From assembly GCA_021736745.1 (NCBI GenBank), contig JAIPFG010000001.1, positions 1 through 52,253 of the forward strand: 52,253 bases of DNA, written 5' to 3'. The notes below the pieces were generated by a model. That model ran no database searches. It was not told where the DNA came from and saw only the letters and a program-made list of their open reading frames with translations. The translations under genes were made by a program, and so were the position numbers. The DNA is from Pseudomonadales bacterium. Lineage in GTDB: Bacteria > Pseudomonadota > Gammaproteobacteria > Pseudomonadales > IMCC2047. The first letter of the stretch is position 1; the number at the start of each line of letters is the position of its first letter. Positions 1 through 52,253 of this stretch are shown here, one piece after another.

Positions 1-105
1 GTACCCCTGCTTCGTCAGCGAATGTTGGCCATTCAGTTCATCGCCCACCGTGTCGGCCGCTTTCTGGAGCGCCAGGGCCTGTTGGGAAGGGATAATGCAG
101 AGTAA
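1..105 (+). CDS. 3' end of an ORF entering from upstream of the window (...IAHRVGRFLERQGLLGRDNAE*); possibly a truncated transposase remnant
   Basis: Frame +1 is open from base 1 to TAA at 103-105. Only 34 codons are visible. From memory, the RVGRFLERQGLL..RD.AE string resembles an internal segment of IS91-family transposases. This is unverified. Confidence 0.3.
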   Translation, partial: VPLLRQRMLAIQFIAHRVGRFLERQGLLGRDNAE

Positions 106-237
106 ATTGAAATCTGGGTCAAAGGAGTTCTTGCTTCTCAAGAGGGCATTTTTATCAAATCGGTACGATAACTTGTTGAATTATTATAATTATCCGTTAA
201 TCTACCGCCTTTAAAAAGACATTATAAAATCAAAAAT

Positions 238-1539
238 ATGACACGTTATTTCGTTGCTGGGGATGAATTAGTAAAATGGAGCTTTCTAGCTGAACTAAAT
301 CACACTTCCGATCCGAAGGATGCTTTTGATATAGCATGCCTGCTTCCCAGTACGGATTTTAATCTTGTATCCCAACAGTTATTCAATGCAAGACGACTAT
401 TAACGCCAATTATCAATTTAACTGGCATCAGCTGGGACCGAGCTGATTATCACGCCAGCAATCCCTCCCTGGCCGAGATAACGAAAGCGTCCGAAGAATT
501 AGCGCCTCTACTACAAGCAGTGGATCAACTTAACATTCGAGAGAGTGCTGATTATCCGAGTCTCGCCATTCTTGGTATCGCGCATACTCGTGGCAAAATG
601 ATTTCGACTCTGCGTTCAGCCAATATAGCCTGCTTAGTAGATTATCCCTTAATTTCGGGTATCACCGAGCAACGACGCTTACTGGAAGAATTGGCACATT
701 ATGGCCTGCTGGAACGCCAGTATTTTGATCGTTTGCATTTTTGTGGGCAATGCGGGTCATCCCGCCTCCATGTGCGCGAGGAGTGTATCTCTTGTCGCAG
801 CAGCAATTTACAAGCAGTCAGCCTGGTTCATCACTATCGTTGTGGATATCAGGCTGTTGAAACTGCTTTTCGCCATTCGCAAAACCTCGAATGTCCCAAA
901 TGTCATAAGCAATTACGGCATTATGGTGTTGATTATGACAAACCATCATCGGTACACAGTTGCGGCTCCTGTGGCGAAATATCTGACGAACCGGCTATTG
1001 GTTTTGTGTGTAATGATTGCTCAAAACATGAAGATGGAGCCAACATTTCAGTCCGTGAATGGCATCACTACCACCTGACACCCAGCGGAGCCGCAGCGCT
1101 GCAAGCAGGCTTTTTACCGCAAAATTCTTTACAAAGTATGTTAAGCCAGACTGTGGGGATTTGTCCCACAGCCGAGTTTGCTTCCTCCGCCGCCTATCTT
1201 TCCAAAATCGCAGAGCGCTTCTCGCGTCCTCTCAGCGCCTTGATATTACAGATCAACAACTTTGATGAATTACGTAACAATTTTGGCGTTTCCAACCTTG
1301 CGAGTGCCTTTATGTTGCTTGGCGAAGTTGTTTCCCAAATTGTTCGTTCCACTGATCTGGTCGCAGCCAAAGGGCAGTGCATTTATCTCTTATTACCAGA
1401 AACAAGTTTCGATAACCTGGATATCGTAATGCAACGGCTGCAGGAGGAAACAACCCGCCACATTTCCTTACCGCTAGACCTGAGCATTAAGCGCTATCAG
1501 ACAGAAACCATAACGGAATTATTGAGAGATATCCTCTAA
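238..1539 (+). CDS. Cys-rich (tandem zinc-ribbon-like) protein with a C-terminal degenerate GGDEF-like domain; putative c-di-GMP receptor
   Basis: 433 aa ORF. CxxC pairs at aa 169/172, 183/186, 219/222, 242/245 and 258/261. The C-terminus aligns by eye to a GGDEF fold: RSTD (aa 370-373), 5 residues, then GQCIY in place of GGDEF. Its stop overlaps the next start (TAATG). Confidence 0.75.
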   Translation: MTRYFVAGDELVKWSFLAELNHTSDPKDAFDIACLLPSTDFNLVSQQLFNARRLLTPIINLTGISWDRADYHASNPSLAEITKASEELAPLLQAVDQLNIRESADYPSLAILGIAHTRGKMISTLRSANIACLVDYPLISGITEQRRLLEELAHYGLLERQYFDRLHFCGQCGSSRLHVREECISCRSSNLQAVSLVHHYRCGYQAVETAFRHSQNLECPKCHKQLRHYGVDYDKPSSVHSCGSCGEISDEPAIGFVCNDCSKHEDGANISVREWHHYHLTPSGAAALQAGFLPQNSLQSMLSQTVGICPTAEFASSAAYLSKIAERFSRPLSALILQINNFDELRNNFGVSNLASAFMLLGEVVSQIVRSTDLVAAKGQCIYLLLPETSFDNLDIVMQRLQEETTRHISLPLDLSIKRYQTETITELLRDIL

Positions 1540-2798
1540 TGCTGGCTGATGTCATCGACATTATCAACCAAATGGATATTGATACGTTTTTCTTTATGTT
1601 CTGGTATCTCATCATTTTTGATGCCCCGCGCTACCTTTTCAGCTTAATTGCTATCATCTTCTCCCTGGTCCTTGAACGAAAAAGCCAATATCCAGCACTG
1701 AACAAGCCCGTGAGTCTGATGCTGGTTGGTCATAACGAAGCTCAAGGCTTGGAGCGAAGCATTCTGTCATTGGTTGAGCAAACACATCGTCAAATTCAGA
1801 TTGTCGTGGTCGACGATGGCTCTTCGGATAATACCGCTTATGTTGCCAATCGGTTAAAACAACAGGGATACATTGACGTTTTCCTTTCCACGGGTATCCG
1901 TGGTGGCAAGGCTGCAGCGCTTAATCTCGGCCTGGAGTTTTGTCGGCATGAAATAATTGTGTGCGCCGACATGGACACCTCTTTTGATCGCGACGCTATT
2001 GAGCGATTGACGAGTCGCTTCGTTGACCCATCTGTAGGTGCGGTCGCCGGCAATTTATATCCAAGGAATAGTTTCTATAATCTGATTACCCGGCTTCAGG
2101 CATTAGAATACTTGATGAGTATTTCTCTTGGCCGACGTTTTACCGCGATGATGGGAATACTGACCATTGTCTCCGGTGCCTTTGGAGCATCCCGTAAACA
2201 GGCGTTGTTGGCCGTTGGTGGCTGGGATGTTGGCCCCGGCGACGATGGCAATGTCACCTATAAACTTAGACGATCCGGCTGGCGTATTAACTTTGCCCAT
2301 GACGCCTGGGCAGCGACCAATGTTCCCACCACTACAACAGGCTATATTAAGCAGCGCATGCGCTGGAACAGAAGCGTGATTCGCTATAAGTTTAGGAAAT
2401 TTCGTTCTGCATACCATCCAGGCTGGTACCGATTTTCGTTTTCCGACATTGTCGCACTGAGCAATATACTGTTTTTTCAGGTGATATTAACTATCAGCTT
2501 CTTCAGCTATCTGCTTTGGTTGTTTTACCAAATGGGTAGCGCAGCGCTCTATATTGTCGCCACCATATCCATTGTTTACCTGATAGAGGATGCTATTAGC
2601 TTTATTGCAGCCTGTTTGATTTATCGATCGAGAGAACCTGAGAAACTGGGGGTTTATTTGCTGGCGAGCACTGTTTTTGAAAGCTATGTTGCCAGAGGTA
2701 TACGCTTTTTCGCCTATATTGATGAGTTGATATTCCGACGCTCATTTAGAGATACCTTTGTCCCACTCAAAGTGAAACATGTTCTGGAGCGATTTTGA
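1539..2798 (+). CDS. Processive family-2 glycosyltransferase (membrane polysaccharide synthase; Alg8/BcsA/PgaC/NodC-like)
   Basis: VVVDDGSSDNT (aa 89-99), CADMD DxD (aa 144-146), GDD (234-236), QRMRW (272-276). Hydrophobic N-terminus and 3-4 C-terminal TM helices. The start overlaps the upstream stop. Confidence 0.9.
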   Translation: MLADVIDIINQMDIDTFFFMFWYLIIFDAPRYLFSLIAIIFSLVLERKSQYPALNKPVSLMLVGHNEAQGLERSILSLVEQTHRQIQIVVVDDGSSDNTAYVANRLKQQGYIDVFLSTGIRGGKAAALNLGLEFCRHEIIVCADMDTSFDRDAIERLTSRFVDPSVGAVAGNLYPRNSFYNLITRLQALEYLMSISLGRRFTAMMGILTIVSGAFGASRKQALLAVGGWDVGPGDDGNVTYKLRRSGWRINFAHDAWAATNVPTTTTGYIKQRMRWNRSVIRYKFRKFRSAYHPGWYRFSFSDIVALSNILFFQVILTISFFSYLLWLFYQMGSAALYIVATISIVYLIEDAISFIAACLIYRSREPEKLGVYLLASTVFESYVARGIRFFAYIDELIFRRSFRDTFVPLKVKHVLERF

Positions 2799-3823
2799 TT
2801 ACAAGGCTAAGGAAAAAACAGCGGGTTGATAAACTTCAATCTGAATCAAGAGGCAATAAGGGAACCGTTGGTCGTTGGGTATATCTTATTCTGGCATCCT
2901 GTCTGCTACTCTGGTTGTTGGATACCTTTTTCGGTAAATACATCTTTTTTCGTGCTGACGGCATGGTCATGCGTGATGTTAGCACCATAGCAGTCAGTTA
3001 TACTGCCGCTGTTGACAAGCTAAACGTAGAGGAAGGTAAACCGGCAAAAGCTGGAAAGATGCTGGTACAGCTCAATTCGATTGATATTCTGAAGCAGCTG
3101 GGTGATCTGTCTATCAAAACCGCAGAAGTAAGAAGCCGAATCGCGGAACTACACAGTCGACAGAGCCAACTGAATAAAATGCGGCCCCTCGCAGACGAGC
3201 AGGTTAGAAAAATAGCAAAACTACGCGAAACTGAAGAGCGCGCGATTGCCAAGGGGCTTGTTGATACACGTAAATTATCAGAATTTTTAGAGGATGAATT
3301 CAACAGCCGAATGACCCGGGAAAAACTGCTTGGCGAACAAAGCAGTATCGGACAAGAGACTACGGCATTACGTGAGATCGAAAGCAGTTTGCAAAATAGC
3401 ATCAATAGGATAAATACTGCTTACGCAAACGGTATTGTGGTGGCACCAAAGGATGTTACTGTATCAAGAGTTTATGTCAATGAAGGCAGTGTCGTAAAAA
3501 GTGGAGAACCCTTGCTCGAGTTACTTTCAGGAGATTCCTATGTCCTAGCTTATGTGACTCCCGGCTCAGTATATATTGCCGAAGTCGGTGAAACTGTCAG
3601 CGTTAAATACGGACTGAAAACGCTAAAAGGGAAAATAGCACAAGTTTTCCCCATATCTGCACGATTGCCATTAGAGTTTCAACGGACCTTTAGACCGCAA
3701 GAGCGTACCCAGGTTATGCGTGTTGATTTTGCTCCCAACCAAGATATTCCCGCTACCTTTACCAAGGCTAGGGTAGTTACCGCAGGCTTAATACCCAGGT
3801 GGATAGATGGGCTGTTTAACTAA
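2795..3823 (+). CDS. HlyD-family membrane-fusion (periplasmic adaptor) protein
   Basis: Single N-terminal TM (WVYLILASCLLLWLL), lipoyl-like halves flanking a long charged coiled coil, and a C-terminal beta-barrel-like region. The TTG start overlaps the GT2 stop (TTGA). Confidence 0.8.
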   Translation: MITRLRKKQRVDKLQSESRGNKGTVGRWVYLILASCLLLWLLDTFFGKYIFFRADGMVMRDVSTIAVSYTAAVDKLNVEEGKPAKAGKMLVQLNSIDILKQLGDLSIKTAEVRSRIAELHSRQSQLNKMRPLADEQVRKIAKLRETEERAIAKGLVDTRKLSEFLEDEFNSRMTREKLLGEQSSIGQETTALREIESSLQNSINRINTAYANGIVVAPKDVTVSRVYVNEGSVVKSGEPLLELLSGDSYVLAYVTPGSVYIAEVGETVSVKYGLKTLKGKIAQVFPISARLPLEFQRTFRPQERTQVMRVDFAPNQDIPATFTKARVVTAGLIPRWIDGLFN

Positions 3824-4707
3824 TTATCGCTAATTATCAAGTTTGCTCAGGCAGCACTCTGTAATTATGCTCAAAGCACTCTTTTGTTTGCCAGAAAGCG
3901 ATAGGACTCAGCAACCATAATACAATTAGGCTAGGTATTGCCATTGTTGATGACGAGTTTATTGTACTAAGTCTGGAAAGTATAAGTGTGAGAGGGTGCT
4001 AGCCAACAACGACAAAGAGATGCGCATTGTCACAGAGGACTATAATCTTGTTGAAGGGAGTCATAAATTTTCTCCGCATCAGCATCACACTCAATCAAAC
4101 ATCAAGCATATCGGAAGCTCGTAACCCATCGCTTGTATCCCATTGACAGGGCAAGTCTGGTTGAGTTCTGTTTGCTCGATAGTCATGCCAACGAACCCGT
4201 TCATGCCAATACAAAAAATTAATGCGCTATATTAGCTGAATCAAAGTAAAAAAAGAAAAGGAAGTTGAAAGCTAGTATTAGACATTCTGTTGTTTATAGC
4301 GAATAGGGATTTATCCTTCCTCTACAAAAAATTAAGGAGTTGTCGGAACCTGAGTAGCGAAAAGAGAGGGTTGCGGGCTATTTCTCAGAATATTTGAGAC
4401 ATTCTCAGAGGTTAGCATTTCACAAAAAATATTTAAAAATTAAGTGATAAATGTTCTATTGAGCTTTCCGAAGTCTTTCAAAATGTTGCCAGGAAAGGAT
4501 TTGAATTTTTAAGAGTGTGAATTATGCGCTACTTGAAAAAGTAAAATTTCAACATGAATGTTAAAATTTTAAATTAATTATAAAAATTTTTGGTAATGGC
4601 ATGCTCTATGAAGAAACAGTTTAAGTTATTTAAAATTAATAAATAATCAAGTGAGAGTTATCTTCGGATAGCGCTCTTCCTCAGTTTTTGGGTGACTACT
4701 GTCGATC

Positions 4708-5190
4708 ATGATGAATCAGGAAATATTGAATTCCATCCATGAAAAATGGATGCTCGAAGCTCTTTATTTGGCGCAGCTGGCAGAGCAGCAAGATGAAGTG
4801 CCTGTCGGTGCGGTTGTGGTTTTGGACAATCAAATCATTGGGCGCGGCTTTAATCAGCCGATTTCCGCCAACGATCCCACCGCACATGCTGAGGTTATGG
4901 CGTTGCGTGATGCCGCCAAGCATCAAGGTAACTACCGGCTGGTTGATTGTACCCTCTATGTCACGATCGAACCCTGCGCTATGTGTGCTGGTGCCATGGT
5001 ACACGCTCGCATTAAACAATTGGTTTATGGGGCTAGCGAACCCAAATCGGGGGTTATTACCAGTCATCTCAAGTTGCTTGATGCTGGACATCTGAATCAT
5101 AAGGTTGAGGTGCAGGGCGGTATATTGGCTTCTGAATGTGCTGAACGGATGAGCTTGTTTTTTAAACGCAGGCGTGAGCAGAAGCGATAA
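4708..5190 (+). CDS. tadA: tRNA-specific adenosine deaminase
   Basis: CDA zinc motifs HAEVMALR and PCAMCAGA. Size of about 160 aa. An alternative ATG lies one codon downstream. Confidence 0.9.
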   Translation: MMNQEILNSIHEKWMLEALYLAQLAEQQDEVPVGAVVVLDNQIIGRGFNQPISANDPTAHAEVMALRDAAKHQGNYRLVDCTLYVTIEPCAMCAGAMVHARIKQLVYGASEPKSGVITSHLKLLDAGHLNHKVEVQGGILASECAERMSLFFKRRREQKR

Positions 5191-5228
5191 TTTAAATAAT
5201 TTCTGGCAGACGTTTCTGAAACGTACGA

Positions 5229-6533
5229 CTAACTGATAATCGTTGTTCTCTGTGTTCTGGCGATATGTTCCTTAACTAGTTCCGGTACCCCCGCCTCGTC
5301 AGCAAATGTGGGCCACTCACGTATCGCTTGTTGTACCTGGGCGAGTATTTCCAGCGCCCGGCCGCGTCGCATCGAGGCATTTTTTGCATAGGCGATAAAA
5401 TCATCGAGATGAAAATTATCCCTTTTTCCGTTGAGTGACATCTGATGAAGCCCGGTCCAAGCGCCGGTTGGATTATAGCTATAGGTAAGATCAAAGGCGG
5501 GGGATAAAGACCAATTGCCTGTTTTATCCATCAGAAAGGCAATATTCTTGACATGGTCATCTTGGTTGCGCCCCAGAATATTGAAGCAAAGGCGGCGAAA
5601 TTGTTCTTCGATACTGGCCATGGGTAGCCCCAGTTGACGAATGATATATTGGGCCTGTTCATAGGAGTAGGCTCCTGCCTGATTGAAATCGTAATGGGCG
5701 ATGGCACACAGAGATTGCATATGAATTTTCTGACCAGCATCGGTTCGGTCAAATCTTTTGGTCATAAAGTGGCTACGTCCGTTTTCCTGTAATAACTGGC
5801 ATTCGGTCATGGAGATACCGGCTTGTAGTGCCATCTTGTGATAGGCAAATTCAATAAGACCATATCCCTTCGGGTCTTCGAGTTCTTTGTCTTTATTCCC
5901 GGAGACACCATCGAATTTTAGAAGCCAATAGGAGAAACCTTGCCCGGCGCTAACCTGCCCAGAGCGAACTTCATGGGTTTCCGGGTTCCAGGCGATAATA
6001 GCCTTCGCTCGGGCACCACCGGCAGAAGTCCCGACCCGTAAAATATCCAGTAGTGCTTTTTCTCGTGCCGGACTGCCAAAGGAACTCTCCAATGTGTGAC
6101 GACGGGTTAGAATTTCTCCTGCCAGTTCTACTAGTTTGTTCACTTCAATTTGCTCGGAATCTTTCTGCGAGGGTCCTAAACTAGGGGTAAATTCAAGGGC
6201 CCCCATGCCCCGTTTCCCGGTGTAACAGAGTCGTTCGACCGGATTAAAGCTTTCTGGTGTGCGGCCCTCTCTTGCTAGCCACGTGTCGATAAGTGCATTG
6301 CCAAAACGATCGGGTAGTGAATCCGCCAGTAAACCAGGCAGGCCGTGGAAGGTATGAAAAGGAAGCGTCGGAAAAGCGTATATCTGATCGGACAGTGGCA
6401 TCGTGATAGGGGCAATTTCGATAGCACTGCTAACAAAGCTGGGATCATACTCAAAGTAACCGTAGTTTTTTTCCTTATCCCAACTCACGGCGCCAATGGT
6501 TCGTCCCCAAAGCTGGACGCTGGCAATGGTCAT
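5229..6533 (-). CDS. hipA: Type II toxin HipA-family serine/threonine kinase
   Basis: 434 aa. The N-terminal coupling domain (VQLWGRTIGAVSWD...FEYDP) and a C-terminal kinase core with NQDDHVKNIAF are typical of HipA. There is a 4-nt overlap with the upstream HTH gene. Confidence 0.9.
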   Translation of the reverse strand: MTIASVQLWGRTIGAVSWDKEKNYGYFEYDPSFVSSAIEIAPITMPLSDQIYAFPTLPFHTFHGLPGLLADSLPDRFGNALIDTWLAREGRTPESFNPVERLCYTGKRGMGALEFTPSLGPSQKDSEQIEVNKLVELAGEILTRRHTLESSFGSPAREKALLDILRVGTSAGGARAKAIIAWNPETHEVRSGQVSAGQGFSYWLLKFDGVSGNKDKELEDPKGYGLIEFAYHKMALQAGISMTECQLLQENGRSHFMTKRFDRTDAGQKIHMQSLCAIAHYDFNQAGAYSYEQAQYIIRQLGLPMASIEEQFRRLCFNILGRNQDDHVKNIAFLMDKTGNWSLSPAFDLTYSYNPTGAWTGLHQMSLNGKRDNFHLDDFIAYAKNASMRRGRALEILAQVQQAIREWPTFADEAGVPELVKEHIARTQRTTIIS

Positions 6534-6880
6534 TCTTTATCCCCCCAGGACCAGGACGGCGTTACTTGTTTTTCCTTACTTGGCAAAGAGGCGCGTTGTC
6601 TGACTTTCCCGCGCATTTTTGCCTGCTGAATGGGACTAATGACCGGTGCCGGCGCCAGACCGTCGATCCGTTCAAATAAATCGAGTGCGCGCAGAACGCG
6701 GATGAAGTTGGACAGCTGGGTAGATCGACCTTTTTCCAGGCGCTGGATCGTGGGTACGGACACGCCTGCTTCCATGGCCAAAGCTTCCTGGGTCATGTTT
6801 TTATTCAAACGATAACGGGCGATTCTGGACCCCAGCTCGAGTAAGACCGCCTTATCGGACATCTCTTTTGAAATAGTCAT
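6530..6880 (-). CDS. hipB: HipB-like XRE-family HTH antitoxin
   Basis: XRE helix-turn-helix (MTQEALAMEAGVSVPTIQRLEKG). 116 aa. ATGA overlap with hipA. Confidence 0.85.
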   Translation of the reverse strand: MTISKEMSDKAVLLELGSRIARYRLNKNMTQEALAMEAGVSVPTIQRLEKGRSTQLSNFIRVLRALDLFERIDGLAPAPVISPIQQAKMRGKVRQRASLPSKEKQVTPSWSWGDKE

Positions 6881-6966
6881 TGCAGATCAAAAAGGCCATT
6901 TTGTTTAGTGGATTTTATTTAATATATCACTAATGACTGGTTGCGCAATAACTAATTATTATAAGT

Positions 6967-7018
6967 ATCAAAAATGATGTTTTACGTTTATTATTCTCTA
7001 TAAAACATCAAAAATGAT
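6967..7018. promoter_or_regulatory. Two copies of ATCAAAAATGAT (inverted ATCA/TGAT half-sites) 40 bp apart in the hipBA upstream region; candidate HipB operators
   Basis: Exact 12-mers at 6967-6978 and 7007-7018. Their extensions GATGTTTT (6976-6983) and AAAACATC (7002-7009) are also inverted repeats. They lie between the hipB start (6880) and the stop of the upstream gene (7037). Confidence 0.4.
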
Positions 7019-7036
7019 TATTAATGGCGTAATATT

Positions 7037-8197
7037 TTATTCATATCCGGTCATTTCCAAATAACCACGTCCCAGTTCTTGTTTCCCCTCTGCGTCAAAG
7101 ATGATGATCGCACCTTCCCAATATTTAATACTGACATCCAGCCATTGGTTGGGAATGGCGGCTTGGATGATCCACTCTTTGGCAGTAACAGCCGTAGCTG
7201 TATTTAGCCTGATGCGCCAGCGAATAGGATAGTTGGCACCATTCGGTGCCCGCCACCATGACAGTGGCGTGAGCTGGATATCTTGGGGATGAAGAGTGGT
7301 TTTTTGACTCTCTGGATCAACCCAGCTACCCAAACTGCTGGGGTCAAGATTGCCGTTTTTTTGTCGAAGTTGATAAAACATCATTTCTTCGCCGGAATGG
7401 AATTGCAGAGAGAACCAATCCCATCCTTGTTGGTCCTTATCCAGGAGACTGGTGCCCCACTCGCGGTCGAGCCAGCTTGAACCGGTCACTTGGTGGGGTT
7501 TCCCTCCAATGATGATTTCCCCTGAGCTGGCGAGACGGGTAATGGAGTAATAGTACGAAGCATTCCCTGGTGTTGGGCTTTTCCGGCTTAGACCTTGTTC
7601 ACCCTGTAAAACGACTTTTTTTTCTGGGGTGATAGTTAATGCAAGGGAAAAGTGCTCGCTGTTGATGTTGATTTTCCAGGGAAAATCATTACCGCTAGCG
7701 ATTATGCTCCAGTCATCGAGCCAAAATGACAGAGGACTCACCGTATGCCCGGCCAGGCCAACCGCTTCCCGTGAAAATCGTTCTTCATGCCAATGCTTCC
7801 CGGCCTCAATATCGGTTATGGCCGTGTGTGCCATCCAAACGTGATCAGCGGCCCAGTGTGATTCTCGCTGTTTGTCTTCGGGCGTTAGGGCGATACGAAA
7901 AAAAGTGACCTGATATCCGAAGCGCTTACCGTTAGCGTCCATTACGTTACCGGTAAGATACCACCATTCGTTTTTATAGCCGGCGTGGGTGGCATGATCC
8001 TGGGGGAAGGTAAAGGAGCGGGGCGTAAGCACAGACTGATAGCCCTGAATATCTTGATTCTGGAGTGCTCGTTGCAGTGAATCATTATCCGGTGATCGGT
8101 GACAACCAGCCAGTAGGAAGCTGAAAATGTATAGGGCTAACCCGATGAGACAACGGGGTAAGCCAATAGGGCGGAGATCTGTTGCTGGTAACGGCAT
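7037..8197 (-). CDS. AttH/CrtC-like lipocalin-domain lipoprotein
   Basis: Lipobox LLAGC. The motifs EWWY, WLDREWG and GRGYLEMTGY are typical of the AttH/hydroxyneurosporene-synthase-like family. That family commonly follows FtsX-type ABC permeases. Confidence 0.8.
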   Translation of the reverse strand: MPLPATDLRPIGLPRCLIGLALYIFSFLLAGCHRSPDNDSLQRALQNQDIQGYQSVLTPRSFTFPQDHATHAGYKNEWWYLTGNVMDANGKRFGYQVTFFRIALTPEDKQRESHWAADHVWMAHTAITDIEAGKHWHEERFSREAVGLAGHTVSPLSFWLDDWSIIASGNDFPWKININSEHFSLALTITPEKKVVLQGEQGLSRKSPTPGNASYYYSITRLASSGEIIIGGKPHQVTGSSWLDREWGTSLLDKDQQGWDWFSLQFHSGEEMMFYQLRQKNGNLDPSSLGSWVDPESQKTTLHPQDIQLTPLSWWRAPNGANYPIRWRIRLNTATAVTAKEWIIQAAIPNQWLDVSIKYWEGAIIIFDAEGKQELGRGYLEMTGYE

Positions 8198-10753
8198 TTA
8201 TTCTTCCCGCAACGATTGGGCGATCGCCAAGCTTGCAGCGTGTTTTGCGGGATAGACGCCAGCCAATAACGATGCGAATACAGCCAAGGCAACGCCTTCA
8301 AACAAAATATTCAGCGAGAGGTGATGCCCCATGCTCCAGCCAAATGAACGGAGATTAATGACATCGATCAGCAGCATCGACATCAGATATCCCAGTGGAA
8401 TCGCTAATATCCCGGCAAACAATCCCATCATGCCGGTTTGTAAATAGATAATGCGTTTGACCTCCTGCGGCGTGGCACCGGTAGCACGTAACAAAGCAAA
8501 CTCGGCGGTGCGTTCTAGCTGAAGCGCCATTAGGGCACTGAGTGTGCCGACGAAAGCAACCAGTACGGATAACAGGCGCAAAACATGGGTGATGGTAAAG
8601 GTGCGATCAAAAATAGCCAGCGATGATTTCTTGATTTCAGCATTATCGGTTATTCGTAACTTGGCTTGGGGTAATGTTACATTTTCAGGTTTAAGGCTAT
8701 GACGACGGCTCAATTGCTTAATTTGATCGACTAAGGCGAGGGAGTCTACGCCCTGATCTCGGTAGATACCCAGAGCGGATATGGAATTGTCTTGCCAGAG
8801 TTTTTGATAAAGGGGTAGCGGCATCAGAATCAGACCATGGCTGGAAGTATAGTCGTAAAAAATACCCAACACAGTAAATGACATGTTCCCCTGCTCATTG
8901 CGCAGAGTCAGTTGATCGTTGATGCTCAGTTCATGGTGAAAAGCCAGGGGTTCCGAAATCAGTACCCCCTTGCCAGAAAAGAAATCGGCACGTACCGGCC
9001 CGGGATCACTTCCCTTCAAATTAAAGCCACGGGTATTGGCTGCGTTGTTGGAAATTGCCATCAAGCGCATTGGCCCCCACTGGCTCTCCACTTTGGTCAT
9101 TCGGTTTAGCCATACTGAGGATACCCCCGGTTGATGTTCAACATCCTGAATGAGTCCCTTGGGTATTCCTGCATCGGTACGATGACTCATGCGCCCGGGA
9201 AGGCTGATATAGATATCGCTGTTAAGTGATTGATCGAGCCAGTCGGCGACTGAATATCTAAAGCTGTTGATCATGATGCCAACGCCAATTGTGGTGGCGA
9301 TGGCAATGGTGAGCGCCGCAATAGCCAATCCGGTACGGCTTAAACCGGCAGAAATGCTGCGTATGGCGATTCGAGCGATGGGGCCGCTGCGGTTCGTGGC
9401 GAGCAGTTTTTGTGCAATCTGTGCCAATTGTTTTACCCATTGCGGTGTAATCAGGCTGAAACCCAGAACAAGCAAAGCCAGAGCAATAAAACCGATCAGC
9501 AGACTGGATTTTGTACCATAGGCAAGGCCTAGCCCGAGTGCCACCAATAACAGGCCAGTAGTGGTCAGCAGAGGAAGATAGCGCTGTACACGTAACGGCA
9601 AGCTGGAGTGTTGCTGTACACTGACGGGTTGTGAGCGAGCGGCTTCCAGAGCAGGGAGGGCGGCGGCAATCAGACTGGCGAATAGCCCCAATAACAACCC
9701 CTTTAACAAAGACGCCGACGGGATAATAAACTGTGTTACCTCCAAACTGTAATAAAGGTCGTTGATTGTACGCGTAACCAGCTGTACCAAGCCTTGGCCT
9801 AACAGGATACCCAAGAGTAAACCAACAATAGCGCCAATTAATCCGAGCATAGCTGCTTCCGCTAATACGAGGAGGAAAAGTTGGTGACGCGTAGTCCCCA
9901 AAGCCCGCAAGGTACCCAGCGTTGCTCGCCGCTGTAATACCATGAAAGTCATCGTGTTATAGATAAGGAAACCGCCAACCAGCAAAGCCAGTAAACTCAT
10001 GGCGCTGAGGTTGGCATGAAATGCCTGAGTCATTTGGGTTAATGCCTGGTGGCGTGAACCTGTCTCAACCAACTCCAACGAGGATGGCAGAAGCATTTTA
10101 ACCCGCCTTACTTCGTCATCAGTTTTCAGGATCAGATTTATACGGTCAAGAAAGCCAATGCGGTTTAATAACTCCTGAGCGACGGCAATATCGGCGAGTA
10201 GTAGACCTTGTGCGGAGAGGGGGTGAGAGGCGGGAATCAGTTGAGTTATGTGTAACCGATAGTTGTGGTTGCCCTGCATGGCAATCAGTTGGTCGCCTGG
10301 TCTGACCTGCAAAATATCGGCCGTGGGTTGCGCTATGGCAATACTATTGGGCATTACCAGTAGTTCACGTCCTGCCTGTGCCGAGAGGTTAATGGCACTG
10401 GTGCGAAATTGTTGTTCGGCGAAGGGGTCGACGCCGAGCAGGGTATAGCTTTTTCCACTGATCAGTAATTGCCCGGAAACCATAGGGGCAATGTGACGAA
10501 TAGCATGTTGGGTACGCAATTCTGTGTAAAAGGATTCCGGAACACCCTGCGTGCCACCCACAATATAATGTGTAGAATTGCCGGTCACCATTTGCAGAGA
10601 CAGATCGAAGGATCGTTTGGCGCTGAGGTTGGCCAAGTCTACGGCCACAACGACCGACACGCCAAGGGCGATGCCGACGATCGTTAACCAACTTTGCCAG
10701 GGGTGACGGTTTAAGTAGCGAATGCTGGTACGTGCCAGCAGAGACATTACCAT
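8198..10753 (-). CDS. ABC transporter permease with duplicated FtsX domains (YbbP-like)
   Basis: 851 aa. Two 4-TM FtsX-like blocks are separated by large extracytoplasmic regions. It overlaps the ATPase gene by 7 nt. Confidence 0.9.
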   Translation of the reverse strand: MVMSLLARTSIRYLNRHPWQSWLTIVGIALGVSVVVAVDLANLSAKRSFDLSLQMVTGNSTHYIVGGTQGVPESFYTELRTQHAIRHIAPMVSGQLLISGKSYTLLGVDPFAEQQFRTSAINLSAQAGRELLVMPNSIAIAQPTADILQVRPGDQLIAMQGNHNYRLHITQLIPASHPLSAQGLLLADIAVAQELLNRIGFLDRINLILKTDDEVRRVKMLLPSSLELVETGSRHQALTQMTQAFHANLSAMSLLALLVGGFLIYNTMTFMVLQRRATLGTLRALGTTRHQLFLLVLAEAAMLGLIGAIVGLLLGILLGQGLVQLVTRTINDLYYSLEVTQFIIPSASLLKGLLLGLFASLIAAALPALEAARSQPVSVQQHSSLPLRVQRYLPLLTTTGLLLVALGLGLAYGTKSSLLIGFIALALLVLGFSLITPQWVKQLAQIAQKLLATNRSGPIARIAIRSISAGLSRTGLAIAALTIAIATTIGVGIMINSFRYSVADWLDQSLNSDIYISLPGRMSHRTDAGIPKGLIQDVEHQPGVSSVWLNRMTKVESQWGPMRLMAISNNAANTRGFNLKGSDPGPVRADFFSGKGVLISEPLAFHHELSINDQLTLRNEQGNMSFTVLGIFYDYTSSHGLILMPLPLYQKLWQDNSISALGIYRDQGVDSLALVDQIKQLSRRHSLKPENVTLPQAKLRITDNAEIKKSSLAIFDRTFTITHVLRLLSVLVAFVGTLSALMALQLERTAEFALLRATGATPQEVKRIIYLQTGMMGLFAGILAIPLGYLMSMLLIDVINLRSFGWSMGHHLSLNILFEGVALAVFASLLAGVYPAKHAASLAIAQSLREE

Positions 10754-11445
10754 GCGAAATCGCCTGCCCGTTCGGCCAGTTGGCCCTGTTCGAGGGTCAG
10801 GATCCGATTGGCACCCTGAGCAACCGCCTGACTATGGGTTACCAGAATCAGGGTAACACCCTCATGGGTCACCAGTCGGTTGAGTAATGCAATCACTTCG
10901 CGCCCGATTTGCGCATCGAGATTGCCTGTTGGTTCGTCCGCCAGTACCAGCGAGGGTTGGTGGGCCAGTGCACGGGCAATGGCAACACGCTGCTGCTCTC
11001 CTCCTGAGAGTTGATCGGGAAATCGTTTGGCGAGAAGAGATAAACCCACCTGATCCAGCAGGGAATCGACTCTCGTTTTGATATCCCGTGGCGCCCAGTG
11101 GTTTAATTCCAATGCAAGGGCAATATTTTCCGACACAGTCAAGGTTGGGACCAAATGGAAAAATTGGTAGATAACGCCGATATGCTGGCGTCGAAACAGG
11201 GTGAGTGCAGGCTCGCCCAAGCGGGTTATCTCCTGGTTATCGATCAGGATGCTACCATCGTTGGGTTTGTCGATGCCGCTGATGAGGTTGAGCAGGGTCG
11301 ATTTTCCTGAACCGCTGCGCCCCAGAAGAGCAACTGATTCCCCGGCTTGTACTTCGAGATTAACGCCATCGAGGATTAAACGAGTTTGATCACCCTCTTT
11401 AACCCGGTAGTGCAAAGCTCGAATTTTAACCAATGTTTGTGTCAT
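10747..11445 (-). CDS. ABC transporter ATP-binding protein (YbbA/LolD/MacB-type)
   Basis: Walker A GRSGSGKST, signature LSGGEQQRVAIARAL, Walker B LVLADEPTGNLD. Confidence 0.95.
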   Translation of the reverse strand: MTQTLVKIRALHYRVKEGDQTRLILDGVNLEVQAGESVALLGRSGSGKSTLLNLISGIDKPNDGSILIDNQEITRLGEPALTLFRRQHIGVIYQFFHLVPTLTVSENIALALELNHWAPRDIKTRVDSLLDQVGLSLLAKRFPDQLSGGEQQRVAIARALAHQPSLVLADEPTGNLDAQIGREVIALLNRLVTHEGVTLILVTHSQAVAQGANRILTLEQGQLAERAGDFAW

Positions 11446-11544
11446 TCGTTACGGCCCATTGTCATGCCAATTAATAGCCCTTCTATGATAACCCTCAATT
11501 TGGCATCACTGCATCTTCTGTGTCATGATTCCTGACCTTCTCAA

Positions 11545-12252
11545 GTGGACAGTGAGACATTGTTTAAACATTTATTTAAAACAGATCCAGTCGGTATCGA
11601 GTATCCGGGCTATCTGACAATCAGCCGCAGGAAAGTAAAGTGGGCAAGGCTCAAGGTCTATGCGAATGGTGATGTGCAGATGGTTGTTCCACAACATTAC
11701 CGTGAAAAGGATATTCATCAGTTTTATCAACACCGATTGCAATGGATAGCCGATAAACGCTCGATCTGTCAACGCGCACCACATGAAGCGCTGGGTATTC
11801 AGGAAGATCAGTTACTGCTCTTTGGGCAAGGTTATGACCTGCAACAGGTGGAACAGGAAAATGAAATCGTAGACCATGAGCGACAGCGTATTATCAGTCG
11901 CTTTGACCTGGGGCAAAGGGAAGCACAGGAAAAATGGTACAGGCCCATTGCAAAGAGATATCTGGCGCAGCGAATAGCTGAACTTGCCAATGTCAATGGC
12001 TACCATTTTAATCGGTTGTTTATTCGTGCACAGCGAACTCGGTGGGGGTCCTGTAGTTCGCAGAAAAATATCTCGTTAAACTGGAAACTTGTGAAGGCAC
12101 CCCGGTCGGTAAGTGATTATGTGATCTTACATGAATTGGCGCATACACGTGTGATGAATCATAGCCCCGCCTTCTGGCGTGAAGTCGAGCAACATGCACC
12201 GCATTATCGCGAAGCGAAAACTTGGTTAAATCTGTACGGTATTTTTCTTTAA
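11545..12252 (+). CDS. DUF45/YgjP-like (M48/SprT-like) zinc metallohydrolase
   Basis: TRWGSCSS...ISLNWKLV...DYVILHELAHTRVMNHSPAFW is the family signature. The GTG start is uncertain. Confidence 0.85.
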   Translation: MDSETLFKHLFKTDPVGIEYPGYLTISRRKVKWARLKVYANGDVQMVVPQHYREKDIHQFYQHRLQWIADKRSICQRAPHEALGIQEDQLLLFGQGYDLQQVEQENEIVDHERQRIISRFDLGQREAQEKWYRPIAKRYLAQRIAELANVNGYHFNRLFIRAQRTRWGSCSSQKNISLNWKLVKAPRSVSDYVILHELAHTRVMNHSPAFWREVEQHAPHYREAKTWLNLYGIFL

Positions 12253-12330
12253 CAGTTAAGAGGAAAAATAGAAGAGATCTTCTAGAATGAGTTTACAACG
12301 CGTGCCCTTTCTGGAAATAAACGTCAAGGA

Positions 12331-13479
12331 GTGAACTTGTTCCGGCTGATTAGAATTATTCTGTTGCTTGTTTTCCTTGTCATACTTCCCTTATCGGTAA
12401 AACTCTATTACTCAACTCCGCTGGAACGTGTCAGCTATCTGGCCTGGGTTCAGGAACGGCTGGACCTGCCATTGTCTGATTCAGTTAAAAGCGTTCGAAA
12501 AAAAATCGGGCTGGCAACAACGAAAAAGCAGACAGTTAATTACAGTCAAAGCACCGAAGGTTTTCAGCCGATCGCCAATTGCGGAAAAACTGATACTCTG
12601 CCAATTGAAAAGGAGAGCGGTAAAGTCTATCGTTGGGTCGATAGCCAAGGGCAAGTGCATTTCAGTGATGCCGCCCCAGGCGAATTGACGGGTTCACAGC
12701 AGCCATCCGTCTATTTTTCTAACGGCAAACGCTATTTTAAGTTGAAGATCATCGAGCAAACAACCTCTCTGCCTGCCTTTACCCGAGATAAGGTCAGCGC
12801 CGATGTACGCCAAATCTACGGTATCTTATCGCGCGACATGGCGTTGGATCATTTACGACAGGTTATGCTCAATATCAAAATTATCGGAAGCCAGGCGGCT
12901 TTCCAGGCTTACCGGGCTGAGGTTGCTCCGCGAATTGCCACCAATTCAGGATTTTATACCAGCAATAAAAATGAAGCGGTAGTATTTCAGGCCCCCAATG
13001 AACAGCGGATGTTGGCGGTGGTGCGCCACGAAGCGACACACGTGATTATCGCCGGTTTATATGGCTACTCTCCGGTTTGGTTTAATGAAGGTTTAGCGGA
13101 ATATTTTGAACACATGGAAATCACCGGGCAGCTTCGACTGATAGAGCCAGTGGCCTATCATCTGACGCACTTAAGACGCTTGCTTAAGGGTGGTCAGCTT
13201 ATGTCATTACGAGATTATGTACAGCTCAAACCGGATCAGTGGTATGGCGGTCATCTCGAGGATCATTATGCACAAGCCTGGGCATTGGTTTATTTTCTGA
13301 TGTCAGAAGAGACCGGTAAGCGTTTATTGCAGGAGATGATGGAGCAATTGGCTGAAAACTATTGCTGGCAATTTTCAACGGTTGACTTTATTGAGCAAAA
13401 CTACCCGGGAGGATTTGCCGTGTTGGAAGTCAATTGGCGGCGGTGGCTGGCGCGGGACCCTCAGTCACACCGCTACTAA
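12331..13479 (+). CDS. Membrane-anchored DUF4124-domain protein with a C-terminal HExxH...E (MA-clan-like) peptidase module
   Basis: N-terminal TM, DUF4124-like VYRWVDSQGQVHFSD, and VRHEATHVII...WFNEGLAEYFE. GTG start. Confidence 0.7.
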   Translation: MNLFRLIRIILLLVFLVILPLSVKLYYSTPLERVSYLAWVQERLDLPLSDSVKSVRKKIGLATTKKQTVNYSQSTEGFQPIANCGKTDTLPIEKESGKVYRWVDSQGQVHFSDAAPGELTGSQQPSVYFSNGKRYFKLKIIEQTTSLPAFTRDKVSADVRQIYGILSRDMALDHLRQVMLNIKIIGSQAAFQAYRAEVAPRIATNSGFYTSNKNEAVVFQAPNEQRMLAVVRHEATHVIIAGLYGYSPVWFNEGLAEYFEHMEITGQLRLIEPVAYHLTHLRRLLKGGQLMSLRDYVQLKPDQWYGGHLEDHYAQAWALVYFLMSEETGKRLLQEMMEQLAENYCWQFSTVDFIEQNYPGGFAVLEVNWRRWLARDPQSHRY

Positions 13480-13514
13480 GAGAGTAGGGGGTATTTTCAT
13501 TAATTGCCAGATGA

Positions 13515-14018
13515 TTAAATTTTTCTTGAATCATAGGCCCAGTGTAATAAAGCCTGGCGCTGTTTACGTCGGCAGTGATGGTCAAAAGGCTCGCAGTTTT
13601 TTCGAATGGCGCCCTCATGGCGGCGCATGGCTCTCCATCTTTTAATTTGGCGCTGGTCTTCTATTTCCAGGCGTCGACCCAGGTAATAGCGGCAATACCA
13701 TTGAAACCAACCGCGTGGGTCTCCTTCGTAAATCCAGCCCTTAATGATCCAAGTCTGTAGTGGTAAAGAGGCATCAACGCCAAAATAATTAAGTGACGGG
13801 TCTTTTTTTAGAGGTGACAATTTGGCCTGTTTAAACCAGCTGGAGGGGAACTCTTCAGTACAATCGGTCATGTATTTTCCACCGAAAACACCTAGCGCCA
13901 GCATTTCTTCCGGGCTGAGTTGTGGCTTAAATTCCGCATCGAAATTTTTACCTGTAGGCTCCGTCAGGTAATAAATATAGTTCTGCTGCATTCGGTCGCT
14001 CACAATAATCTTTTTCAT
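13515..14018 (-). CDS. Conserved hypothetical protein (167 aa), translationally coupled to ybgA-like gene
   Basis: Clean ORF. ATGA overlap with the upstream gene at 14015-18. It has a Trp/Arg-rich GWFQWYCRYYLGRR segment. I do not recognise the family. Confidence 0.65.
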   Translation of the reverse strand: MKKIIVSDRMQQNYIYYLTEPTGKNFDAEFKPQLSPEEMLALGVFGGKYMTDCTEEFPSSWFKQAKLSPLKKDPSLNYFGVDASLPLQTWIIKGWIYEGDPRGWFQWYCRYYLGRRLEIEDQRQIKRWRAMRRHEGAIRKNCEPFDHHCRRKQRQALLHWAYDSRKI

Positions 14019-14968
14019 AGCGGATTAAGCAGCATCAATTCAGCAGGATGCGGGTTCATATAATAGGAGTTTTCAATATATTCATTCGGACATTTGCGAA
14101 AATGATGTCGGAACAGAGTGATCGGAACGATTAACGGCAACAGGCCCTTTCGATACTGTTCGATGGTCTCGTTCAGTTCCTTTTTATCCTCCTTATCTAA
14201 GTCTCGCTTTAAATAGCCTTGGATGTGTTGTAACACATTGACATGGTTTTTTCGGGTCGCTGGTATTTTTAAAATGGACATTAGGCTAGTTAAATAACGG
14301 CGGCAGAATTCATTGATTTCCCATTGACTGATAGTGGAAACCATCTGGCCCAAACGACGATAGTGATTTTGGTCGTGGCTCATCAGGATCAGCTTGTGGC
14401 GGGCATGAAATTCGGTAATGGCTGAAACGCCCGCCTCCTGGGAGAGCAGTTGCTTCCAGCGCTGAAAGATAAAAACCCGTTGAATAAAGTTTTCACGCAG
14501 AACCGGATCGCCGAGCCGTCCTTCTTCTTCAACCGGTAAATGCGGAAAGTTGCGCATCATTTGTTGGGCATACAGTCCAACACCCGACTTTTGCGGTTGA
14601 TCGTTCCGGTAGACTTTTACCCTTTCCATACCACAGCTCGGTGAATCCTTCTTCAGGATATAACCGCAGAGCGAGTGTTGCCAGGATCTCTGTTCATCGG
14701 CACACTCAGTCAGTTTGGCGGTAACGTCCAGTGTTGTATCTTTTGTGCCGATACATCTTATTTTACCGGACTGTTCAACTAAGCGGATAGGCTCTCGTGG
14801 TATCCCGAGTCCGATCGAGACCTCGGGACAAAAGGGTCTGAAATCAAAATACTGCCCAAGAGTTTGTACGATATAACTATTGTTTTTATGGCCACCGTCA
14901 AAACGTACCTGTTCGCCCAGCAGACAGCTGCTAATACCGACCGGTATTTTACACAGATTGCTGGACAT
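14015..14968 (-). CDS. YbgA-type DUF523 (TudS-like) + DUF1722 fusion protein
   Basis: N-terminal SSCLLGEQVRFDGGHK plus PEVSIGLG matches DUF523. The C-terminal helical DUF1722-like half matches the E. coli YbgA architecture. Confidence 0.8.
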   Translation of the reverse strand: MSSNLCKIPVGISSCLLGEQVRFDGGHKNNSYIVQTLGQYFDFRPFCPEVSIGLGIPREPIRLVEQSGKIRCIGTKDTTLDVTAKLTECADEQRSWQHSLCGYILKKDSPSCGMERVKVYRNDQPQKSGVGLYAQQMMRNFPHLPVEEEGRLGDPVLRENFIQRVFIFQRWKQLLSQEAGVSAITEFHARHKLILMSHDQNHYRRLGQMVSTISQWEINEFCRRYLTSLMSILKIPATRKNHVNVLQHIQGYLKRDLDKEDKKELNETIEQYRKGLLPLIVPITLFRHHFRKCPNEYIENSYYMNPHPAELMLLNPL

Positions 14969-15002
14969 AAAATTAAGGCCTCGTAATAAAGGATAGCGAT
15001 GC

Positions 15003-15533
15003 TCAGACAGGCCACTTTCTTTTTGGCTTAGATGAGTCGAAAGCGTTAAGTTGTTTGAGTAGCTCAGCCCTATCCTGTTCCAATAAGAGGCTCGCCATAG
15101 GCAAGAAAATGTCTTCCTCTTTTTCGTGATGCTTCATCATCAAGTTTTCTAAGTGCGAAAGGCACTCACCCGCATGCTCTGAATCCCGGCTCTTTAACAC
15201 ATGAGTCATGTCCGTTACTTGCCGGACAATATTGTCGTGCTCATCCTTCAGTGCATTGGTGGGGCCATTGGGAATAGGAATTCTGGCGTCATAGGCAGGG
15301 TAAAGTACTTCCTCCTCCATCGCCATGTGTCCTTTCATATGCCAAATTAATTCCTCAAATGCTGCTTCTGCGGTCCCCCAGTCCTCCATGTCGACGGCGT
15401 CCTGACATTGGGAGAGTAATTCTTCGTACATCGAATGGTCATGTACCAGCCAGTTGTCAGTGCTTTGCATAAGGTTAATAGTCCGGCGAATATCGGTGAT
15501 TAAGAGAAAATTGGTTCGGTTTGAATAGCTCAC
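15003..15533 (-). CDS. Hemerythrin (HHE cation-binding) domain protein
   Basis: Repeated H/E ligand pattern: VHDHSMYEEL, HMAMEEEVLYP, DEHD, HHEKEEDIFLP. The start is GTG at 15533 or ATG at 15470. Confidence 0.8.
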   Translation of the reverse strand: MSYSNRTNFLLITDIRRTINLMQSTDNWLVHDHSMYEELLSQCQDAVDMEDWGTAEAAFEELIWHMKGHMAMEEEVLYPAYDARIPIPNGPTNALKDEHDNIVRQVTDMTHVLKSRDSEHAGECLSHLENLMMKHHEKEEDIFLPMASLLLEQDRAELLKQLNAFDSSKPKRKWPV

Positions 15534-15566
15534 CCATGACGGATGTTATTGATGGTGTCGGCATTA

Positions 15567-16175
15567 TCATAACTGTTTTGTCAGGCTAAAAGCGCCCCTT
15601 ATTTGCCCGAGGGAGTAACCCGTGGCTTGATCATTGGGGTAATACTCTTTGAGGGTCTTTTCTACCTCTTTGGCCAACTGCTGTCCATGGCAGGTTAGAC
15701 AAAGGGGTTCCACCCCCTGAGCTTGCATAAATCGATAGCGACCATTGACCAGTTCTGAAAAATTTATTTCGGCAGCTACCTCTCCCGTCTGTTGACGTTG
15801 ATTAAAGGTCTGCAACACTTTGGTTTCCCAAGTATCAGGCTGAGCCTCTTGATGACGGGGTTTCAGACTCACCCTTTTTACTTCCCAACCGGTTTCATGG
15901 CTTAGGGTGCGGGCAATATTCGGTGCTCTGGTAGCGCAAATTTCTATAGCTTGCAATGGCCCCCCTGTTTGTAACGCCTTCTTTAACTGTGGTTTTAGTG
16001 CACCGCTAAACTTTTGTACGATGATCATCGCCTCGGTGTGTAATTGAGTTGTATCTGATGCGACCGGTTGGGCGACTGAATAATGAGCTGGAATTAAGTG
16101 GATCATCAATAGAGCAAAGAGGAGAAAGCTAACTTTTTGCCATTGTTTGAATAAACGGGTTTTTGTCATTGGCAT
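15567..16175 (-). CDS. Secreted DUF3365 (Tll0287-like) c-type heme protein
   Basis: Signal peptide, a single CLTCHG heme c site, and a GYSLGQIRGAFS C-terminal motif typical of DUF3365. Confidence 0.8.
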   Translation of the reverse strand: MPMTKTRLFKQWQKVSFLLFALLMIHLIPAHYSVAQPVASDTTQLHTEAMIIVQKFSGALKPQLKKALQTGGPLQAIEICATRAPNIARTLSHETGWEVKRVSLKPRHQEAQPDTWETKVLQTFNQRQQTGEVAAEINFSELVNGRYRFMQAQGVEPLCLTCHGQQLAKEVEKTLKEYYPNDQATGYSLGQIRGAFSLTKQL

Positions 16176-16191
16176 TTTTCCTCTTTACTCC

Positions 16192-16896
16192 TCATTTATT
16201 CTGCTGGCAGTTCCTGCGCGTTGTCTTTAGGTAGCAGGGATGAACGTAACGATTATGCAATAATACATGTAAGTTAATCAGTGGTTCTACTGAATTGATA
16301 CAATCAGTGGCTTCCTTGTGGCTAAGGTGCCAGCCAAATCCCAGATAAATAAAACGCTGCCGAAGTGATGTCAATTGCTGAAGCGTTTGGTCAAGCCGGA
16401 AGAAGTCATATTTAGCGTTGGGTTGTATTTTGCTCAGGGCAATATCCCAGTCTATACCGGCACAACGAGGGAAAAGGCTTTTTTTCTTTTGTGCGTAGAG
16501 CGGATGTTCAGCCAGTAACTGATTGACCTTGGGAATTCCCCTCGCCTCGGCTAAGTCGCGCAGAAGACGGTCGAGTAACAGGTCCTGCAGGATAGCAAAA
16601 AAGATAACAATGGAAACGGGGTACTTGTCCGTTGCTTGGGCCGAAAAAGTATCAATGCTGACGAGGTTTTGTTTTGACTCATAAGCCCGCTGAATAAACT
16701 GAAGGGTGACCGAAAGCGAGTGCTCAAAATACATTACCTTTTGGGTGGGGTCAGCATCGCAAACGGAACAGTTTTGTTGGATATTATCAGGGCCGTTGCC
16801 AAAACGCTCCGGGTGATAAGTAATAAGGTGACAATGTTGACACCTAAGCCAGAGACTTAGCTTCATCCCTGCATTCATGTCGGTATTCGCCACCAT
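16192..16896 (-). CDS. Hypothetical protein with an N-terminal CxxC...CxxC zinc-ribbon-like motif
   Basis: 234 aa ORF packed between heme-protein genes (9 and 16 bp gaps). It has CQHC...CSVC near the N-terminus. I do not recognise the family. Confidence 0.6.
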   Translation of the reverse strand: MVANTDMNAGMKLSLWLRCQHCHLITYHPERFGNGPDNIQQNCSVCDADPTQKVMYFEHSLSVTLQFIQRAYESKQNLVSIDTFSAQATDKYPVSIVIFFAILQDLLLDRLLRDLAEARGIPKVNQLLAEHPLYAQKKKSLFPRCAGIDWDIALSKIQPNAKYDFFRLDQTLQQLTSLRQRFIYLGFGWHLSHKEATDCINSVEPLINLHVLLHNRYVHPCYLKTTRRNCQQNK

Positions 16897-16905
16897 ATGA
16901 CTGTT

Positions 16906-17385
16906 TTATTGTGGGGGTTGATTAAAACCGGTAAATCGGTGGGTTGCGAATTTTGAATGACAACCGGTGCAGGCTTCATTCATTTTGTAGCGATAATATT
17001 GAACCAACTCAAGGTCATGTGCTTTTGCGGCGGCAGATAACTTTCCCGCATAGCCATGAAAAGTTTTATCGTACTGCTTAAAAGCGGCCGGGAGGGATGA
17101 ATGCAGTTGTTGCATTTGTTCTTTGCTGAGAGCCTTTTTCATGATGAAGGTATTTTCGATGCTGGCCGCTAGTTTTTCAATGTCGAGCCATTGCGCCGAC
17201 ACGACCAGAAAGACTAAAGATTCCATCCCCTTTTTTAATTCATTCATTTCCTGTCGAACTAAGAGGCGAATATCGTCAGGCAATTGAATTTGATGAGAAT
17301 TGGGTTGGGAATGGTCGGCTAGATTTTCGGCAGTGACGGTGAAAGAAACAAAGTAAGCGAGCAGAAAGAGCAGAGGTTTCATCAA
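16906..17385 (-). CDS. Cytochrome c' (class II, four-helix-bundle) family protein
   Basis: Signal peptide, helical composition, about 140 aa mature size, and a single CTGCH heme site close to the C-terminus. Confidence 0.75.
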   Translation of the reverse strand: MMKPLLFLLAYFVSFTVTAENLADHSQPNSHQIQLPDDIRLLVRQEMNELKKGMESLVFLVVSAQWLDIEKLAASIENTFIMKKALSKEQMQQLHSSLPAAFKQYDKTFHGYAGKLSAAAKAHDLELVQYYRYKMNEACTGCHSKFATHRFTGFNQPPQ

Positions 17386-17405
17386 TTATTTACCTGTCAG
17401 TTAGG

Positions 17406-17981
17406 CTAAGGGTTGTTTGAATGTTGATTAGTTTTCAGCTTAGCAACCGCTTCGAGATAATGTGGGTGTGCCAACTGCCGGATTGTCGGGTCAGTGATTC
17501 TTTCATACATCCAGTCAAATTTGGCAATGACATCCTTAACGCCATGAGTTGCCATCAGATTTTCCATAAAATAGGCTAGATTATTTTCTAAAAAGCTTAA
17601 GCTATCCACATCCTTAATAAAATCTTGATCGCTATCGCCGCCAACTTCATGTGTTTCAATCAGCGATTTAATTCGTTGAATGAGTTTGGCCTGAATACCC
17701 TGTTGGTGTAGAAAAGCCCCGATCATTTCGGCGCCTCTACGTTGATGATAAACCAATGCGTCCTTGTTCTGAAAGGGGCTCTGCCTGAAGGGCCGGTTTG
17801 TTTCGGAGTTTGGCTCAGATCTTTCGATGTCATGGGCAACCGCCGCACAGCGTAGTGCTTCATCAATATGGGGTCTGAGTGTTCGCGCCCAGTATTCGGT
17901 TCTTTCCAGATGCTTGATCATCGCAGGCTGTGTGCGAAAAGCATTTAGAACGAATTGATGCACCAAGGGGTATAGAGACAT
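17406..17981 (-). CDS. HD-domain metal-dependent phosphohydrolase family protein
   Basis: H...AHDIERSE (HD dyad)...ETHEVGGD pattern. 191 aa. Confidence 0.65.
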   Translation of the reverse strand: MSLYPLVHQFVLNAFRTQPAMIKHLERTEYWARTLRPHIDEALRCAAVAHDIERSEPNSETNRPFRQSPFQNKDALVYHQRRGAEMIGAFLHQQGIQAKLIQRIKSLIETHEVGGDSDQDFIKDVDSLSFLENNLAYFMENLMATHGVKDVIAKFDWMYERITDPTIRQLAHPHYLEAVAKLKTNQHSNNP

Positions 17982-18040
17982 GTTAGGGTTTAGCCTAGGG
18001 TAATTGGTAGTGACTACTAGAAACGATGTAGGTCACTGAG

Positions 18041-18895
18041 TCAAGGCAAAACGGACACTCGGTTTCTTCCGGTGTTTTTTGAGTGATATAAAGCTTTGTC
18101 TGCACGCTTATAGAGTGTGGCTTGATGATCATTTGGTTGGATAGCCGCAATACCAATACTGATCGTTAAACGGTGAGAATGTTTACCAATAGCCTGGTTT
18201 ACGAAGGCGTTGCGTATCTTTTCACAGATTTTCTGAGCTTGGGTTAAATTGGTTTCTATCATAAGAAAGGCAAACTCATCTCCACCCAGGCGAAATATCT
18301 CGTCGGAAGAGCGTGTGATGCTGGATATTCGCTTTGATACTGCAGTGAGTAACTCATCGCCAGCATCGTGGCCGTAAGTGTCGTTAATCTTCTTAAAGTG
18401 GTCAATATCGATCAGTGCCAGCGACAGGTCTCGGTGATAGCGCAGCGCACGGTCAGTCTCTCGGGCCATAATATGCTCAAAGGCTCGTCTGTTTTTTGTC
18501 TGGGTTAAGGCGTCGGTTGTTGACAGTCTGCCTAATTGTGCAATTTTTACTTGATCACCCTGATACTTCATTACCATGATGGCGGTGCCTGTAATCAGAA
18601 AAATAGCCAGAGCTCTATTGATGATGGCTATCTCCATAAAACCCGCTACGGGGGGTGATAGATAGTAACCCAGAAGGGTCAGCAGGATGCTGGTGATCGC
18701 AATGATACAGGTGGTTACATAATTTTCTGATTTGAGGCTGAACATGACAACAAAGGCGTAAGGTATGCCGGCGGCAATGCCGGAGGGCAGCAGGAGATCG
18801 ATAATAAAGATCAGCAGGAGGAATAAAAGCTTTATCATCCCGACCATGGAGACTAGGTGTTTACTTGCCATTAACATGCGGTCAAATCGCCTCAA
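18041..18895 (-). CDS. Membrane-bound diguanylate cyclase (GGDEF) with I-site
   Basis: Four to five N-terminal TM helices, DALTQTKNRRAF, and RSSD followed by 5 aa and then GGDEF (RLGGDEFAFL). Confidence 0.9.
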   Translation of the reverse strand: MRRFDRMLMASKHLVSMVGMIKLLFLLLIFIIDLLLPSGIAAGIPYAFVVMFSLKSENYVTTCIIAITSILLTLLGYYLSPPVAGFMEIAIINRALAIFLITGTAIMVMKYQGDQVKIAQLGRLSTTDALTQTKNRRAFEHIMARETDRALRYHRDLSLALIDIDHFKKINDTYGHDAGDELLTAVSKRISSITRSSDEIFRLGGDEFAFLMIETNLTQAQKICEKIRNAFVNQAIGKHSHRLTISIGIAAIQPNDHQATLYKRADKALYHSKNTGRNRVSVLP

Positions 18896-18999
18896 TTGCT
18901 TTTTATTTAAACAATAGTCTTCGGATCATCTGCCGCAATAACCTGTGAAATGATAAGGCGTGCTTCAAAAGATCTCTACCGGATCAACAAATAAAATCA

Positions 19000-19305
19000 T
19001 TAACGTTCGTAGGTTGCCATAATCGTGGTGCTAGCAACGGAAGGTTCAAAATATTGATGTTTAACTTGCAGATATTCTTCATTGCTAAAAAATTGTTCCA
19101 TGTTGGCCCGGTTGGGAAAGGTTAGAATAAATACGCGATTGATATCCTGATGGGTTGGTGAAGCAAGTACCTCGGATACCCTGAAATCGTAAGTGAATTT
19201 ACCGCCATATTGAGCCAAAATGGGTTTCATCGATGTACGATAGTTCTGATACATTTCGTCATTCGTAACGCATAATCCTACGACTCTATCAAAAGGCATA
19301 AACAT
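19000..19305 (-). CDS. DUF1330 domain protein
   Basis: The roughly 100 aa core is typical of DUF1330. I prefer the ATG at 19305, because the longer ORF (to 19371) would overlap the upstream gene. Confidence 0.7.
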   Translation of the reverse strand: MFMPFDRVVGLCVTNDEMYQNYRTSMKPILAQYGGKFTYDFRVSEVLASPTHQDINRVFILTFPNRANMEQFFSNEEYLQVKHQYFEPSVASTTIMATYER

Positions 19306-19343
19306 TCTCCTGCTGTTTCTGGTGATAGTAATAGAGAAACTCG

Positions 19344-20360
19344 TTAATCGGCCAGTACAATTTTTGACCAATCGTGATTAACCGATGTGAGCAACCTGTT
19401 CAGTGCTTTACATTTATCCTGGTAATCATGTGCGTTTTTATCCCAGCGTTGCTTGACGCTTAAATGCAGCGGCCCGTTAATGACGCGCACAATTTGCCTG
19501 CGAGCCAAATAAAGACCTTTGCGCTCGTTGTGTGCTTTGTCCAGGGGGTTGGGCTTGATCCTGTTGAGTAGATGTGGTTCGAATTCAAGGCCGAATTTGG
19601 ATGCTTCTTTGATGATCCAGTCGCTGGCGCAATCACTGAGTCCGGATTCACTATAGCCGCCACCGATATCTGAATGAACGCCCGCAAACCAGACCTGTTG
19701 AATATCAAGGCCTGGCTTAGTACTCCAGAGTGAGGGCTCAAAATCCTCCCGGTTTTCATCAATTGAAACGGCATGGCGTGCATGTTGAATAATTTTGCTG
19801 GGTTCGGTGTCATGGAAAAGAAATTCGCGTTCCCCCAGTGTCCCCCAAAAAGGTACGGGAATACCCAATGCTCCAACGGTGTCCCAAACGCCGACGAACG
19901 CTATCGGAGTAATGTCCGCCACAGCGTAAGCTTGACGGAATTGGATGGCGGCTTTTTGACTGGGACTGCTGGATTGAGTGCGTTTGCGGTAGAGTATAAA
20001 AGCCTCGGGTATCCTATCGGCATGTTCACGCTTAAGTAATCCACAATTGCGAATAAAACCTGCCAGCGATCGGGCTGTGTAAGCACCGCGGCTAAAGCCA
20101 AAAAAGAAAAGTTGATCACCAGGGTCGTAGTTGTGAACAATAAAGCGATAACAATCCATAATATTTTTATCGATGCCAGCGCCAGTAATACCGCCCGCAA
20201 TTTTCTTACGATCTGTACCCACGCCCCAATCATAAAAGCTTATTTGCTCGATCTTGTCGGCTCGCGGGCGTATCGCTCTTGCAACACGTAACACATTGGT
20301 TGCGTTTCCCTGTTCGGGTGAATTCCAGGTGCCATCGGCACATATCACGATTCTTTTCAT
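19344..20360 (-). CDS. DUF2235 alpha/beta hydrolase (Tle1-like phospholipase fold)
   Basis: RIVICADGTWN and the nucleophile elbow FFFGFSRGAYTAR are family hallmarks. AAGGAG RBS upstream. Confidence 0.85.
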   Translation of the reverse strand: MKRIVICADGTWNSPEQGNATNVLRVARAIRPRADKIEQISFYDWGVGTDRKKIAGGITGAGIDKNIMDCYRFIVHNYDPGDQLFFFGFSRGAYTARSLAGFIRNCGLLKREHADRIPEAFILYRKRTQSSSPSQKAAIQFRQAYAVADITPIAFVGVWDTVGALGIPVPFWGTLGEREFLFHDTEPSKIIQHARHAVSIDENREDFEPSLWSTKPGLDIQQVWFAGVHSDIGGGYSESGLSDCASDWIIKEASKFGLEFEPHLLNRIKPNPLDKAHNERKGLYLARRQIVRVINGPLHLSVKQRWDKNAHDYQDKCKALNRLLTSVNHDWSKIVLAD

Positions 20361-20372
20361 CTATTACTCCTT

Positions 20373-20511
20373 GAGACCTTTGCATAATTACTGCGCTAGG
20401 CAATACGGCGTTAAAAACCGGCTCAAAATGCTCATTTATAAGCATAAACTCCGCTTTTTCGCCGGTTTTTGCCTTGTCTTGCCGTCGCTCGTCACATTAT
20501 GCAAAGGTCTC
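20373..20511. mobile_element. 139 bp MITE-like element: perfect 16 bp terminal inverted repeats flanked by 5 bp direct repeats
   Basis: GAGACCTTTGCATAAT (20373-20388) is the exact reverse complement of 20496-20511. TCCTT flanks both ends (20368-72 and 20512-16). Nested inner inverted repeat AAAAACCGGC (20413-22) / GCCGGTTTTT (20461-70). Confidence 0.55.
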
Positions 20512-20601
20512 TCCTTGTTAAAGAAAATGTTATTCATGATAGTGGGTTGTCGTATATTGTCTGGTTAGACGAAGCGATTGAGTGGTGTAATGGCCGGTTT
20601 A

Positions 20602-22203
20602 CTAGGTTTCTTCAAATTGCGCGCGAAGCACCTTTTTGTCCACTTTTCCTGTGGCTGTGTGCGGGAGATCCGTAATCTGGACCACACGGTCAGGAATCCA
20701 CCAGTTAGCGACTTTTCCCTGATAAAATTCCAATAATTCAGCCGGGTTGATGTCTTTATCGGTATTTGGTGTCACCACGAGTAGTGGCCGCTCATCCCAT
20801 TTCGGATCGGGCATAGCGATGACGGCAGCTTCTCGGACATCCGGATGAGAGGCAGCAATATTTTCCAAATCAATAGAGCTGATCCATTCGCCGCCGGATT
20901 TAATTAAATCCTTACTGCGGTCAGTAATGATAATTCGACTTTCTGTATCAATTTTCGCAATATCACCGGTATTGAACCAGCCATGATGATCCCAATTATC
21001 CGCCTCCTGGTGATAATATTGACGACAGACCCAGTTACCTCTGACCTCAAGGTGCCCGCTGGCTTCGCCATTCCAGGGAAGCTCTTCTTCACGATCATTG
21101 ACGATACGAAATTCAATACCATATACCGGACGTCCAGCCTTGAGCCTGTCGTTTATGCTCACTTGATTGGTATCTGAATGAGCCAGAGCATTAACGCAAC
21201 CTAAAGGTGACGTTTCGGTCATGCCCCAGGCCGTTCTGACCCTTGGCCCAAGCGCCTCGATTTTCTCAACCAAAGTCGCGGGTGCTGACGCGCCACCGAT
21301 AGCCACCATTTTGAGCGAACGTAATTTTTTGATGCCGTCCTCTTGGTTTTTCATTTGGTCGAGCAGATTGACCCAAGCGGTCGGGACGCCGGCGGCTGAG
21401 GTGACCTCTTCTTCCTCAATGAGCGCAGCGAGGACTTTACCGTCACCCATATAGCGGCCGGGTAACACCAGCGGGCTTCCCACCATAGGTGCGGAATAGG
21501 GAATGCCCCAGGCATTGACGTGGAACATGGGTACCACTGGCATGACCTTTGTCGAGAGTGACATATTGAGAGAATCCGGTAAGGCCATGCCGTAGCTATG
21601 TAACACAGTCGAACGATGACTGTAGAGTGCTCCCTTGGGGTTGCCGGTAGTGCCAGAGGTGTAGCAAAGCCCGGATGCTTGGTTTTCATCCAGGTTGGGC
21701 CAGGGAAAGTGGATATCTTGTCCCTGAATAAAACTGTCGTAATCAACGGAATTATCCCCGTCTACGGTATTGTCGGACTGATAAACGATGATTTTTTCAA
21801 ATGGTATCGATTTGCCTAGCTCGCGCCCCAAGGTGGCATAAAGGTCAGCACTAATCAGCAAAAAACGATCATTGGCGCTACGAATAATGCACTTGATTTG
21901 CTCGGGATGCAGCCGTGGGTTAATGGTGTGGCAAATCGCACCAGAGCAACTGATCGCATAATAAGCTTCCAGGTGATAGTGATCGTTCCAGGCCAACGTC
22001 GCGACGCAATCACCCTGTTTCATTCCCGCTTGGCTGAGCGCCCCGGCAAGTTGTGCTGCTCGTTGGAAACAGACACTGTAATTATATCGATGCCGTGATA
22101 AATCCAAGTTGACCGAAACCAGGTCAACATGACCAAATACCTGCTGGGCATGCCGCATAATCGATGTGATCGTCAACGGCATGGTCATCATATTTCCCAT
22201 CAA
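20602..22203 (-). CDS. Fatty-acid--CoA ligase (AMP-binding family)
   Basis: [14 protein letters not shown]-binding motif, GWFNTGD, and a C-terminal TATGKVDKK lysine motif. Confidence 0.9.
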
Positions 22204-22243
22204 AGCCCTGTTCCCCTTATGATATTTTTTAAATGAAAGCTGA

Positions 22244-24598
22244 CTAGAATCGATAAGCCGCCTGGAAAGTCACCGTGCGTGGAGGCAGTGTAAATCCGTA
22301 GAAAGTATTGGTTTTAAAGGTGCCTGCTGAAAGTGGTACGTTATCGGCATAGGTCAGAATTTCTTCATCAGACAAATTACGGCCCAAAACCGCCACTTCC
22401 CAGTTATCCGCTTCCAGAGCTACCCGTAGGTTCACTTGCGTATAGGAATCGATTTCAAATAAGGGGTCCAGACTGCCATGCACGTTCTGGTCATCGGTAT
22501 AGTTAAGGTCGAGCGCTGCTGAGAGAGTCAAAAAGTCGGTAATGGGTTGATGATAATTGAAGGAAAGGCTGCCAGTGATTTCAGGCGTATATTGGCCAGA
22601 TTTACCGGAGTAATTACAGAGCTGATTGCCAGCGGGGCCAACATCACCATCAGGCGTTTGTCGGTTATAGCAATTGCCACCGGTGTAGTTGTCGAATTCA
22701 TGATCCAGGAAACCAATGGAATAGCGAAGATGAAAGCTGTCGTTAAAGGCAACACGTCCATCAATTTCAATCCCTTCAATGGTTACCTCTGCCGCATTAT
22801 TGACGTTAAAGCCGAACGCCCCGTCAAATTGGCTGATCTGCAGATCCTCATAATCGGTATGGTATAACGCAATATTAAACTCCGCCGCACCATTCCAAAA
22901 AGTGGTTTTCATACCGAGTTCAAAGGCGCTGGCTTCTTCCTCTTCAAACTCAAAGGATGCCGGGTTGTTCGCCCGCGGATCATAACCTCCGGATTTAAAA
23001 CCAGTCGTGTAAGAGACGTAGGCCATTATCTGTTCATTCACATCCCATTGCAGATTGATCAACGGCGTAAAGGATGATTCATCTCTATCGTTAGATACAT
23101 TATGTCCGCTGCGTTGCTCGTTGATAATTTTGAATACCAATTCATACAGTGTGGGAGCCCCCAGGAGCGGGTTAGCCGGATTCCCTGTGGCACTATTGAT
23201 GATATTCACTTGTCGTGAACCATCCTTTTCTTCGCTGGTAAAGCGTGCCCCAAGGGTGATTCGTAGATTGTTCTGAAGATTCCAGGTAGCCTGGCCAAAA
23301 ACTGCCCAAAGGTCAGCATCGGAACTGAAATTGCGGGCAACTTCGGTCCCTCGGATTGGTGCCAATAGACCTCCGCTGACCAAACCCAGAACACTGTTAG
23401 GAGGTATCAGTATTTGATCGTCAAAATCGAGATCGCTGGTTTGATAAAAGACACCGATCACCCAGTCAATTTTTTCTCCGCCCGGTGAGGTTAGGCGAAG
23501 CTCCTGGCTGAACTGATCGTATTCCTCATCCAAGACAACGCTGAAGAGAGGGGCAGCAACATAGTCACAGTCACACAACTCCAAAAACTCGTAACGCACA
23601 AAACCCGTTACACTGGTGAAAGTATTTTTGCCCACTTGGTAGTTAATGGTTAGCGTCAGGTTTTCAAGCTCATTATCACTAAATTCTTTTTCACCAAAGC
23701 CGCCTGCCTGCCGCTCAAAATCCAATGCTGATTCGGTAATGGCTTTTGGGTGTCCCAATAAACCGAGAATGGTGCTGTAATTGGCGCCAGGAACGGGTGA
23801 GCCAGGCAGTGCTGGATCATCCCTGACGATTTCTATTTGGCGGCCTGTAGTATCGAAAGTGTCACGCTCTATTTTTAATGTTAAATCCAAATCGTCATTG
23901 GCGTCCCATTGCAAAATTCCACGTATGGCAAGGTCATCGTGTTCAGGTTCGTCCGAGTGTAAAAAGGTGTTATCAACATAACCGTCAGTATCATAGCTGC
24001 GTAGAGACAGCCGGCCCCTTAACTTCTCTGTGAGAGGGCTAGAGATGGCAAATAGCCCTTCATACGTACCGTACTCCGGTTCATAGTTGAGTTGGATATA
24101 ACCTGAACGTTCTTCCGTGGGTTTCGCGGAAGTCATGTTAAGGGCGCCGGCGATACTGTTTTTGCCAAATAAAATGCTTTGAGGACCGCGCAGAATCTCT
24201 ATTCGTTCCAGGTCTAAAAATGGAGCCCTGATCAACTGTTGGCGACCATAATAGACACCATCGATATACTGACCGACGGATTGTTCAAAGCCCTGACTAT
24301 TACCGGTGCCGATACCACGGATATAAACCTGCGTGCTGATGCCGGTTTCTGTCATTTGTAGATTGGGGATAAACTGTTGCAGGTCTTCAATTCTGTTGAT
24401 GCCGGTCTGTTGCATCTTTTCACCCGCCAGAGTTGTAACGGATAGAGGGACATCTTGTAAACTTTCTGCCCGTTTCTGTGCTGTGACGATAATTTCTTCA
24501 AGCTCTGCGGCTTGTACAAATAGGCAGGCTGATGTGAAGAATACGAGGGTTATTACTGTTAGAATTTTACGACGGGTAACTCCGTTATTTGTAGTCAT
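22244..24598 (-). CDS. TonB-dependent outer-membrane receptor
   Basis: Signal peptide, TonB-box/plug (EEIIVTAQKR...ERIEILRGPQSILFGKNSIAG), and a terminal aromatic beta-strand (AAYRF). I prefer the ATG at 24598, which is preceded by GGAGGAAG, over the ORF-track start at 24730. Confidence 0.9.
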   Translation of the reverse strand: MTTNNGVTRRKILTVITLVFFTSACLFVQAAELEEIIVTAQKRAESLQDVPLSVTTLAGEKMQQTGINRIEDLQQFIPNLQMTETGISTQVYIRGIGTGNSQGFEQSVGQYIDGVYYGRQQLIRAPFLDLERIEILRGPQSILFGKNSIAGALNMTSAKPTEERSGYIQLNYEPEYGTYEGLFAISSPLTEKLRGRLSLRSYDTDGYVDNTFLHSDEPEHDDLAIRGILQWDANDDLDLTLKIERDTFDTTGRQIEIVRDDPALPGSPVPGANYSTILGLLGHPKAITESALDFERQAGGFGEKEFSDNELENLTLTINYQVGKNTFTSVTGFVRYEFLELCDCDYVAAPLFSVVLDEEYDQFSQELRLTSPGGEKIDWVIGVFYQTSDLDFDDQILIPPNSVLGLVSGGLLAPIRGTEVARNFSSDADLWAVFGQATWNLQNNLRITLGARFTSEEKDGSRQVNIINSATGNPANPLLGAPTLYELVFKIINEQRSGHNVSNDRDESSFTPLINLQWDVNEQIMAYVSYTTGFKSGGYDPRANNPASFEFEEEEASAFELGMKTTFWNGAAEFNIALYHTDYEDLQISQFDGAFGFNVNNAAEVTIEGIEIDGRVAFNDSFHLRYSIGFLDHEFDNYTGGNCYNRQTPDGDVGPAGNQLCNYSGKSGQYTPEITGSLSFNYHQPITDFLTLSAALDLNYTDDQNVHGSLDPLFEIDSYTQVNLRVALEADNWEVAVLGRNLSDEEILTYADNVPLSAGTFKTNTFYGFTLPPRTVTFQAAYRF

Positions 24599-24898
24599 TT
24601 TAGCTTCCTCCGAACTGAACACCTGTTCTGTCATGTCGAAACCAAATCCCTGTAGCCTAATGTACTCTGAAGAAAACGCGATGTCGAATGAAGAGGTAAA
24701 GAAGTATTTTATGATCACTGCGTTAATCAATCTTATGATTGCGGTAATTACGGTGAGCCTAATATTCCCCCCCGTTAAGCGCCGGCAGGGTTTTTAGCAA
24801 AATACCCGGCCAATTATTCAATTGGCCACTATACTGAAGCAAAGCGTTTTTTAATGATCTGACCATTTCGGATAATAATAAATTGAGATTGGAATTAA

Positions 24899-27625
24899 AT
24901 GGGTAATATTACCGATGTCAGCGGACCTGACAGCAATCAGCGTTCCAAGGCACATGGAGTGAAAGTTCGCGATTCGCTGGCGGCGAATACCTTACGAAGC
25001 CTGGTGTTCCCTATTACCTTGGTTATTCTCATTACTACCATCATAGCTTACGTTCTTTTCTATGCCTCGGTTAAGCAGCGAGAACTAGACAAATTAGCCC
25101 TGTTCTCGAAGGAGCGGGTGGCACGTGAATTAGATATTTTTAAATTGGCGGAAGATAACTTGAAGGTTGCTTCTGAGGACCTGGTTCAACAACTGATGGC
25201 GACTAGTTCCAGCCAAGCGGAAGAAGCATTCGGGCGGTTGGCGGTATTAAAAGATAATGGCGTTTACCGAAGCCGGCCGCAGAACTTTGATACGCGAAGA
25301 TCTCCCCAGATAGTCATTGCGAACCAGGCAAAAATCTCTCCGTTGATGAAACGTCTTATTCTGGCCAACGATATTGTCCTAAGTAAATATGGCCCCGCCT
25401 GGCATCATCGCTTTCCCAATATTTATTTTGTAGGCAAGGAGGATTTTGGCTCTATTTTCTGGAGTGGAGAAGTTCTTCCCGAGGTGAAGACGGATTTTAC
25501 CCACCTGGATAAAGAGTTTTATTTGGTGGGCACACCGGAAAGAAACCCGGGTCGACAGCCCAAATGGACTTCAGCTTATCTCTCCATATCCGGTCTTCAT
25601 AAGTGGATGGTGAGTAGTATTGCCCCGGTGTATTTGCAGGATGAGTTCCTGGGTATCTTAGGGCATGACATTTTTCTGGATGATTTGATGGCACGTACTA
25701 TCAATGATCATCCTGATAACGCTAAAAACATGCTAATCACTACGAATGGCCAACTCATCGCCCATCCGGATTACATGGACCTAATCACCACCAACAAAAA
25801 AGGCGTGCGTATCGGTCGGCTGGGAGATGATAATTTAAAAACAATTTTTCAATTGGTGAGCAATAGACTATCCAATGTGCCACCTGCTTCTGGAAAAGAG
25901 TGGAGAAAACAGCCAGTCGTGGTGGAGGATGAAACCTATGATCGCTATTTAGTGGCTACGCCAATGGCGGATATGGGGTGGTTAATGATTACGGAGTATC
26001 CCAGCGAGCTGATTTCTCGGCAGGCCTTCCATTCTGCACACTTGATATTAATCGGTGGCGCCATTCTATTATTGGTAGAGTTCTTTGTGTTGTTCTTGGT
26101 GATTCGTCAGAAGGTGTCGAAGCCACTTCAGAGACTCGGTGTTGCGGCGAAGTCCTGGAAAACCAATACCGTTCTCAGTATTTTTGATGAATATGCCAAC
26201 CGCAGGGATGAAGTGGGGGCGCTGTCCCGCGAGTTCATGCATTTGCAGGAAACGATTGATGGCCAGTTTGGGCAATTGCATCAGGAGATTGATGAACGGG
26301 CACAGGTTGAAGCGTCATTGCTTGAACAAAGCACTAAACTCAATCACTTAAACGCTAACCTGGATGCGATGGTTAAACAGCGGACGGCCGACCTAGAGAG
26401 AGAAGTGCATGAGCGTAGCCTGTTGACAGCGGCCATGGAGCATGCCGTGGAAAGCATTATGATTGTGAATGAGAAAATGGAAATCGAATACGTAAACTCC
26501 ATGTTTGAACAGCAATCAGGCTACAGAAAAGAAGAAGTCATTGGAAAAACACCGATGGTGCTGAATCGATTTAAGCGAGATCCAGCGATACAACAGGAAA
26601 TATTAGCGATGATGCGCGTGGGTAAAATGTGGTCAGGGCGAGTTCGGACCGTTTCCAAAGATGGGAAAATATTGGAAGAGGACGCGAGTGTGTCGCCCAT
26701 CAAAAATGAACAGGGAAAAGTGACCCATTTTATCGAAGTGAAACGCAATATTACCGAGAGGGTAGCATTAGAGCAGCAGCTTCAGAGTGCACAAAAACTG
26801 GAGTCTATTGGCCAATTGGCAGCAGGCATCGCCCACGAAATTAATACGCCGACTCAATATATTGGTGATAACACTAAATTTCTTAAGGAAGCCTATGATG
26901 ATTTGAATGGGTTGATTGGGAAGTTGCAGAGTCTACCCGAGGGTGAAATATCCAGAGAGCTAATTCAGCAAATGTTAGAAGAAGCGGATGTAGTGTATCT
27001 GCAAGAGGAAATTCCGCTAGCGGTTGACCAGTGTCTTGAAGGGGTGGGCCGGGTGGCGAACATTGTACGGGCAATGAAGGAGTTCTCGCACCCATCGAAG
27101 GAAAAAGCACTGTCAGATTTGAATAAAGCGATCCAGAGCACCATTACTGTCGCGGCCAATGAATGGAAGTATGTCGCGTCGGTTGAGACGAATTTTGCGG
27201 AAAATTTACCGCCGGTTAATTGTGAGCTAGGGGAAATAAACCAAGTCGTATTGAATATCATCGTGAACGCGGCGCATGCTATCGGTGATGCGAAAAAGGG
27301 TGAGAAAAAAGGACTGATAAAGGTTAGCACTGGATGTGACAGTGGCTGGGTGGAAATTCGGATAGCAGATAACGGGGCAGGGATGCCTGATGCGATAAGA
27401 GAAAAGATATTTGATCCCTTTTTCACCACGAAAGAAGTGGGTAAAGGTACCGGACAGGGATTGAGTATTGCCCATAAAGTGATTGTTAAAAATCATGGTG
27501 GCATCATTAATGTGGAGAGTATAGAAGGGCAAGGGACAGAGTTTATTATTCGTTTGCCGTTGGACACGGTTGCGACAGATACTGCGGGTACTGATCAGAA
27601 GATTTCAGCCTCCGGACTTTGTTAG
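24899..27625 (+). CDS. Sensor histidine kinase: TM, large Cache-like extracytoplasmic domain, TM, HAMP, coiled coil, PAS, HisKA-like, HATPase
   Basis: Two TM segments bracket about 320 aa. PAS region ([24 protein letters not shown]). H-box [13 protein letters not shown]1 and G2 boxes ([23 protein letters not shown]). No receiver domain. Confidence 0.9.
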
Positions 27626-27788
27626 CATTTGACGCCCTTCACTGTCGTTGGTTTTTTCGAACGTCGAGAAGAGATAGCTTGGTTTGACGCATCTGGGCAA
27701 TGGAATATTCACCTGCCATTGGCGGAAAAATAAGCGAATAAGGATTCATCGGGAAAGGAGCGATACTGGACGAAGCCATGGAACGATA

Positions 27789-28808
27789 TTACTCATGGCG
27801 CTTTTTGGCAAGTATCCTGGCGGCTTGATAGAAATTGGCGAGGTTGTTGTTCTGTTGTACAAGCAACGCGGATAATTCCGGGACCAAATCAAAATAAGTG
27901 GAAACGGTGCTTAATTGAGCATTATTTATCGCTTGGTGAAACCATGGATCGTAGTCGGAATAACCACCCCAATTCATTTTTAATTCCTGATGTTGACTTT
28001 TAAGTTGGGTGATTAAAGCCGCTTTTTGAGTTCGCTTTTCGCTATCCTTCAGGGTCGAGTGGTAGAGAGTCACCAATTTTTGTTGATAACGAATCACCAG
28101 GTTAATAAAGTCTTGTTGCTTTTTTTGGTCGTCTAAAAATGATTGATAGGCTGAAGGGTTGTTTTCCTGTTGCAGCCACCGCTTTACCCCTTCTTGCGCG
28201 ACAACGGTTGCAAAACTTTCATTGAAAACAGTGTCGTTTTTGATATAGAGCCGTTGATGTGCGAGTTCGTGAAATATCAGATTGGCAAGGTCAACATCGG
28301 ATCGGTCAATAAAACTGCTGAGAATGGGATCTTTAAACCAGCCTAAAGTCGAATAAGCGTCAATGCCTGCGACGTAGACGTCGAAGCCCTGTGTGGCTAA
28401 TTTCTGAGCAAATTTTTGTGCGTTCTTCTCGGCAAAATAGCCACGGTAACTGGCACAGCCAGCAATGGGATAACACCAGATTTTTGGTTCCAAAGAAAAT
28501 TCCGGCGCGGCAAAGACGTTCCAGACCACATATTTTCTATCAAGAGAAACGTAACGACTATATTGCTTTTTCACCGGTAGAAGCAATTCCTTTTCAGCAA
28601 AAGAACGCAACGCAACGACCTTTTTTAGTTGGGCTTTCAGGGGGGCTGGCGTTGTGGTAGACGCGAGATAATGACTAACAGCTTTACTCTGATTTAAAAG
28701 TGATAAATGGCCGCTAATGGCCTGTCGATAGTAGCCCAGGGTTTCGCAGCCGCTAAGGCTGGTAAAGAGAAAAAGTAAGAGTAATTTTTTATGGCTGTGT
28801 CTGTTCAA
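27789..28808 (-). CDS. Putative zinc aminopeptidase lipoprotein (COG4324-like)
   Basis: HELAHQ zinc motif. A TTG at 28808 gives MNRHSHKKLLLLFLFTSLSGC, a canonical lipoprotein signal. The ORF-track start at 28979 adds 57 non-signal residues and overlaps an upstream small ORF. Confidence 0.65.
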   Translation of the reverse strand: MNRHSHKKLLLLFLFTSLSGCETLGYYRQAISGHLSLLNQSKAVSHYLASTTTPAPLKAQLKKVVALRSFAEKELLLPVKKQYSRYVSLDRKYVVWNVFAAPEFSLEPKIWCYPIAGCASYRGYFAEKNAQKFAQKLATQGFDVYVAGIDAYSTLGWFKDPILSSFIDRSDVDLANLIFHELAHQRLYIKNDTVFNESFATVVAQEGVKRWLQQENNPSAYQSFLDDQKKQQDFINLVIRYQQKLVTLYHSTLKDSEKRTQKAALITQLKSQHQELKMNWGGYSDYDPWFHQAINNAQLSTVSTYFDLVPELSALLVQQNNNLANFYQAARILAKKRHE

Positions 28809-28818
28809 TGGGGTAGCG

Positions 28819-29004
28819 CTACTTTTCGGGTGGAATGTCTTTTTCCAATTGCAGAGCTTCCCATTCCTGTAATTCATCCCAGAGTCGCTCGGCATCGCGG
28901 ACAAGTGCGGCGATGGAGGAGTGTTGACTGGGGTTGGCCATACTCCCCTGAAAACCGCGCATAGCACATTCGTAGACAAATGCTTTTTTAGACCAATGAT
29001 TCAT
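28819..29004 (-). CDS. Small hypothetical protein (61 aa), possibly translationally coupled to the YceI-like gene
   Basis: Its ATG overlaps the upstream stop (ATGA at 29001-29004). It ends 10 nt before the proposed TTG start of the aminopeptidase. No recognisable motif. Confidence 0.4.
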   Translation of the reverse strand: MNHWSKKAFVYECAMRGFQGSMANPSQHSSIAALVRDAERLWDELQEWEALQLEKDIPPEK

Positions 29005-29594
29005 GGGGTTGCCTCCATATTGAATGCTTTAGTAGCCTGGATCATGACGCGTATTTTAATCGTCTCTCCAATCAGACGGGTATCGCCCCAGTCATCCTGG
29101 GCCATATTGAAATCAAAGCGATTGATGCTTAGCTCACCTTCGCCAAACAGTCTGAACTGGTTTTTCTGTGGGATAATTTTTGCCTGGAATGGAAAGAGTA
29201 CCTGCTTTTCAATGTCGCGAATTCTAAGCTGTGCGAGAGCTTGATAAAAACCCTCCTGTTGTGGGGAAATGGTCAAAGTCGTGAAGGTTGCCTCAGGCCA
29301 ACGATCGATATGAAAGAACGCATCTGACCGAAGTATCTCATCTCTATCCGTGGCTCCCGTATCAACACTGCTGGTGTTGACCGATACCCGAAAGTAGCTG
29401 GTTTTGAGGTGGTTGGGATCAAAGGCAATTTCCGCCCGGAAAAGTTTGAATTCGCCTTGGAAAGGGCTGCCTTCTTGTATCGCCGAAAATTCGAGAATGC
29501 TGTTGTCGTAATCTACCTGCCAAAGATCGGCCGCCGCAAGGGTGGGGGGGGATATCCAAAAGAAAATGGCCAGTAAAGTGGTTGGATACCTCAT
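29001..29594 (-). CDS. YceI-like periplasmic (polyisoprenoid-binding fold) protein
   Basis: Signal peptide. LEFSAIQEGSPFQGEFKLFRAEIAFDP...VDTGATDRDEILRSDAFF matches the YceI pattern. Confidence 0.85.
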   Translation of the reverse strand: MRYPTTLLAIFFWISPPTLAAADLWQVDYDNSILEFSAIQEGSPFQGEFKLFRAEIAFDPNHLKTSYFRVSVNTSSVDTGATDRDEILRSDAFFHIDRWPEATFTTLTISPQQEGFYQALAQLRIRDIEKQVLFPFQAKIIPQKNQFRLFGEGELSINRFDFNMAQDDWGDTRLIGETIKIRVMIQATKAFNMEATP

Positions 29595-29611
29595 GGCGGC
29601 CGTATGCTGTG

Positions 29612-30382
29612 TTATTTCTTACCCGGGTAATTGGGCATAGGAATCAGGGGGTGAAAAGCGAGTTGAATGCCTTCGAGAAGCATGTCTTCATCACCAAACA
29701 GGTTAGTGTTACGAGTTGCTTTAGGCGTTCCGGTTTTCATGTTCAAATTATCAATGACTTCAATCCCGCCGATGCTGTTGAATAAAAACTTCTTGTCGTG
29801 GCGGAATAAGGTCAGACTGAGCGAGGAGGCACGAAAAGTTTTCGCCCAATTATAGTCGCGAGGGACGCCGTTTCCTCCTTTCAATCGAGGTTTTCTTTTG
29901 ACACCATCCCAGGCGGCATAATGAGGCTGTTTATAGGAAAAATTAACCTTACGCACGATGAGGTCGGTAAAAAGAATTCCATCGACATCATATTTCTCTT
30001 TGAGCTCAGCCAGGCTATCACTCAAAATCTGATTGAAGCGATCGCGTCGATAGGTTGCCGTAGTGCGGTCATAATATTCGCCATACTGGTCAATGGCATT
30101 GGCCCAAGCCGTATCGAATTGATTCCCGGTAATGACTTCGTAACCGTTCGTTTGTAAATATTCTGCGATGATGTTATCAACACGCGACTCTTCATAGCGT
30201 AGGTAAGAGGGACTTTCCTGTGCATAGTTGACGCTGGCGATCACTATTTTTTTCAGCTTTGATTTGTTTGTCGCCTCTTCATCGATCTGGTAGCGATAAA
30301 GTGTGTCGCTATCCACGGAAATGGTAGAAGCGCATGAGGTTAGCAACATCAGACTAAGCATAAGAGTAGTGAAATATCGCAA
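29612..30382 (-). CDS. Putative lipoprotein of unknown function
   Basis: Lipobox LLTSC after the TTG-initiated MRYFTTLMLSLM. 256 aa. Family not recognised. Confidence 0.65.
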   Translation of the reverse strand: MRYFTTLMLSLMLLTSCASTISVDSDTLYRYQIDEEATNKSKLKKIVIASVNYAQESPSYLRYEESRVDNIIAEYLQTNGYEVITGNQFDTAWANAIDQYGEYYDRTTATYRRDRFNQILSDSLAELKEKYDVDGILFTDLIVRKVNFSYKQPHYAAWDGVKRKPRLKGGNGVPRDYNWAKTFRASSLSLTLFRHDKKFLFNSIGGIEVIDNLNMKTGTPKATRNTNLFGDEDMLLEGIQLAFHPLIPMPNYPGKK

Positions 30383-30582
30383 GATTGACTCCCTGTTGTT
30401 AATTACCGGTGAATTAAGCTGTTTATTCTAACGAGCCGACCATCGAAAAACTACCGGTGAGATGAAGAAGGAGGCGAAATCGTTATTGAAACAGGGAATC
30501 AGCTGTCAGGAATCGCACTTTATAGTTCTTTGACAAGAGGCAAGGTTTGGCAATGGAGGAATCTTATTTAGCCATGGTCTCG

Positions 30583-31314
30583 TCAATGATCGGTTTGGTT
30601 TAGGGGGAGGTAAAACTGATAATTCACCGGAAGGCTATCCGCAACAGCAATGGCGCCGCCGAGAATCTGGTAGGGTTCAATACCAAAATCCCGTTGTGAA
30701 AGTATTAGCTGACCACTCGCCACAACGACCTCGTTTTCTAGCGCCAGGTGAATTTCAGTGGTAATACGCTTTGTAACCTGTTTGATGGTGATGGCGAGTT
30801 CAGCATAAATGAGAGGGGGGCTTCCCCATAATCTGCGGGTAGTGATTTCAATGAAGGGGAAGTTTTCAGCGTCTAATACTTTTGGGCCCAACATGTTCCG
30901 GCTTGTCCCGAGAATATCCTTTTCCTTCACCGGTTTGACGAAGTCAGGTCCGGCCTTTGCTCTCGCTTCGGCTTGGTCAACCTTTAAGTCGGCTACAGAA
31001 ATAATCAAGATAAAGCTGGATTTCGTGATATCGGGGTGCAGCTTAATCAGGCCATAGACCCGGTTTGCGGTGATCACGTGATTGTGCCCTAGTTTTGCCA
31101 AGCGACCGCCGGAATAAACCCTGATTGTGATGTTGGCTGCTTCGGCGTCAAGAGCGCGCACATGCGGGAATGTCGGCCAAGCAATTGGGTACCTTGTGGT
31201 AATTTCAGTGGACTCGATTGGCACCTTTGGCGGTGATCCGGTAATGCAGCCAACCAGACCGATTGAGATCAGGGTTAGCAAAAATAGGGCTTTGGCAGTG
31301 GGCAGTATTCGCAT
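30583..31314 (-). CDS. YceI-like lipoprotein
   Basis: Lipobox LVGC. The GGRLAKLGHNHVI and FGIEPYQILGGAIAVADSLPV segments resemble the YceI-like family. Confidence 0.65.
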   Translation of the reverse strand: MRILPTAKALFLLTLISIGLVGCITGSPPKVPIESTEITTRYPIAWPTFPHVRALDAEAANITIRVYSGGRLAKLGHNHVITANRVYGLIKLHPDITKSSFILIISVADLKVDQAEARAKAGPDFVKPVKEKDILGTSRNMLGPKVLDAENFPFIEITTRRLWGSPPLIYAELAITIKQVTKRITTEIHLALENEVVVASGQLILSQRDFGIEPYQILGGAIAVADSLPVNYQFYLPLNQTDH

Positions 31315-31417
31315 GCGATTACGGCACTAACTCCTCGATTGATGATCGAAAGCATTACGGCAGGCTAGGGCCTATTGACAGGTGTTAGTTTAACTTAAGT
31401 CGATAAAGTGCTGCACA

Positions 31418-32581
31418 ATGTTTTTATTTATTAAAGTTCTGCCCAGAATGGCATTTCATAGCCAGCGTATGGGTATTTTTGTTATCAGTGTCCTGATTTG
31501 TCTGATGGTTTCAGGATGCGCTCTGCGCCAGCATGATTCATCTGCCAACCTCCCTGTGTTAAAAAATATTCAAATCATCACTGTGCCAATGGAAGATACA
31601 TTGGCGCTTACACCTGCGATGAAGGACTTTGTCGCAAAACATGCCAATCGACGACAACGGCCCAAACAGAGATTGAAATTACTGATTGACGCCGTGACTC
31701 ATCCGGGGCTTTTGGGGTTTCAGTATGAAGAGGATCAAACCTTAACGGCACAGGAGGCCTTTACACGTCGTTCCGGGAATTGTATTGCGTTTACCAATCT
31801 GTTTATTGCGTTAGCGAGGCAGGCTGGGCTGAAAGCCTATTATCAGGAAGTTCGAGTGAATCCTTACTGGGCTGAGAAAAGTGATACCTACCTGTTAGCC
31901 AAACATATCAATGTGCTGGTTCGGTTAAAATCCGGTGATTATGTTATCGATATTGGACGGAAATGGGATAGAGGCCACCATGAGGTCAATCTCGTATCGG
32001 ACGACTACGCAAAGGCTCAATATTATAATAACTTAGGTGTGGGTGCGTTATTGAATAACCGGATGGCAAGTGCCTATGGCTATTTTGAGCGGGCAATCCG
32101 TATTGAACCAACATTGGATTATATCTGGTCAAATTTGGGTGTGCTCTATAATCGGAATGGCCAGCCAGAGCAGGCCATATGGGCATATCAGCAAGCCTTG
32201 AAGGTAAACCGTCGAGCGTTAATGGCCATCAGCAATCTAGCAGGGGTCTATGCGCAACAAGGTGACGCCAATAAGGCGAGGCAGTTGGAACAAAAGGTTG
32301 AAAATTACCGACGGGATAACCCCTATTATTTATTGATGTTGAGCAATCAGGCGTTGGCAGAAATGGACTATCAGGAGGCTATTCAGTTGCTGCGTCAAGC
32401 GATTCACAAAAAGGAAAATGATCACCGCTTACATTTAGCCCTCGCCAAAAGTTTATATCTATCCGGACAGGTTGAGCAGGCCCAAGAGAGTTACGAGCGT
32501 GCGAAACAACTTGCCCCCGGACCAATTCTCAAGGGTGTCTACGACAAAGCATTGGATGAGCTGATTTCATCAAAAATTTAG
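31418..32581 (+). CDS. Transglutaminase-like cysteine-protease domain + TPR-repeat lipoprotein
   Basis: Lipobox MVSGC (the start may be 31448 or 31469). Transglutaminase core RSGNCIAFTNLFIALAR. A C-terminal series of TPR-like repeats. Confidence 0.75.
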   Translation: MFLFIKVLPRMAFHSQRMGIFVISVLICLMVSGCALRQHDSSANLPVLKNIQIITVPMEDTLALTPAMKDFVAKHANRRQRPKQRLKLLIDAVTHPGLLGFQYEEDQTLTAQEAFTRRSGNCIAFTNLFIALARQAGLKAYYQEVRVNPYWAEKSDTYLLAKHINVLVRLKSGDYVIDIGRKWDRGHHEVNLVSDDYAKAQYYNNLGVGALLNNRMASAYGYFERAIRIEPTLDYIWSNLGVLYNRNGQPEQAIWAYQQALKVNRRALMAISNLAGVYAQQGDANKARQLEQKVENYRRDNPYYLLMLSNQALAEMDYQEAIQLLRQAIHKKENDHRLHLALAKSLYLSGQVEQAQESYERAKQLAPGPILKGVYDKALDELISSKI

Positions 32582-32662
32582 GGAACCTTTGGTTTCTCAT
32601 CTGTTTATCCGCTGTTCTTCATCCTTTACACTTAAAACCATTTATTAAAATAAGGTGCATCC

Positions 32663-33529
32663 ATGCTTGAACCAACCGCACGTCAGTATCGCTCTTCGCG
32701 CTTAACGTTAAATTATGTCGATTGGGGTAATGAGGGAGCTCCAGTACTGATACTAATTCATGGCCGCATGGACCACTGTCGTAGTTGGGATTGGGTGGCA
32801 CGTCGATTAGCACATCGATACCGGGTTATCGCCCCTGATTTACGTGGGCATGGAGATTCCGACTGGGCAATTGGGAATGCCTATGCCATGTACGACTATA
32901 TCTATGATCTGATGGGGTTAATCGAACAGCTAAAATTAGCGTCTGTGAGCATTATCGGGCACTCATTGGGGGGCGGGATCGCTACTAAATTTGCAGGCGT
33001 CTGCCCCGAAAGAGTTAATCAGTTGGTGAGTATTGAAGGGCTGGGTTCAGCGCCGGCGATGGTAGCAAAGGAAGAGACGATGAGCACCGCCGACCATATG
33101 CTGACATTGGCGAGACAGCTAGAACGCTTGGCAGTTAAACCTTTGCGCGAGTTTGCTACAGAGGAAGCCGCGACAGCAAGGATGAAACAGGCCAACAGCC
33201 ATTTGTCGGATGAGCGTGCTCGCCATCTGGCACTCCATGGTATCCGTAATAATAAAGACGGTAATTTTTGCTGGAAATATGATCCTTATGTCGGTGTACA
33301 TCCCCCCTTTGATATATCCGCTAAAGACAGTCGTGAACTTTGGTCAAATATTGTTTGTCCGGTATTACTGGTCTGGGGGCAAGAGAGTTGGGCAAGCAAT
33401 CCATTAGAAGATGGCCGAATAAAATTTTTCCAAAATGCGCAGGTAGTGAGTATTCCTTCTGCTGGGCACTGGGTGCACCACGATCAGTTTGAGGAGTTTA
33501 TGGCGGCGGTTGAAACATTTTTGGAATAA
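32663..33529 (+). CDS. Alpha/beta-fold hydrolase
   Basis: HGRMDH, APDLRGHGDS, the nucleophile elbow GHSLGG, and a C-terminal GHWVHHD. Confidence 0.85.
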   Translation: MLEPTARQYRSSRLTLNYVDWGNEGAPVLILIHGRMDHCRSWDWVARRLAHRYRVIAPDLRGHGDSDWAIGNAYAMYDYIYDLMGLIEQLKLASVSIIGHSLGGGIATKFAGVCPERVNQLVSIEGLGSAPAMVAKEETMSTADHMLTLARQLERLAVKPLREFATEEAATARMKQANSHLSDERARHLALHGIRNNKDGNFCWKYDPYVGVHPPFDISAKDSRELWSNIVCPVLLVWGQESWASNPLEDGRIKFFQNAQVVSIPSAGHWVHHDQFEEFMAAVETFLE

Positions 33530-33530
33530 A

Positions 33531-34517
33531 TTATTCGGCATTAATATCGACGATCACACGTCCGCGTATTTCACCCTTGGTTATTTTTTCGGCATATTCG
33601 GGAATCTGAGAAAAACGAATGGTTTTGCTGATCTTTTCCCAGAATGTCGTTTCAAAAAGTTCAGATAATTGCTGCCACATATTCAACCGATGTTCCTTGG
33701 TGACGAGGGTGGAGTTTATTCCCAATAATTTAATAGCTCGCAGAATAAAAGGCATAACAGTAGTATGCAGCTCGTGGCTGGCGGCGAGGCCGCAACTGGC
33801 GATGGCGCCATTTCCCTTGGTTTCGGCGATGATTTTCGCGAGAATTTGACCACCGACATTATCCACGGCCCCCGCCCATTTTTGAGATTCCAGGGGGCGT
33901 GCACTCTGGGGCATCTGTTCTCGACTGATGATGTCTGACGCACCTAATTCGCGCAGATATTGGTGTAATTCTTCACGTCCGGTCACAGCGGTAACGGAAT
34001 AACCCATTCTTGCGAGGATGGCAATGGCAATGCTGCCAACGCCCCCTGCAGCACCAGAGACAACGATGGGCCCCTGGTCGGGGGTGATCCCGGCTTTTTG
34101 CAGGGCAGCAACGGCCAGCATTGCCGTAAATCCGGCGGTGCCTACCGCCATGGCGTCCTGTGGTCTGAAGGCGGTCGGGAGCTTGATCAGTGCCTCCGTA
34201 TCGACCCGAGCTTTTTGCGCATACCCACCGCAATAATCCTCGCCTAAACCCGCACCGGTTAGCACTACCGCATCACCCACCTTAAATTCGCTGGTGTCTG
34301 AATCAATCACCGTTCCGGCTAAATCAATACCCGGGATCATGGGGTAGGATCGGAGTATTTTGCCTTTCCCGGTAACGGCCAGACCGTCTTTAAAATTAAG
34401 GCTGGAGTAAGCCACTTCCACTAATACCGGTTTGTCAGGCAGTTGTTCTTCCCGCCAATGCTCGTAGGTTGCGCGATGTTGGCCATCCACTTTGTCGACG
34501 ACGATTGCTTTAAACAT
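33531..34517 (-). CDS. YhdH/AcuI-family NADPH-dependent enoyl (acrylyl-CoA-type) reductase, MDR superfamily
   Basis: MFKAIVV...SSLNFKDGLA...VSGAAGGVGS, with the N-terminal pattern typical of the YhdH/YhfP subgroup. Confidence 0.8.
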   Translation of the reverse strand: MFKAIVVDKVDGQHRATYEHWREEQLPDKPVLVEVAYSSLNFKDGLAVTGKGKILRSYPMIPGIDLAGTVIDSDTSEFKVGDAVVLTGAGLGEDYCGGYAQKARVDTEALIKLPTAFRPQDAMAVGTAGFTAMLAVAALQKAGITPDQGPIVVSGAAGGVGSIAIAILARMGYSVTAVTGREELHQYLRELGASDIISREQMPQSARPLESQKWAGAVDNVGGQILAKIIAETKGNGAIASCGLAASHELHTTVMPFILRAIKLLGINSTLVTKEHRLNMWQQLSELFETTFWEKISKTIRFSQIPEYAEKITKGEIRGRVIVDINAE

Positions 34518-34523
34518 ATTTGT

Positions 34524-34691
34524 CTACCTCATGGCGATCATTTCAAAGTCTTTTTTGGCGGCGCCACAATCCGGGCAAAGCCAGTCTTCGGGCACCTCTT
34601 CCCAGGGGGTTCCGGCGGGGATGCCTTCTTCAGGGCAACCTTTGGCTTCATCATAAATCCAGCCACAGACAATGCATTGCCACTTTTTCAT
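34524..34691 (-). CDS. Rubredoxin (55 aa; not in the supplied ORF track)
   Basis: My own translation is [55 protein letters not shown]. It has both CxxCG knuckles and the conserved Y, W and F residues. AGAGGA RBS upstream of the ATG. Confidence 0.9.
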
Positions 34692-34709
34692 ACGGTCCTC
34701 TGTTTCAAG

Positions 34710-35249
34710 CTATTTAAACAGTGTGACGATTTCTTTAAACACCGGATGATCTGCCGTTTTCATCAATTCAAACAGGCAGGTTTCGGTGCTGGTCAAGTGC
34801 GCTCCGGCGGTCTTCATTTTTTCTAGGCCCAACTGTTTATTTTCAGGTGAGCGCGAAGAGACGGCATCACACACTACATGGACTTCCTTTTGCAGCCGCA
34901 TTAAATCCAGTGCCGATTGATAAACACAGACATGGGTTTCAATGCCGGTGACCAACATCTGGTTTCTTCCACTTGCGACCATAGCCTGTAGGAGTTTGTC
35001 GTTGCCAAAGCAACTAAAACTGGTTTTGGCGATGGGTCTTAGGTCAGTGAGCAGTTCCGAAATTTCCGGTAATGTGGAGCCTAGTTTTTCCGGTATTTGT
35101 TCGGCCCAAAGAATGGGGATACCCATAGCCTGGGAGGCTTTAATCATGGTTTTCAGGTTGGCCAGGTAAGCTTCTTTATCGTGCATAAGCGTGGCGAGTT
35201 TACCTTGAACATCGATGATGACTAACAGTGAGTTTTCCGTAGTTAACAT
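34710..35249 (-). CDS. Isochorismatase-family (cysteine hydrolase) protein
   Basis: LLVIIDVQ, and VTGIETHVCV carrying the catalytic Cys. Confidence 0.85.
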   Translation of the reverse strand: MLTTENSLLVIIDVQGKLATLMHDKEAYLANLKTMIKASQAMGIPILWAEQIPEKLGSTLPEISELLTDLRPIAKTSFSCFGNDKLLQAMVASGRNQMLVTGIETHVCVYQSALDLMRLQKEVHVVCDAVSSRSPENKQLGLEKMKTAGAHLTSTETCLFELMKTADHPVFKEIVTLFK

Positions 35250-35276
35250 AAGGGGGCCTGCTGGATTAATGATTGA

Positions 35277-36068
35277 TCAGTCAGCATCTTTTATCTTACC
35301 GGTATCAATGAACCCATAGATACCACGTTTTGATACAGCATTAAGCCATTCTTTCAAATGGGCAATCTCCGCTGTATTGGATAGGTCTGACAAAGGTTTA
35401 TTTTCTTTGAGACAGCGAAAGGCCCTAGATAGCGCCTTATAACGTTCTCCTGAAATTCCCGCTCGGCGCAGGCCGATTGTATTCAGTCGGTAATGACGCA
35501 CGGGTGAACCACCGATCAGCGTATAGGGTAATACATCTTTACGAATACCAATGACTCCGGCGATCATAGCGAACGAACCAATACGACAGAACTGGTGGAC
35601 CATGGCGCCACCGCCGAAGAAAACGCGGTCGCCCACCTGGACATGACCGCCGAGCGTAGCGCTGGTGGCGAAGATATTGTGATTGCCAACCAGACAATCA
35701 TGGGCAACGTGGGCATTATTCATAAAGAAGCAATGGTTGCCGATCCGGGTGGCTTCGTTTTCCCTGGTGGCGCGGCTAATGGTGACTCCCTCACGAAACT
35801 CATTATGATCGCCTATTTCTACCCAGCTTGTGAGCGCTGGATTAAAGCTCAGATCCTGCGGTGATCCGCCAATAACAGCATTGGCATGCACACGATTCTG
35901 TTCCCCCATACGCACATGGGAGTGGATAATTGCATGGGCATCAATATGGCAGTTTTTTCCAATAACGACCTGCTCACCAACAATTGCATAGGGGCCGATG
36001 GTTGTTCCTTGGCCAATTTGAGCTGTGGGGGAGATGATTGCACTAGGGTGGATAGTGGAAGATGTCAT
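35277..36068 (-). CDS. LpxA-like acyl-ACP--UDP-GlcNAc O-acyltransferase paralogue (left-handed beta-helix)
   Basis: Hexapeptide repeats. NNAHVAHDCLVGN (compare E. coli INAHIAHDCTVGN with the catalytic His), MVHQFCRIG, and the C-terminal helical LpxA domain (NTIGLRRAG). Confidence 0.8.
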   Translation of the reverse strand: MTSSTIHPSAIISPTAQIGQGTTIGPYAIVGEQVVIGKNCHIDAHAIIHSHVRMGEQNRVHANAVIGGSPQDLSFNPALTSWVEIGDHNEFREGVTISRATRENEATRIGNHCFFMNNAHVAHDCLVGNHNIFATSATLGGHVQVGDRVFFGGGAMVHQFCRIGSFAMIAGVIGIRKDVLPYTLIGGSPVRHYRLNTIGLRRAGISGERYKALSRAFRCLKENKPLSDLSNTAEIAHLKEWLNAVSKRGIYGFIDTGKIKDAD

Positions 36069-36107
36069 ATGGGTGTTTTTTCGCTTAAGGGGTTCGATGG
36101 ATAAAGT

Positions 36108-36734
36108 TTAATCAATAATACGTGCCATTGCGCGTCGGCAATCGGCTATTTCCGTAAATCTGATGGCCTGGATGCCCAAATTATTTGCCGACTCAACATT
36201 GGCGGGCAGGTCATCAATAAAAAGGGTCTCTTCGGGGAGGATGTCAAAACGATTTAACATGTATTTAAAAATTTCAGGATCCGGTTTGGCGAGTTTGACC
36301 TCTGCCGAGACAATGATATCTTCAAAGAGATCAAAAAAGGTATAGCGTGAGGCGAGGTGCTCGAATATTTCCATACAAATATTCGAAAGGCAAAATAAGC
36401 GGTGTCCCTGTTGATGTAGCTCTGAGAGCAAGGCGACGGTCTCTTCTTTAGGAGTCAAATACGCCTTAATTGCATCAAGCAGTGCTTTTATTCTTGATAA
36501 AGGAAGGGCTGTATTGCGGGCAAAAGACTGGATTGCTTGTTGTTCTGTTATTGCTCCAAGATCGAGGCGTTTCCAGTCCTGGTGATGGAAAACCTGATCG
36601 AGTAACAGTTGTTTTTGCATTTCGTCCTGCGCAAATTGTTGAGCAATCTCTTCTGGACTCCAATGCACGAGTACAGCGCCTAAATCAAAAACTGTGTTTT
36701 TAATCGTGGCAGGTTTTAGCTTGAGTTGATTCAT
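36108..36734 (-). CDS. HAD-superfamily hydrolase (subfamily IA)
   Basis: Motif I VFDLGAVLV, motif II LSN, and the motif IV region FIDDLPANV. Confidence 0.85.
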   Translation of the reverse strand: MNQLKLKPATIKNTVFDLGAVLVHWSPEEIAQQFAQDEMQKQLLLDQVFHHQDWKRLDLGAITEQQAIQSFARNTALPLSRIKALLDAIKAYLTPKEETVALLSELHQQGHRLFCLSNICMEIFEHLASRYTFFDLFEDIIVSAEVKLAKPDPEIFKYMLNRFDILPEETLFIDDLPANVESANNLGIQAIRFTEIADCRRAMARIID

Positions 36735-36764
36735 TAAATACTTCTTTAATTAAAAATGAGATGG

Positions 36765-37412
36765 TTAGGGCTTAGTGCAAACACGTTGAAAGCCAGCCGC
36801 AATAAAAGGAATCATGTGGTCATAGGCTGCCCTAAAGTCAGTTGACTTACAAAGTCCCTTGGACAGTTTGTCGATGCGTCCGGTTTGTGCCAAGGTAAGG
36901 GTGAGTGCACCTGACAGGTTGTGATAGCACCAATAAATATCTTCTTCCTTAGCGCCGGGCAAAGCCTTCTTAAGCGCCTCGATAAATCGTGTGACCAGTG
37001 GGTCAAAATATTTGCTCATTAACTCCTTACCCCAAATAGGTGAGTTGTTGATATAGGCGACAAGCGCGAGATAGTGTTTCCAACCAGGATCAGCATTTTC
37101 CTGTTCCATTTCGAGTGGCCGCAAAAAAGCTTCAATAATTTTCTCAACGCTGGGGCCTTCCGTTCCGGATTCGGACTGGCATTTGAGTAACGCCTCCAGA
37201 CGCTCCTCATTCAGTATTTCAGCACGACGTAAAAAGACTGCATCGAATAATTCACGTTTTTTGCCAAAGTGGTAGCTGGCGAGGGCGACATCAACCTGCG
37301 CTTGGGCGGCAATCTGGCGTATGGTGACACCGTCAAAGCCATGCAAAGCAAAGAGTTCTTCCGCTGCATCAAGAATACGTTCTTTTTTTGATCTCTTTTG
37401 AGCGTTGTTCAT
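36765..37412 (-). CDS. TetR/AcrR-family transcriptional regulator
   Basis: N-terminal HTH ILDAAEELFALHGFDGVTIRQIAAQAQVDVALASYHFGKK. I prefer the ATG at 37412. The ORF track uses a TTG at 37424. Confidence 0.9.
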   Translation of the reverse strand: MNNAQKRSKKERILDAAEELFALHGFDGVTIRQIAAQAQVDVALASYHFGKKRELFDAVFLRRAEILNEERLEALLKCQSESGTEGPSVEKIIEAFLRPLEMEQENADPGWKHYLALVAYINNSPIWGKELMSKYFDPLVTRFIEALKKALPGAKEEDIYWCYHNLSGALTLTLAQTGRIDKLSKGLCKSTDFRAAYDHMIPFIAAGFQRVCTKP

Positions 37413-37441
37413 CGGTTTTTCCAAAAGAATATTTCAGGTCT

Positions 37442-37488
37442 TTAATAAGGCTTTATCCAGTGGTTGACAAAATTCAACAAATGTTGAA
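37442..37488. promoter_or_regulatory. Divergent promoter region with palindromic operator TTCAACAAATGTTGAA (37473-37488)
   Basis: Overlapping -35 hexamers: TTGACA on + at 37464-69, and TTGTCA on - at 37465-70 with a 17 nt spacer to TATTAA (37442-47). The operator abuts these. The same palindrome recurs at 41721, 41754 and 42019. Confidence 0.5.
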
Positions 37489-37536
37489 AACTGGGCTCTT
37501 CACATCATACCACAACTGATATAGAGGTCGAAGGAC

Positions 37537-39009
37537 GTGTCCCCAGAACTGTTTAAGTATCTTGTCACCGGTGTCTATGTCATCGCAACTTTTGTACTCT
37601 CCTGGATCGGAATGCGGCGAACTAATGACTTGCGCGGATTCTCCATCGGCAATAAGGATATGAATCCCTATCTGATTGGCGTTACTCTCGCGGCTTCCAT
37701 TGCTTCGACGGCAACCTTTGTTATCAACCCAGGTTTTGTTTACATCCATGGTCTGTCTGCCTTTCTGCATTATGGGGTGGCGGCATCATCCGGCATATTA
37801 GCCGCTTTTTTGATTCTCACCCGAGGATTTTTACGACTGGGGGATCAACATGGGGCGTTAACCATTCCGGAATGGATTTACCATCGCTACCAGCACCGTG
37901 GGTTTAGTTTGTTCTTTGCCTTTATTAATTTGCTTTCGATAACATTTGTCGTATTGATTCTGGTGGGCTGTAGTTTGCTGATGATGAGTCTTTTTGGTAT
38001 CGAGCGTGAAACTGCTTTGATATTGATTCTGCTCTTTGTTTTTTCCTACGTGCTGATGGGTGGTACCTATGCCCATGCTTATACCAATACCTTGCAGGGC
38101 GTGATGATGCTGGGCATCAGTTTGTTTCTGTTTATTAATGGTTTTAAATATTTTGATGACGGTATTCTTACGTCACTGGAACAATTAGGAGCCAATTACG
38201 CAAAGGTTTACAACCCCGATAGTAATCTCTACTACGATTTTTTCTCCGTATTTGGCAGTGGTTTTATCATTACTTTCGCGCTGATGTTGCAGCCCCATAT
38301 CCTGACCAAAACTCTGTATTTGCGTCACGAAGGGGATATTAATAAATTCATTATTACAACGGTGGTTGTCGGTTTTTGTTTTGCCTTGATGCTGATGCTG
38401 GGTTTCTATGCGCAAATGGCCGGTGTTGATGTTTCCAGTCAGGACCGAGTGGTGACAGAATATTTATTGGTAGAATTTTCCGGCTCCCATTGGGGACAAT
38501 ATATTTTGACCTTTGTTTTTATCACTTTACTTGCAGCCGGTATGAGTACCCTGGATGGCATTCTGGTTTCTCTCTCGGCAATGGTCGTTAACGATATTTA
38601 TCAACCCCTGTTTGGCGACAGTAACGGCCGTCATGGACTGTTGCTGTCACGTATTGTGTTGGTGCTGGTGGGTATTATTGCCGGTTTGTTGGCTTGGAAG
38701 CCACCTGAACTGGTAGGACTTTTTGCGCAAAAAGGGGTTTATGGCTTGGCCGCCGCGTCATTGGTGCCTCTCCTGTTTGGGGTAATGATCAAGCGCCAAC
38801 TACCACTATGGGTTATCGCTATGTGCGCTTTTTCCGCGCTGGCTATTCATCTCGTGTTTAATCTTTTCATGGGTGTCGCTAACCCGGCAGTTTCTGCCAG
38901 CTATGCAATTCTTATTTCATTTACCATGGGATTAGTTTCGCTTTGGGTGTTACCGTTGTTCGCTAAACCTAAAGTGCCCAAAGTGATAAATGAACCGGAG
39001 TCCCCTTAA
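37537..39009 (+). CDS. Sodium:solute symporter (SSS) family transporter
   Basis: 490 aa with about 13 TM helices. The N-terminal pattern and overall layout are typical of the PutP/PanF/ActP-type SSS family. GTG start. Confidence 0.8.
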   Translation: MSPELFKYLVTGVYVIATFVLSWIGMRRTNDLRGFSIGNKDMNPYLIGVTLAASIASTATFVINPGFVYIHGLSAFLHYGVAASSGILAAFLILTRGFLRLGDQHGALTIPEWIYHRYQHRGFSLFFAFINLLSITFVVLILVGCSLLMMSLFGIERETALILILLFVFSYVLMGGTYAHAYTNTLQGVMMLGISLFLFINGFKYFDDGILTSLEQLGANYAKVYNPDSNLYYDFFSVFGSGFIITFALMLQPHILTKTLYLRHEGDINKFIITTVVVGFCFALMLMLGFYAQMAGVDVSSQDRVVTEYLLVEFSGSHWGQYILTFVFITLLAAGMSTLDGILVSLSAMVVNDIYQPLFGDSNGRHGLLLSRIVLVLVGIIAGLLAWKPPELVGLFAQKGVYGLAAASLVPLLFGVMIKRQLPLWVIAMCAFSALAIHLVFNLFMGVANPAVSASYAILISFTMGLVSLWVLPLFAKPKVPKVINEPESP

Positions 39010-39243
39010 CCCGTCAATCAGGACGTGAAGGCCTAAAAGCATACTTTCGCGATACGTCGTTATATCACAGACAATCAGATAATGTCAGTTTGAACAACGG
39101 GCTGCTATGTTGGGGACTTTAAGGTTGATTTCCACACGGCCTGTGTTGAGATAATGTGAAAGTTGGCCGCTCCTCGAACCACTAAACTTTCCGGAGGAAG
39201 GTCGGAGAAGGCAATAACCGTTTTGGAGTCATGCATCGGCCAT

Positions 39244-39269
39244 AAAAAAAGGGGGCTGAATTAGCCCCC
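39244..39269 (-). terminator. Rho-independent terminator of the TonB receptor gene
   Basis: On the minus strand: GGGGGCTAATTCAGCCCCC followed by TTTTTTT, 22 nt after the stop at 39292. Confidence 0.8.
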
Positions 39270-39291
39270 GTTAGGTTCTGCAAGAGGTATC

Positions 39292-41589
39292 TTAGAACTG
39301 GTAGGAAACCCCTAAAGTCCAGGTTCTCGGTGGGCCATAGAACGCGAGTTCACCCGACCCCAGATTGTAGCCTCCGGTTTTATATTCTTTATCTTCAATA
39401 TTCTTCAAATAAAGACTCACCTGCCAGTGTTCATCGACAGAAAGCCAGTTGGCACTAGCGTCCCACAGGGTGTAAGAATCATCTTGATCGCAAGTACAGG
39501 TCACATTGTTGAAGTTTCGAGAGCCATCGCGATAAGCCACTGCCGTATTCAATGCAAGAGAGCCGGCGTTACCGAAGTCGAAATGGTAATTTAACCCCAA
39601 CTGTCCGGTCCAGTCTGGTGCGTTGAGCATTTCCCAGGTATCGGACACATCGACACCGGCTGAAATCACTTCGATTAACTCGGCGTTCATTTGGCCAACT
39701 GACAAAGAAATATTGAAAGCCTCTGTGACCTGCGCCAGCGCCTCAACTTCGAAGCCTTTGATTTCCGCGGTACCGGCATTCACGACGTCGGATGAGAAGA
39801 AAACAGGTGCCGGCTGAGCCGTTTGAACGGTTAGCTGCATATCGTCGTAGTCCATGTCGAATAGAGTGATGTTTAAGCGTAACCGATCATTGAACAATTG
39901 GCTTTTAATACCAACTTCCAAGGTTTCTACTGTCTCTGGATCGTAACCATTAGCGACATTCGGGTTAAGTGCCGCATTACCCCGCATATCAAAACCACCG
40001 GATTTGAATCCTTCCGCGTAGCTGACATAAACCATAATATCTTCTGTAATTTTCCAATCGACCTTGATCGAAGGACTGACTTCGCTCCAGCTGTCATCGG
40101 CTTCATCATCACTGATATTGGTAGAAGCCCCTAAGAAAACATCATCCGCAGGATTACCAAAGGTAAAGCCTGAACCTTGTGTCGTAGTGTAAGGGAATGA
40201 ATTACTGGTGATATAGGATATCCGCTGGATATTGGAGTTTTTGTCATCGCGGGTAACACGAGCGCCTGCGGTGATCGTGATCGTTTCGGTGAGATTAAAA
40301 CTACCGTTAAAATAAGCAGATAAACTTTCGGTATCGACATCACCGCCGATCGCCAGATCAAAATGATTCCCATCCATATAGGGAGGCGCGTTTAGCACGA
40401 CGTCAAATGCGCCGGCGGAATTACCTTCAAAATAATAAATACCTCCGACCAGAGTAAAGCGCTCAGCGGTGTAATTTACCTGAAGTTCATGGGATTGTTG
40501 TTCATCCGAATATTTGGCGGGAACATCAAAGGCATCCAAGGGTGTTGATTCAAAATCAATAAACTGCTGTGTTTCACCTTCGCGGTCGGCATACACATAC
40601 TTGATAGAAAGCGCATCATTAATGTCATATTTAGCGGTAATAGAAAACCCTTCGTTCTCGACATTAGACTTATGAGAAGTCCCACAGGCGCCATCATAGG
40701 GATCGCTCGATGCGAGAAATGGCAAACCGGTTGCAGGGTGGGTCAACAGTGTTTGGCTGGACTGGGAGCCGCAGAGTTGGTTGGACTCGTCATCTGTTTT
40801 GTCGGCGGCGAAACGTAAAAAAAGCTTTTCGGTGGGTGTGTATTCAACATTCAGACGATAGACCAAGACATCTTTTTCATAGTTTTCTTCGCTATCGGTG
40901 AAAGTGCCAGTGGCTATATCGTAACCCGTATCCACATCACCGTAACCATCCCGATCCATCTTGGCAACAGCGGCGCCAACATAGAGTTGATTTTCGATCA
41001 GGGGTAATTGGCCGGAGATCATGACGTCCTGCTGATTATCTGTGCCAACGGCCAGTTTTATTTTAGCGGTGGCGTCTCCGGTCATTTTTTTAGTAATGTA
41101 TTTTAGCGCACCGCCGACGGTATTTTTTCCATAAAGGGTACCCTGTGGACCCCGCAGGATTTCGATACGATCGACATCAAAAACTTCTAATACGGCGGCT
41201 TGGGGGCGTGCGTAATAGACATCGTCAACATAAACCCCGACGCCAGGTTCGAAGCCCCAGAGGGGGTCTTGCTGGCCGACTCCACGGATATAGGCGGTTA
41301 AGGTTGAGTTGGTTGCGCGACTGGCGCGTAGCTGTGTATTCGGTGAGCTTTTTTCCAGGTCGATAATGCTGGTGTACCCTTTATTCTCCAATTCTAAAGC
41401 GCTGAATGCCGTAATGGAAACAGGCACTTCTTGCTGGTTTTGCTCACGTTTTTGTGCAGTGACAATGATCTCCTCCAGACTGGGGTTGCTACCCTCTTTA
41501 GCCCAGCTAATACCCGGATTGATTGCCGCGATACTGGTGGCAGCGATAAATGTGACAAGTGGTTTCTTGCTGAGATGTGAAATATTCAT
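39292..41589 (-). CDS. TonB-dependent outer-membrane receptor
   Basis: Signal peptide, plug (EEIIVTAQKRE...DRIEILRGPQGTLYGKNTVGG), and C-terminal GVSYQF. Confidence 0.9.
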   Translation of the reverse strand: MNISHLSKKPLVTFIAATSIAAINPGISWAKEGSNPSLEEIIVTAQKREQNQQEVPVSITAFSALELENKGYTSIIDLEKSSPNTQLRASRATNSTLTAYIRGVGQQDPLWGFEPGVGVYVDDVYYARPQAAVLEVFDVDRIEILRGPQGTLYGKNTVGGALKYITKKMTGDATAKIKLAVGTDNQQDVMISGQLPLIENQLYVGAAVAKMDRDGYGDVDTGYDIATGTFTDSEENYEKDVLVYRLNVEYTPTEKLFLRFAADKTDDESNQLCGSQSSQTLLTHPATGLPFLASSDPYDGACGTSHKSNVENEGFSITAKYDINDALSIKYVYADREGETQQFIDFESTPLDAFDVPAKYSDEQQSHELQVNYTAERFTLVGGIYYFEGNSAGAFDVVLNAPPYMDGNHFDLAIGGDVDTESLSAYFNGSFNLTETITITAGARVTRDDKNSNIQRISYITSNSFPYTTTQGSGFTFGNPADDVFLGASTNISDDEADDSWSEVSPSIKVDWKITEDIMVYVSYAEGFKSGGFDMRGNAALNPNVANGYDPETVETLEVGIKSQLFNDRLRLNITLFDMDYDDMQLTVQTAQPAPVFFSSDVVNAGTAEIKGFEVEALAQVTEAFNISLSVGQMNAELIEVISAGVDVSDTWEMLNAPDWTGQLGLNYHFDFGNAGSLALNTAVAYRDGSRNFNNVTCTCDQDDSYTLWDASANWLSVDEHWQVSLYLKNIEDKEYKTGGYNLGSGELAFYGPPRTWTLGVSYQF

Positions 41590-41720
41590 AATACACCTAT
41601 TTTCGAGCCTGAAATTTAAACTTGCTTGCTACCTGGGTTTAGGTAGTCAAGCCCCCCCGCGAAAGCAGTTCTCTTGTCTTGTAAAACGGAGCATCAAGGG
41701 CCGCTGCTTTAACATAAAAA

Positions 41721-41776
41721 TTCAACAAACGTTGAATAATTAACGCAACGATATTCAACACCTGTTGAAATGTCAA
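41721..41776 (-). promoter_or_regulatory. Promoter of TonB receptor gene with two palindromic operators
   Basis: On the minus strand: TTGACA (41771-76), a 17 nt spacer, then TATCGT (41748-53). Operator TTCAACACCTGTTGAA (41754-69) fills the spacer. Operator TTCAACAAACGTTGAA (41721-36) lies 11 nt downstream of the -10. Confidence 0.55.
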
Positions 41777-41979
41777 GTTATATAGAAAGTTATCAAAAGC
41801 TTTTTTATAGCCATCATTTGTTCTTCCTTTGCATTTTTTTGTATCAGACGGTGATTATCTAATAAGAAAATCGATCCGGTTCAGAAATATCAGGATACCG
41901 GTTATTGATGGTGGCGTAATGGAACTTGAGCCATTCGCGTGAAATCAGACGTATTCTATATTTGGAGTACTCTTGATGC

Positions 41980-42034
41980 TTGACATTTAATCCTTGGTTG
42001 AATAATGTATTTATAAATTTCAACAAACGTTGAA
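41980..42034 (+). promoter_or_regulatory. Promoter of acyl-CoA synthetase operon with one degenerate and one exact palindromic operator
   Basis: TTGACA (41980-85), a 17 nt spacer, then TAATGT (42003-08). The spacer holds TTAATC-CTTG-GTTGAA (41987-42002, 10/12 match). The exact TTCAACAAACGTTGAA (42019-34) lies 10 nt downstream of the -10. Confidence 0.55.
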
Positions 42035-42141
42035 TTTATAGTCTTGACTCTTCTGACTCTCGTCTAAGCGTTCAATTCGGCGTGAGTAGAGAGAATAAAT
42101 AATTAGAACCTGAAACGTTTTTATATTGTCGTCTTTGTTTT

Positions 42142-43734
42142 TTGGAGAAACATAGCGTGAAATCAATTCAATCCCCAGCGCCTCTGCTGCCAGAAATACT
42201 TTATTTGCATAGCAAATGGTTAGGGACTAAGGAGGCTGTGATTTGTGGCGATCGACGTCTGAGCTGGATGGAGTTTGGGGCGCGAATTAATGCGGTAGCG
42301 AACAGTTTTATCGCCCAGGGATTGCAAACTGGCGACAAGGTCATCGTGCTCATGGGCAACGGCTTACCAATGCTGGAAACGCTATTTGGCATAATGGTGT
42401 CTGGCGGTGTTTCTGTTCCGATTAACCTGTCTGTTTCGACGGAGGGTTTGAATAATATGATCAAGGACGCTGCCGCAAAGTTTGTCGTGGCAACGGGAGA
42501 TCAGTTTCAGCGTATTGAATCAATGGCAGCGGACCTACCGGAAGATCATTGTTCTGTTCGTATAGTCGCCCAGGGAAACCCGGAGAGCGGCATTGTTAAG
42601 GGCTGGGTAGATTATGAAAAGTTTGTTGCCGCTGGATCACCGTATTTTCCAGATGTTGCGATACAGCCTACGGACTACCTTAATGTCATTTATAGTTCAG
42701 GAACCACCGGGTTACCTAAGGGCATTGTACATACGCATCAGGGACGTCGCGATTGGGCTTATGATATGGCCATTGCCTTGCGCTATCATGGCAGTGCAAA
42801 AACGCTGCTTACCATTGGCCTGTATTCCAATATTTCTTGGGTTGCCATGTTAACAACGTTGCTGGCAGGGGGTACTTTGGTGATCCATCAGCATTTTGAT
42901 GCAAGACAGTTTTTGCGCACGGTGGAGGAAGAACGCATTACCCATACTGCCATGGTACCGATTCAGTTCCAACGGGTGATCGAGGCCTACCAGGAGCAAT
43001 CCAGCGACCTTTCATCAATGCAGGCAATGATGGCTTGTGGTTCGCCTTTGTTTGAGCCCCTGAAAAAAGCCATATTTGAGGTTTTCTCCTGTGGCATTAT
43101 TGAACTCTATGGCCTGACGGAAGGCATTATCACGACACTTGAACCGGAAGAGGCCGAAGGTCGATGGACTTCTGTAGGCAAACCGCTGATTGGCACGGAT
43201 ATCAAAATCCTGGGAGACGATGACCTGGAAGTGGCACCAGGAATGAGTGGCGAAATAGTTTCCCGCGGAAGGATTAGCATGCCGGGTTATCTTAATCGGC
43301 CGGACGCCACAGAGGAAGCCATTTGGTTGGATGAGGCCGGGCGACAATGGCTTCGTTCAGGCGATATCGGAAGAATTGATGAGCAGGGTTATCTGTATAT
43401 TGTCGACCGTAAAAAAGACATGATTTTATCCGGTGGACAAAACATTTATCCGCAGGATATCGAAGCGGTATTGATTCAGCATGAGGCGGTGAATGAAGTG
43501 GCGGTGATTGGCGCGCAGAGTCGTCGCTGGGGAGAGACGCCAATTGCCATTGTCGTGCCTGAGACAAGTTCTATCGGTTCACCTGACGAAATTCTTGAGT
43601 GGTGTAATGCGCAATTGGGTAGGCAGCAACGTATTACCGATTTGATTTTGACCAATGCTTTACCGCGCAATCCCAATGGCAAAATACTGAAGCGCGAACT
43701 GCGCATCCAGTACGGAGAAAAAGTGTATGACTGA
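42142..43734 (+). CDS. Acyl-CoA synthetase / class I adenylate-forming enzyme
   Basis: YSSGTTGLPKG, YGLTE, SGDIG, and the C-terminal NPNGKILK lysine motif. The start is TTG at 42142 or GTG at 42157. Confidence 0.9.
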   Translation: MEKHSVKSIQSPAPLLPEILYLHSKWLGTKEAVICGDRRLSWMEFGARINAVANSFIAQGLQTGDKVIVLMGNGLPMLETLFGIMVSGGVSVPINLSVSTEGLNNMIKDAAAKFVVATGDQFQRIESMAADLPEDHCSVRIVAQGNPESGIVKGWVDYEKFVAAGSPYFPDVAIQPTDYLNVIYSSGTTGLPKGIVHTHQGRRDWAYDMAIALRYHGSAKTLLTIGLYSNISWVAMLTTLLAGGTLVIHQHFDARQFLRTVEEERITHTAMVPIQFQRVIEAYQEQSSDLSSMQAMMACGSPLFEPLKKAIFEVFSCGIIELYGLTEGIITTLEPEEAEGRWTSVGKPLIGTDIKILGDDDLEVAPGMSGEIVSRGRISMPGYLNRPDATEEAIWLDEAGRQWLRSGDIGRIDEQGYLYIVDRKKDMILSGGQNIYPQDIEAVLIQHEAVNEVAVIGAQSRRWGETPIAIVVPETSSIGSPDEILEWCNAQLGRQQRITDLILTNALPRNPNGKILKRELRIQYGEKVYD

Positions 43735-44611
43735 ATATCAGGATGTCTGGTATCCATCGGAGGATGGATTAACTCTGTATGCCCGGGATTATGAGCATCC
43801 CAAGGCCAGTCTTAATCTTCTCTGTATGCATGGCTTAACCCGCAATTCTGCAGACTTTGAAGCACTCTGTGATCATTTACATCCGCGTTATCGTCTGGTC
43901 GTGGTAGATCAGCGCGGGCGAGGTCGATCTGAGTATGACCCCGTAACCAGTAACTATCATCCGGGTACTTATGTGAAGGATATGTTCAGGCTGATTGAGC
44001 ATTTAAATCTCGATAATCTGGTGCTGATCGGCACTTCCCTGGGTGGATTGATGGCTATGATAATGGCAAGCCTGTTACCGGGAAAATTCAAGGGTGTGGT
44101 GTTAAATGATATTGGGCCAGTAATTGAGGCGGAGGGCATTTCCCGTATTCAGGGCTATGTTGGGAAAGGCTTGCCGGTAACAAATTGGGATGAAGCAATC
44201 GCCCAGGCACGCGCCATTAATGGTGCTGCGCTGATTGATTATAGCGAAGAGGACTGGTGGAATTTTGCACGTAAACTCTATCGTGAAAATGAAGAAGGCG
44301 TACCCGTTCTGAATTATGACCCTGCAATTGCCGAGCTGATGAATAACAGCCAGGCAAAGGCGGTACCGCCGGACTTATGGTTTGCCTTTGACGCGCTAAA
44401 AAATACGCCTTGCTTGGTTGTTCGGGGGGAAAGCTCAGATATTCTGAGTAAAGGCTGTGTCGAGGAAATGCAGCGTCGAAAATCGGATCTTCAGGTAGTG
44501 GAAATTGTTAACCGTGGACATGCGCCGATGTTGGATGAACCGCAAGCACTTGCTGCCGTCGATCAGTTTATGCAGGGAGTGGAGAAATCAGTAACAAAAT
44601 CCTTATCCTAA
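43727..44611 (+). CDS. Alpha/beta-fold hydrolase
   Basis: HGLTRNSADF, DQRGRGRS, the nucleophile elbow GTSLGG, and a C-terminal GHAPML. 8 nt overlap with the upstream ligase gene. Confidence 0.85.
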   Translation: MTEYQDVWYPSEDGLTLYARDYEHPKASLNLLCMHGLTRNSADFEALCDHLHPRYRLVVVDQRGRGRSEYDPVTSNYHPGTYVKDMFRLIEHLNLDNLVLIGTSLGGLMAMIMASLLPGKFKGVVLNDIGPVIEAEGISRIQGYVGKGLPVTNWDEAIAQARAINGAALIDYSEEDWWNFARKLYRENEEGVPVLNYDPAIAELMNNSQAKAVPPDLWFAFDALKNTPCLVVRGESSDILSKGCVEEMQRRKSDLQVVEIVNRGHAPMLDEPQALAAVDQFMQGVEKSVTKSLS

Positions 44612-44682
44612 GCTTTTCCCTGTGGCTAACGTTATTTCATTATTGAGTAGCATTAGGACGGGCTTATTGATGACATTTTTGA

Positions 44683-45345
44683 TTAACGTTTACGCGCCAA
44701 AGTCAGTCCGTCACCAATAGGTATCAGGCTAATATCAACACGCTCATCCTTGAGTAACTGCCCGTTAAAGGTACGGATGGCACAGGTGTCAATATCCTGC
44801 TTATCCGGATTGATCACGTTGCCATTCCAAAGTACGTTGTCGACGGCGATCAGTCCTCCGGGGCGCACCAGAGTTAAGCAGCGTTCGTAATAATTCTGAT
44901 AGTTCTCTTTATCCGCATCGATAAAGGCAAAATCAAATTGATCCTGTTGGCCTTCGCACAATAGGTTGTCGAGAGTCTTTAAGGCGGGAGCCAGGCGTAA
45001 ATCTATTTTGTGTGCAACGCCCGCTTGCTGCCAGTAACGTTGGGCGATATTGGTCCAGCCTTCATCAATATCGCAGGCGATAATCTGTCCGTTATCGGGT
45101 AGCGCCGCAGCGACACATAAAGCGCTGTAACCGGTAAAGACGCCAACCTCAACGGTTCTTCTGGCGCCCAGCAATTTAATCAGCAGCGCCATAAATTGCC
45201 CTTGTTCCGGAGAAATCTGCATGCGCGCCAATTCTTCCTTGGCGGTTTCTTCGCGTAAGGCTTTCAGTAAGTCCGTTTCCCTGACGGAAACGGATTGAAG
45301 ATATTGGTGTAACTCCGGTGTGACCTGAATCGTGAAATGGCTCAT
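44683..45345 (-). CDS. Class I SAM-dependent O-methyltransferase (family 3, CCoAOMT-like)
   Basis: SAM motif VEVGVFTGYSAL, ACDIDE, and the metal/acceptor region FDFAFIDADKENY. Confidence 0.85.
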   Translation of the reverse strand: MSHFTIQVTPELHQYLQSVSVRETDLLKALREETAKEELARMQISPEQGQFMALLIKLLGARRTVEVGVFTGYSALCVAAALPDNGQIIACDIDEGWTNIAQRYWQQAGVAHKIDLRLAPALKTLDNLLCEGQQDQFDFAFIDADKENYQNYYERCLTLVRPGGLIAVDNVLWNGNVINPDKQDIDTCAIRTFNGQLLKDERVDISLIPIGDGLTLARKR

Positions 45346-45485
45346 AAGAAGTACCGCACAGATGAATCTCAGAATCAGTAAATTAATCTCAAATTACTGA
45401 GCCTTAGGGTTTTTGGTTTAGCCTCAAAGCATATAGAATGTTGTGCTTTACAGCAATTTGTCTTGGGTTTAAATCGGAATTAACT

Positions 45486-46640
45486 ATGTTGAAGCGGATG
45501 GTCTTGATGTTGCTCGGTGTCGTATTGGTATTTGGCGGCATTTTTGGTTACAAATTGGTCGAACGGCATTTTATGGGAGAATATTTTGCCAATTTTACTC
45601 CGCCACCCAGAGTGGTTTCTGCCGATTATGCGCGCGAAGAAATTTGGCAACCTTCTCTTTCTGCGATTGGTACTTTAAGGGCGGTCAATGGTGTTGATCT
45701 GAGTGGCGAGGTAGAGGGTAAGGTAAAGGCGATTCATTTTCAGTCTGGACAGTTCGTCAAGCAGGGGGCATTGTTGCTGGAAATTGATGATGAGGTGGAA
45801 CAGGCAAATTTGAAAAGTTTTCAGGCACGTTTGAAATTAGCCCAGTTGAACTTCCAGCGTGATGAAAAGTTGATTCAAAAACGACTGACTTCTCAGGAGC
45901 AGAGTGATCGTAGTCGTGCGGAGCTGGATGAAGTCTACGCTCTGGTGGAACAAACCAAAGCGACGATTGCAAAGAAAAAAATCAGGGCACCATTCGCTGG
46001 TAAGGTGGGAATTCGCAAGGTGAATCTGGGGCAGTACCTCTCCAAGGGTGACCCGTTAACGACGTTACAGGCGATGGACGCCTTTTACCTGGATTTTAGC
46101 TTGCCAGAGCAGGATTATACTCAGATCTACCTGAACCAGGAATTGACCTTCAGTGTTGATGCCTATCCCGGTGAGGCCTTTAAGGCCAGAGTGACAGCAG
46201 TTAACGCGAAAGTGGATGTCAGTACCCGCAGCATTCTGGTACGGGCTCAATTTGATAATTCGCAAGGACTGTTGTTACCGGGTATGTTCACCGCTGTAAA
46301 GCTGATGCTAAAACAAAATAATACTGTTGTGACGTTACCGCAAACCGCAGTCACCTTTTCCCTCTATGGAGAGTCGGTATTTAAAGTGGAGCAAAATGGC
46401 AAGAATGAAAAAGGTGAGCCTCAACTGGTTGCACAGCGTGTCAGTGTCGTCAGTGGCGATGTGAGGGGGGATCGAGTGGCTATCAAATCCGGGGTGGCCG
46501 TCGGCGATTTGATTGTCATTGATGGCCAGATCAAACTAAAGAATGGTACGGCGATCGCGCTTGCCAATAGTGAAGTTCTGGAGAGTAACAGGGCTGAGCT
46601 TAAACCGTCCAATGGCGATGCGTCTTATGAAGTTCACTGA
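45486..46640 (+). CDS. RND efflux periplasmic adaptor (MFP)
   Basis: N-terminal TM or signal (MLKRMVLMLLGVVLVFGG), lipoyl and coiled-coil halves, and IRAPFAGKVG. I prefer the ATG at 45486 over 45438. Confidence 0.85.
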   Translation: MLKRMVLMLLGVVLVFGGIFGYKLVERHFMGEYFANFTPPPRVVSADYAREEIWQPSLSAIGTLRAVNGVDLSGEVEGKVKAIHFQSGQFVKQGALLLEIDDEVEQANLKSFQARLKLAQLNFQRDEKLIQKRLTSQEQSDRSRAELDEVYALVEQTKATIAKKKIRAPFAGKVGIRKVNLGQYLSKGDPLTTLQAMDAFYLDFSLPEQDYTQIYLNQELTFSVDAYPGEAFKARVTAVNAKVDVSTRSILVRAQFDNSQGLLLPGMFTAVKLMLKQNNTVVTLPQTAVTFSLYGESVFKVEQNGKNEKGEPQLVAQRVSVVSGDVRGDRVAIKSGVAVGDLIVIDGQIKLKNGTAIALANSEVLESNRAELKPSNGDASYEVH

Positions 46641-49600
46641 TCTGTTTATCAAAAGGCCGGTGCTGGCCACGGTCATTAATCTTTTTATTTTGTTGTTGGG
46701 TATTAATGCTTTTGACCAGTTGAGTATCCGTCAATACCCTAAGATTGAAGAAGCTGTAGTCACGGTATCAACCGTCTATGTCGGCGCCAGTACGGACCTG
46801 GTACAGGGGTTTATCACCACTCCGGTGCAACAGGCCATTGCCGGCGCCGAAGGTATTGACTATATCACCTCCAGCAGTGTGAACAGCAATTCCACTGTGA
46901 CGGCACATATTAACCCTGAATATGATTCTGATCAGGTGCTGACGGAAATTATGGCCAAGGTTGCAGAAGTCCGTGGTGAATTGCCGAAGGAGTCGGAAGA
47001 TTCTGTTATCAAAAAGGGAACCAGCAGGGGTTCTGCCTTGATGTATATCCGAGCCAATAGCGACACGATGACGGATGAACAGGTTACTGATTACTTGACT
47101 CGCGTCGTGGTGCCCAAACTGGCCACGTTAGAAGGGGTCGCCAGTGCCGAGATTTTTGGTGCGCGAAAATTTGCCATGCGGCTTTGGTTGGATCCACTGA
47201 AAATGGCAGCGCATGATATCACCGCCGATGAGCTTAACGCGGCTATTCGGCGTAACCACTTTCTCTCTACGGCGGGGCAAACCAAGGGAGAATGGATAGC
47301 GACTCAGGTGAAAGCCTATACGGACCTGAGTACGGTGGAAGGTTTTGAAAATATCGTGGTAATTCAGGAAGGCGATGTCTTGGTAAAAGTGAAGGATGTT
47401 GCCAAGGTTGAGCTAAGTGCTGAAAATTTCGATAGTGGTGTTTTCTTTAATGGTAATCCAGCGGTCTTTATCGGTGTTTCGGCTACACCCACGGCAAACC
47501 CGCTTGAGGTCAGCCAGCGAGTAAAGACGTCACTGGACAAACTGCAATCGGAATTGCCCGCAGGCACGGAAGTGGAAGTGATCTATGATTCCACCAAATT
47601 TATTCGGGCATCTATCAATGAGGTGGCGAAGACACTGCTGGAAGCCTCGTTAATCGTCATCTTGGTGGTCTTCCTATTTTTAGGTGAAATCCGTACGGTC
47701 ATTATCCCGGTGGTGGCCATTCCGTTGTCACTCGTGGGTACTATCTTCCTCATGTGGACGTTGGGCTATTCCGTTAATTTACTCACACTGTTGGCGCTGG
47801 TATTGGCTATTGGCTTAGTGGTGGATGATGCCATCGTGGTGGTTGAAAATATTCATCGCCATATTGAAGAAGGTTTATCACCGGTACAAGCGGCAATTCA
47901 GGGAGCCCGGGAAATTGCCACCCCTGTTATTTCCATGACACTAACTCTGGCTGCCGTGTATGCACCGATTGGGTTTCTCACGGGCATCACCGGGACCTTG
48001 TTCAGTGAATTTGCCTTTTCTTTGGCGGGTGCGGTTATCATTTCTGGCGTGGTCGCGTTGACCCTGTCGCCCATGATGTGTTCAAAACTTATGCATGGCG
48101 GCAAAGAGGAAAGTGCTCTGGCTAAGAAGTTAGATGTTATGTTTGGCCGGCTAAAAAATACTTATCAAGGGGTTCTTCGCAACACGCTGAATTACCGCCC
48201 AGTGGTGGTTGTGTTTGCCTTGTTGGTGTTAGTGAGCATCCCCTTTTTGATGATGTTTACGCGCAGCGAACTGGCGCCACAGGAAGATCAGGGGTCGTTA
48301 TTCTTGGCATCAAAGGCGCCAAATTATGCCAACATCAACTATCTCAACCGGCATACTGAGAATTTTGATACGATTTTTAAAAAGTTATCCGAATTTGAGG
48401 TATCGGTGAGAGTAAACCGATCGGGGACACAAAATTCATCCTTCAGTGTGCTGGGGCTTACTCCCTGGGATGAGCGGCAACGTACAGCCATGGAAATTCA
48501 GCCCTTAGTGCAGGCTGAGGTCGATAAAATCCCGGGTATTGATGTGTTCATTTTTGCCCGTGAATCCTTACCGGGCGCAGGTGGTGGTGCGCCGATTCAA
48601 TTTGTGATCAATACGACCAGTGATTACCCTTCGTTGGCGCAACTGGCGGATCAGATGGCGTTAGAGGCACGTAAAAGTGGTCTTTTTATGTTTATTGATA
48701 GTGATCTGAAATTTTCAAAGCCAGAAGTGCGAATTTCCATTGATCGGGATAAAGCCGCACAGATGGGAATCAGTATGGAGGCCATTGGCTCGGCACTCTC
48801 AACCCTGTTGGGCGAGGGTTGGTTAAACCGTTTTTCGGTGGAAGGCAGAAGTTATAAAGTCATACCCCAGGCGACCGCCGATGCCAGAAGGGATCCGTCC
48901 TGGTTGAATCATTATTACGTTAGAACGGTGAGCGGTGAACAGGTAACACTCGGTACGGTCATTAGTATGAAAACGATAGCCCAGCCAGTAAGTCTGAACC
49001 AGTTTCAGCAGCTTAACTCTGTGAAGTTGGAAGGCATGATGGTGCCTGGAGTGAGCTTGGGTGAGGCATTACAATTTCTCGAACGTAAGGCGCAGGAAAT
49101 ACTCCCGGAAGGTTTTTCGGTGGATTATGACGGTCAGTCGAGACAATTCGTTACTGAAGGCAGCAAGTTGTATCTTACTTTTGCGTTATCGCTGATTGCT
49201 ATTTTTCTGGTATTGGCAGCCCAGTTTGAAAGCTTTCGGGATCCACTGGTGATCCTGATCAGCGTCCCACTATCGATTTGTGGTGCGTTAATCCCGATCA
49301 CATTGGGGTTTGCCACCATGAATATATACAGCCAGATAGGACTGATCACTCTGATAGGTTTAATCAGTAAACACGGGATACTGATCGTTGAATTTGCTAA
49401 CCAGCTGCAAACGGAAGGAATGTCCCGACTTGATGCCATCAGTGAGGCGGCCTCGGTACGCTTACGCCCGGTATTAATGACGACAGCGGCAATGGTATTA
49501 GGTGTCGTTCCCCTGATTTTGGCCTCAGGAGCGGGGGCAGTGAGTCGGCATAACATTGGCTTGGTCATTGCTACAGGAATGACAGTAGGGACCCTGTTTA

Positions 49601-49683
49601 CACTTTTTGTCGTGCCGGTGGTCTACAGTTATGTGGCGAAAGACCATCAGCAAACGCCAGCAGCAGCTGCTTTATCCCATTAA
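46627..49683 (+). CDS. RND efflux inner-membrane permease (AcrB/MdtB-like)
   Basis: It starts MKFTDLFIKRPVLATV, the canonical RND N-terminus. 12-TM layout with two large periplasmic loops. 14 nt overlap with the adaptor gene. The ORF-track start at 46543 is an upstream extension. Confidence 0.9.
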   Translation: MKFTDLFIKRPVLATVINLFILLLGINAFDQLSIRQYPKIEEAVVTVSTVYVGASTDLVQGFITTPVQQAIAGAEGIDYITSSSVNSNSTVTAHINPEYDSDQVLTEIMAKVAEVRGELPKESEDSVIKKGTSRGSALMYIRANSDTMTDEQVTDYLTRVVVPKLATLEGVASAEIFGARKFAMRLWLDPLKMAAHDITADELNAAIRRNHFLSTAGQTKGEWIATQVKAYTDLSTVEGFENIVVIQEGDVLVKVKDVAKVELSAENFDSGVFFNGNPAVFIGVSATPTANPLEVSQRVKTSLDKLQSELPAGTEVEVIYDSTKFIRASINEVAKTLLEASLIVILVVFLFLGEIRTVIIPVVAIPLSLVGTIFLMWTLGYSVNLLTLLALVLAIGLVVDDAIVVVENIHRHIEEGLSPVQAAIQGAREIATPVISMTLTLAAVYAPIGFLTGITGTLFSEFAFSLAGAVIISGVVALTLSPMMCSKLMHGGKEESALAKKLDVMFGRLKNTYQGVLRNTLNYRPVVVVFALLVLVSIPFLMMFTRSELAPQEDQGSLFLASKAPNYANINYLNRHTENFDTIFKKLSEFEVSVRVNRSGTQNSSFSVLGLTPWDERQRTAMEIQPLVQAEVDKIPGIDVFIFARESLPGAGGGAPIQFVINTTSDYPSLAQLADQMALEARKSGLFMFIDSDLKFSKPEVRISIDRDKAAQMGISMEAIGSALSTLLGEGWLNRFSVEGRSYKVIPQATADARRDPSWLNHYYVRTVSGEQVTLGTVISMKTIAQPVSLNQFQQLNSVKLEGMMVPGVSLGEALQFLERKAQEILPEGFSVDYDGQSRQFVTEGSKLYLTFALSLIAIFLVLAAQFESFRDPLVILISVPLSICGALIPITLGFATMNIYSQIGLITLIGLISKHGILIVEFANQLQTEGMSRLDAISEAASVRLRPVLMTTAAMVLGVVPLILASGAGAVSRHNIGLVIATGMTVGTLFTLFVVPVVYSYVAKDHQQTPAAAALSH

Positions 49684-49685
49684 TT

Positions 49686-49708
49686 CTGCGCGCCGATTGA
49701 GCGCGCAG
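49686..49708. terminator. GC-rich stem-loop between convergent genes (possible terminator, no clear U-tract)
   Basis: CTGCGCGC-cgattga-GCGCGCAG, an 8 bp stem, immediately after the RND stop codon. Confidence 0.35.
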
Positions 49709-49739
49709 GGAAAGGCTGGATTTAAGCTGCTGAGGATAA

Positions 49740-49991
49740 TTATTTTTTTATTGTGCGGTAAATAAAGAGTAAAAGAATTGCGCCCAATACGGCGGTGGTG
49801 AAACTGCCGAGGTTAAACCCGTCAACACCGCCGAATCCAAATAAGGAGCCGATAAAGCCGCCAACAAAAGCCCCGGCGATACCGATCAGACTGGTGACAA
49901 TAAAACCGCCGACATCTTTCCCCGGCATGATCCACTTTGCCAAGATACCTGCAATCAGACCGAAAATAATCCAGGCGAATATTCCTCCCAT
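49740..49991 (-). CDS. GlsB/YeaQ/YmgE-family (transglycosylase-associated) small membrane protein
   Basis: 83 aa, Gly-rich, three TM helices (IIFGLIAGILAKWIMPGKD...GFIGSLFG). Confidence 0.85.
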   Translation of the reverse strand: MGGIFAWIIFGLIAGILAKWIMPGKDVGGFIVTSLIGIAGAFVGGFIGSLFGFGGVDGFNLGSFTTAVLGAILLLFIYRTIKK

Positions 49992-50139
49992 GTTTTTCTC
50001 CTTAAACTTATAGGGTTATTGGTTGAGGAGTTAAGGGGGTAGCCTATAGGATTTATCGTCAATTTGCGATCAAAACATTACGGCTGACTGGAGTAACGCC
50101 TTGATTATCTTGCCATTGACTGGATAGGCTTTTAAAACG

Positions 50140-50817
50140 TTAAAATTTGGTATGCAGGCCACACTCTCGTGTTTCATGTGCTTTGGTGGGGTCGAAATAG
50201 TCGGGTTCATTGGGTAGCTGGTATTCCGCCAAATAGGCATCCATTTCCTGCTCTGACCAGTTTAGAAGAGGTGCGACTTTGATAAAGCCCTCCTTCGTTC
50301 GACTAACAATTTCCAGTGATTTGCGAAATTCAGTCTGATCTTTACGAATGCCGGTAATCCATACTTCAGGTTTAAGCGTATCCGTAGCGCGTTTAAAGGG
50401 CTCCAGTTTTACCTGTTGGGTAAACTCTTCGTGCAGAGGATCATCCACATCAGGAATGCCACCCATCATCACATTGAGGCGTGCCGTAGTGATGAGGGGG
50501 GTAAAGACATCTATATTTAAATCCAAGTTATTAATCAGTTTGTTGGCGAATCGATAAGTGGCAGAGCTGTTGTAGCCGGTATCAATCCACAGTACTTTCA
50601 TATTGTATTGGATGCGAGAAACCATGTGTAGAAGCACGGCGGAGTGGTCACCAAAGGTTGTTGTGGTAATCGTGCGTCTATCCAGACCGATTGCCCAGCG
50701 GATAATATCCTGTGCGGACTTTCCGGCTAGCTCGGCATTGATTTTGACCAGGTCAAGGTCTGCTAAATGATTGTCTAAAGCTGGGGTTTGATTGTGCACG
50801 CTGTTATCCGTTGTCAA
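50140..50817 (-). CDS. cysH: Phosphoadenosine phosphosulfate (PAPS) reductase family protein
   Basis: PP-loop-like TTTFGDHSAV, DTGY, and the C-terminal ECGLH redox motif. No Fe-S CC...CxxC cluster. TTG start is uncertain. Confidence 0.75.
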   Translation of the reverse strand: MTTDNSVHNQTPALDNHLADLDLVKINAELAGKSAQDIIRWAIGLDRRTITTTTFGDHSAVLLHMVSRIQYNMKVLWIDTGYNSSATYRFANKLINNLDLNIDVFTPLITTARLNVMMGGIPDVDDPLHEEFTQQVKLEPFKRATDTLKPEVWITGIRKDQTEFRKSLEIVSRTKEGFIKVAPLLNWSEQEMDAYLAEYQLPNEPDYFDPTKAHETRECGLHTKF

Positions 50818-50951
50818 TACCGATGATTTATCAAAAAGGTCTGCAATTATAAGGGAAATCTGGAGTCTACGGCATCTCGACTTAGGAATATTATGCTATT
50901 AGGATATTACGGCTTTAAATGCTTTGTTGAACCGTTTCCTGAACAACGAAA

Positions 50952-52253
50952 TTAATCCATTAATAAAGATTCATCGGATACTACTTTTATTAAGCCATTA
51001 GCCAGCTGAGTTAGATCAGTATCTTCAATCACAAAGGGTGGCATGACATAGACAAGCTTGCCGAAGGGGCGGACCCAAATGCCTTGATTGACAAATGCAG
51101 CAGTTATTTCCGGCATCTTAACCGGACGTTTCGTTTCGATGACCCCGATACCACCTAATACCCGGACATCGGCAACATGATCAAAGGTATAGGCTGGTGA
51201 CAATAATCGTGTTAGCGATTCTTCAATATGTGCCACCTGATCTTGCCATAGGTTGGCCTGCAATAATGTAATACTGGCAAGAGCCGCACTGCAGGCCAGA
51301 GGGTTTCCCATAAAGGTAGGTCCGTGCATGAATACGCCGGGTTTTCCCTGAGCGATACCCTGACTTACTTTAGTAGTGGTGAGTGTCGCGGCCAAGGTCA
51401 TATAACCACCCGTTAAAGCTTTACCCAAACACATAATATCCGGTGTTATCTGGGCGTGTTCACAGGCGAACAGTTTGCCGGTGCGACCAAAGTTGGTGGC
51501 GATTTCATCCAAAATCAAGAGCACATCAAATTCATCACAGAGTACCCGCGCACGGGTTAAATAATGGGGTGAATAAAACCGCATACCGCCTGCTCCCTGC
51601 ACAATAGGTTCCATGATAACGGCTGCAATCTCGGTATGATGTTGTTGGAGCAGTTGTTGCAGAGAGTGAATATCCTGCTCATCCCACGCCTCTTCAAATC
51701 GGCATTGGGGCGCATCGGCAAAAAACTGAGGGGTGAGTACATCGGTAAATAATTCATGCATGCCGGTGATAGGGTCGCAAATCGACATGGCCGCGAAAGT
51801 GTCACCATGATAACCGGAGCGAATGGTTAGCATTTTATTCTTTTGGGGCAGCCCTGTGGCATGCCAATATTGAAGCGCCATTTTCAACGCAACTTCAATG
51901 GCGACGGAACCGGAATCGCTGAAAAAGACCTGTTGCAGGGCGGGGGGCGTTAGTTCGACCAGTTTTTCCGCTAACTGGATAGCCGGTTCGTGGGTGAGGC
52001 CGCCAAACATAACATGGGCCATTTTATCCTGTTGCTCACGAATAGCTTGATTCATCACAGGGTGATTGTAGCCATGTATTACGGACCACCAGGACGACAT
52101 GCCATCAATCAGCTCGCGGCCATCGGCCAGCCTGAGGCGTACCCCTTGGGCCGATTCCACCAGATAAACCGGTGCCGATTGCGTCATGGCAGCATAGGGG
52201 TGCCAAATATGTTTCTGGTCGATCTGAAGTAAGTGATTGATTTTGGCAATTTC
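50952..52253 (-). CDS. bioA: Adenosylmethionine--8-amino-7-oxononanoate transaminase, 5' end outside the window
   Basis: DGMSSWWSVIHGYNHP, and the PLP lysine region CLGKALTGG. The frame stays open upstream of the track's ATG (52187) to the window edge. That stretch encodes ...KHIWHPYAAM, the conserved BioA N-terminal motif. Confidence 0.9.
   Translation of the reverse strand, partial: EIAKINHLLQIDQKHIWHPYAAMTQSAPVYLVESAQGVRLRLADGRELIDGMSSWWSVIHGYNHPVMNQAIREQQDKMAHVMFGGLTHEPAIQLAEKLVELTPPALQQVFFSDSGSVAIEVALKMALQYWHATGLPQKNKMLTIRSGYHGDTFAAMSICDPITGMHELFTDVLTPQFFADAPQCRFEEAWDEQDIHSLQQLLQQHHTEIAAVIMEPIVQGAGGMRFYSPHYLTRARVLCDEFDVLLILDEIATNFGRTGKLFACEHAQITPDIMCLGKALTGGYMTLAATLTTTKVSQGIAQGKPGVFMHGPTFMGNPLACSAALASITLLQANLWQDQVAHIEESLTRLLSPAYTFDHVADVRVLGGIGVIETKRPVKMPEITAAFVNQGIWVRPFGKLVYVMPPFVIEDTDLTQLANGLIKVVSDESLLMD

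Follow-up and report, generated by a model that had tools for sequence, protein, structure and literature searches.

A candidate c-di-GMP-gated polysaccharide synthase operon with a TackOD1–degenerate GGDEF regulatory protein

Results

Gene organization and linkage

The window, that is, the whole 52,253-nucleotide stretch of DNA that was analyzed, contains three adjacent genes whose products and domains are as follows:

238..1539, + strand: gene 1, ORF of 433 aa
238..579, + strand: gene 1 N-domain (residues 1-114), alpha/beta, possibly flavodoxin- or receiver-like
580..1122, + strand: TackOD1 domain (gene 1 residues 115-295)
1153..1536, + strand: GGDEF-fold domain (gene 1 residues 306-433)
1539..2798, + strand: gene 2, ORF of 419 aa
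2795..3823, + strand: gene 3, ORF of 342 aa with a TTG start

The ORF list and a reading of the junctions agree with an earlier note on this DNA, in which the three genes were described as overlapping at TAATG and TTGA. The TAA of gene 1 (1537-1539) and the ATG of gene 2 (1539-1541) share 1 nt, and the TTG of gene 3 (2795-2797), which has GGAG 5 nt upstream, overlaps the TGA of gene 2 (2796-2798), giving an overlap of 4 nt. Among 50 genome loci, the junction between genes 1 and 2 was overlapping in 39 and the gap between genes 2 and 3 was 30 nt or less in 46. As the earlier note had also stated, no porin, modification or precursor genes were found downstream of the trio within the window, and neither TolC, another outer-membrane component nor a diguanylate cyclase was found anywhere in it.

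The trio recurs in many proteobacteria and is tightly linked, and its co-occurrence in other genomes, which the earlier note had left to be checked, proved very strong. Both partners were present beside 45 of 61 full-length gene 1 homologues identified in genomes of Alpha- and Gammaproteobacteria by searches seeded with gene 1. In metagenome loci that were instead seeded with the GT2, the linkage was obligate, with a gene 1 homologue upstream in all 65 loci that had room for one, and the adaptor was directly downstream in 65/72. Six homologues without a receiver (REC) domain had neither GT2 nor adaptor, four of them being of the type that carries an RxxD motif (L020, L021, L028 and L030), and beside five REC-type proteins lie an adaptor and a porin but no GT2, so TackOD1 proteins are not exclusively tied to a GT2 of the gene 2 type. 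The trio matched no characterized exopolysaccharide (EPS) locus and was not described in the literature searched, which bears out the suggestion that no characterized system has this composition (models, PDB and literature searched).

The synthase and the adaptor

Gene 2 was assigned as a PgaC/NodC/HAS-like processive GT2, a membrane-embedded synthase, based on the agreement of its motifs (DDG92, DMD144, GDD234 and QRMRW272), its hydrophobic segments (24-42 and 299-361 by hydropathy) and its Pfam matches (Glycos_transf_2, Glyco_tranf_2_3 and Chitin_synth_2), all of which support the earlier description of a processive membrane GT2 with the full motif set. Consistent with this assignment, its sequence matches in the PDB were hyaluronan and chitin synthases, and in size, TM layout and motifs (D, DxD, GDD/TED, QxxRW) it resembles PgaC, NodC and the class I hyaluronan synthases. 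The catalytic motif is GDD, which is HAS-like, unlike the TED of PgaC. The top NCBIfam match was PgaC_IcaA (TIGR03937) at 155 bits, under the equivalog cutoff of 422, followed by NodC at 88 bits, and, unlike the PgaCD PNAG synthase, the trio is not accompanied by pgaA, pgaB or pgaD. Since gene 2 lies far below the PgaC cutoff, the identity of the polymer is not deducible from sequence; what we infer of its nature comes from the nearest relatives of gene 2, judging from which the donor is most plausibly of the UDP-HexNAc type. Residues 386-412, in the cytosolic C-terminal tail, are highly conserved.

Gene 3 was assigned as a single-TM periplasmic adaptor of the EmrA/HlyD type, in agreement with its earlier description as a single-TM membrane-fusion protein (MFP), based on one TM segment at 24-42 and Pfam matches to HlyD_3 (31.6 bits vs a cutoff of 22.2) and HlyD_D23. 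It also matched the EmrA structure 4tko at E 6e-4 and, weakly, the EmrA and type I HlyD (TIGR01843) subfamily models. Its cytoplasmic N-tail of 27 aa is strongly basic (charge +6.5), with R19 conserved at 90% or more. No PilZ domain was found in the three proteins at E<=1 (Pfam), in agreement with the earlier note, which saw no PilZ-like segment.

The putative regulatory protein

Gene 1 encodes a soluble protein with no TM segment and a net charge of -11, in which an N-terminal alpha/beta domain is followed by TackOD1 and then a degenerate GGDEF domain (AF2 model, pLDDT 89.4). An N-terminal region of about 160 aa had been described as unassignable; no family was found for it here either, but its length is about 114 aa because residues 115-160 fall inside the TackOD1 model. 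The domain has a beta-alpha pattern modeled at pLDDT >90, and its D31 and D70 are nearly invariant among homologues. Its receiver-domain matches were weak (Foldseek; 3nnn, prob 0.96, E 0.12), and an hhalign comparison with the REC domains of sister proteins was negative (prob 0.3).

The Cys-rich metal-binding module of the earlier note is present, but it is an already named domain, TackOD1 (PF18551), matched by Pfam over residues 115-280 at E 1e-45 (156 bits vs a cutoff of 32). TackOD1 was described in 2018 without a known function (PMC5847659), and no paper in the literature searched assigns one. The domain contains five CxxC motifs (C169/172, C183/186, C219/222, C242/245 and C258/261) as well as H199xxC202, a count that agrees with Galperin 2018, and from these residues, which are invariant or nearly so among homologues, three Zn(Cys/His)4 sites are predicted. 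A Foldseek search of the PDB returned no structural neighbours at E<=1e-3.

The C-terminus of gene 1 models as a GGDEF fold (AF2 and Foldseek), with matches to GGDEF structures at E ~1e-6 and TMt ~0.65, and the family profile matches the GGDEF domain of DosC at E 1e-7 and also that of 3ign. The Pfam GGDEF match is marginal (23.9 bits vs a cutoff of 23.8), and the domain is C-terminally shorter than canonical GGDEF domains. Its active site is destroyed, with KGQCI at the GGDEF position and INNFD at the DxDxFK position, and the I-site residues R370-S-T-D373, R400 and R327/R330 are retained. In profile alignments the RxxD falls on the I-site RSSD of DosC, and R400 aligns with an Arg of 3ign, a structure with c-di-GMP bound, that lies 28 residues past the Asp of RxxD. 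The conserved Arg and Asp positions presumably also match c-di-GMP contacts in PleD and WspR. The earlier proposal of a dead active site with an intact I-site was strengthened by the GT2-seeded metagenome loci, a set independent of the gene-1-seeded one: RxxD was present in 45/55 gene 1 sequences, R327, R330, R370, D373 and R400 were jointly kept in 32/55, and GG[DE]EF was retained in none of the 55. Supported by these residues, c-di-GMP binding is a prediction, and gene 1 is a candidate receptor and regulatory subunit that probably senses c-di-GMP.

A sister clade of gene 1 homologues has an N-terminal REC domain in place of the RxxD I-site. RxxD was found in 27 of the 38 proteins without REC (absent from 11) and in one of those with REC (absent from 22), counts that follow two clades and are thus not phylogenetically independent. 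Within the RxxD clade, conservation reaches 93% or more at R327, R330, R370, D373, E388, T389 and R400. The REC clade has lost these residues; it keeps the C-terminal domain with other conserved residues (Y339, G350, R358 and D382) and no I-site. REC-type loci have neighbouring HisKA/HATPase kinases, Hpt proteins and single-domain response regulators; TackOD1, GT2 and adaptor are constant across both clades.

Discussion

The best explanation of these data, to which we give a probability of roughly 0.55 for operon and mechanism jointly, is that genes 1-3 are translationally coupled in a single operon and make up a minimal module for synthase-dependent polysaccharide secretion, in which a synthase/adaptor pair is gated by c-di-GMP with gene 1 as its regulatory subunit. 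Gene 2 would polymerize a nucleotide sugar and pass the chain across the membrane through a channel of its own. Gene 3 would be held in the membrane by its single TM helix and form a periplasmic conduit, which probably docks with an outer-membrane channel of the TolC type whose gene lies at another place in the genome. In the cytoplasm, the dead GGDEF domain of gene 1 would bind c-di-GMP at the I-site (R370xxD373, R400, R327/R330), and binding would alter the engagement of the synthase and/or adaptor by TackOD1 and so turn polymer synthesis on. We infer that this activation is direct, protein-protein and non-transcriptional, that TolC is the partner and that a polymer is made; the action of TackOD1 on the synthase is speculative since the domain has no structural or functional precedent.

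By analogy, we read the trio as c-di-GMP-gated polysaccharide secretion with PelD/PssE-like logic and BgsAB-TolC-like export. The logic of a degenerate GGDEF I-site receptor is already known: PelD uses R367, D370 and R402, an I-site is likewise present in the degenerate GGDEF of BcsE (PMC8461298), and PssE, a degenerate GGDEF with RxxD that binds at a Kd of 0.79 uM, is indispensable for the EPS (PMC4125290). The claim of an undescribed receptor therefore holds for the architecture of the receptor and for the module, which are new, but not for the logic. Like PelD (Pseudomonas Pel), PssE (Listeria Pss) and BcsE, gene 1 retains RxxD and an Arg downstream of it in a dead GGDEF and is encoded in an EPS operon, in its case a putative one, and the role of those proteins, which are required for post-translational activation of a glycosyltransferase complex, is predicted for it. 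Unlike them, it is soluble and lacks GAF and TM modules, it joins its GGDEF-like domain to TackOD1, found in none of the three, and its sister clade has the I-site swapped for REC. The synthase partners also differ, being a PgaC/HAS-like GT2 and MFP for gene 1, a BcsA/BcsB-like pair for Pss, BcsA for BcsE and PelF, a GT4, for Pel.

As the earlier note proposed, and the literature agrees, GT2 and MFP pairs are the core of the c-di-GMP-controlled alginate (Alg8/Alg44) and BgsA/BgsB systems. The trio resembles Sinorhizobium BgsA/BgsB, a c-di-GMP-activated mixed-linkage beta-glucan (MLG) synthase, in having a processive GT2 and an MFP in one small operon; BgsA/BgsB need TolC (PMC13438883), which is encoded elsewhere, and the same activation and TolC arrangement are predicted for the trio. 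However, BgsA is cellulose-synthase-like, whereas gene 2 matches CelA models weakly (21 bits) and has a tail of only ~35 aa past its last TM; the gene order is bgsBA rather than GT2 then MFP; and no separate receptor protein belongs to the Bgs system, BgsA binding c-di-GMP via its own C-terminal domain (PMC5567048). Alg8/Alg44 likewise combines a GT2 with a single-TM protein bearing a periplasmic MFP-like domain and takes its c-di-GMP input through a non-catalytic synthase partner, as predicted here, but Alg44 is a PilZ-TM-MFP protein (PMC8461298), whereas the MFP of the trio has only its 27-aa basic tail and a separate protein is the putative receptor. In addition, the trio has no AlgK/E/G/X-type scaffold genes. 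A cyanobacterial cellulose synthase also has HlyD-like and TolC-like partners (PMC8892547).

An alternative that we consider unlikely is that gene 1 is a transcription factor whose TackOD1 zinc ribbons bind DNA, with transcription of the operon tuned by c-di-GMP or, in the REC clade, by phosphorylation. In its original definition TackOD1 is the output domain of response regulators from archaea, some of which also have a wHTH, and it was likened to double zinc ribbons and the Cys-rich insert of PriA (PMC5847659). Its weak Foldseek matches include zinc-ribbon subunits of RNA polymerases, and regulator genes often adjoin their targets. Response-regulator output domains mostly bind DNA; however, no DNA-binding Pfam domain was found in gene 1, the TackOD1 domains are neutral to acidic (median net charge -3.5, above +3 in 5/65) and the full-length proteins strongly acidic (median -11.5). 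The stop/start overlap of genes 1 and 2, kept in most loci of two proteobacterial classes, suggests stoichiometric co-production of subunits, and the invariable position of gene 1 upstream of the GT2 is tighter than is usual for a regulator and its target. None of these points is decisive.

It is improbable that gene 1 is a constitutive zinc-ribbon scaffold for structure or assembly, with a relic GGDEF-like domain whose RxxD serves folding or an interface. The marginal GGDEF match and the proteins without REC that also miss RxxD fit such a role, and retention of the C-terminal domain in the REC clade without the I-site does imply a role for it beyond c-di-GMP binding. Nevertheless, the residues matching c-di-GMP contacts of PelD (RxxD, an Arg ~28 residues downstream and Arg residues 40-46 residues upstream) are selectively conserved while the A-site drifts freely at ~30% overall identity, and loss of the I-site coincides with gain of another signal-input domain. 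Improbable too is that the module makes and exports, instead of a matrix exopolysaccharide, a short oligosaccharide signal (chito-oligomers of the NodC type), or that it makes a glycan that stays in the periplasm or bound to the cell. The NodC match, the small enzyme and the usual cargo of MFP-TolC systems (small molecules or proteins) would suit this, as would the lack of the modification, hydrolase and TPR/porin genes that are typically found in loci for PNAG, cellulose, alginate and Pel. But QRMRW with a C-terminal TM bundle marks processive, channel-forming synthases, PgaC is the top-scoring GT2 family, and GT2 and MFP(+TolC) sets are known for MLG, alginate and cyanobacterial cellulose, all of them true polymers.

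For the c-di-GMP-gated module that we favour, the two clades suggest how the family may be controlled. Gene 1 shares the Pfam domain and the Cys/His pattern with the Thaumarchaeota TackOD1 response regulators (arCOG06883), and in both groups TackOD1 is paired, as the C-terminal partner, with a signal-input domain, and its genes adjoin envelope-spanning surface machines, type IV pili in Thaumarchaeota and GT2 and MFP in bacteria. The archaeal forms are REC-TackOD1 or stand-alone TackOD1, whereas the bacterial forms add the degenerate GGDEF. In the sister clade, a phosphorylatable REC, fed by the adjacent histidine kinases, would stand in for the I-site. Since REC replaces the I-site with TackOD1, GT2 and adaptor unchanged, the sensory input appears to be exchangeable, c-di-GMP being one of two alternatives within the family, and the constant output module is probably TackOD1.

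Organization of the trio and its surroundings

The three overlapping genes of the window, hereafter the trio, comprise a putative signal-transducing gene, a processive family-2 glycosyltransferase (GT2) gene and a gene for an EmrA/HlyD-type membrane-fusion protein (the adaptor):

238–1539, + strand: gene 1, ORF of 433 aa
1539–2798, + strand: gene 2, ORF of 419 aa
2795–3823, + strand: gene 3, ORF of 342 aa with a TTG start

The earlier note had claimed that both junctions overlap, and this was borne out by the sequence: one base is common to the TAA of gene 1 (1537–1539) and the ATG of gene 2 (1539–1541), and the TGA of gene 2 (2796–2798) is overlapped by the TTG of gene 3 (2795–2797), which has a GGAG 5 nt on its 5' side. 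A promoter and terminator scan of positions 1–4800 was uninformative, the counts being at background level. Searches for RNA elements across the window returned neither Rfam families nor tRNAs, and hence no c-di-GMP riboswitch upstream of the trio. The same note's statement that no porin, modification or precursor genes follow the trio also stands, as scanning of the 20 other window ORFs revealed no genes for EPS, TolC or c-di-GMP turnover; in addition, the window has no outer-membrane factor (OMF) gene, and genes for a deacetylase, a porin or a PgaD-like protein are absent from both the operon and the window.

On its 3' side the trio is followed by an ORF-poor gap of ~880 nt and then by tadA, the hipBA genes and a CrtC/AttH-FtsX-ABC cluster. 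This gap (3824–4700) contains neither an ORF of at least 60 aa nor a predicted terminator and gave no hit to Rfam or to tRNAs; in the orthologous locus of Pseudomaricurvus (L001) its place is taken by a pair of small ORFs (110 aa and 131 aa). The tadA gene (4708–5190) and the hipBA toxin–antitoxin pair (5229–6880, − strand), which consists of a HipA (HipA_C and Couple_hipA) and an HTH_3 antitoxin, lie between the trio and the cluster, which in L001 directly adjoins the trio; tadA and hipBA of the window look like an insertion relative to the Pseudomaricurvus genome. The cluster itself (7037–11445, − strand) encodes a CrtC/AttH-like lipocalin protein, an 851-aa FtsX/MacB-type permease and an ABC ATPase, and its synteny with the trio extends to Pseudomaricurvus alcaniphilus but not to more distant genomes. 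Further away, 19344–20360 (− strand) encodes a T6SS Tle1-like phospholipase catalytic domain (PF09994, E 6e-84); the scanned window ORFs included no obvious genes of a T6SS. A reading of the trio as an anti-phage defence system was rejected, as PADLOC gave no hit.

Linkage and distribution of the trio

A search seeded with gene 1 recovered 71 genome loci from Alpha- and Gammaproteobacteria, including 61 full-length homologues, and a GT2 and an adaptor gene were located directly 3' and in the same order for 45 of the 61. Where all three genes were delimited (50 loci), genes 1 and 2 overlap (−1 or −4 nt) in 39 and genes 2 and 3 are separated by no more than 30 nt in 46. The linkage was equally apparent from the other direction: among 80 metagenome loci seeded with the GT2 (38–57% identity), a gene 1 homologue was upstream of the GT2 in every one of the 65 with room upstream, and the adaptor was directly after it in 65 of the 72 with room downstream. 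The trio therefore co-occurs elsewhere by both the gene 1-seeded and the GT2-seeded counts, as its proposed neighbourhood conservation had called for.

An exhaustive search with a profile of the N-terminal and TackOD1 domains of gene 1 matched 2,339 clusters (50% identity), 819 of them at E ≤ 1e-30, a number of matches that makes the module common, albeit mostly in uncultured lineages. Most organisms with the trio are Alpha- and Gammaproteobacteria from sea and soil that have not been cultured; Pseudomaricurvus, Marivibrio, Chelativorans, Microvirga, Stappia and Hyphomicrobium are among the named hosts. Clustering of the flanking ORFs identified no further gene that is conserved beside the trio across the family. 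The only groups of flanking genes that recurred were, in the clade whose gene 1 homologues carry an N-terminal REC domain (the REC clade), those for kinases, Hpt proteins and response regulators, and, in one subclade, a porin gene with glmU/glmS.

Gene 1 has a dead active site and a retained I-site

Gene 1 is acidic, has no TM segment and was modelled confidently by AF2 as three domains (21-sequence alignment; pLDDT 89). Residues 306–433 of the model match GGDEF crystal structures (4urg, 4zve, 3ign and 5euh; Foldseek E ~1e-6, TMt 0.62–0.69) and the family profile matches the GGDEF domain of DosC (E 1e-7), while the Pfam GGDEF hit at 321–407 is borderline, just at the cutoff. The C-terminus thus models as the GGDEF fold that the earlier note had expected, and the domain shares the fold of the degenerate-GGDEF I-site receptors of the PelD/PssE type.

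The same note had described this domain as having a dead A-site (the catalytic GGDEF motif) and an intact I-site (the c-di-GMP-contacting RxxD site), and both parts agree with our results. At the GGDEF position gene 1 has KGQCI and at the DxDxFK position INNFD, so that the catalytic motif and the metal-binding Asp are lost. Conversely, R370-S-T-D373 aligns on the I-site RSSD of DosC in the profile alignment, and R400 aligns with the Arg that is 28 residues past the RxxD Asp in c-di-GMP-bound 3ign. Gene 1 accordingly has the two features of PelD/PssE-type receptors, an RxxD about five residues N-terminal to the GGDEF position and a downstream Arg. The RxxD-bearing genome homologues conserve R327, R330, E388, T389 and R400 to at least 93%, and the sister REC clade does not. 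We tentatively place R327/R330 at the positions of PleD R313/WspR R198, an assignment that serves as a lead.

As an independent check set we used the gene 1 homologues retrieved via the GT2 (55 metagenome sequences). The RxxD was present in 45 of the 55 and all five Arg/Asp positions together in 32, and a GG[DE]EF motif in none. The layout of R370, D373 and R400 matches that of R367, D370 and R402 of PelD, a triad that is reported to be required for binding (PMC8461298). Moreover, the pattern in the gene 1 family, in which the contact residues are kept and the catalytic motif drifts, is also that of proven c-di-GMP receptors such as PssE (Kd 0.79 µM; PMC4125290).

The putative zinc module of gene 1 is a TackOD1 domain

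Residues 115–280 of gene 1 belong to TackOD1 (Pfam PF18551), with a score of 156.1 bits against a cutoff of 32 and a match that spans profile positions 17–188 of 188. The earlier note's Cys-rich metal-binding module is consequently one that had already been named, and the Cys/His motifs on which it was based were upheld: the five CxxC motifs (C169/172, C183/186, C219/222, C242/245 and C258/261) and H199xxC202 show little or no variation in the family alignments, in accordance with the TackOD1 pattern of 11 conserved Cys in five CxxC and one HxxC (PMC5847659). Because these motifs are near-invariant, three Zn sites are predicted in the domain. What has been published on TackOD1 is bioinformatic: it is an output domain in response regulators of archaea, its function is called "obscure" (PMC5847659), and in Thaumarchaeota it is located in type IV pilus loci (PMC4858521). 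In the literature searched (TackOD1, PF18551, arCOG06883) it was found in these two comparative-genomics surveys alone.

Residues 1–295, modelled separately (pLDDT 90), had no significant PDB match (0 Foldseek hits at E ≤ 1e-3), and TackOD1 accordingly lacks a structural precedent. A pseudo-receiver identity for the unassigned N-terminal domain (residues 1–114) was considered and not adopted: receiver domains were among the Foldseek matches of this model only weakly, hhalign against the REC domains of the sister proteins was negative (prob 0.3), and gene 1 of the window had no Pfam hit to Response_reg (REC, PF00072), and so is not a response regulator by this measure.

The sensory input differs between two clades

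Gene 1 homologues fall into two types. Proteins of the window's type have no REC domain (~440–480 aa) and keep the RxxD in 27 of 38, whereas those with an N-terminal REC (~560–650 aa) have lost it in 22 of 23, although these states map to two clades, so that the events counted are not independent of one another. The REC-type loci are adjoined by genes for histidine kinases, Hpt proteins and single-domain response regulators, and the GT2 and adaptor are still downstream for 16 of the 23 REC-type proteins. TackOD1, the GT2 and the adaptor thus stay the same and the sensory input varies, an argument for gene 1 as a signal-transducing subunit whose output is TackOD1. Two groups of loci qualify this picture.

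Five of the REC-type loci, which lack a GT2 within 8 kb, carry a Porin_4 gene after the adaptor. This arrangement is that of one alphaproteobacterial subclade (L033, L034, L036, L041, L063 and L072; ~9.2–16 kb in each locus); glmU and glmS are located a few kb downstream in L033, L036, L041 and L072, an ORF of the glmS cluster was identified in L063, and neither gene was within 6 kb in L034. The Porin_4 and glmU/glmS genes may hint at a dedicated outer-membrane component and a link to UDP-GlcNAc, or may reflect plain synteny. Beside the REC-TackOD1 gene of L033 there is a histidine kinase (4222–5382, − strand) with an ethylene-receptor-like N-terminal domain (ETR1_N, E 5e-37).

Four other loci (L020, L021, L028 and L030) have an RxxD-type TackOD1 protein with a degenerate GGDEF domain (TackOD1-GGDEF*) at ~7.9–9.2 kb and neither a GT2 nor an adaptor nearby. 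A Gate-domain (PF07670) membrane protein is encoded 5' of the gene 1 homologue in L021, L028 and L030, and ORFs of ~186 aa (L020, L021 and L030) and ~410 aa (L021 and L030) are on the 3' side. Another kind of target machine may be encoded here.

The synthase and the adaptor

The earlier note credited gene 2 with the full motif set of processive membrane GT2 synthases, and we found the same: DDG92, DMD144, GDD234 and QRMRW272 correspond to the D, DxD, (T/G)(E/D)D and QxxRW of these GT-A enzymes, with flanking hydrophobic segments at 24–42 and 299–361 as the TM helices. Pfam matches were to GT2 families, including Chitin_synth_2, and gene 2 aligns with hyaluronan and chitin synthase structures across the catalytic core. 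Its cytosolic C-terminal tail (386–412) is unusually conserved across the family. Among curated families the best was PgaC/IcaA (TIGR03937; 154.7 bits against a cutoff of 422.3), followed by NodC (88 bits, far under the equivalog cutoff), and cellulose-synthase models scored ~21 bits; the closest relatives are all makers of GlcNAc-containing beta-glycans. We rejected a PNAG (PgaC/IcaA) synthase, given the score far below cutoff and the lack of pgaA/B/D- or icaB/D-type partners in the operon and the window, and likewise a cellulose synthase, as gene 2 does not reach the CelA equivalog model.

Gene 3 has a single TM segment (24–42) and a preceding 27-residue cytoplasmic tail with a net charge of +6.5, in which R19 is conserved. 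Its HlyD_3 score of 31.6 bits exceeds the cutoff of 22.2, in agreement with its previous designation as a single-TM membrane-fusion protein. The half-sites Biotin_lipoyl_2 and HlyD_D23 lie at residues 60–159 and 214–243, and from their spacing a coiled-coil hairpin is inferred. Gene 3 thus agrees with the layout of HlyD/EmrA-type adaptors, in which a TM anchor is joined to a lipoyl domain split around a hairpin and to a beta-barrel. Its hits to the subfamily models of EmrA and type I HlyD (under their cutoffs) and to the EmrA structure 4tko (E 6e-4) were weak. There was no PilZ hit at E ≤ 1 in any of the three proteins, again as reported beforehand, and gene 3, with a cytoplasmic tail of just ~27 aa, is not an Alg44-type PilZ-MFP.

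A proposed c-di-GMP-switched secretion machine

We propose, with a probability of roughly 0.55, that the trio is a minimal synthase-dependent polysaccharide secretion system switched by c-di-GMP. The GT2 would synthesize and translocate the chain, the adaptor would bridge to a TolC-type channel encoded elsewhere, and gene 1 would turn the machine on once c-di-GMP occupies the predicted I-site. The conserved tail of the GT2 and the basic tail of the adaptor with its R19 are candidate docking surfaces. There are precedents for the export route: a TolC requirement has been shown genetically for BgsAB (PMC13438883), and such a bridge to a TolC-type channel has been proposed for cyanobacterial cellulose (PMC8892547).

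Gene 1 could instead be a transcription factor and act on the machine through transcription rather than directly at the protein level. We consider this unlikely given the conserved translational coupling indicated by the overlap of genes 1 and 2 in 39 of 50 loci, the obligate adjacency of gene 1 to the GT2 in 65 of 65 informative loci, and the acidic-to-neutral charge (medians of −3.5 for TackOD1 and −11.5 for whole gene 1 proteins). On this circumstantial evidence, direct protein-level control is favored.

In sensing, the proposed machine would work like PelD, PssE or BcsE, and in synthesis and export like BgsAB-TolC or Alg8/Alg44, yet the trio belongs to none of these, and differs from them in having no PilZ domain and no GAF or TM modules, with a GT2 that is not of the PgaC, CelA or BgsA type. 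That c-di-GMP can control an EPS synthase via a degenerate GGDEF domain is already established; the TackOD1-GGDEF* fusion is unique to the gene 1 family. We found no dedicated NCBIfam model for the trio and no description of its gene set in the literature searched, and the suggestion that it matches no characterised EPS locus therefore held for both sources.

More tentatively, it is possible that TackOD1 is an unrecognised effector domain that directly gates surface-polymer machines (GT2/MFP exporters in proteobacteria, type IV pili in Thaumarchaeota) with interchangeable inputs (a phosphorylated REC, or a dead GGDEF with a c-di-GMP I-site), and that the trio represents a widespread, undescribed class of signal-gated EPS systems.

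Implications

The trio gives TackOD1, an orphan cross-domain signalling domain, its first concrete and testable role. As a new receptor architecture, TackOD1-GGDEF* would join the short list of c-di-GMP routes to synthase-dependent polysaccharide machines, which so far consists of PilZ, the PelD/PssE/BcsE-type GGDEF, the PgaCD interface and the BgsA C-terminus. The I-site and REC clades form a natural input-swap pair, and so offer matched systems for studying the transfer of a signal to a synthase. The three-gene module is compact and could be portable between hosts for polymer discovery or production, and probably relies on the TolC of the host. Since the hosts are mostly uncultured, the polymer may be an uncharacterised matrix component.

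Follow-up and report, generated by a model that had tools for sequence, protein, structure and literature searches.

The window analysed here, a stretch of 52,253 nucleotides, opens, as far as complete open reading frames are concerned, with an mxdA-like gene, the plus-strand translation of which (positions 238-1536) gives a protein of 433 amino acids. Two further genes follow in the same direction with overlapping ends, one coding for a processive membrane glycosyltransferase of the GT2 type and the other for a periplasmic adaptor (Table 1). The glycosyltransferase matches Glycos_transf_2 (E 3e-25) and other GT2 families of Pfam, including Chitin_synth_2; its matches to PgaC/NodC-type families of NCBIfam are partial and stay under the cut-offs of these families, and its relatives in the PDB are hyaluronan and chitin synthases. 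A scan for promoters and terminators did no better than scans of shuffled sequences, and a search with Rfam, in which a c-di-GMP riboswitch or another RNA element was sought upstream of the gene, returned no match at the gathering score anywhere in the window.

Table 1. Features of the mxdA-like locus and of the cyclase used for comparison (positions in the window)
Feature	Position	Strand	Description and basis
mxdA-like gene	238..1539	+	433-aa soluble protein: N-terminal alpha/beta domain, TackOD1 zinc-ribbon, degenerate GGDEF
N-terminal domain, residues 1-112	238..573	+	beta-alpha repeats predicted (AF2 secondary structure); family not assigned
TackOD1 domain, residues 115-280	580..1077	+	PF18551 E 9.9e-46; five CxxC pairs, C202 and His residues
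Degenerate GGDEF-like domain, C-terminally short, residues ~311-433	1168..1536	+	PF00990, family profile, Foldseek
R327 and R330 (ERFSRPL), arginines co-varying with RxxD	1216..1227	+	R327 on conserved helix Arg of canonical GGDEF
N341-F-D-E-L345, counterpart of MxdA 'NVDEF'	1258..1272	+	BLASTP; beta1 DxDxFK region, not A-site
I-site motif R370-S-T-D373	1345..1356	+	on RxxD of DosC, GcbC and 3ign; on MxdA RVTD 387-390
Active-site hairpin remnant K378-G-Q-C-I-Y383, replacing GG(D/E)EF	1369..1386	+	hmmalign, nine canonical same-genome GGDEF domains
R400	1435..1437	+	aligned with first Arg of canonical AERIR helix (hmmalign)
mxdB-like processive membrane GT2 synthase, 419 aa	1539..2798	+	start overlaps mxdA-like stop (TAATG)
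mxdC-like HlyD/membrane-fusion-type periplasmic adaptor, 342 aa	2795..3823	+	start overlaps GT2 stop; Pfam HlyD_3; PDB EmrA match
Membrane GGDEF cyclase (comparator only)	18041..18895	-	reads ...RSSDEIFRLGGDEF...; PF00990 E 1.8e-45

The mxdA-like protein consists of three parts. For the N-terminal domain (residues 1-112), Pfam gives no match. The possibility that this domain is a pseudo-receiver was rejected: comparison by hhalign with the receiver domains of longer, REC-fused relatives gave a probability of 2%, and the domain is therefore left without a name. The TackOD1 domain that follows, a triple zinc-ribbon, carries the most conserved feature of the whole family, namely the cysteine columns, which are invariant among 34 homologues whose identity to the window protein is 29-97%, with values under 65% for 33 of them. 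The third part is a GGDEF-like domain. When the AlphaFold2 model of the protein, which was built from the same 34 homologues and has a mean pLDDT of 89.3, was compared by Foldseek to the PDB, the best matches were GGDEF domains, namely those of a Thermotoga maritima protein (4urg), DosC, PleD, WspR and SiaD. The domain is, nevertheless, short: it stops about 50 residues past the active-site hairpin, so that the C-terminal third is absent.

The preliminary description of this DNA had singled out the string RSTD-LVAAK-GQCIY at codons 370-383 as an intact inhibitory site in front of a destroyed GGDEF motif. The translation bears the string out, with codon 370 beginning at nucleotide 1345. By itself, the RSTD motif is unremarkable: it is the sole RxxD among the 433 residues, and the amino acid composition predicts 1.3 such motifs per protein and about 0.3% per fixed position. 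The weight rests on its position and on its conservation. As to the position, the match to PF00990, the profile by which the register had been proposed to be checked, barely passes the gathering cut-off (23.9 bits vs 23.8) and places residues 321-407 on profile positions 22-109 of 161, with RSTD in the register of the inhibitory site (I-site). In a phmmer search against the PDB, vRSTDlvaakGQCIY is aligned with VRSSDYVFRYGGDEF of DosC. A profile made of 23 C-terminal domain sequences of the family retrieves, among the GGDEF domains of the PDB, GcbC (E 2e-11), DosC (8e-11) and 3ign (3e-10), and the RxxD of the family falls each time on the RxxD of the structure. Foldseek, too, places RSTD on the inhibitory site of the GGDEF fold, and in all four comparisons the KGQCIY stretch falls on the active-site hairpin.

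The spacing between the two sites calls for a finer distinction. The five residues that had been counted between RSTD and GQCIY are there in the string; the homology, however, is ambiguous by one residue, because alignments to canonical GGDEF domains and to MxdA (see below) require a one-residue deletion in the hairpin region, between RxxD and the conserved LLPET. This deletion is seen in profile alignments, with an HMM built on nine active GGDEF domains that the host genome encodes, and also in the pairwise alignment with MxdA. One relative, P0138, still reads RPVD-VMCE-AGDEF, which suggests that the missing residue belongs to the linker, in which case the homologous pentad would be K378-I382. 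On the aligned residues, then, the counterpart of GG(D/E)EF may be either K378-I382 or G379-Y383. The cyclase that had been used for comparison, with RSSD-EIFRL-GGDEF, is real, but is encoded on the minus strand, the plus-strand frame at these positions being full of stops.

The loss of the catalytic motif, which had likewise been asserted, is evident once the protein is aligned by hmmalign with nine canonical GGDEF domains encoded in the host genome. What remains is a KGQCIY hairpin, without the residues that bind the metal and GTP: the metal (Mg)-binding Asp, FK, ND, GD and GG[DE]EF are all replaced, ND and GD being the contacts to guanine, and the DxDxFK region of the canonical domain has given way to QINNFDE. 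Acidic residues are absent from K378-I382 and G379-Y383 alike, which means that the active site is destroyed whichever pentad is the homologous one. With GG(D/E)EF and the Mg-binding Asp gone and the domain incomplete, the protein does not belong with the active diguanylate cyclases. Judging from these replacements, it is predicted to be unable to make c-di-GMP.

The closest relation is to MxdA of Shewanella oneidensis MR-1 (AAN57153.1; SO4180; P0430 in our set, identified from source names). In the BLASTP comparison, 312 residues align at 26% identity (E 4e-28), with residues 133-433 of the query on 149-456 of MxdA; the alignment spans the TackOD1 and the GGDEF-like domain up to the C-terminus and brings RSTD onto RVTD (387-390). 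The Pfam architecture of MxdA is the same (PF18551, E 5e-71; PF00990, 22.5 bits). The relation extends to the neighbours: the GT2 protein is 33.5% identical to MxdB (E 1e-45), the adaptor is 22% identical to MxdC (E 3e-10), and the gene order is colinear with that of the MR-1 mxd locus, with overlapping genes. In both cases, an operon of overlapping genes begins with the gene for the protein with the TackOD1 and GGDEF-like domains and continues with a GT2 and an adaptor gene. The differences are the low identity and, in the subfamily of the window protein, a hairpin shorter by one residue and an additional invariant arginine, R330. Relatives were also found by tblastn on plasmids, in Photobacterium, Plesiomonas and Aeromonas, and a protein search with the Photobacterium relative retrieved Shewanella proteins. 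The mxd promoter primer described in PMC3691769, used as a query, matched a single contig, from Saprospiraceae and by chance, and found nothing in metagenomes. By its homology, the open reading frame at 238-1539 codes for a new, distant member of the known but little-studied MxdA family.

In Shewanella, the mxd genes are needed for three-dimensional biofilm and aggregation (PMC3691769; for biofilm, also PMC7666153). Passages of PMC7666153, PMC11395469 and PMC13713693, citing Gambari et al. 2019, report that MxdA binds c-di-GMP and is an effector of the Mxd exopolysaccharide machinery; those of the first two papers, with the same citation, add that MxdA interacts with CheY3 and with the cyclase PdgA, and that of PMC13713693 has it stimulate polysaccharide synthesis via MxdB. 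An hmmsearch comparison with canonical GGDEF domains shows that the 'NVDEF' of MxdA (358-362) aligns with the canonical beta1 DxDxFK, 29 residues upstream of RVTD, and that the true active-site position of MxdA reads YTRDG. A degenerate DNA pattern for RxxD-N15-NVDEF, run against genome contigs, gave only chance matches, because NVDEF is not at the A-site. Unlike mxdABCD, the operon of the window contains no homologue of mxdD. At the place where mxdD would be, the adaptor gene is followed by 884 bp free of open reading frames, and tblastn with MxdD, a short query of low complexity, found no match at E values up to 10 in positions 1-6000 of the window and none at the other loci searched. We read mxdD as an accessory of the Shewanella lineage and not as a defining part of the MxdA-type systems.

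The association of the three genes is stable. A homologue of the GT2 gene lies directly downstream in all 19 loci with enough flanking sequence, and the adaptor gene comes next in each of the five loci with long flanks. Pseudomaricurvus, Stappia, Microvirga, a Cellvibrionaceae MAG and a Pseudomonadaceae MAG have the same three genes amid unrelated flanks. The mxdA-like gene itself is present in 16 of 400 sampled genomes of the class; the distribution is, therefore, patchy. The host genome has at least 14 genes for GGDEF-domain proteins, so that c-di-GMP signalling is present in the host.

The conservation of the RxxD can be followed over increasingly wide samples. Among the 34 homologues, D373 is invariant and R370, R327, E388 and T389 are each conserved to at least 90%; the active-site columns show no conservation in this set and are highly variable throughout the family. 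R330 is invariant as well, an invariance limited to the subfamily of the window protein. Among 98 homologues from named genomes, which belong to many phyla and include Pseudomonas, Marinobacter, Nitrosomonas, Legionellales, Desulfobacterota, Synergistota, Victivallales, Fibrobacterota and Bacillota, the RxxD is retained in 93, its Asp in all 98 and R327 in 97. For the representatives of the short class (<520 aa), the counts are 117 of 134 for R370, 123 of 134 for D373 and 91 of 134 for R400. The complete pattern R327/R330/R370/D373/R400 is intact in 82 of the 157 cluster representatives that cover the GGDEF-like domain, and it tends to be lost as a set. This loss is total in the longer, REC-fused relatives: they have a genuine N-terminal receiver domain, and nothing of the pocket is left in them (R370 in 0 of 23). 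Three REC-fused loci were inspected, and in two of these GT2 and adaptor genes again follow, with Hpt genes in the vicinity. The REC-fused relatives parallel the interaction reported for CheY3 and MxdA.

R400 provides a further arginine, on the helix that comes after the hairpin. Via the arginine of the AERIR helix, R400 may be equated with the third arginine of the I-site. In PleD we take this third arginine to be R390, and R402 of PelD presumably lies in the helix after the hairpin and so matches R400 by position; the I-site of PleD is assumed to comprise the same set of residues as that of PelD. Binding of c-di-GMP by PelD requires R367, D370 and R402 (PMC8461298).

This similarity brings us to the systems with which the locus might be compared. 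The signature of a PelD-like receptor, claimed in the preliminary description, stands as far as the class of mechanism is concerned, in view of the RxxD, R400 and the dead site, and falls as far as the family is concerned, the closest relative being MxdA. PelD of Pseudomonas aeruginosa is also a degenerate GGDEF protein and a c-di-GMP receptor that acts via RxxD and a downstream arginine (PMC8461298), binding by the window protein being a prediction; it controls an exopolysaccharide synthase post-translationally, and a similar role is proposed here. PelD differs in being a membrane protein with four transmembrane helices and a GAF domain, a GT4 partner (PelF) and no TackOD1. The window protein gave no GAF match with Pfam or NCBIfam, its neighbours code for a GT2 and a HlyD-like protein and not for PelE-G, and PelD is absent from the top matches both by sequence (family profile vs the PDB) and by fold (Foldseek). 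PelD was accordingly rejected as the family, with only the mechanism class, that of a degenerate GGDEF domain, in common.

PssE of Listeria and the YdaK/DgrA-type proteins of Bacillus are degenerate GGDEF/I-site-like c-di-GMP sensors that serve GT2 synthase systems. The GIL/degenerate GGDEF protein BcsE is, similarly, a c-di-GMP-sensing module of a GT2 synthase system (PMC8461298), and a c-di-GMP-inducible exopolysaccharide of Listeria is described in a passage of PMC4125290. These proteins have other accessory domains and partners than the window protein, with neither a zinc-ribbon nor a HlyD-type adaptor gene. The combination of a GT2 with a membrane-fusion-type partner is met elsewhere, as in the case of BgsA, the synthase of mixed-linkage glucan, with its partner BgsB. 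BgsA is a GT2 that binds c-di-GMP, according to a passage of PMC5567048, and Alg8, of the alginate system, is a GT2 that works with the membrane-fusion-type Alg44 under direct control by c-di-GMP (PMC8461298). In these two systems, the part of receptor is played by a PilZ domain attached to the adaptor (Alg44) or by a C-terminal domain of the synthase (BgsA), whereas in the window the receptor would be a separate, soluble protein with a dead GGDEF domain. Finally, TackOD1 (PF18551) is shared with the REC-TackOD1 response regulators of Thaumarchaeota (Galperin et al. 2018, PMC5847659), where it was described as a response-regulator output of obscure function; that paper discusses neither a GGDEF-like domain nor a link to a synthase.

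The reading that we favour, and consider probable, is that the mxdA-like protein is a dead-GGDEF receptor of the MxdA family which binds c-di-GMP at the I-site and switches on the MxdB-like synthase. In this scenario, the dead domain has kept the inhibitory pocket, made up of R370 and D373 together with R400 from the following and R327 from the preceding helix; c-di-GMP would most likely be bound at this RxxD pocket, probably in the form of the intercalated dimer known from PelD and PleD. Binding might then alter the conformation or the oligomeric state of the protein, which in its altered form would activate the translationally coupled GT2, and the latter would polymerise and export a polysaccharide with the help of the MxdC-like adaptor. 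The register of the RxxD, its conservation, the loss of catalysis and the homology to MxdA all support the earlier suggestion of an effector and not an enzyme, with binding itself a prediction. Several observations weigh against a receptor: the identity to MxdA is low, the GGDEF-like domain is truncated, its PF00990 score is at the threshold, the missing hairpin residue could alter the pocket, and R400 occurs in only about two-thirds of the relatives. Furthermore, the REC-fused relatives work without the RxxD, so that the site is no strict requirement of the scaffold.

It is this last point that gives substance to the idea that the RxxD and the arginines are kept for structure or for protein contacts, such as salt bridges to TackOD1, to the synthase or to a CheY-type partner, the protein being a scaffold or activator that is independent of c-di-GMP and controlled by zinc or redox state or by a phospho-receiver. 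The REC-fused relatives, after all, have lost the RxxD and yet are encoded upstream of GT2 and adaptor genes, MxdA interacts with CheY3 (as stated in a passage of PMC7666153), and the TackOD1 cysteines surpass everything else in conservation. We nonetheless regard this as unlikely, given that the conserved residues match those of the PelD I-site, R367/D370 and R402 (PMC8461298), that the pocket residues co-vary as a set, that MxdA is reported, in the passages cited above, to bind c-di-GMP, and that the RxxD is lost exactly where a receiver domain supplies another input. A pocket specific for some other nucleotide, be it another cyclic dinucleotide, pGpG or (p)ppGpp, which recent PleD structures contain next to c-di-GMP, with the hairpin length and R330 explaining the change of specificity, seems less probable still. 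The invariance of R330 solely in the subfamily of the window protein, the one-residue deletion in the hairpin and the presence of PleD structures with ppGpp or pppGpp among the Foldseek matches could be taken in this sense; however, the conserved residues are those of the standard c-di-GMP I-site, the studied homologue, MxdA, binds c-di-GMP according to the same passages, and positive evidence for another ligand is absent.

The least credible option is that an unorthodox active site still lets the protein work as a diguanylate cyclase. Many homologues are labelled 'diguanylate cyclase' by NCBI and UniRef, some degenerate motifs, AGDEF for one, are active in other proteins (PMC3974145), and the relative P0138 retains just this AGDEF. 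In the window protein, however, the hairpin is devoid of acidic residues, the metal-binding Asp is replaced, as are the Asn and the Asp that bind guanine, and the C-terminal third of the domain is absent. MxdA itself reportedly showed no cyclase activity in vitro in the work of Rakshe et al. 2011. Residual cyclase activity was rejected, since the residues required for it are missing from the hmmalign alignment.

A broader but doubtful possibility can be envisaged, namely that the TackOD1/dead-GGDEF regulator is a two-input switch with evolutionarily interchangeable inputs, which would respond to c-di-GMP where the pocket is kept and to a receiver domain where one is fused. The fusions would then provide 'Rosetta-stone' support for the contact between CheY3 and MxdA reported in Shewanella. 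Because of its R330 and its shorter hairpin, the subfamily of the window protein might, by the same tentative proposal, differ from MxdA in the stoichiometry or specificity of ligand binding.

To a specialist in c-di-GMP signalling, nothing here would be surprising; proteins of this kind are already known. The 'NVDEF' of MxdA turns out not to be a homologue of the active site. The comparative evidence points to a c-di-GMP pocket of the MxdA family that would consist of the RxxD I-site and two arginines, and so indicates precise residues for mutation in the tractable homologues of Shewanella or Pseudomonas. The TackOD1 domain, of obscure function (Galperin et al. 2018, PMC5847659), becomes tied to an experimentally studied protein, and a widespread, poorly studied module that would control exopolysaccharide synthesis is annotated in an uncultured marine-type gammaproteobacterium.

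The motif NVDEF of MxdA has been taken in the literature as the analogue of GGDEF. When the protein is aligned with canonical domains, NVDEF falls on the DxDxFK (beta1) region, 29 residues upstream of RVTD, the RxxD motif of this protein, and is not aligned with the active-site hairpin, which in MxdA reads YTRDG; the counterpart of NVDEF in the window protein is NFDEL (see the table). The aligned hairpin of P0138, a homologous protein of 433 aa that serves as a metagenomic representative, still reads RPVD-VMCE-AGDEF, where AGDEF is a vestige of the ancestral active site. This arrangement supports the placement of the one-residue deletion in the linker between RxxD and the hairpin.

Features of the relatives, the window and the host genome
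Feature	Location	Remark
NVDEF	L274:8072-8086	S. oneidensis MR-1 mxdA, residues 358-362
NFDEL	window 1258-1272	counterpart of MxdA NVDEF
ORF-free stretch	window 3824-4707	884 bp
HipA-like ORF with small upstream ORF	window 5229-6880	434 aa and 116 aa
REC-fused relatives	L035:430-2130; L036:13-1755; L034:2658-4475	560-620 aa
MxdA-type gene	L272:4620-6002	Aeromonas caviae plasmid pKAM345_3; annotated 'diguanylate cyclase'
Homologue with out-of-frame C-terminal domain	G271:C6:194285-197923	L026 / L269
MtrB/PioB-type porin	G000:C154:698-2548	PF11854, E 1.8e-92

Directly 3' of the adaptor gene, the window contains a stretch without any ORF of at least 60 aa, whereas in Shewanella this position is occupied by mxdD; in this stretch, MxdD was not found by tblastn and no Rfam family was matched. 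Further downstream, the HipA-like ORF and the small ORF are flanked by tadA and an ABC transporter. Outside the window, the host MAG encodes an outer-membrane porin of the MtrB/PioB type, which may point to extracellular electron transfer or to the oxidation of iron.

The MxdA-type gene of pKAM345_3, a small mobilizable plasmid of 29 kb, adjoins par and RelE/ParE genes. In a high-GC genome, the C-terminal domain (LRDSDVLTARSES...) of the homologue is out of frame with TackOD1. The cause is either a frameshift that has made the gene a pseudogene or a mistake in the assembly.

The RxxD/Arg pocket is absent from all 23 relatives in which the TackOD1/dead-GGDEF protein is fused to a receiver domain (REC). 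Among the three such loci looked up, the REC-fused genes of L035 and L036 still lie upstream of homologous GT2 and adaptor genes, and downstream of the gene of L034 are an adaptor-like gene and one without a Pfam match; Hpt genes are located close by in L034 and L036. The REC-fused relatives may be a variant of the TackOD1/dead-GGDEF switch that takes a phospho-input instead.

Follow-up and report, generated by a model that had tools for sequence, protein, structure and literature searches.

Differentially expressed paralogues of early lipid A enzymes are known from Legionella pneumophila, with its lpxA, lpxD, and lpxB paralogues, and from Francisella, with LpxD1 and LpxD2. In Rhodobacter sphaeroides, the acuR-acuI-dddL genes set a TetR regulator ahead of an acrylyl-CoA reductase, and the PsrA box resembles the CAAC-N4-GTTG palindrome type discussed below. 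An LpxA that works with GnnA and GnnB has been described in Leptospira interrogans (3hsq/3i3a) and Acidithiobacillus ferrooxidans (Sweet et al., 2004, as cited in PMC5644692). We analyzed a 52,253-nucleotide stretch of DNA (the window) from a Pseudomonadales bacterium, in which a TetR-led run of six genes shares features with each of these systems. We propose that this run is probably a mosaic, a likely single unit joining a TetR-controlled uptake module (module A) to an independent module B with a GnnA/GnnB-type LpxA, rather than one pathway. The features of the window, with the evidence for each in parentheses, are the following.

32663-33529, plus strand: alpha/beta hydrolase ABH1, convergent with YhdH (neighborhood)
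33531-34517, minus strand: YhdH/AcuI-family NADPH enoyl (acrylyl)-CoA reductase (NCBIfam; PDB matches)
34524-34691, minus strand: rubredoxin, 55 aa (Pfam; motifs)
34710-35249, minus strand: isochorismatase-family cysteine hydrolase, 179 aa (Pfam, NCBIfam)
35277-36068, minus strand: LpxA2, second LpxA, predicted gnnA/gnnB-linked (UDP-GlcNAc3N) type (cut-offs, tree, neighborhood, residue signature)
36108-36734, minus strand: HAD-IA hydrolase, 208 aa (Pfam, NCBIfam, motif reading)
36765-37412, minus strand: TetR repressor with TetR_C_30 ligand domain (PsrA/NicR2 type), 215 aa (Pfam; conserved ATG)
37473-37488, no strand: operator palindrome TTCAACAAATGTTGAA (one of four exact genomic sites)
37504-37531, minus strand: candidate sigma-70 promoter of the TetR-led unit, TCGACC, 16 nt, TG-TATGAT (consensus scan)
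37537-39009, plus strand: sodium:solute symporter (SSF), divergent from TetR, predicted regulon member (neighborhood)
39292-41589, minus strand: TonB-dependent receptor, predicted regulon member (neighborhood)
41721-42034, no strand: three operator copies, at 41721, 41754, and 42019 (between the TonB receptor and ligase genes)
42142-43734, plus strand: acyl-CoA ligase, predicted regulon member (neighborhood; overlaps ABH2)
43727-44611, plus strand: alpha/beta hydrolase ABH2, predicted regulon member (neighborhood; overlaps the acyl-CoA ligase)

The initial annotation described six genes at 33531-37424, all on the minus strand with gaps of 30, 39, 27, 18, and 6 bp, which agrees exactly with the ORF listing; its six family calls were all correct by Pfam and NCBIfam, and the six reading frames are intact, with catalytic motifs present. 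Given the single strand, the short gaps, and the lack of a convincing internal terminator in a sequence scan of the unit, one transcript is plausible, and the six genes probably form a single transcription unit. The gap between the TetR and HAD genes is 11 bp in the relative G015. The ORF listing places TetR at 36765-37424, with a TTG start at 37424. Given that an in-frame ATG at 37412 is kept in three relatives, while this TTG is not, the ATG is the more likely start, and the repressor is probably a protein of 215 aa (36765-37412).

The repressor matched the TetR_N helix-turn-helix (57 bits) and TetR_C_30 (128 bits) domains in Pfam, a combination shared with PsrA of Pseudomonas aeruginosa (2fbq) and NicR2 of Pseudomonas putida (5fgl), and its nearest solved structures were NicR (5fgl) and 2fbq. 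Its score against the PsrA equivalog (101.5) lies below the cut-off of 300, and the protein is, judging by sequence, a relative of PsrA but not PsrA. Both hexamers of its candidate promoter are unchanged across an alignment with three relatives. The operator at 37473 follows closely on the TetR -10 hexamer and falls within the spacer of the symporter promoter, which points the other way; it is kept in the same place in every genome of the genus. The TTCAAC-N4-GTTGAA palindrome has only four exact occurrences in the whole 2.5 Mb assembly, all within the window. This layout of one plus three operators is repeated in G013, G014, and G015 with variable spacers; G012, which lacks this TetR, has one match, the level expected by chance. 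These results suggest that TetR is autoregulated through TTCAAC-N4-GTTGAA operators. Predicted autoregulation and control of carboxylic acid catabolism genes are further likenesses to PsrA and NicR2, but in place of fadBA or nicotine genes, the predicted targets are genes for taking up what is probably a 3-hydroxy acid.

We inspected the surroundings of TetR in 13 further loci, 10 of which hold a TetR orthologue (58–73% identity): Halioglobus, Arenicella, and eight order-level loci, all from marine gammaproteobacterial families. Exact operators adjoin TonB receptor and hydrolase genes in all 10, and the symporter is present in nine, the exception (L082) being a locus that begins at a contig end. 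No operator was found at three loci whose TetR relatives are paralogues (49–56%). The shared operator that the initial annotation saw as tying the unit to the symporter, the TonB receptor, and the ligase/hydrolase pair is thus predicted to be kept across the genus and beyond. The orthologue loci hold either a CoA ligase or a 3-hydroxybutyrate dehydrogenase, and those with the ligase are without the dehydrogenase. The dehydrogenase adjoins TetR in three ligase-less loci (333–361 bits vs. a cut-off of 307), and an SDR adjoins TetR in the fourth (L080); in the window's own genus, no 3-hydroxybutyrate dehydrogenase was found. Based on these gene neighborhoods in other taxa, module A most likely imports 3-hydroxybutyrate-type acids, or oligomers of them, and carries out the first steps of their processing. 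It would consist of an autoregulated PsrA/NicR2-type TetR with its TTCAAC-N4-GTTGAA operators. In several marine gammaproteobacterial families, this repressor is predicted to control the symporter, the TonB receptor, and an alpha/beta hydrolase, and the set also includes either the acyl-CoA ligase or the dehydrogenase.

None of the five genes downstream of TetR occurs at any of the 10 orthologue loci, all outside the genus. The other four genomes of the genus each keep the full arrangement, the complete gene set was not found outside the genus at the family and order-level loci examined, and TetR lies directly upstream of module B in this genus only. Conservation, for which the initial annotation had called for a survey, therefore holds for the regulon in the genus and beyond, and for the six-gene set in one genus only. 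Module B would be a family-level neighborhood of HAD phosphatase, LpxA2, isochorismatase-like hydrolase, rubredoxin, YhdH/AcuI, and the convergent hydrolase, and its five genes next to TetR come and go independently within the family. Genus g5, where TetR is missing, has a row of cNMP-binding protein, HAD-IIA, Rdx, LpxA2, Rub, and YhdH; g2 has Rdx, HAD, and LpxA2 only; and g4, lacking LpxA2 and rubredoxin, has isochorismatase, NUDIX, MBL, and YhdH. The convergent ABH1 accompanies the genes in both g5 and g4. An isochorismatase orthologue (61% identical) lies near YhdH in a relative without LpxA2, and the rubredoxin gene is a pseudogene in the complete genome G015. Two genera have LpxA2, rubredoxin, and YhdH side by side, possibly for functional reasons rather than through inherited synteny. 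The stop codons of YhdH and ABH1 are 1 nt apart, the pairing is kept in three genera, and the YhdH adjacency is predicted to be older than the arrival of the repressor.

LpxA2 scored above the cut-offs of the LpxA families TIGR01852 (294.2 vs. 226) and NF003657 (279.2 vs. 231), exceeded the cut-off in a genome profile search (278.7 bits), and shares only 38% identity with the canonical LpxA of the same genome. In E. coli LpxA, His125 is catalytic, and His122, His144, and His160 also have roles; the equivalents of all four are present in the motifs NNAHVAHDC, GGHV, and VHQFC. An lpxD-fabZ-lpxA-lpxB cluster is the typical but not obligatory location of an LpxA. The canonical cluster is on contig C233, and LpxA2 lies outside it, between the HAD and isochorismatase genes. 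In a maximum-likelihood tree, the LpxA2 rows of the family fall into a clade of 16 rows (95/93), in which all nine non-family rows are gnnA-linked, and the genome's LpxA1 groups with fabZ-linked enzymes. The gnnA gene lies directly downstream of LpxA in eight of the 12 nearest extra-family loci (L022–L033), with or without gnnB and lpxB, and also in L055 and L090 (metagenomic or isolate contigs).

The residue equivalent to Lys76 is a lysine in 10 of 11 fabZ-linked rows and a serine, glycine, alanine, or threonine in all 24 clade and gnnA-linked rows. The best PDB match of LpxA2 (191 bits) was 3hsq, which we take to be the Leptospira LpxA reported to be UDP-GlcNAc3N-selective; it has glycine at the Lys76 position. 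The loop after this position (PQDLSFNPA in LpxA2, PQDLGFNQQ in 3hsq) is equally long in both, and one residue longer than in canonical enzymes (QDLKY plus a gap). We infer that the small residue and the longer loop set LpxA selectivity. By these predictions, LpxA2 is an additional LpxA, catalytically intact and of the GnnA/GnnB-associated type; its likenesses to the Leptospira enzyme lie in the catalytic histidines, the small residue, and the loop length, and, as in GnnA/GnnB-linked systems, gnnA and gnnB come next after its nearest homologues, with both genes present in relatives. Four lines of sequence evidence (tree, neighborhood, co-occurrence with gnnA, and the residue and loop signature) indicate that LpxA2 most likely N-acylates UDP-GlcNAc3N, starting lipid A with amide-linked chains. 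The acyltransferase, which had been taken as a piece of an unheard-of pathway, is accounted for in this way. Unlike the Leptospira and Acidithiobacillus enzymes, LpxA2 is an extra copy beside a canonical lpxD-fabZ-lpxA-lpxB cluster, and it lies apart from gnnA/gnnB, behind a TetR gene.

Both gnnA and gnnB are present in G013–G016 and other relatives. Eight family genomes have LpxA2 together with gnnA and two have neither, while G007, only 75% complete, has gnnA and gnnB without LpxA2; LpxA2 co-varies with gnnA, not with the uptake genes. The gnnA candidate matched only 7bvj/7bvk in the PDB (245.7 bits), and its top NCBIfam match was UDP-GlcNAc 3-dehydrogenase. Neither gene was found in the window's own MAG, which is 83% complete and has the syntenic place at contig ends; given these contig ends and this completeness, we read the absence as a probable assembly gap. 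There is also a second LpxD in genomes of the genus, and no operator was found near gnnA, gnnB, or LpxD2. Two LpxA and two LpxD per genome at separate loci, with one copy positioned for regulation, recall Legionella and Francisella; here the candidate regulator would be a nutrient-type TetR, in place of a temperature or growth-phase signal.

The HAD protein scored above the TIGR01509 cut-off (63 vs. 29.4). Its motif I, FDLGAVL, contains DLG and lacks the second aspartate (acid/base) of DxDx(T/V); E. coli YihX has the same variant and is active. Its nearest structures were the HAD domain of drimenol synthase (9m7d, 99.8 bits) and the glucose-1-phosphatase YihX (56 bits). The isochorismatase-family hydrolase has candidate catalytic residues in VIIDVQ (Asp), THVCV (Cys), and, assigned by eye, the IAKTSF region (Lys). 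The rubredoxin has intact CxxCG and CPxCG motifs, and no AlkB-type partner was found in its own genome or in two near-complete related genomes. YhdH/AcuI scored above the TIGR02823 cut-off (425 vs. 297) and narrowly below that of the AcuI equivalog (426.9 vs. 440), matched the structures of E. coli YhdH (332 bits) and AcuI (5gxe, 302 bits), and is a predicted acrylyl-CoA-type reductase. As in acuR-acuI-dddL, a TetR-family repressor heads a unit containing a YhdH/AcuI reductase; unlike there, the repressor is of another TetR subfamily, and there is no DMSP lyase.

The initial annotation combined the six genes with the symporter, receptor, ligase, and hydrolase into one dedicated, self-contained pathway taking up and transforming a single small molecule. 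Such a pathway would fit the tight co-directional spacing, the operator joining the loci, and the arrangement found whole in four other genomes of the genus, but we consider it very unlikely: at the orthologue loci beyond the genus, the five enzymes never accompany the repressor and uptake genes, these enzymes vary independently within the family, one of them has decayed in G015, and LpxA2 follows gnnA rather than the uptake genes. It is about equally improbable that the operator controls the TetR gene alone, with the five downstream genes on separate promoters inside upstream coding sequence. The repressor gene is elsewhere monocistronic or paired with the dehydrogenase only, and genera g5, g2, and g4 are predicted to run module B genes without it; the 11–30 bp gaps after TetR, where a terminator-like hairpin is absent, and promoter-like matches within the unit that stay at chance level argue against this arrangement.

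A lipid A remodeling sub-module, in which LpxA2 and the phosphatase, possibly with the small redox proteins, respond to a 3-hydroxy acid under the nutrient-sensing repressor, so that lipid A in the outer membrane would be altered whenever this ligand is available, is unlikely as well, if somewhat less so. A HAD gene precedes LpxA2 in three genera, with two HAD subfamilies filling that slot, the HAD of the window is nearest to lipid/isoprenoid-phosphate phosphatase domains and a sugar-1-phosphatase, genus genomes have the second LpxD, and the operator sits between promoter and unit. On the other hand, gnnA, gnnB, and LpxD2 have no nearby operator, the HAD-LpxA2 adjacency is confined to one family and may be inherited synteny, and a soluble HAD phosphatase has no known biochemical link to early lipid A steps. 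That a 3-hydroxy-acid-sensing repressor gates a GlcN3N-type LpxA and a lipid/sugar-phosphate phosphatase, making a nutrient-driven ester-to-amide switch of lipid A, is quite unlikely. In the mosaic that we favor, a ligand would free TetR from the operator at 37473, and transcription would then probably run through into the five passenger genes, to judge from their spacing.

If the locus is such a mosaic, the apparent mystery of its odd enzyme mix disappears, given that no new pathway would be involved. Re-annotated in this way, the second LpxA points to a lipid A of the amide-linked (GlcN3N) kind in a family of uncultured marine Pseudomonadales, and the repressor gains a well-defined operator and regulon, probably for 3-hydroxybutyrate-type substrates. 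The small residue in place of Lys76, together with the loop one residue longer, could serve as a marker separating gnnA-linked from canonical LpxAs, as it does in the sample studied here. Read-through from the repressor promoter, if it occurs, would place the first lipid A step under an unusual form of nutrient-linked control, and a lipid A switch, should it exist, would couple carbon scavenging to outer-membrane chemistry.

The unit under study comprises six minus-strand reading frames between 33531 and 37424, separated by gaps of 30, 39, 27, 18 and 6 bp. These values, put forward in the initial annotation, recurred in the ORF listing, and all six of its family assignments agreed with Pfam and NCBIfam. 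In order of transcription, the genes are as follows:

Head of the unit, minus strand: TetR regulator, with TetR_N plus TetR_C_30 domains (Pfam/NCBIfam)
Second gene, minus strand: HAD-IA hydrolase (Pfam/NCBIfam), motif I reading DLG
Third gene, minus strand: LpxA-like acyltransferase (LpxA2), passing both curated LpxA cut-offs (294 vs 226 and 279 vs 231)
Fourth gene, minus strand: isochorismatase-family hydrolase, Cys retained in THVCV
Fifth gene, minus strand: rubredoxin, CxxCG and CPxCG retained
Sixth gene, minus strand: YhdH/AcuI reductase (TIGR02823, 425 vs 297; AcuI equivalog, 426.9 vs 440)

All six reading frames are intact, and LpxA2 retains AHVAHDC, GGH and VHQFC. The start of TetR is probably the in-frame ATG at 37412, which is kept in three relatives, whereas the TTG at 37424 is not. 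Scans of the unit found no internal promoters or terminators, with matches at the level of shuffled controls, and base composition gave no signal of recent horizontal transfer (gene GC 43–53% vs 46.6% for the genome). The alpha/beta hydrolase gene ABH1 on the plus strand (end 33529) converges with YhdH (stop codon 33531–33533), with one base between them and no space for terminators at this junction (33529–33533); it accompanies YhdH in three genera of the family (g1, the window's own genus, g4 and g5).

The connection of this unit through predicted operators to a divergent sodium:solute symporter, a TonB receptor and an acyl-CoA ligase/hydrolase pair proved real and conserved at the sequence level. 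The entire MAG (2.5 Mb, 83% complete) has four copies of the palindrome TTCAAC-N4-GTTGAA, each inside the window: one site lies between TetR and the symporter, and the other three occupy the interval that separates the TonB receptor from the ligase. The congeners G013, G014 and G015, all near-complete, show the same one-plus-three layout, with invariant half-sites and variable spacers. In a related genome that lacks the repressor, one site is present. In G015, two DDE transposase genes of equal length (522 aa each; locus L011, 2421–6237) stand between the part of the regulon with the TonB receptor and ligase and the part with the symporter and TetR, and all four operators are retained. A conserved TCGACC-16-TATGAT element lies on the TetR strand immediately upstream of the operator, so that roadblock repression with autoregulation of TetR would be the simplest reading.

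Beyond the family, the repressor is 58–73% identical to proteins of Halieaceae, Arenicella and several further families of the order. We examined 13 further loci, 10 of which carry an orthologue (58% identity or higher). Exact operators stand beside TonB receptor and hydrolase genes in all 10, and the symporter is present in nine, the exception (L082) beginning at a contig end. The HAD, LpxA2, isochorismatase, rubredoxin and YhdH genes are absent from all 10 loci. At the other three loci, which hold paralogues of 49–56% identity, neither operators nor uptake genes were found. Across the 12 genomes and five genera of the family, the five enzyme genes themselves vary in presence and arrangement.

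Gene arrangements in genera of the family
Genus g1: TetR-HAD-LpxA2-isochorismatase-rubredoxin-YhdH
Genus g5: cNMP-binding protein, HAD-IIA, Rdx, then LpxA2-rubredoxin-YhdH; without TetR
Genus g2: Rdx-HAD-LpxA2 only
Genus g4: isochorismatase-NUDIX-MBL-YhdH; without LpxA2 and rubredoxin

In the complete congener G015, the rubredoxin gene is truncated and has a TAG stop (L017, 9365–9487; G015 C1:1066091–1066210), and rubredoxin is therefore dispensable there. A role as alkane hydroxylase partner was ruled out, as no FA_desaturase/AlkB family gene was found in the window's MAG, G015 or G012, a relative without the repressor. The sole other rubredoxin domain of the MAG is the C-terminus of a NorV-like flavodiiron protein (488 aa; contig C149:6654–8120, locus L069, 1438–2904). 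Because of the differing family arrangements, the rubredoxin stop in G015 and the missing AlkB-type partner, the five downstream genes are a drifting neighbourhood and no co-inherited pathway. Thus, the gene set, family calls and regulon link of the initial annotation stand, but its single self-contained pathway is not supported, since orthologue loci and family arrangements show the unit to be a mosaic. The unusual enzyme mix is explained as a widespread uptake repressor set beside an unrelated, family-specific gene neighbourhood.

The most puzzling member of the mix, LpxA2, is an already known kind of enzyme. A canonical lpxD-fabZ-lpxA-lpxB cluster lies elsewhere in the genome, and LpxA2 is only 38% identical to the LpxA encoded there (LpxA1), but shares 51–60% identity with LpxAs from Methylococcales, Burkholderiales and other groups. 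Among the 12 genome loci outside the family that are nearest to LpxA2, eight have gnnA directly downstream of the homologue, in some cases together with gnnB and lpxB. The same order was seen in a Methylococcus genome and on a metagenomic contig. A scan of the neighbours at the gnnA-less loci L025 and L028 was uninformative, giving unrelated genes or, in high-GC DNA, frames that could not be read. By maximum likelihood, the family LpxA2 sequences fall within a supported clade (95/93) whose remaining members are all gnnA-linked, while LpxA1 groups with fabZ-linked gammaproteobacterial enzymes. Eight family genomes have LpxA2 together with gnnA and two have neither; another, 75% complete, carries gnnA and gnnB without LpxA2. 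Neither gnnA nor gnnB was found in the window's MAG (83% complete), where the syntenic site, adjoining topA and an NfeD/SPFH pair in congeners, falls exactly at contig ends (C156 start/C104 end), the flanking NfeD gene being cut at base 56 of C156.

At the position of E. coli Lys76, 10 of 11 fabZ-linked sequences have Lys, whereas the 24 sequences of the clade or with a gnnA link all have Ser, Gly, Ala or Thr and also share a loop one residue longer. L045 (Arenicellales) holds the sole canonical-context LpxA in the sample with Gly at this position. The best PDB match to LpxA2, Leptospira interrogans LpxA, which we take to be GlcNAc3N-selective, likewise has Gly there and equal loop length. In the PDB, the gnnA candidate from the complete congener matched only 7bvj/7bvk, and its best NCBIfam match was UDP-GlcNAc 3-dehydrogenase. 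The roles of GnnA and GnnB are summarised in PMC5644692. Neighbourhood, phylogeny, phyletic pattern and sequence signature place LpxA2 with GnnA/GnnB-type enzymes and suggest that it most likely acylates UDP-GlcNAc3N. A literature search turned up no LpxA paralogue reported in such a neighbourhood.

Outside the window, the MAG also encodes a second LpxD (282 bits vs cut-off 242.5; contig C239:39635–40567; locus L088, 9588–10637), by a monocistronic gene adjoining a MoxR/DUF58/VWA/BatD operon. It is present in all three g1 genomes searched and absent from G012 and G008; therefore, the genus duplicates both early lipid A acyltransferases. No operator was found near gnnA/gnnB or this gene. Expression of LpxA2 itself may be under the control of the repressor.

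Among the other enzymes, YhdH scored 332 bits to E. coli YhdH and 302 bits to AcuI, and the isochorismatase had its closest matches among ISOC/MAR1-type proteins. The best match of the HAD protein was to bacterial drimenol synthase, in its phosphatase domain (99.8 bits), with weaker matches to YihX and the phosphatase domain of soluble epoxide hydrolase; these closest structural relatives hint that the substrate is a lipid or a sugar 1-phosphate.

In the TetR regulon of other families, at four loci without the ligase of the uptake operon (L075, L076, L079 and L080), an SDR gene adjoins the repressor in every case, and the three SDRs scored are all 3-hydroxybutyrate dehydrogenases (TIGR01963, 333–361 bits vs cut-off 307), whereas the ligase-bearing loci (L070–L074, L082 and that of the window, with the ligase at 42142–43734) lack the dehydrogenase. 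The two genes thus behave as alternatives, as if the same substrate were handled by either of two routes. This alternation supports the 3-hydroxybutyrate-type substrate that we infer for the regulon. A 3-hydroxybutyrate dehydrogenase was looked for in the window's genus and not found; therefore, if this substrate is correct, the genus must use the ligase route.

Follow-up and report, generated by a model that had tools for sequence, protein, structure and literature searches.

The window, the whole 52,253-nt stretch of DNA analysed here, carries the gene of a TetR-family protein (tetR, 36765–37412, minus strand) together with those of a symporter, a TonB-dependent receptor, an acyl-CoA ligase and an alpha/beta hydrolase. 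The TetR protein, MCF7980369.1, comprises 215 aa. Its N-terminal helix-turn-helix domain (Pfam TetR_N, PF00440; 57.3 bits against a cut-off of 24) occupies residues 17–63, and its C-terminal domain matches TetR_C_30 (PF17939) with 128 bits. The AlphaFold model contains ten helices at a mean pLDDT of 75, confidence being low beyond residue 180. All top Foldseek matches of this model are TetR-family repressors, the nearest being NicR2 and PsrA. More than 3000 homologues were found, the best 120 listed being 70–100% identical; 27 of them, when aligned, show no variation in the helix-turn-helix residues.

Five genes follow tetR on the minus strand. They encode a HAD hydrolase (36108–36734), an LpxA-like acyltransferase (35277–36068), an isochorismatase-like protein (34710–35249), a rubredoxin of 55 aa (34524–34691), counted as the sixth gene of the tetR operon, and a YhdH/AcuI-family reductase (33531–34517). 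The reductase clears the YhdH subfamily cut-off but, at 427 bits, falls short of that for the AcuI equivalog (440). Gaps in this six-gene run (33531–36734 behind tetR) measure 30, 39, 27, 18 and 6 nt, and no terminator-like sites were found between its genes; we infer that tetR and the five genes behind it are co-transcribed.

On the other side of tetR lies a divergent gene for a sodium:solute symporter of the SSF family (SSS; 37537–39009, plus strand; Pfam, 135 bits). The receptor gene (39292–41589, minus strand) encodes an N-terminal signal peptide and the plug and barrel domains of a TonB-dependent receptor. Beyond it, an AMP-forming acyl-CoA ligase (42157–43734, plus strand; Pfam, 237 bits) is likely to start at the GTG at 42157, which stands behind a GGAGAA Shine–Dalgarno sequence, rather than at the TTG at 42142. 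FadD13 and feruloyl-CoA synthetase are its nearest solved structures. The ligase gene overlaps by 8 nt that of a cytoplasmic alpha/beta hydrolase (43727–44611, plus strand) with a GTSLGG nucleophile motif. This hydrolase matches generic alpha/beta-hydrolase Pfam families only, and the structure nearest to it, 3BWX, has no assigned function. Searching the PDB with the ligase, the hydrolase and the receptor returned no informative close relative.

Palindromic sites and the promoters around them

The palindrome TTCAAC-N4-GTTGAA (TTCAACNNNNGTTGAA; as a search pattern, TTCAACRNNYGTTGAA) has four exact matches in the window, at 37473–37488, 41721–41736, 41754–41769 and 42019–42034. Both the positions and the letters agree with the initial annotation. 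One hundred dinucleotide-preserving shuffles of the window gave a mean of 0.01 matches, and none reached four. All four sites are intergenic, as had been claimed, and lie between real genes. The ORFs that overlap exact sites (37474–37770, minus; 41309–41743, plus) are mechanical ORFs, and each covers the opposite-strand start of a real gene, the symporter and the TonB receptor, respectively. The 10/12 site reported at 41987–42002 (TTAATCCTTGGTTGAA) is also present. Two further matches with two mismatches, at 38846 in the symporter gene and at 51883 in an aminotransferase gene, are regarded as background, since about three such matches are expected in the window; lying inside genes and at background frequency, they were rejected as operators. 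A second receptor–ligase pair at 20602–24730 has no site nearby and shares only 25–28% identity with the regulated pair. It was therefore rejected as a regulon member and is considered a paralogue under other control.

A single exact operator, TTCAACAAATGTTGAA (37473–37488), is common to the divergent tetR and symporter promoters. The putative symporter promoter has a TTGACA −35 element (37464–37469, plus strand); the operator begins 3 nt downstream of it and fills the spacer, and the candidate −10 element, AAAACT at 37487–37492, is weak. The same TTGACAAAA–operator arrangement recurs in the closest relatives of the window, L001–L003, as does the putative tetR promoter. The latter was located by a consensus scan at 37504–37531 on the minus strand (TCGACC, 16 nt, TATGAT, with an upstream TG), and the shared operator spans roughly +5 to +20 relative to it.

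The other two promoters have a dual-operator design. In the receptor promoter (41748–41776, minus strand), identified by a promoter scan, TTGACA (41776–41771) is followed after 1 nt by operator O1 (41754–41769), which fills the 17-nt spacer up to the −10 element TATCGT (41753–41748). The exact operator O2 (41721–41736) lies 12 nt downstream of this −10 element, and the two operators are 33 bp apart, centre to centre. The CoA-ligase promoter (41980–42008, plus strand) repeats this order: TTGACA (41980–41985), 1 nt, the degenerate 10/12 site (41987–42002) in the position of O1, TAATGT (42003–42008), and an exact O2 (42019–42034) 11 nt downstream of the −10 element and 32 bp from its O1. The degenerate O1 looks to be decaying; its counterpart matches at 7/12 positions in the nearest relative, L116, and exactly in L003. 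In the window the receptor gene is inverted and the dual-operator promoter occurs twice. In most genomes receptor, ligase and hydrolase form one operon with one such promoter.

An RNA element or riboswitch in the 552-nt intergenic region between receptor and ligase was considered and rejected: the region matches no Rfam family, and its leader fold is no better than that of shuffled sequence (z = +1.2). Only a local hairpin is conserved there.

Conservation across orthologous loci

The comparison set comprises 81 loci that encode an orthologous TetR (68–84% identical), with GC contents of 43–68%, from Halieaceae, Arenicella, Agarilytica and unclassified MAGs. Exact sites in these loci number 190: 186 are located no more than 400 nt upstream of tetR, the symporter gene or the receptor gene, four lie at contig ends and none falls in a core coding sequence. 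The sequence covered for the background frequency of sites and for distant regulon members amounts to about 1.3 Mb around tetR and one metagenome scan. The palindrome is conserved in 80/81 loci, and the TetR-anchored search recovered the motif in 79/80 genomes. In one locus, L078, TetR is present and no site with up to two mismatches was found. The sites in 80 loci are mostly exact (187/233), the others having one mismatch (21) or two (25). An exact site stands no more than 260 nt upstream of tetR in 75/80 loci, and in L043 and L060 a site with one mismatch lies about 50 nt upstream. Where tetR has moved away from the symporter gene (L043, L060 and L063), the site has moved along with it. The half-sites are almost invariant and the central N4 varies (R-n-n-Y), a pattern that fits protein contact rather than RNA structure.

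Promoter architecture is preserved as well. In about 50 genomes, as in both dual-operator promoters of the window, the layout is TTGACA, 1 nt, O1 (occupying the 17-nt spacer), TAnnnT, 7–12 nt and O2, so that O2 falls over the start site. The proposal that the sites are operators placed in promoters is thus borne out in silico by the promoter scan and by this fixed layout. A metagenome scan for promoter plus operator, conducted without tetR as an anchor, led back to core genes of the same locus in 67/96 hits, and tetR was seen wherever the contig reaches that far. About 29 hits lie outside the locus. Ten are in a phage-like immunity region and one is a 3-hydroxybutyrate dehydrogenase (bdh) promoter; the remainder, on AT-rich contigs, inside ORFs or without an evident target gene, are consistent with chance. 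The phage-like immunity region is unrelated to the locus and holds the same 24-mer beside an XRE-type repressor, which shows that the palindrome is not confined to this TetR.

Gene content defines a conserved regulon of tetR, the SSS symporter, the TonB receptor, the alpha/beta hydrolase and either the acyl-CoA ligase or a 3-hydroxybutyrate dehydrogenase. In most of 80 loci the symporter gene and tetR diverge, and the operator stands a median of 42 nt upstream of the symporter start; in almost every locus the hydrolase gene comes after that of the ligase or receptor. The symporter, the receptor and the ligase–hydrolase operon, which the initial annotation had named as targets, are accordingly found again in the orthologous loci. 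That annotation had also placed the six-gene tetR operon in the regulon. The operon itself stands, but the extension behind tetR is present only in the window and L001–L003 and so lies outside the conserved regulon.

A TetR repressor and its candidate operator

TTCAAC-N4-GTTGAA is very probably the operator of the TetR repressor encoded at 36765–37412, which would control the uptake gene set as originally proposed. The cognate pairing gains in silico support from the co-occurrence of motif and TetR in both directions. As is usual for operators of this family, the 16-bp palindrome overlaps the predicted target promoters and the tetR/SSS control region. From the observed positions, statistics, conservation and gene content, we infer binding and repression by TetR and the inducer and substrate considered below. 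In this scheme, a dimer of TetR would make contact with both 6-bp half-sites, which are spaced 10 bp centre to centre. In the receptor and CoA-ligase promoters, one operator lies in the −35/−10 spacer and a second over the transcription start, so that bound repressor would exclude RNA polymerase. The single operator between tetR and the symporter gene sits in the spacer of the symporter promoter and a short way downstream of the tetR promoter; it would repress both promoters, which implies autoregulation. Release of the repressor would follow when its C-terminal domain binds a small-molecule inducer. The outer-membrane receptor, inner-membrane symporter, cytoplasmic esterase-type hydrolase and CoA ligase would then be made, with 3-hydroxybutyrate dehydrogenase in place of the ligase in other lineages. 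In many marine gammaproteobacteria, TetR appears to control a small set of genes for nutrient uptake, through an ordinary switch that seems to have been kept unusually unchanged.

The same TetR/operator mechanism could instead serve a PsrA-like fatty-acid regulon, in which receptor and symporter import a lipid or a long- or medium-chain fatty acid, the ligase is of FadD type and a fatty acid or acyl-CoA acts as the inducer. PsrA (Pseudomonas aeruginosa PA3006; PDB 2FBQ) is fatty-acid-responsive and shares both TetR_N and TetR_C_30 with the window protein, the latter domain family being the one that contains PsrA. It is also the second-nearest structure, and the ligase matches FadD13 and the ‘long-chain-fatty-acid--CoA ligase’ subfamily model best. 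PsrA, too, controls its own gene by way of a short promoter palindrome, and its operator is of comparable geometry (PMC10304680). The PsrA operator consensus, however, is G/CAAAC(N2-4)GTTTG/C, so that its half-site G/CAAAC differs from TTCAAC (PMC10304680). The window TetR scores 101.5 bits against a cut-off of 300 for the Vibrio PsrA equivalog NF053516 and is 24% identical to PA3006; on the equivalog score, the operator and this identity it was rejected as a PsrA orthologue. Instead of beta-oxidation genes, its apparent targets comprise those for a TonB receptor, a symporter and a hydrolase, and no fadBA, fadE or etf genes occur in the core loci annotated (the window, L081, L154 and L161). 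Lineages that lack the ligase carry 3-hydroxybutyrate dehydrogenase, a poor fit with long-chain fatty acids. A fatty-acid regulon is for these reasons unlikely, though it is the most probable of the alternatives.

Two other accounts dispense with the TetR/operator pairing. Were the palindromes bound by another transcription factor encoded elsewhere, the adjacent tetR would be a mere neighbour; the occurrence of the palindrome beside an XRE-type repressor in the phage-like element makes recognition by a non-TetR protein plausible. This account is nevertheless very improbable, given that motif and TetR co-occur both ways across GC contents of 43 to 68%, that the site moves along with a relocated tetR in three loci, and that TetR-family regulators as a rule have just such a 16-bp palindrome over their own promoter, its half-site centres separated by 10 bp. 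Perfect short inverted repeats in intergenic DNA might also suggest DNA of a structural or selfish nature (for example REP-like elements, hairpin terminators, mobile-element remnants), or else chance. Chance is excluded by the shuffles. The sites precede genes, keep a constant spacing from −35 and −10 elements and do not stand at gene ends; a 6-bp stem without a following T-run is not a terminator, and none is listed there. The loop or spacer varies freely and the arms are invariant, and the region has no Rfam match. Hardly any weight can be given to an origin of this kind.

As a TetR-type repressor and operator, the system resembles several known switches. TetR/tetO and QacR are dimers on 15–17-bp palindromes, with paired operators over the promoter, ligand-driven release and a divergent regulator/target pair with a common control region. 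Both control an efflux pump against a toxic compound, whereas the window system would control import and catabolism genes. Rhodobacter sphaeroides co-transcribes a TetR regulator with acrylyl-CoA reductase in its AcuR-acuI-dddL operon. The tetR-headed operon of the window likewise ends in a YhdH/AcuI-family reductase, but this reductase is tied to tetR only in the close relatives of the window; no AcuR-like structure was among the PDB sequence hits of the window TetR, and no ddd genes were seen. The nearest solved structure, by sequence and fold alike, belongs to NicR2, the nicotine-catabolism repressor of Pseudomonas putida S16 (PDB 5FGL/5FHP; E 4e-16, TM ~0.7), and entry 5FGL is titled as a TetR repressor crystallized with the ligand Hsp. 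NicR2 differs from the window protein in its unrelated pathway and targets and in sequence (25–26% identity). We take Hsp to be 6-hydroxy-3-succinoylpyridine, a small carboxylated pathway intermediate.

In its combination of a TonB receptor with an inner-membrane permease, the locus recalls the pegBCADE genes of sphingomonads. These also include an acyl-CoA ligase and are governed by an AraC-type regulator. They serve in the utilization of PEG, where a TonB-dependent receptor and an inner-membrane permease handle oligomeric substrates (PMC11644497). Their enzymes are different, and the likeness drawn is one of gene roles.

If the mechanism is the standard TetR repressor/operator switch, its value is practical. 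Strict conservation of operator and promoter makes the regulon readable from sequence in Halieaceae/OM60-NOR5 and their relatives, an abundant coastal group, and the operator marks a compact five-gene uptake module.

The substrate and the 3-hydroxybutyrate lead

A gene for 3-hydroxybutyrate dehydrogenase lies under the operator in three independent arrangements, which point to 3-hydroxybutyrate-type substrates, perhaps oligomers. It forms a tetR-bdh operon in L093, L125, L153 and L154; it is the last gene of an SSS-TBDR-ABH-bdh operon (symporter, receptor, hydrolase, dehydrogenase) in L161; and it stands alone behind the same promoter and operator in L131, a case that could be a chance match. 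The dehydrogenase call rests on the cut-off of NCBIfam TIGR01963, a subfamily model and not an equivalog, which all three genes scored (L154, L161 and L131) pass. Ligase and dehydrogenase appear to be complementary, as 73 loci have the ligase without the dehydrogenase and 5/5 assessable ligase-less loci carry the dehydrogenase. No dehydrogenase gene is present in the window or in the Halieaceae loci, which carry the CoA ligase. This alternation yields a concrete and cheaply testable hypothesis of a 3-hydroxybutyrate-type substrate. Chances are at most about even that the substrate consists of 3-hydroxybutyrate-containing esters or oligomers, for example breakdown products of PHB, and that 3-hydroxybutyrate or a derivative is the inducer. 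Profile and PDB searches gave no match of the hydrolase to characterized PHB or oligomer hydrolases, and its score for the short-chain PHA depolymerase equivalog, 66 bits, is below the cut-off of 300.

A more ambitious and rather doubtful extension is that the locus constitutes a dedicated, high-affinity scavenging system for 3-hydroxybutyrate esters or oligomers, widespread in marine Halieaceae and their relatives and governed by a 3-hydroxybutyrate-responsive TetR. The TonB receptor and sodium symporter would import the substrate, the cytoplasmic esterase would cleave it, and the ligase or dehydrogenase would feed the products into metabolism. The whole set would then be under a previously undescribed TetR with an almost invariant operator. 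Literature searches found nothing on TonB-dependent uptake of PHB oligomers or on a TetR regulator of bdhA, and nothing relevant on a TetR associated with a TonB receptor and an acyl-CoA synthetase in Halieaceae. If the substrate is indeed of the 3-hydroxybutyrate type, this would reveal a TonB-dependent route for recycling marine storage-polyester debris, and provide a tight, well-defined repressor/operator pair usable as a biosensor. The window receptor shares 73–75% identity with receptors from the dehydrogenase-carrying sub-clade and 35–42% with those of Halieaceae.

A probable palindromic operator in the TetR locus

Four exact copies of the palindrome TTCAACNNNNGTTGAA are present in the 52,253-bp window (at 37473, 41721, 41754 and 42019); the mean count in shuffled sequence is 0.01, and none of 100 dinucleotide-preserving shuffles gets to four. 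Positions and sequences found by pattern search are those of the initial annotation. A search permitting two mismatches recovers its 10/12 site at 41987 and adds two matches inside genes (38846 and 51883), which are at chance level, about three being expected in the window. The observation is confirmed, and its interpretation as a putative TetR operator is supported on sequence grounds.

The contig belongs to the MAG of an uncultured 'Pseudomonadales bacterium' (proteins MCF7980367-373). The candidate regulator, with TetR_N and TetR_C_30 domains, is encoded on the minus strand at 36765-37412. Behind it on this strand lie, in order, genes for a HAD hydrolase, an LpxA-like hexapeptide acyltransferase, an isochorismatase-like hydrolase, a rubredoxin and a YhdH/AcuI-family reductase, separated by gaps of 30, 39, 27, 18 and 6 nt. 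The rubredoxin (55 aa, 34524-34691, minus; PF00301, 79 bits; CPDCG motif) is absent from the gene listing and completes the operon. Since all six genes share a strand and short gaps, the six-gene count made from raw sequence was correct.

A sodium:solute symporter gene (37537-39009), annotated merely as "hypothetical", diverges from tetR and converges with a TonB-dependent receptor gene (39292-41589, minus). The receptor is separated by 552 nt from the gene of an AMP-forming acyl-CoA ligase, which overlaps that of an alpha/beta hydrolase by 8 nt. The ligase likely starts at GTG 42157, in frame and 7 nt after GGAGAA. The mechanically assigned TTG at 42142 is probably wrong; the TTG-start version is absent from the public protein collection, where four of the five other window proteins looked up are present. 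The hydrolase has no signal peptide and is therefore taken to be cytoplasmic.

A consensus scan places the receptor promoter on the minus strand, with TTGACA at 41776-41771, a 17-nt spacer and TATCGT at 41753-41748. The spacer consists of one base plus the site at 41754-41769, and the site at 41721-41736 starts 12 nt downstream of the -10. The layout of the putative ligase promoter (plus) is the same: TTGACA (41980-85), t, the 10/12 site (41987-42002), TAATGT (42003-08) and, after 10 nt, the exact site 42019-34. The tetR/symporter region has a single site (37473-88), 3 nt after a symporter-facing TTGACA (37464-69) and 16 nt downstream of a TG-extended TATGAT -10 facing tetR. A protein bound at these positions would block RNA polymerase. 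The receptor 5' leader also holds a hairpin, GCUUGACUACCU-aaaccc-AGGUAGCAAGC (41624-41652, minus). Together with the stretch to the start codon it is kept in one related locus (L116) and partly in another (L003), some changes preserving the stem; no Rfam family matches it, and the leader taken as a whole is no more stably folded than its shuffled versions.

Conservation of the palindrome and its locus

More than 3000 TetR homologues were found, the best 120 listed being 70-100% identical to the TetR of the window; named organisms among these are Halieaceae (Haliea, Halioglobus, Congregibacter, Parahaliea, Kineobactrum) and Arenicella. Helix-turn-helix residues are invariant in an alignment of 27 homologues. 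Eighty loci were fetched around orthologues 68-84% identical, from genomes of 43-68% GC, and one further locus brings the set to 81. In the 1.33 Mb of the 80 loci the motif occurs 187 times exactly, 21 times with one mismatch and 25 times with two. Its central four bases vary (R-n-n-Y) and its flanks are A/T-rich. Across all 81 loci there are 190 exact sites, and 186 of them fall within 400 nt upstream of a tetR, symporter or receptor start; the remaining four sit at the ends of contigs that truncate the receptor, and no site falls inside core coding sequence.

Synteny is constant: tetR, one site, the divergent symporter, a site pair 27-34 bp apart and a receptor-ligase-hydrolase operon. Aligned pair regions from about 50 genomes read cTTGACA-n-[operator]-TAnnnT-(7-12 nt)-[operator]. 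An exact site lies at most 260 nt upstream of tetR in 75 of 80 loci. Where tetR stands away from the symporter (L043, L060 and L063), it has its own one-mismatch site about 50 nt upstream; L078 is the sole locus with no site. Operator and promoter layout are nearly invariant over a wide GC range, so that the regulon can be read off the sequence itself, as the initial annotation claimed.

A metagenome collection was scanned independently of tetR with TTGACANTTCAACNNNNGTTGAAT, yielding 96 loci, 67 of which hold the same tetR, symporter, receptor, ligase and hydrolase genes. Because the TetR search finds the motif and the promoter-plus-motif scan finds the locus, motif and TetR predict each other in both directions. 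Ten contigs (L086, L097, L098, L099, L143, L146, L150, L160, L162 and L163) carry the same 24-mer in a phage-like immunity region that is homologous among the ten and unrelated to the TetR locus, where an XRE-type HTH repressor stands opposite a CII-like gene, with TTGACAgTTCAACATTCGTTGAAT and, upstream, ATTCAACAAAACG between them. Here an unrelated regulator seems to have come to use the palindrome by convergence. One locus (L131) has a lone putative 3-hydroxybutyrate dehydrogenase gene. Remaining matches lie on AT-rich contigs, inside ORFs or without an evident target gene, consistent with chance. Within the DNA examined, the regulon is local.

Known relatives and candidate substrate

The regulator is predicted, from its domains, fold and operator geometry, to be a standard TetR-family repressor, and the system is another example of a well-known kind. 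Among solved structures it comes closest to NicR2 (25-26% identity) and PsrA/PA3006 (24%). Identity with PsrA is rejected on three grounds: a score of 101 bits against an equivalog cut-off of 300, a half-site of TTCAAC against G/CAAAC for PsrA (PMC10304680), and a core locus with no beta-oxidation gene among the annotated loci. No paper on this regulator came up in a literature search, nor any on TetR control of bdhA or on the uptake of PHB oligomers through TonB-dependent receptors. The sphingomonad PEG operon includes an acyl-CoA ligase. This operon also combines a TonB receptor and a permease (PMC11644497), and is a functional analogue of the TetR locus.

The structural genes are without informative close relatives: the ligase is nearest to FadD13 and feruloyl-CoA synthetases, the hydrolase to a structural-genomics protein of unknown function, and no specific resemblance was found for the receptor. 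Differences among lineages give the useful clue to the regulon's role. In L131 the same promoter and operator lie 85 nt upstream of the dehydrogenase gene, which scores 335.7 bits against the NCBIfam cut-off of 307 for TIGR01963, a subfamily rather than an equivalog model, which weakens any substrate proposal based on it. In L093, L125, L153 and L154, homologues of this gene (60-66% identical) directly follow tetR in the same orientation. In L161 a dehydrogenase (360.9 bits, above cut-off) ends a symporter-receptor-hydrolase-dehydrogenase operon with one operator. Receptor is followed by ligase in 73 loci, all lacking the dehydrogenase; in eight the hydrolase directly follows the receptor without a ligase, and the dehydrogenase is present in all five with visible flanks. 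Ligase and dehydrogenase are therefore complementary among loci, the simplest reading being that they are alternative entry enzymes for one acid. A TonB receptor with a cytoplasmic esterase-type hydrolase points to a substrate that porins could not supply, because of either its size or its scarcity. Taken together, these points make 3-hydroxybutyrate esters or oligomers the most coherent proposal, a tentative one that falls a little short of probable. Against it count the lack of a dehydrogenase in the window and of any kinship between the hydrolase and known oligomer hydrolases or PHB depolymerases. The ligase/dehydrogenase alternation nevertheless provides a testable hypothesis for the regulon's substrate.

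Distinctive features of the window

The window receptor shares 73-75% identity with its counterparts in the dehydrogenase-type lineages, as against 35-42% with those of Halieaceae; the window's ligase (55-62%) and hydrolase (48-58%) are of Halieaceae type. In the window, L003 and L116, receptor and ligase-hydrolase genes point in opposite directions, each side having its own promoter copy. At the ligase promoter, the operator downstream of the -10 (O2) is exact in the window and that in the spacer (O1) 10/12; L116 keeps O2 with O1 at 7/12, and L003 has an exact O1 and no O2. Given these differences, selection on the 10/12 site, correctly positioned as it is, appears not to be strong. The five-gene extension behind tetR is confined to the window and L001-L003; Halioglobus maricola has tetR alone.

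Among the five, the acyltransferase (35277-36068, minus) scores above the two NCBIfam equivalog cut-offs for LpxA (294 vs 226 and 279 vs 231), its match ending at residue 228 of 263. It lies between the HAD hydrolase and isochorismatase-like genes of the TetR-headed operon, outside the lpxD-fabZ-lpxA-lpxB cluster that is the usual setting of lpxA, and may represent an additional R-3-hydroxyacyl transferase with a specialised role.

A second receptor-ligase pair (20602-24730, minus), comprising a TonB receptor (22244-24730) and an AMP-forming CoA ligase (20602-22203), adjoins a PAS histidine kinase (24899-27625). It lacks a TetR operator and shares only 25-28% identity with the regulated pair; in H. 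maricola a homologue of its receptor (54%; L081, 521-2848) stands beside the regulated locus. Directly downstream of the hydrolase, 44683-49683 encodes a caffeoyl-CoA-type O-methyltransferase (minus), then an RND efflux pair (membrane-fusion protein, 45438-46640; AcrB-like, 46543-49683), with no TetR operator nearby. The window also encodes a TackOD1 ('Thaumarchaeal output domain 1') protein, unexpected for a gammaproteobacterial MAG, and a HipA-family toxin kinase (238-1539, plus, and 5229-6533, minus, respectively). A small ORF upstream of the kinase (6530-6880) may be its HipB partner.
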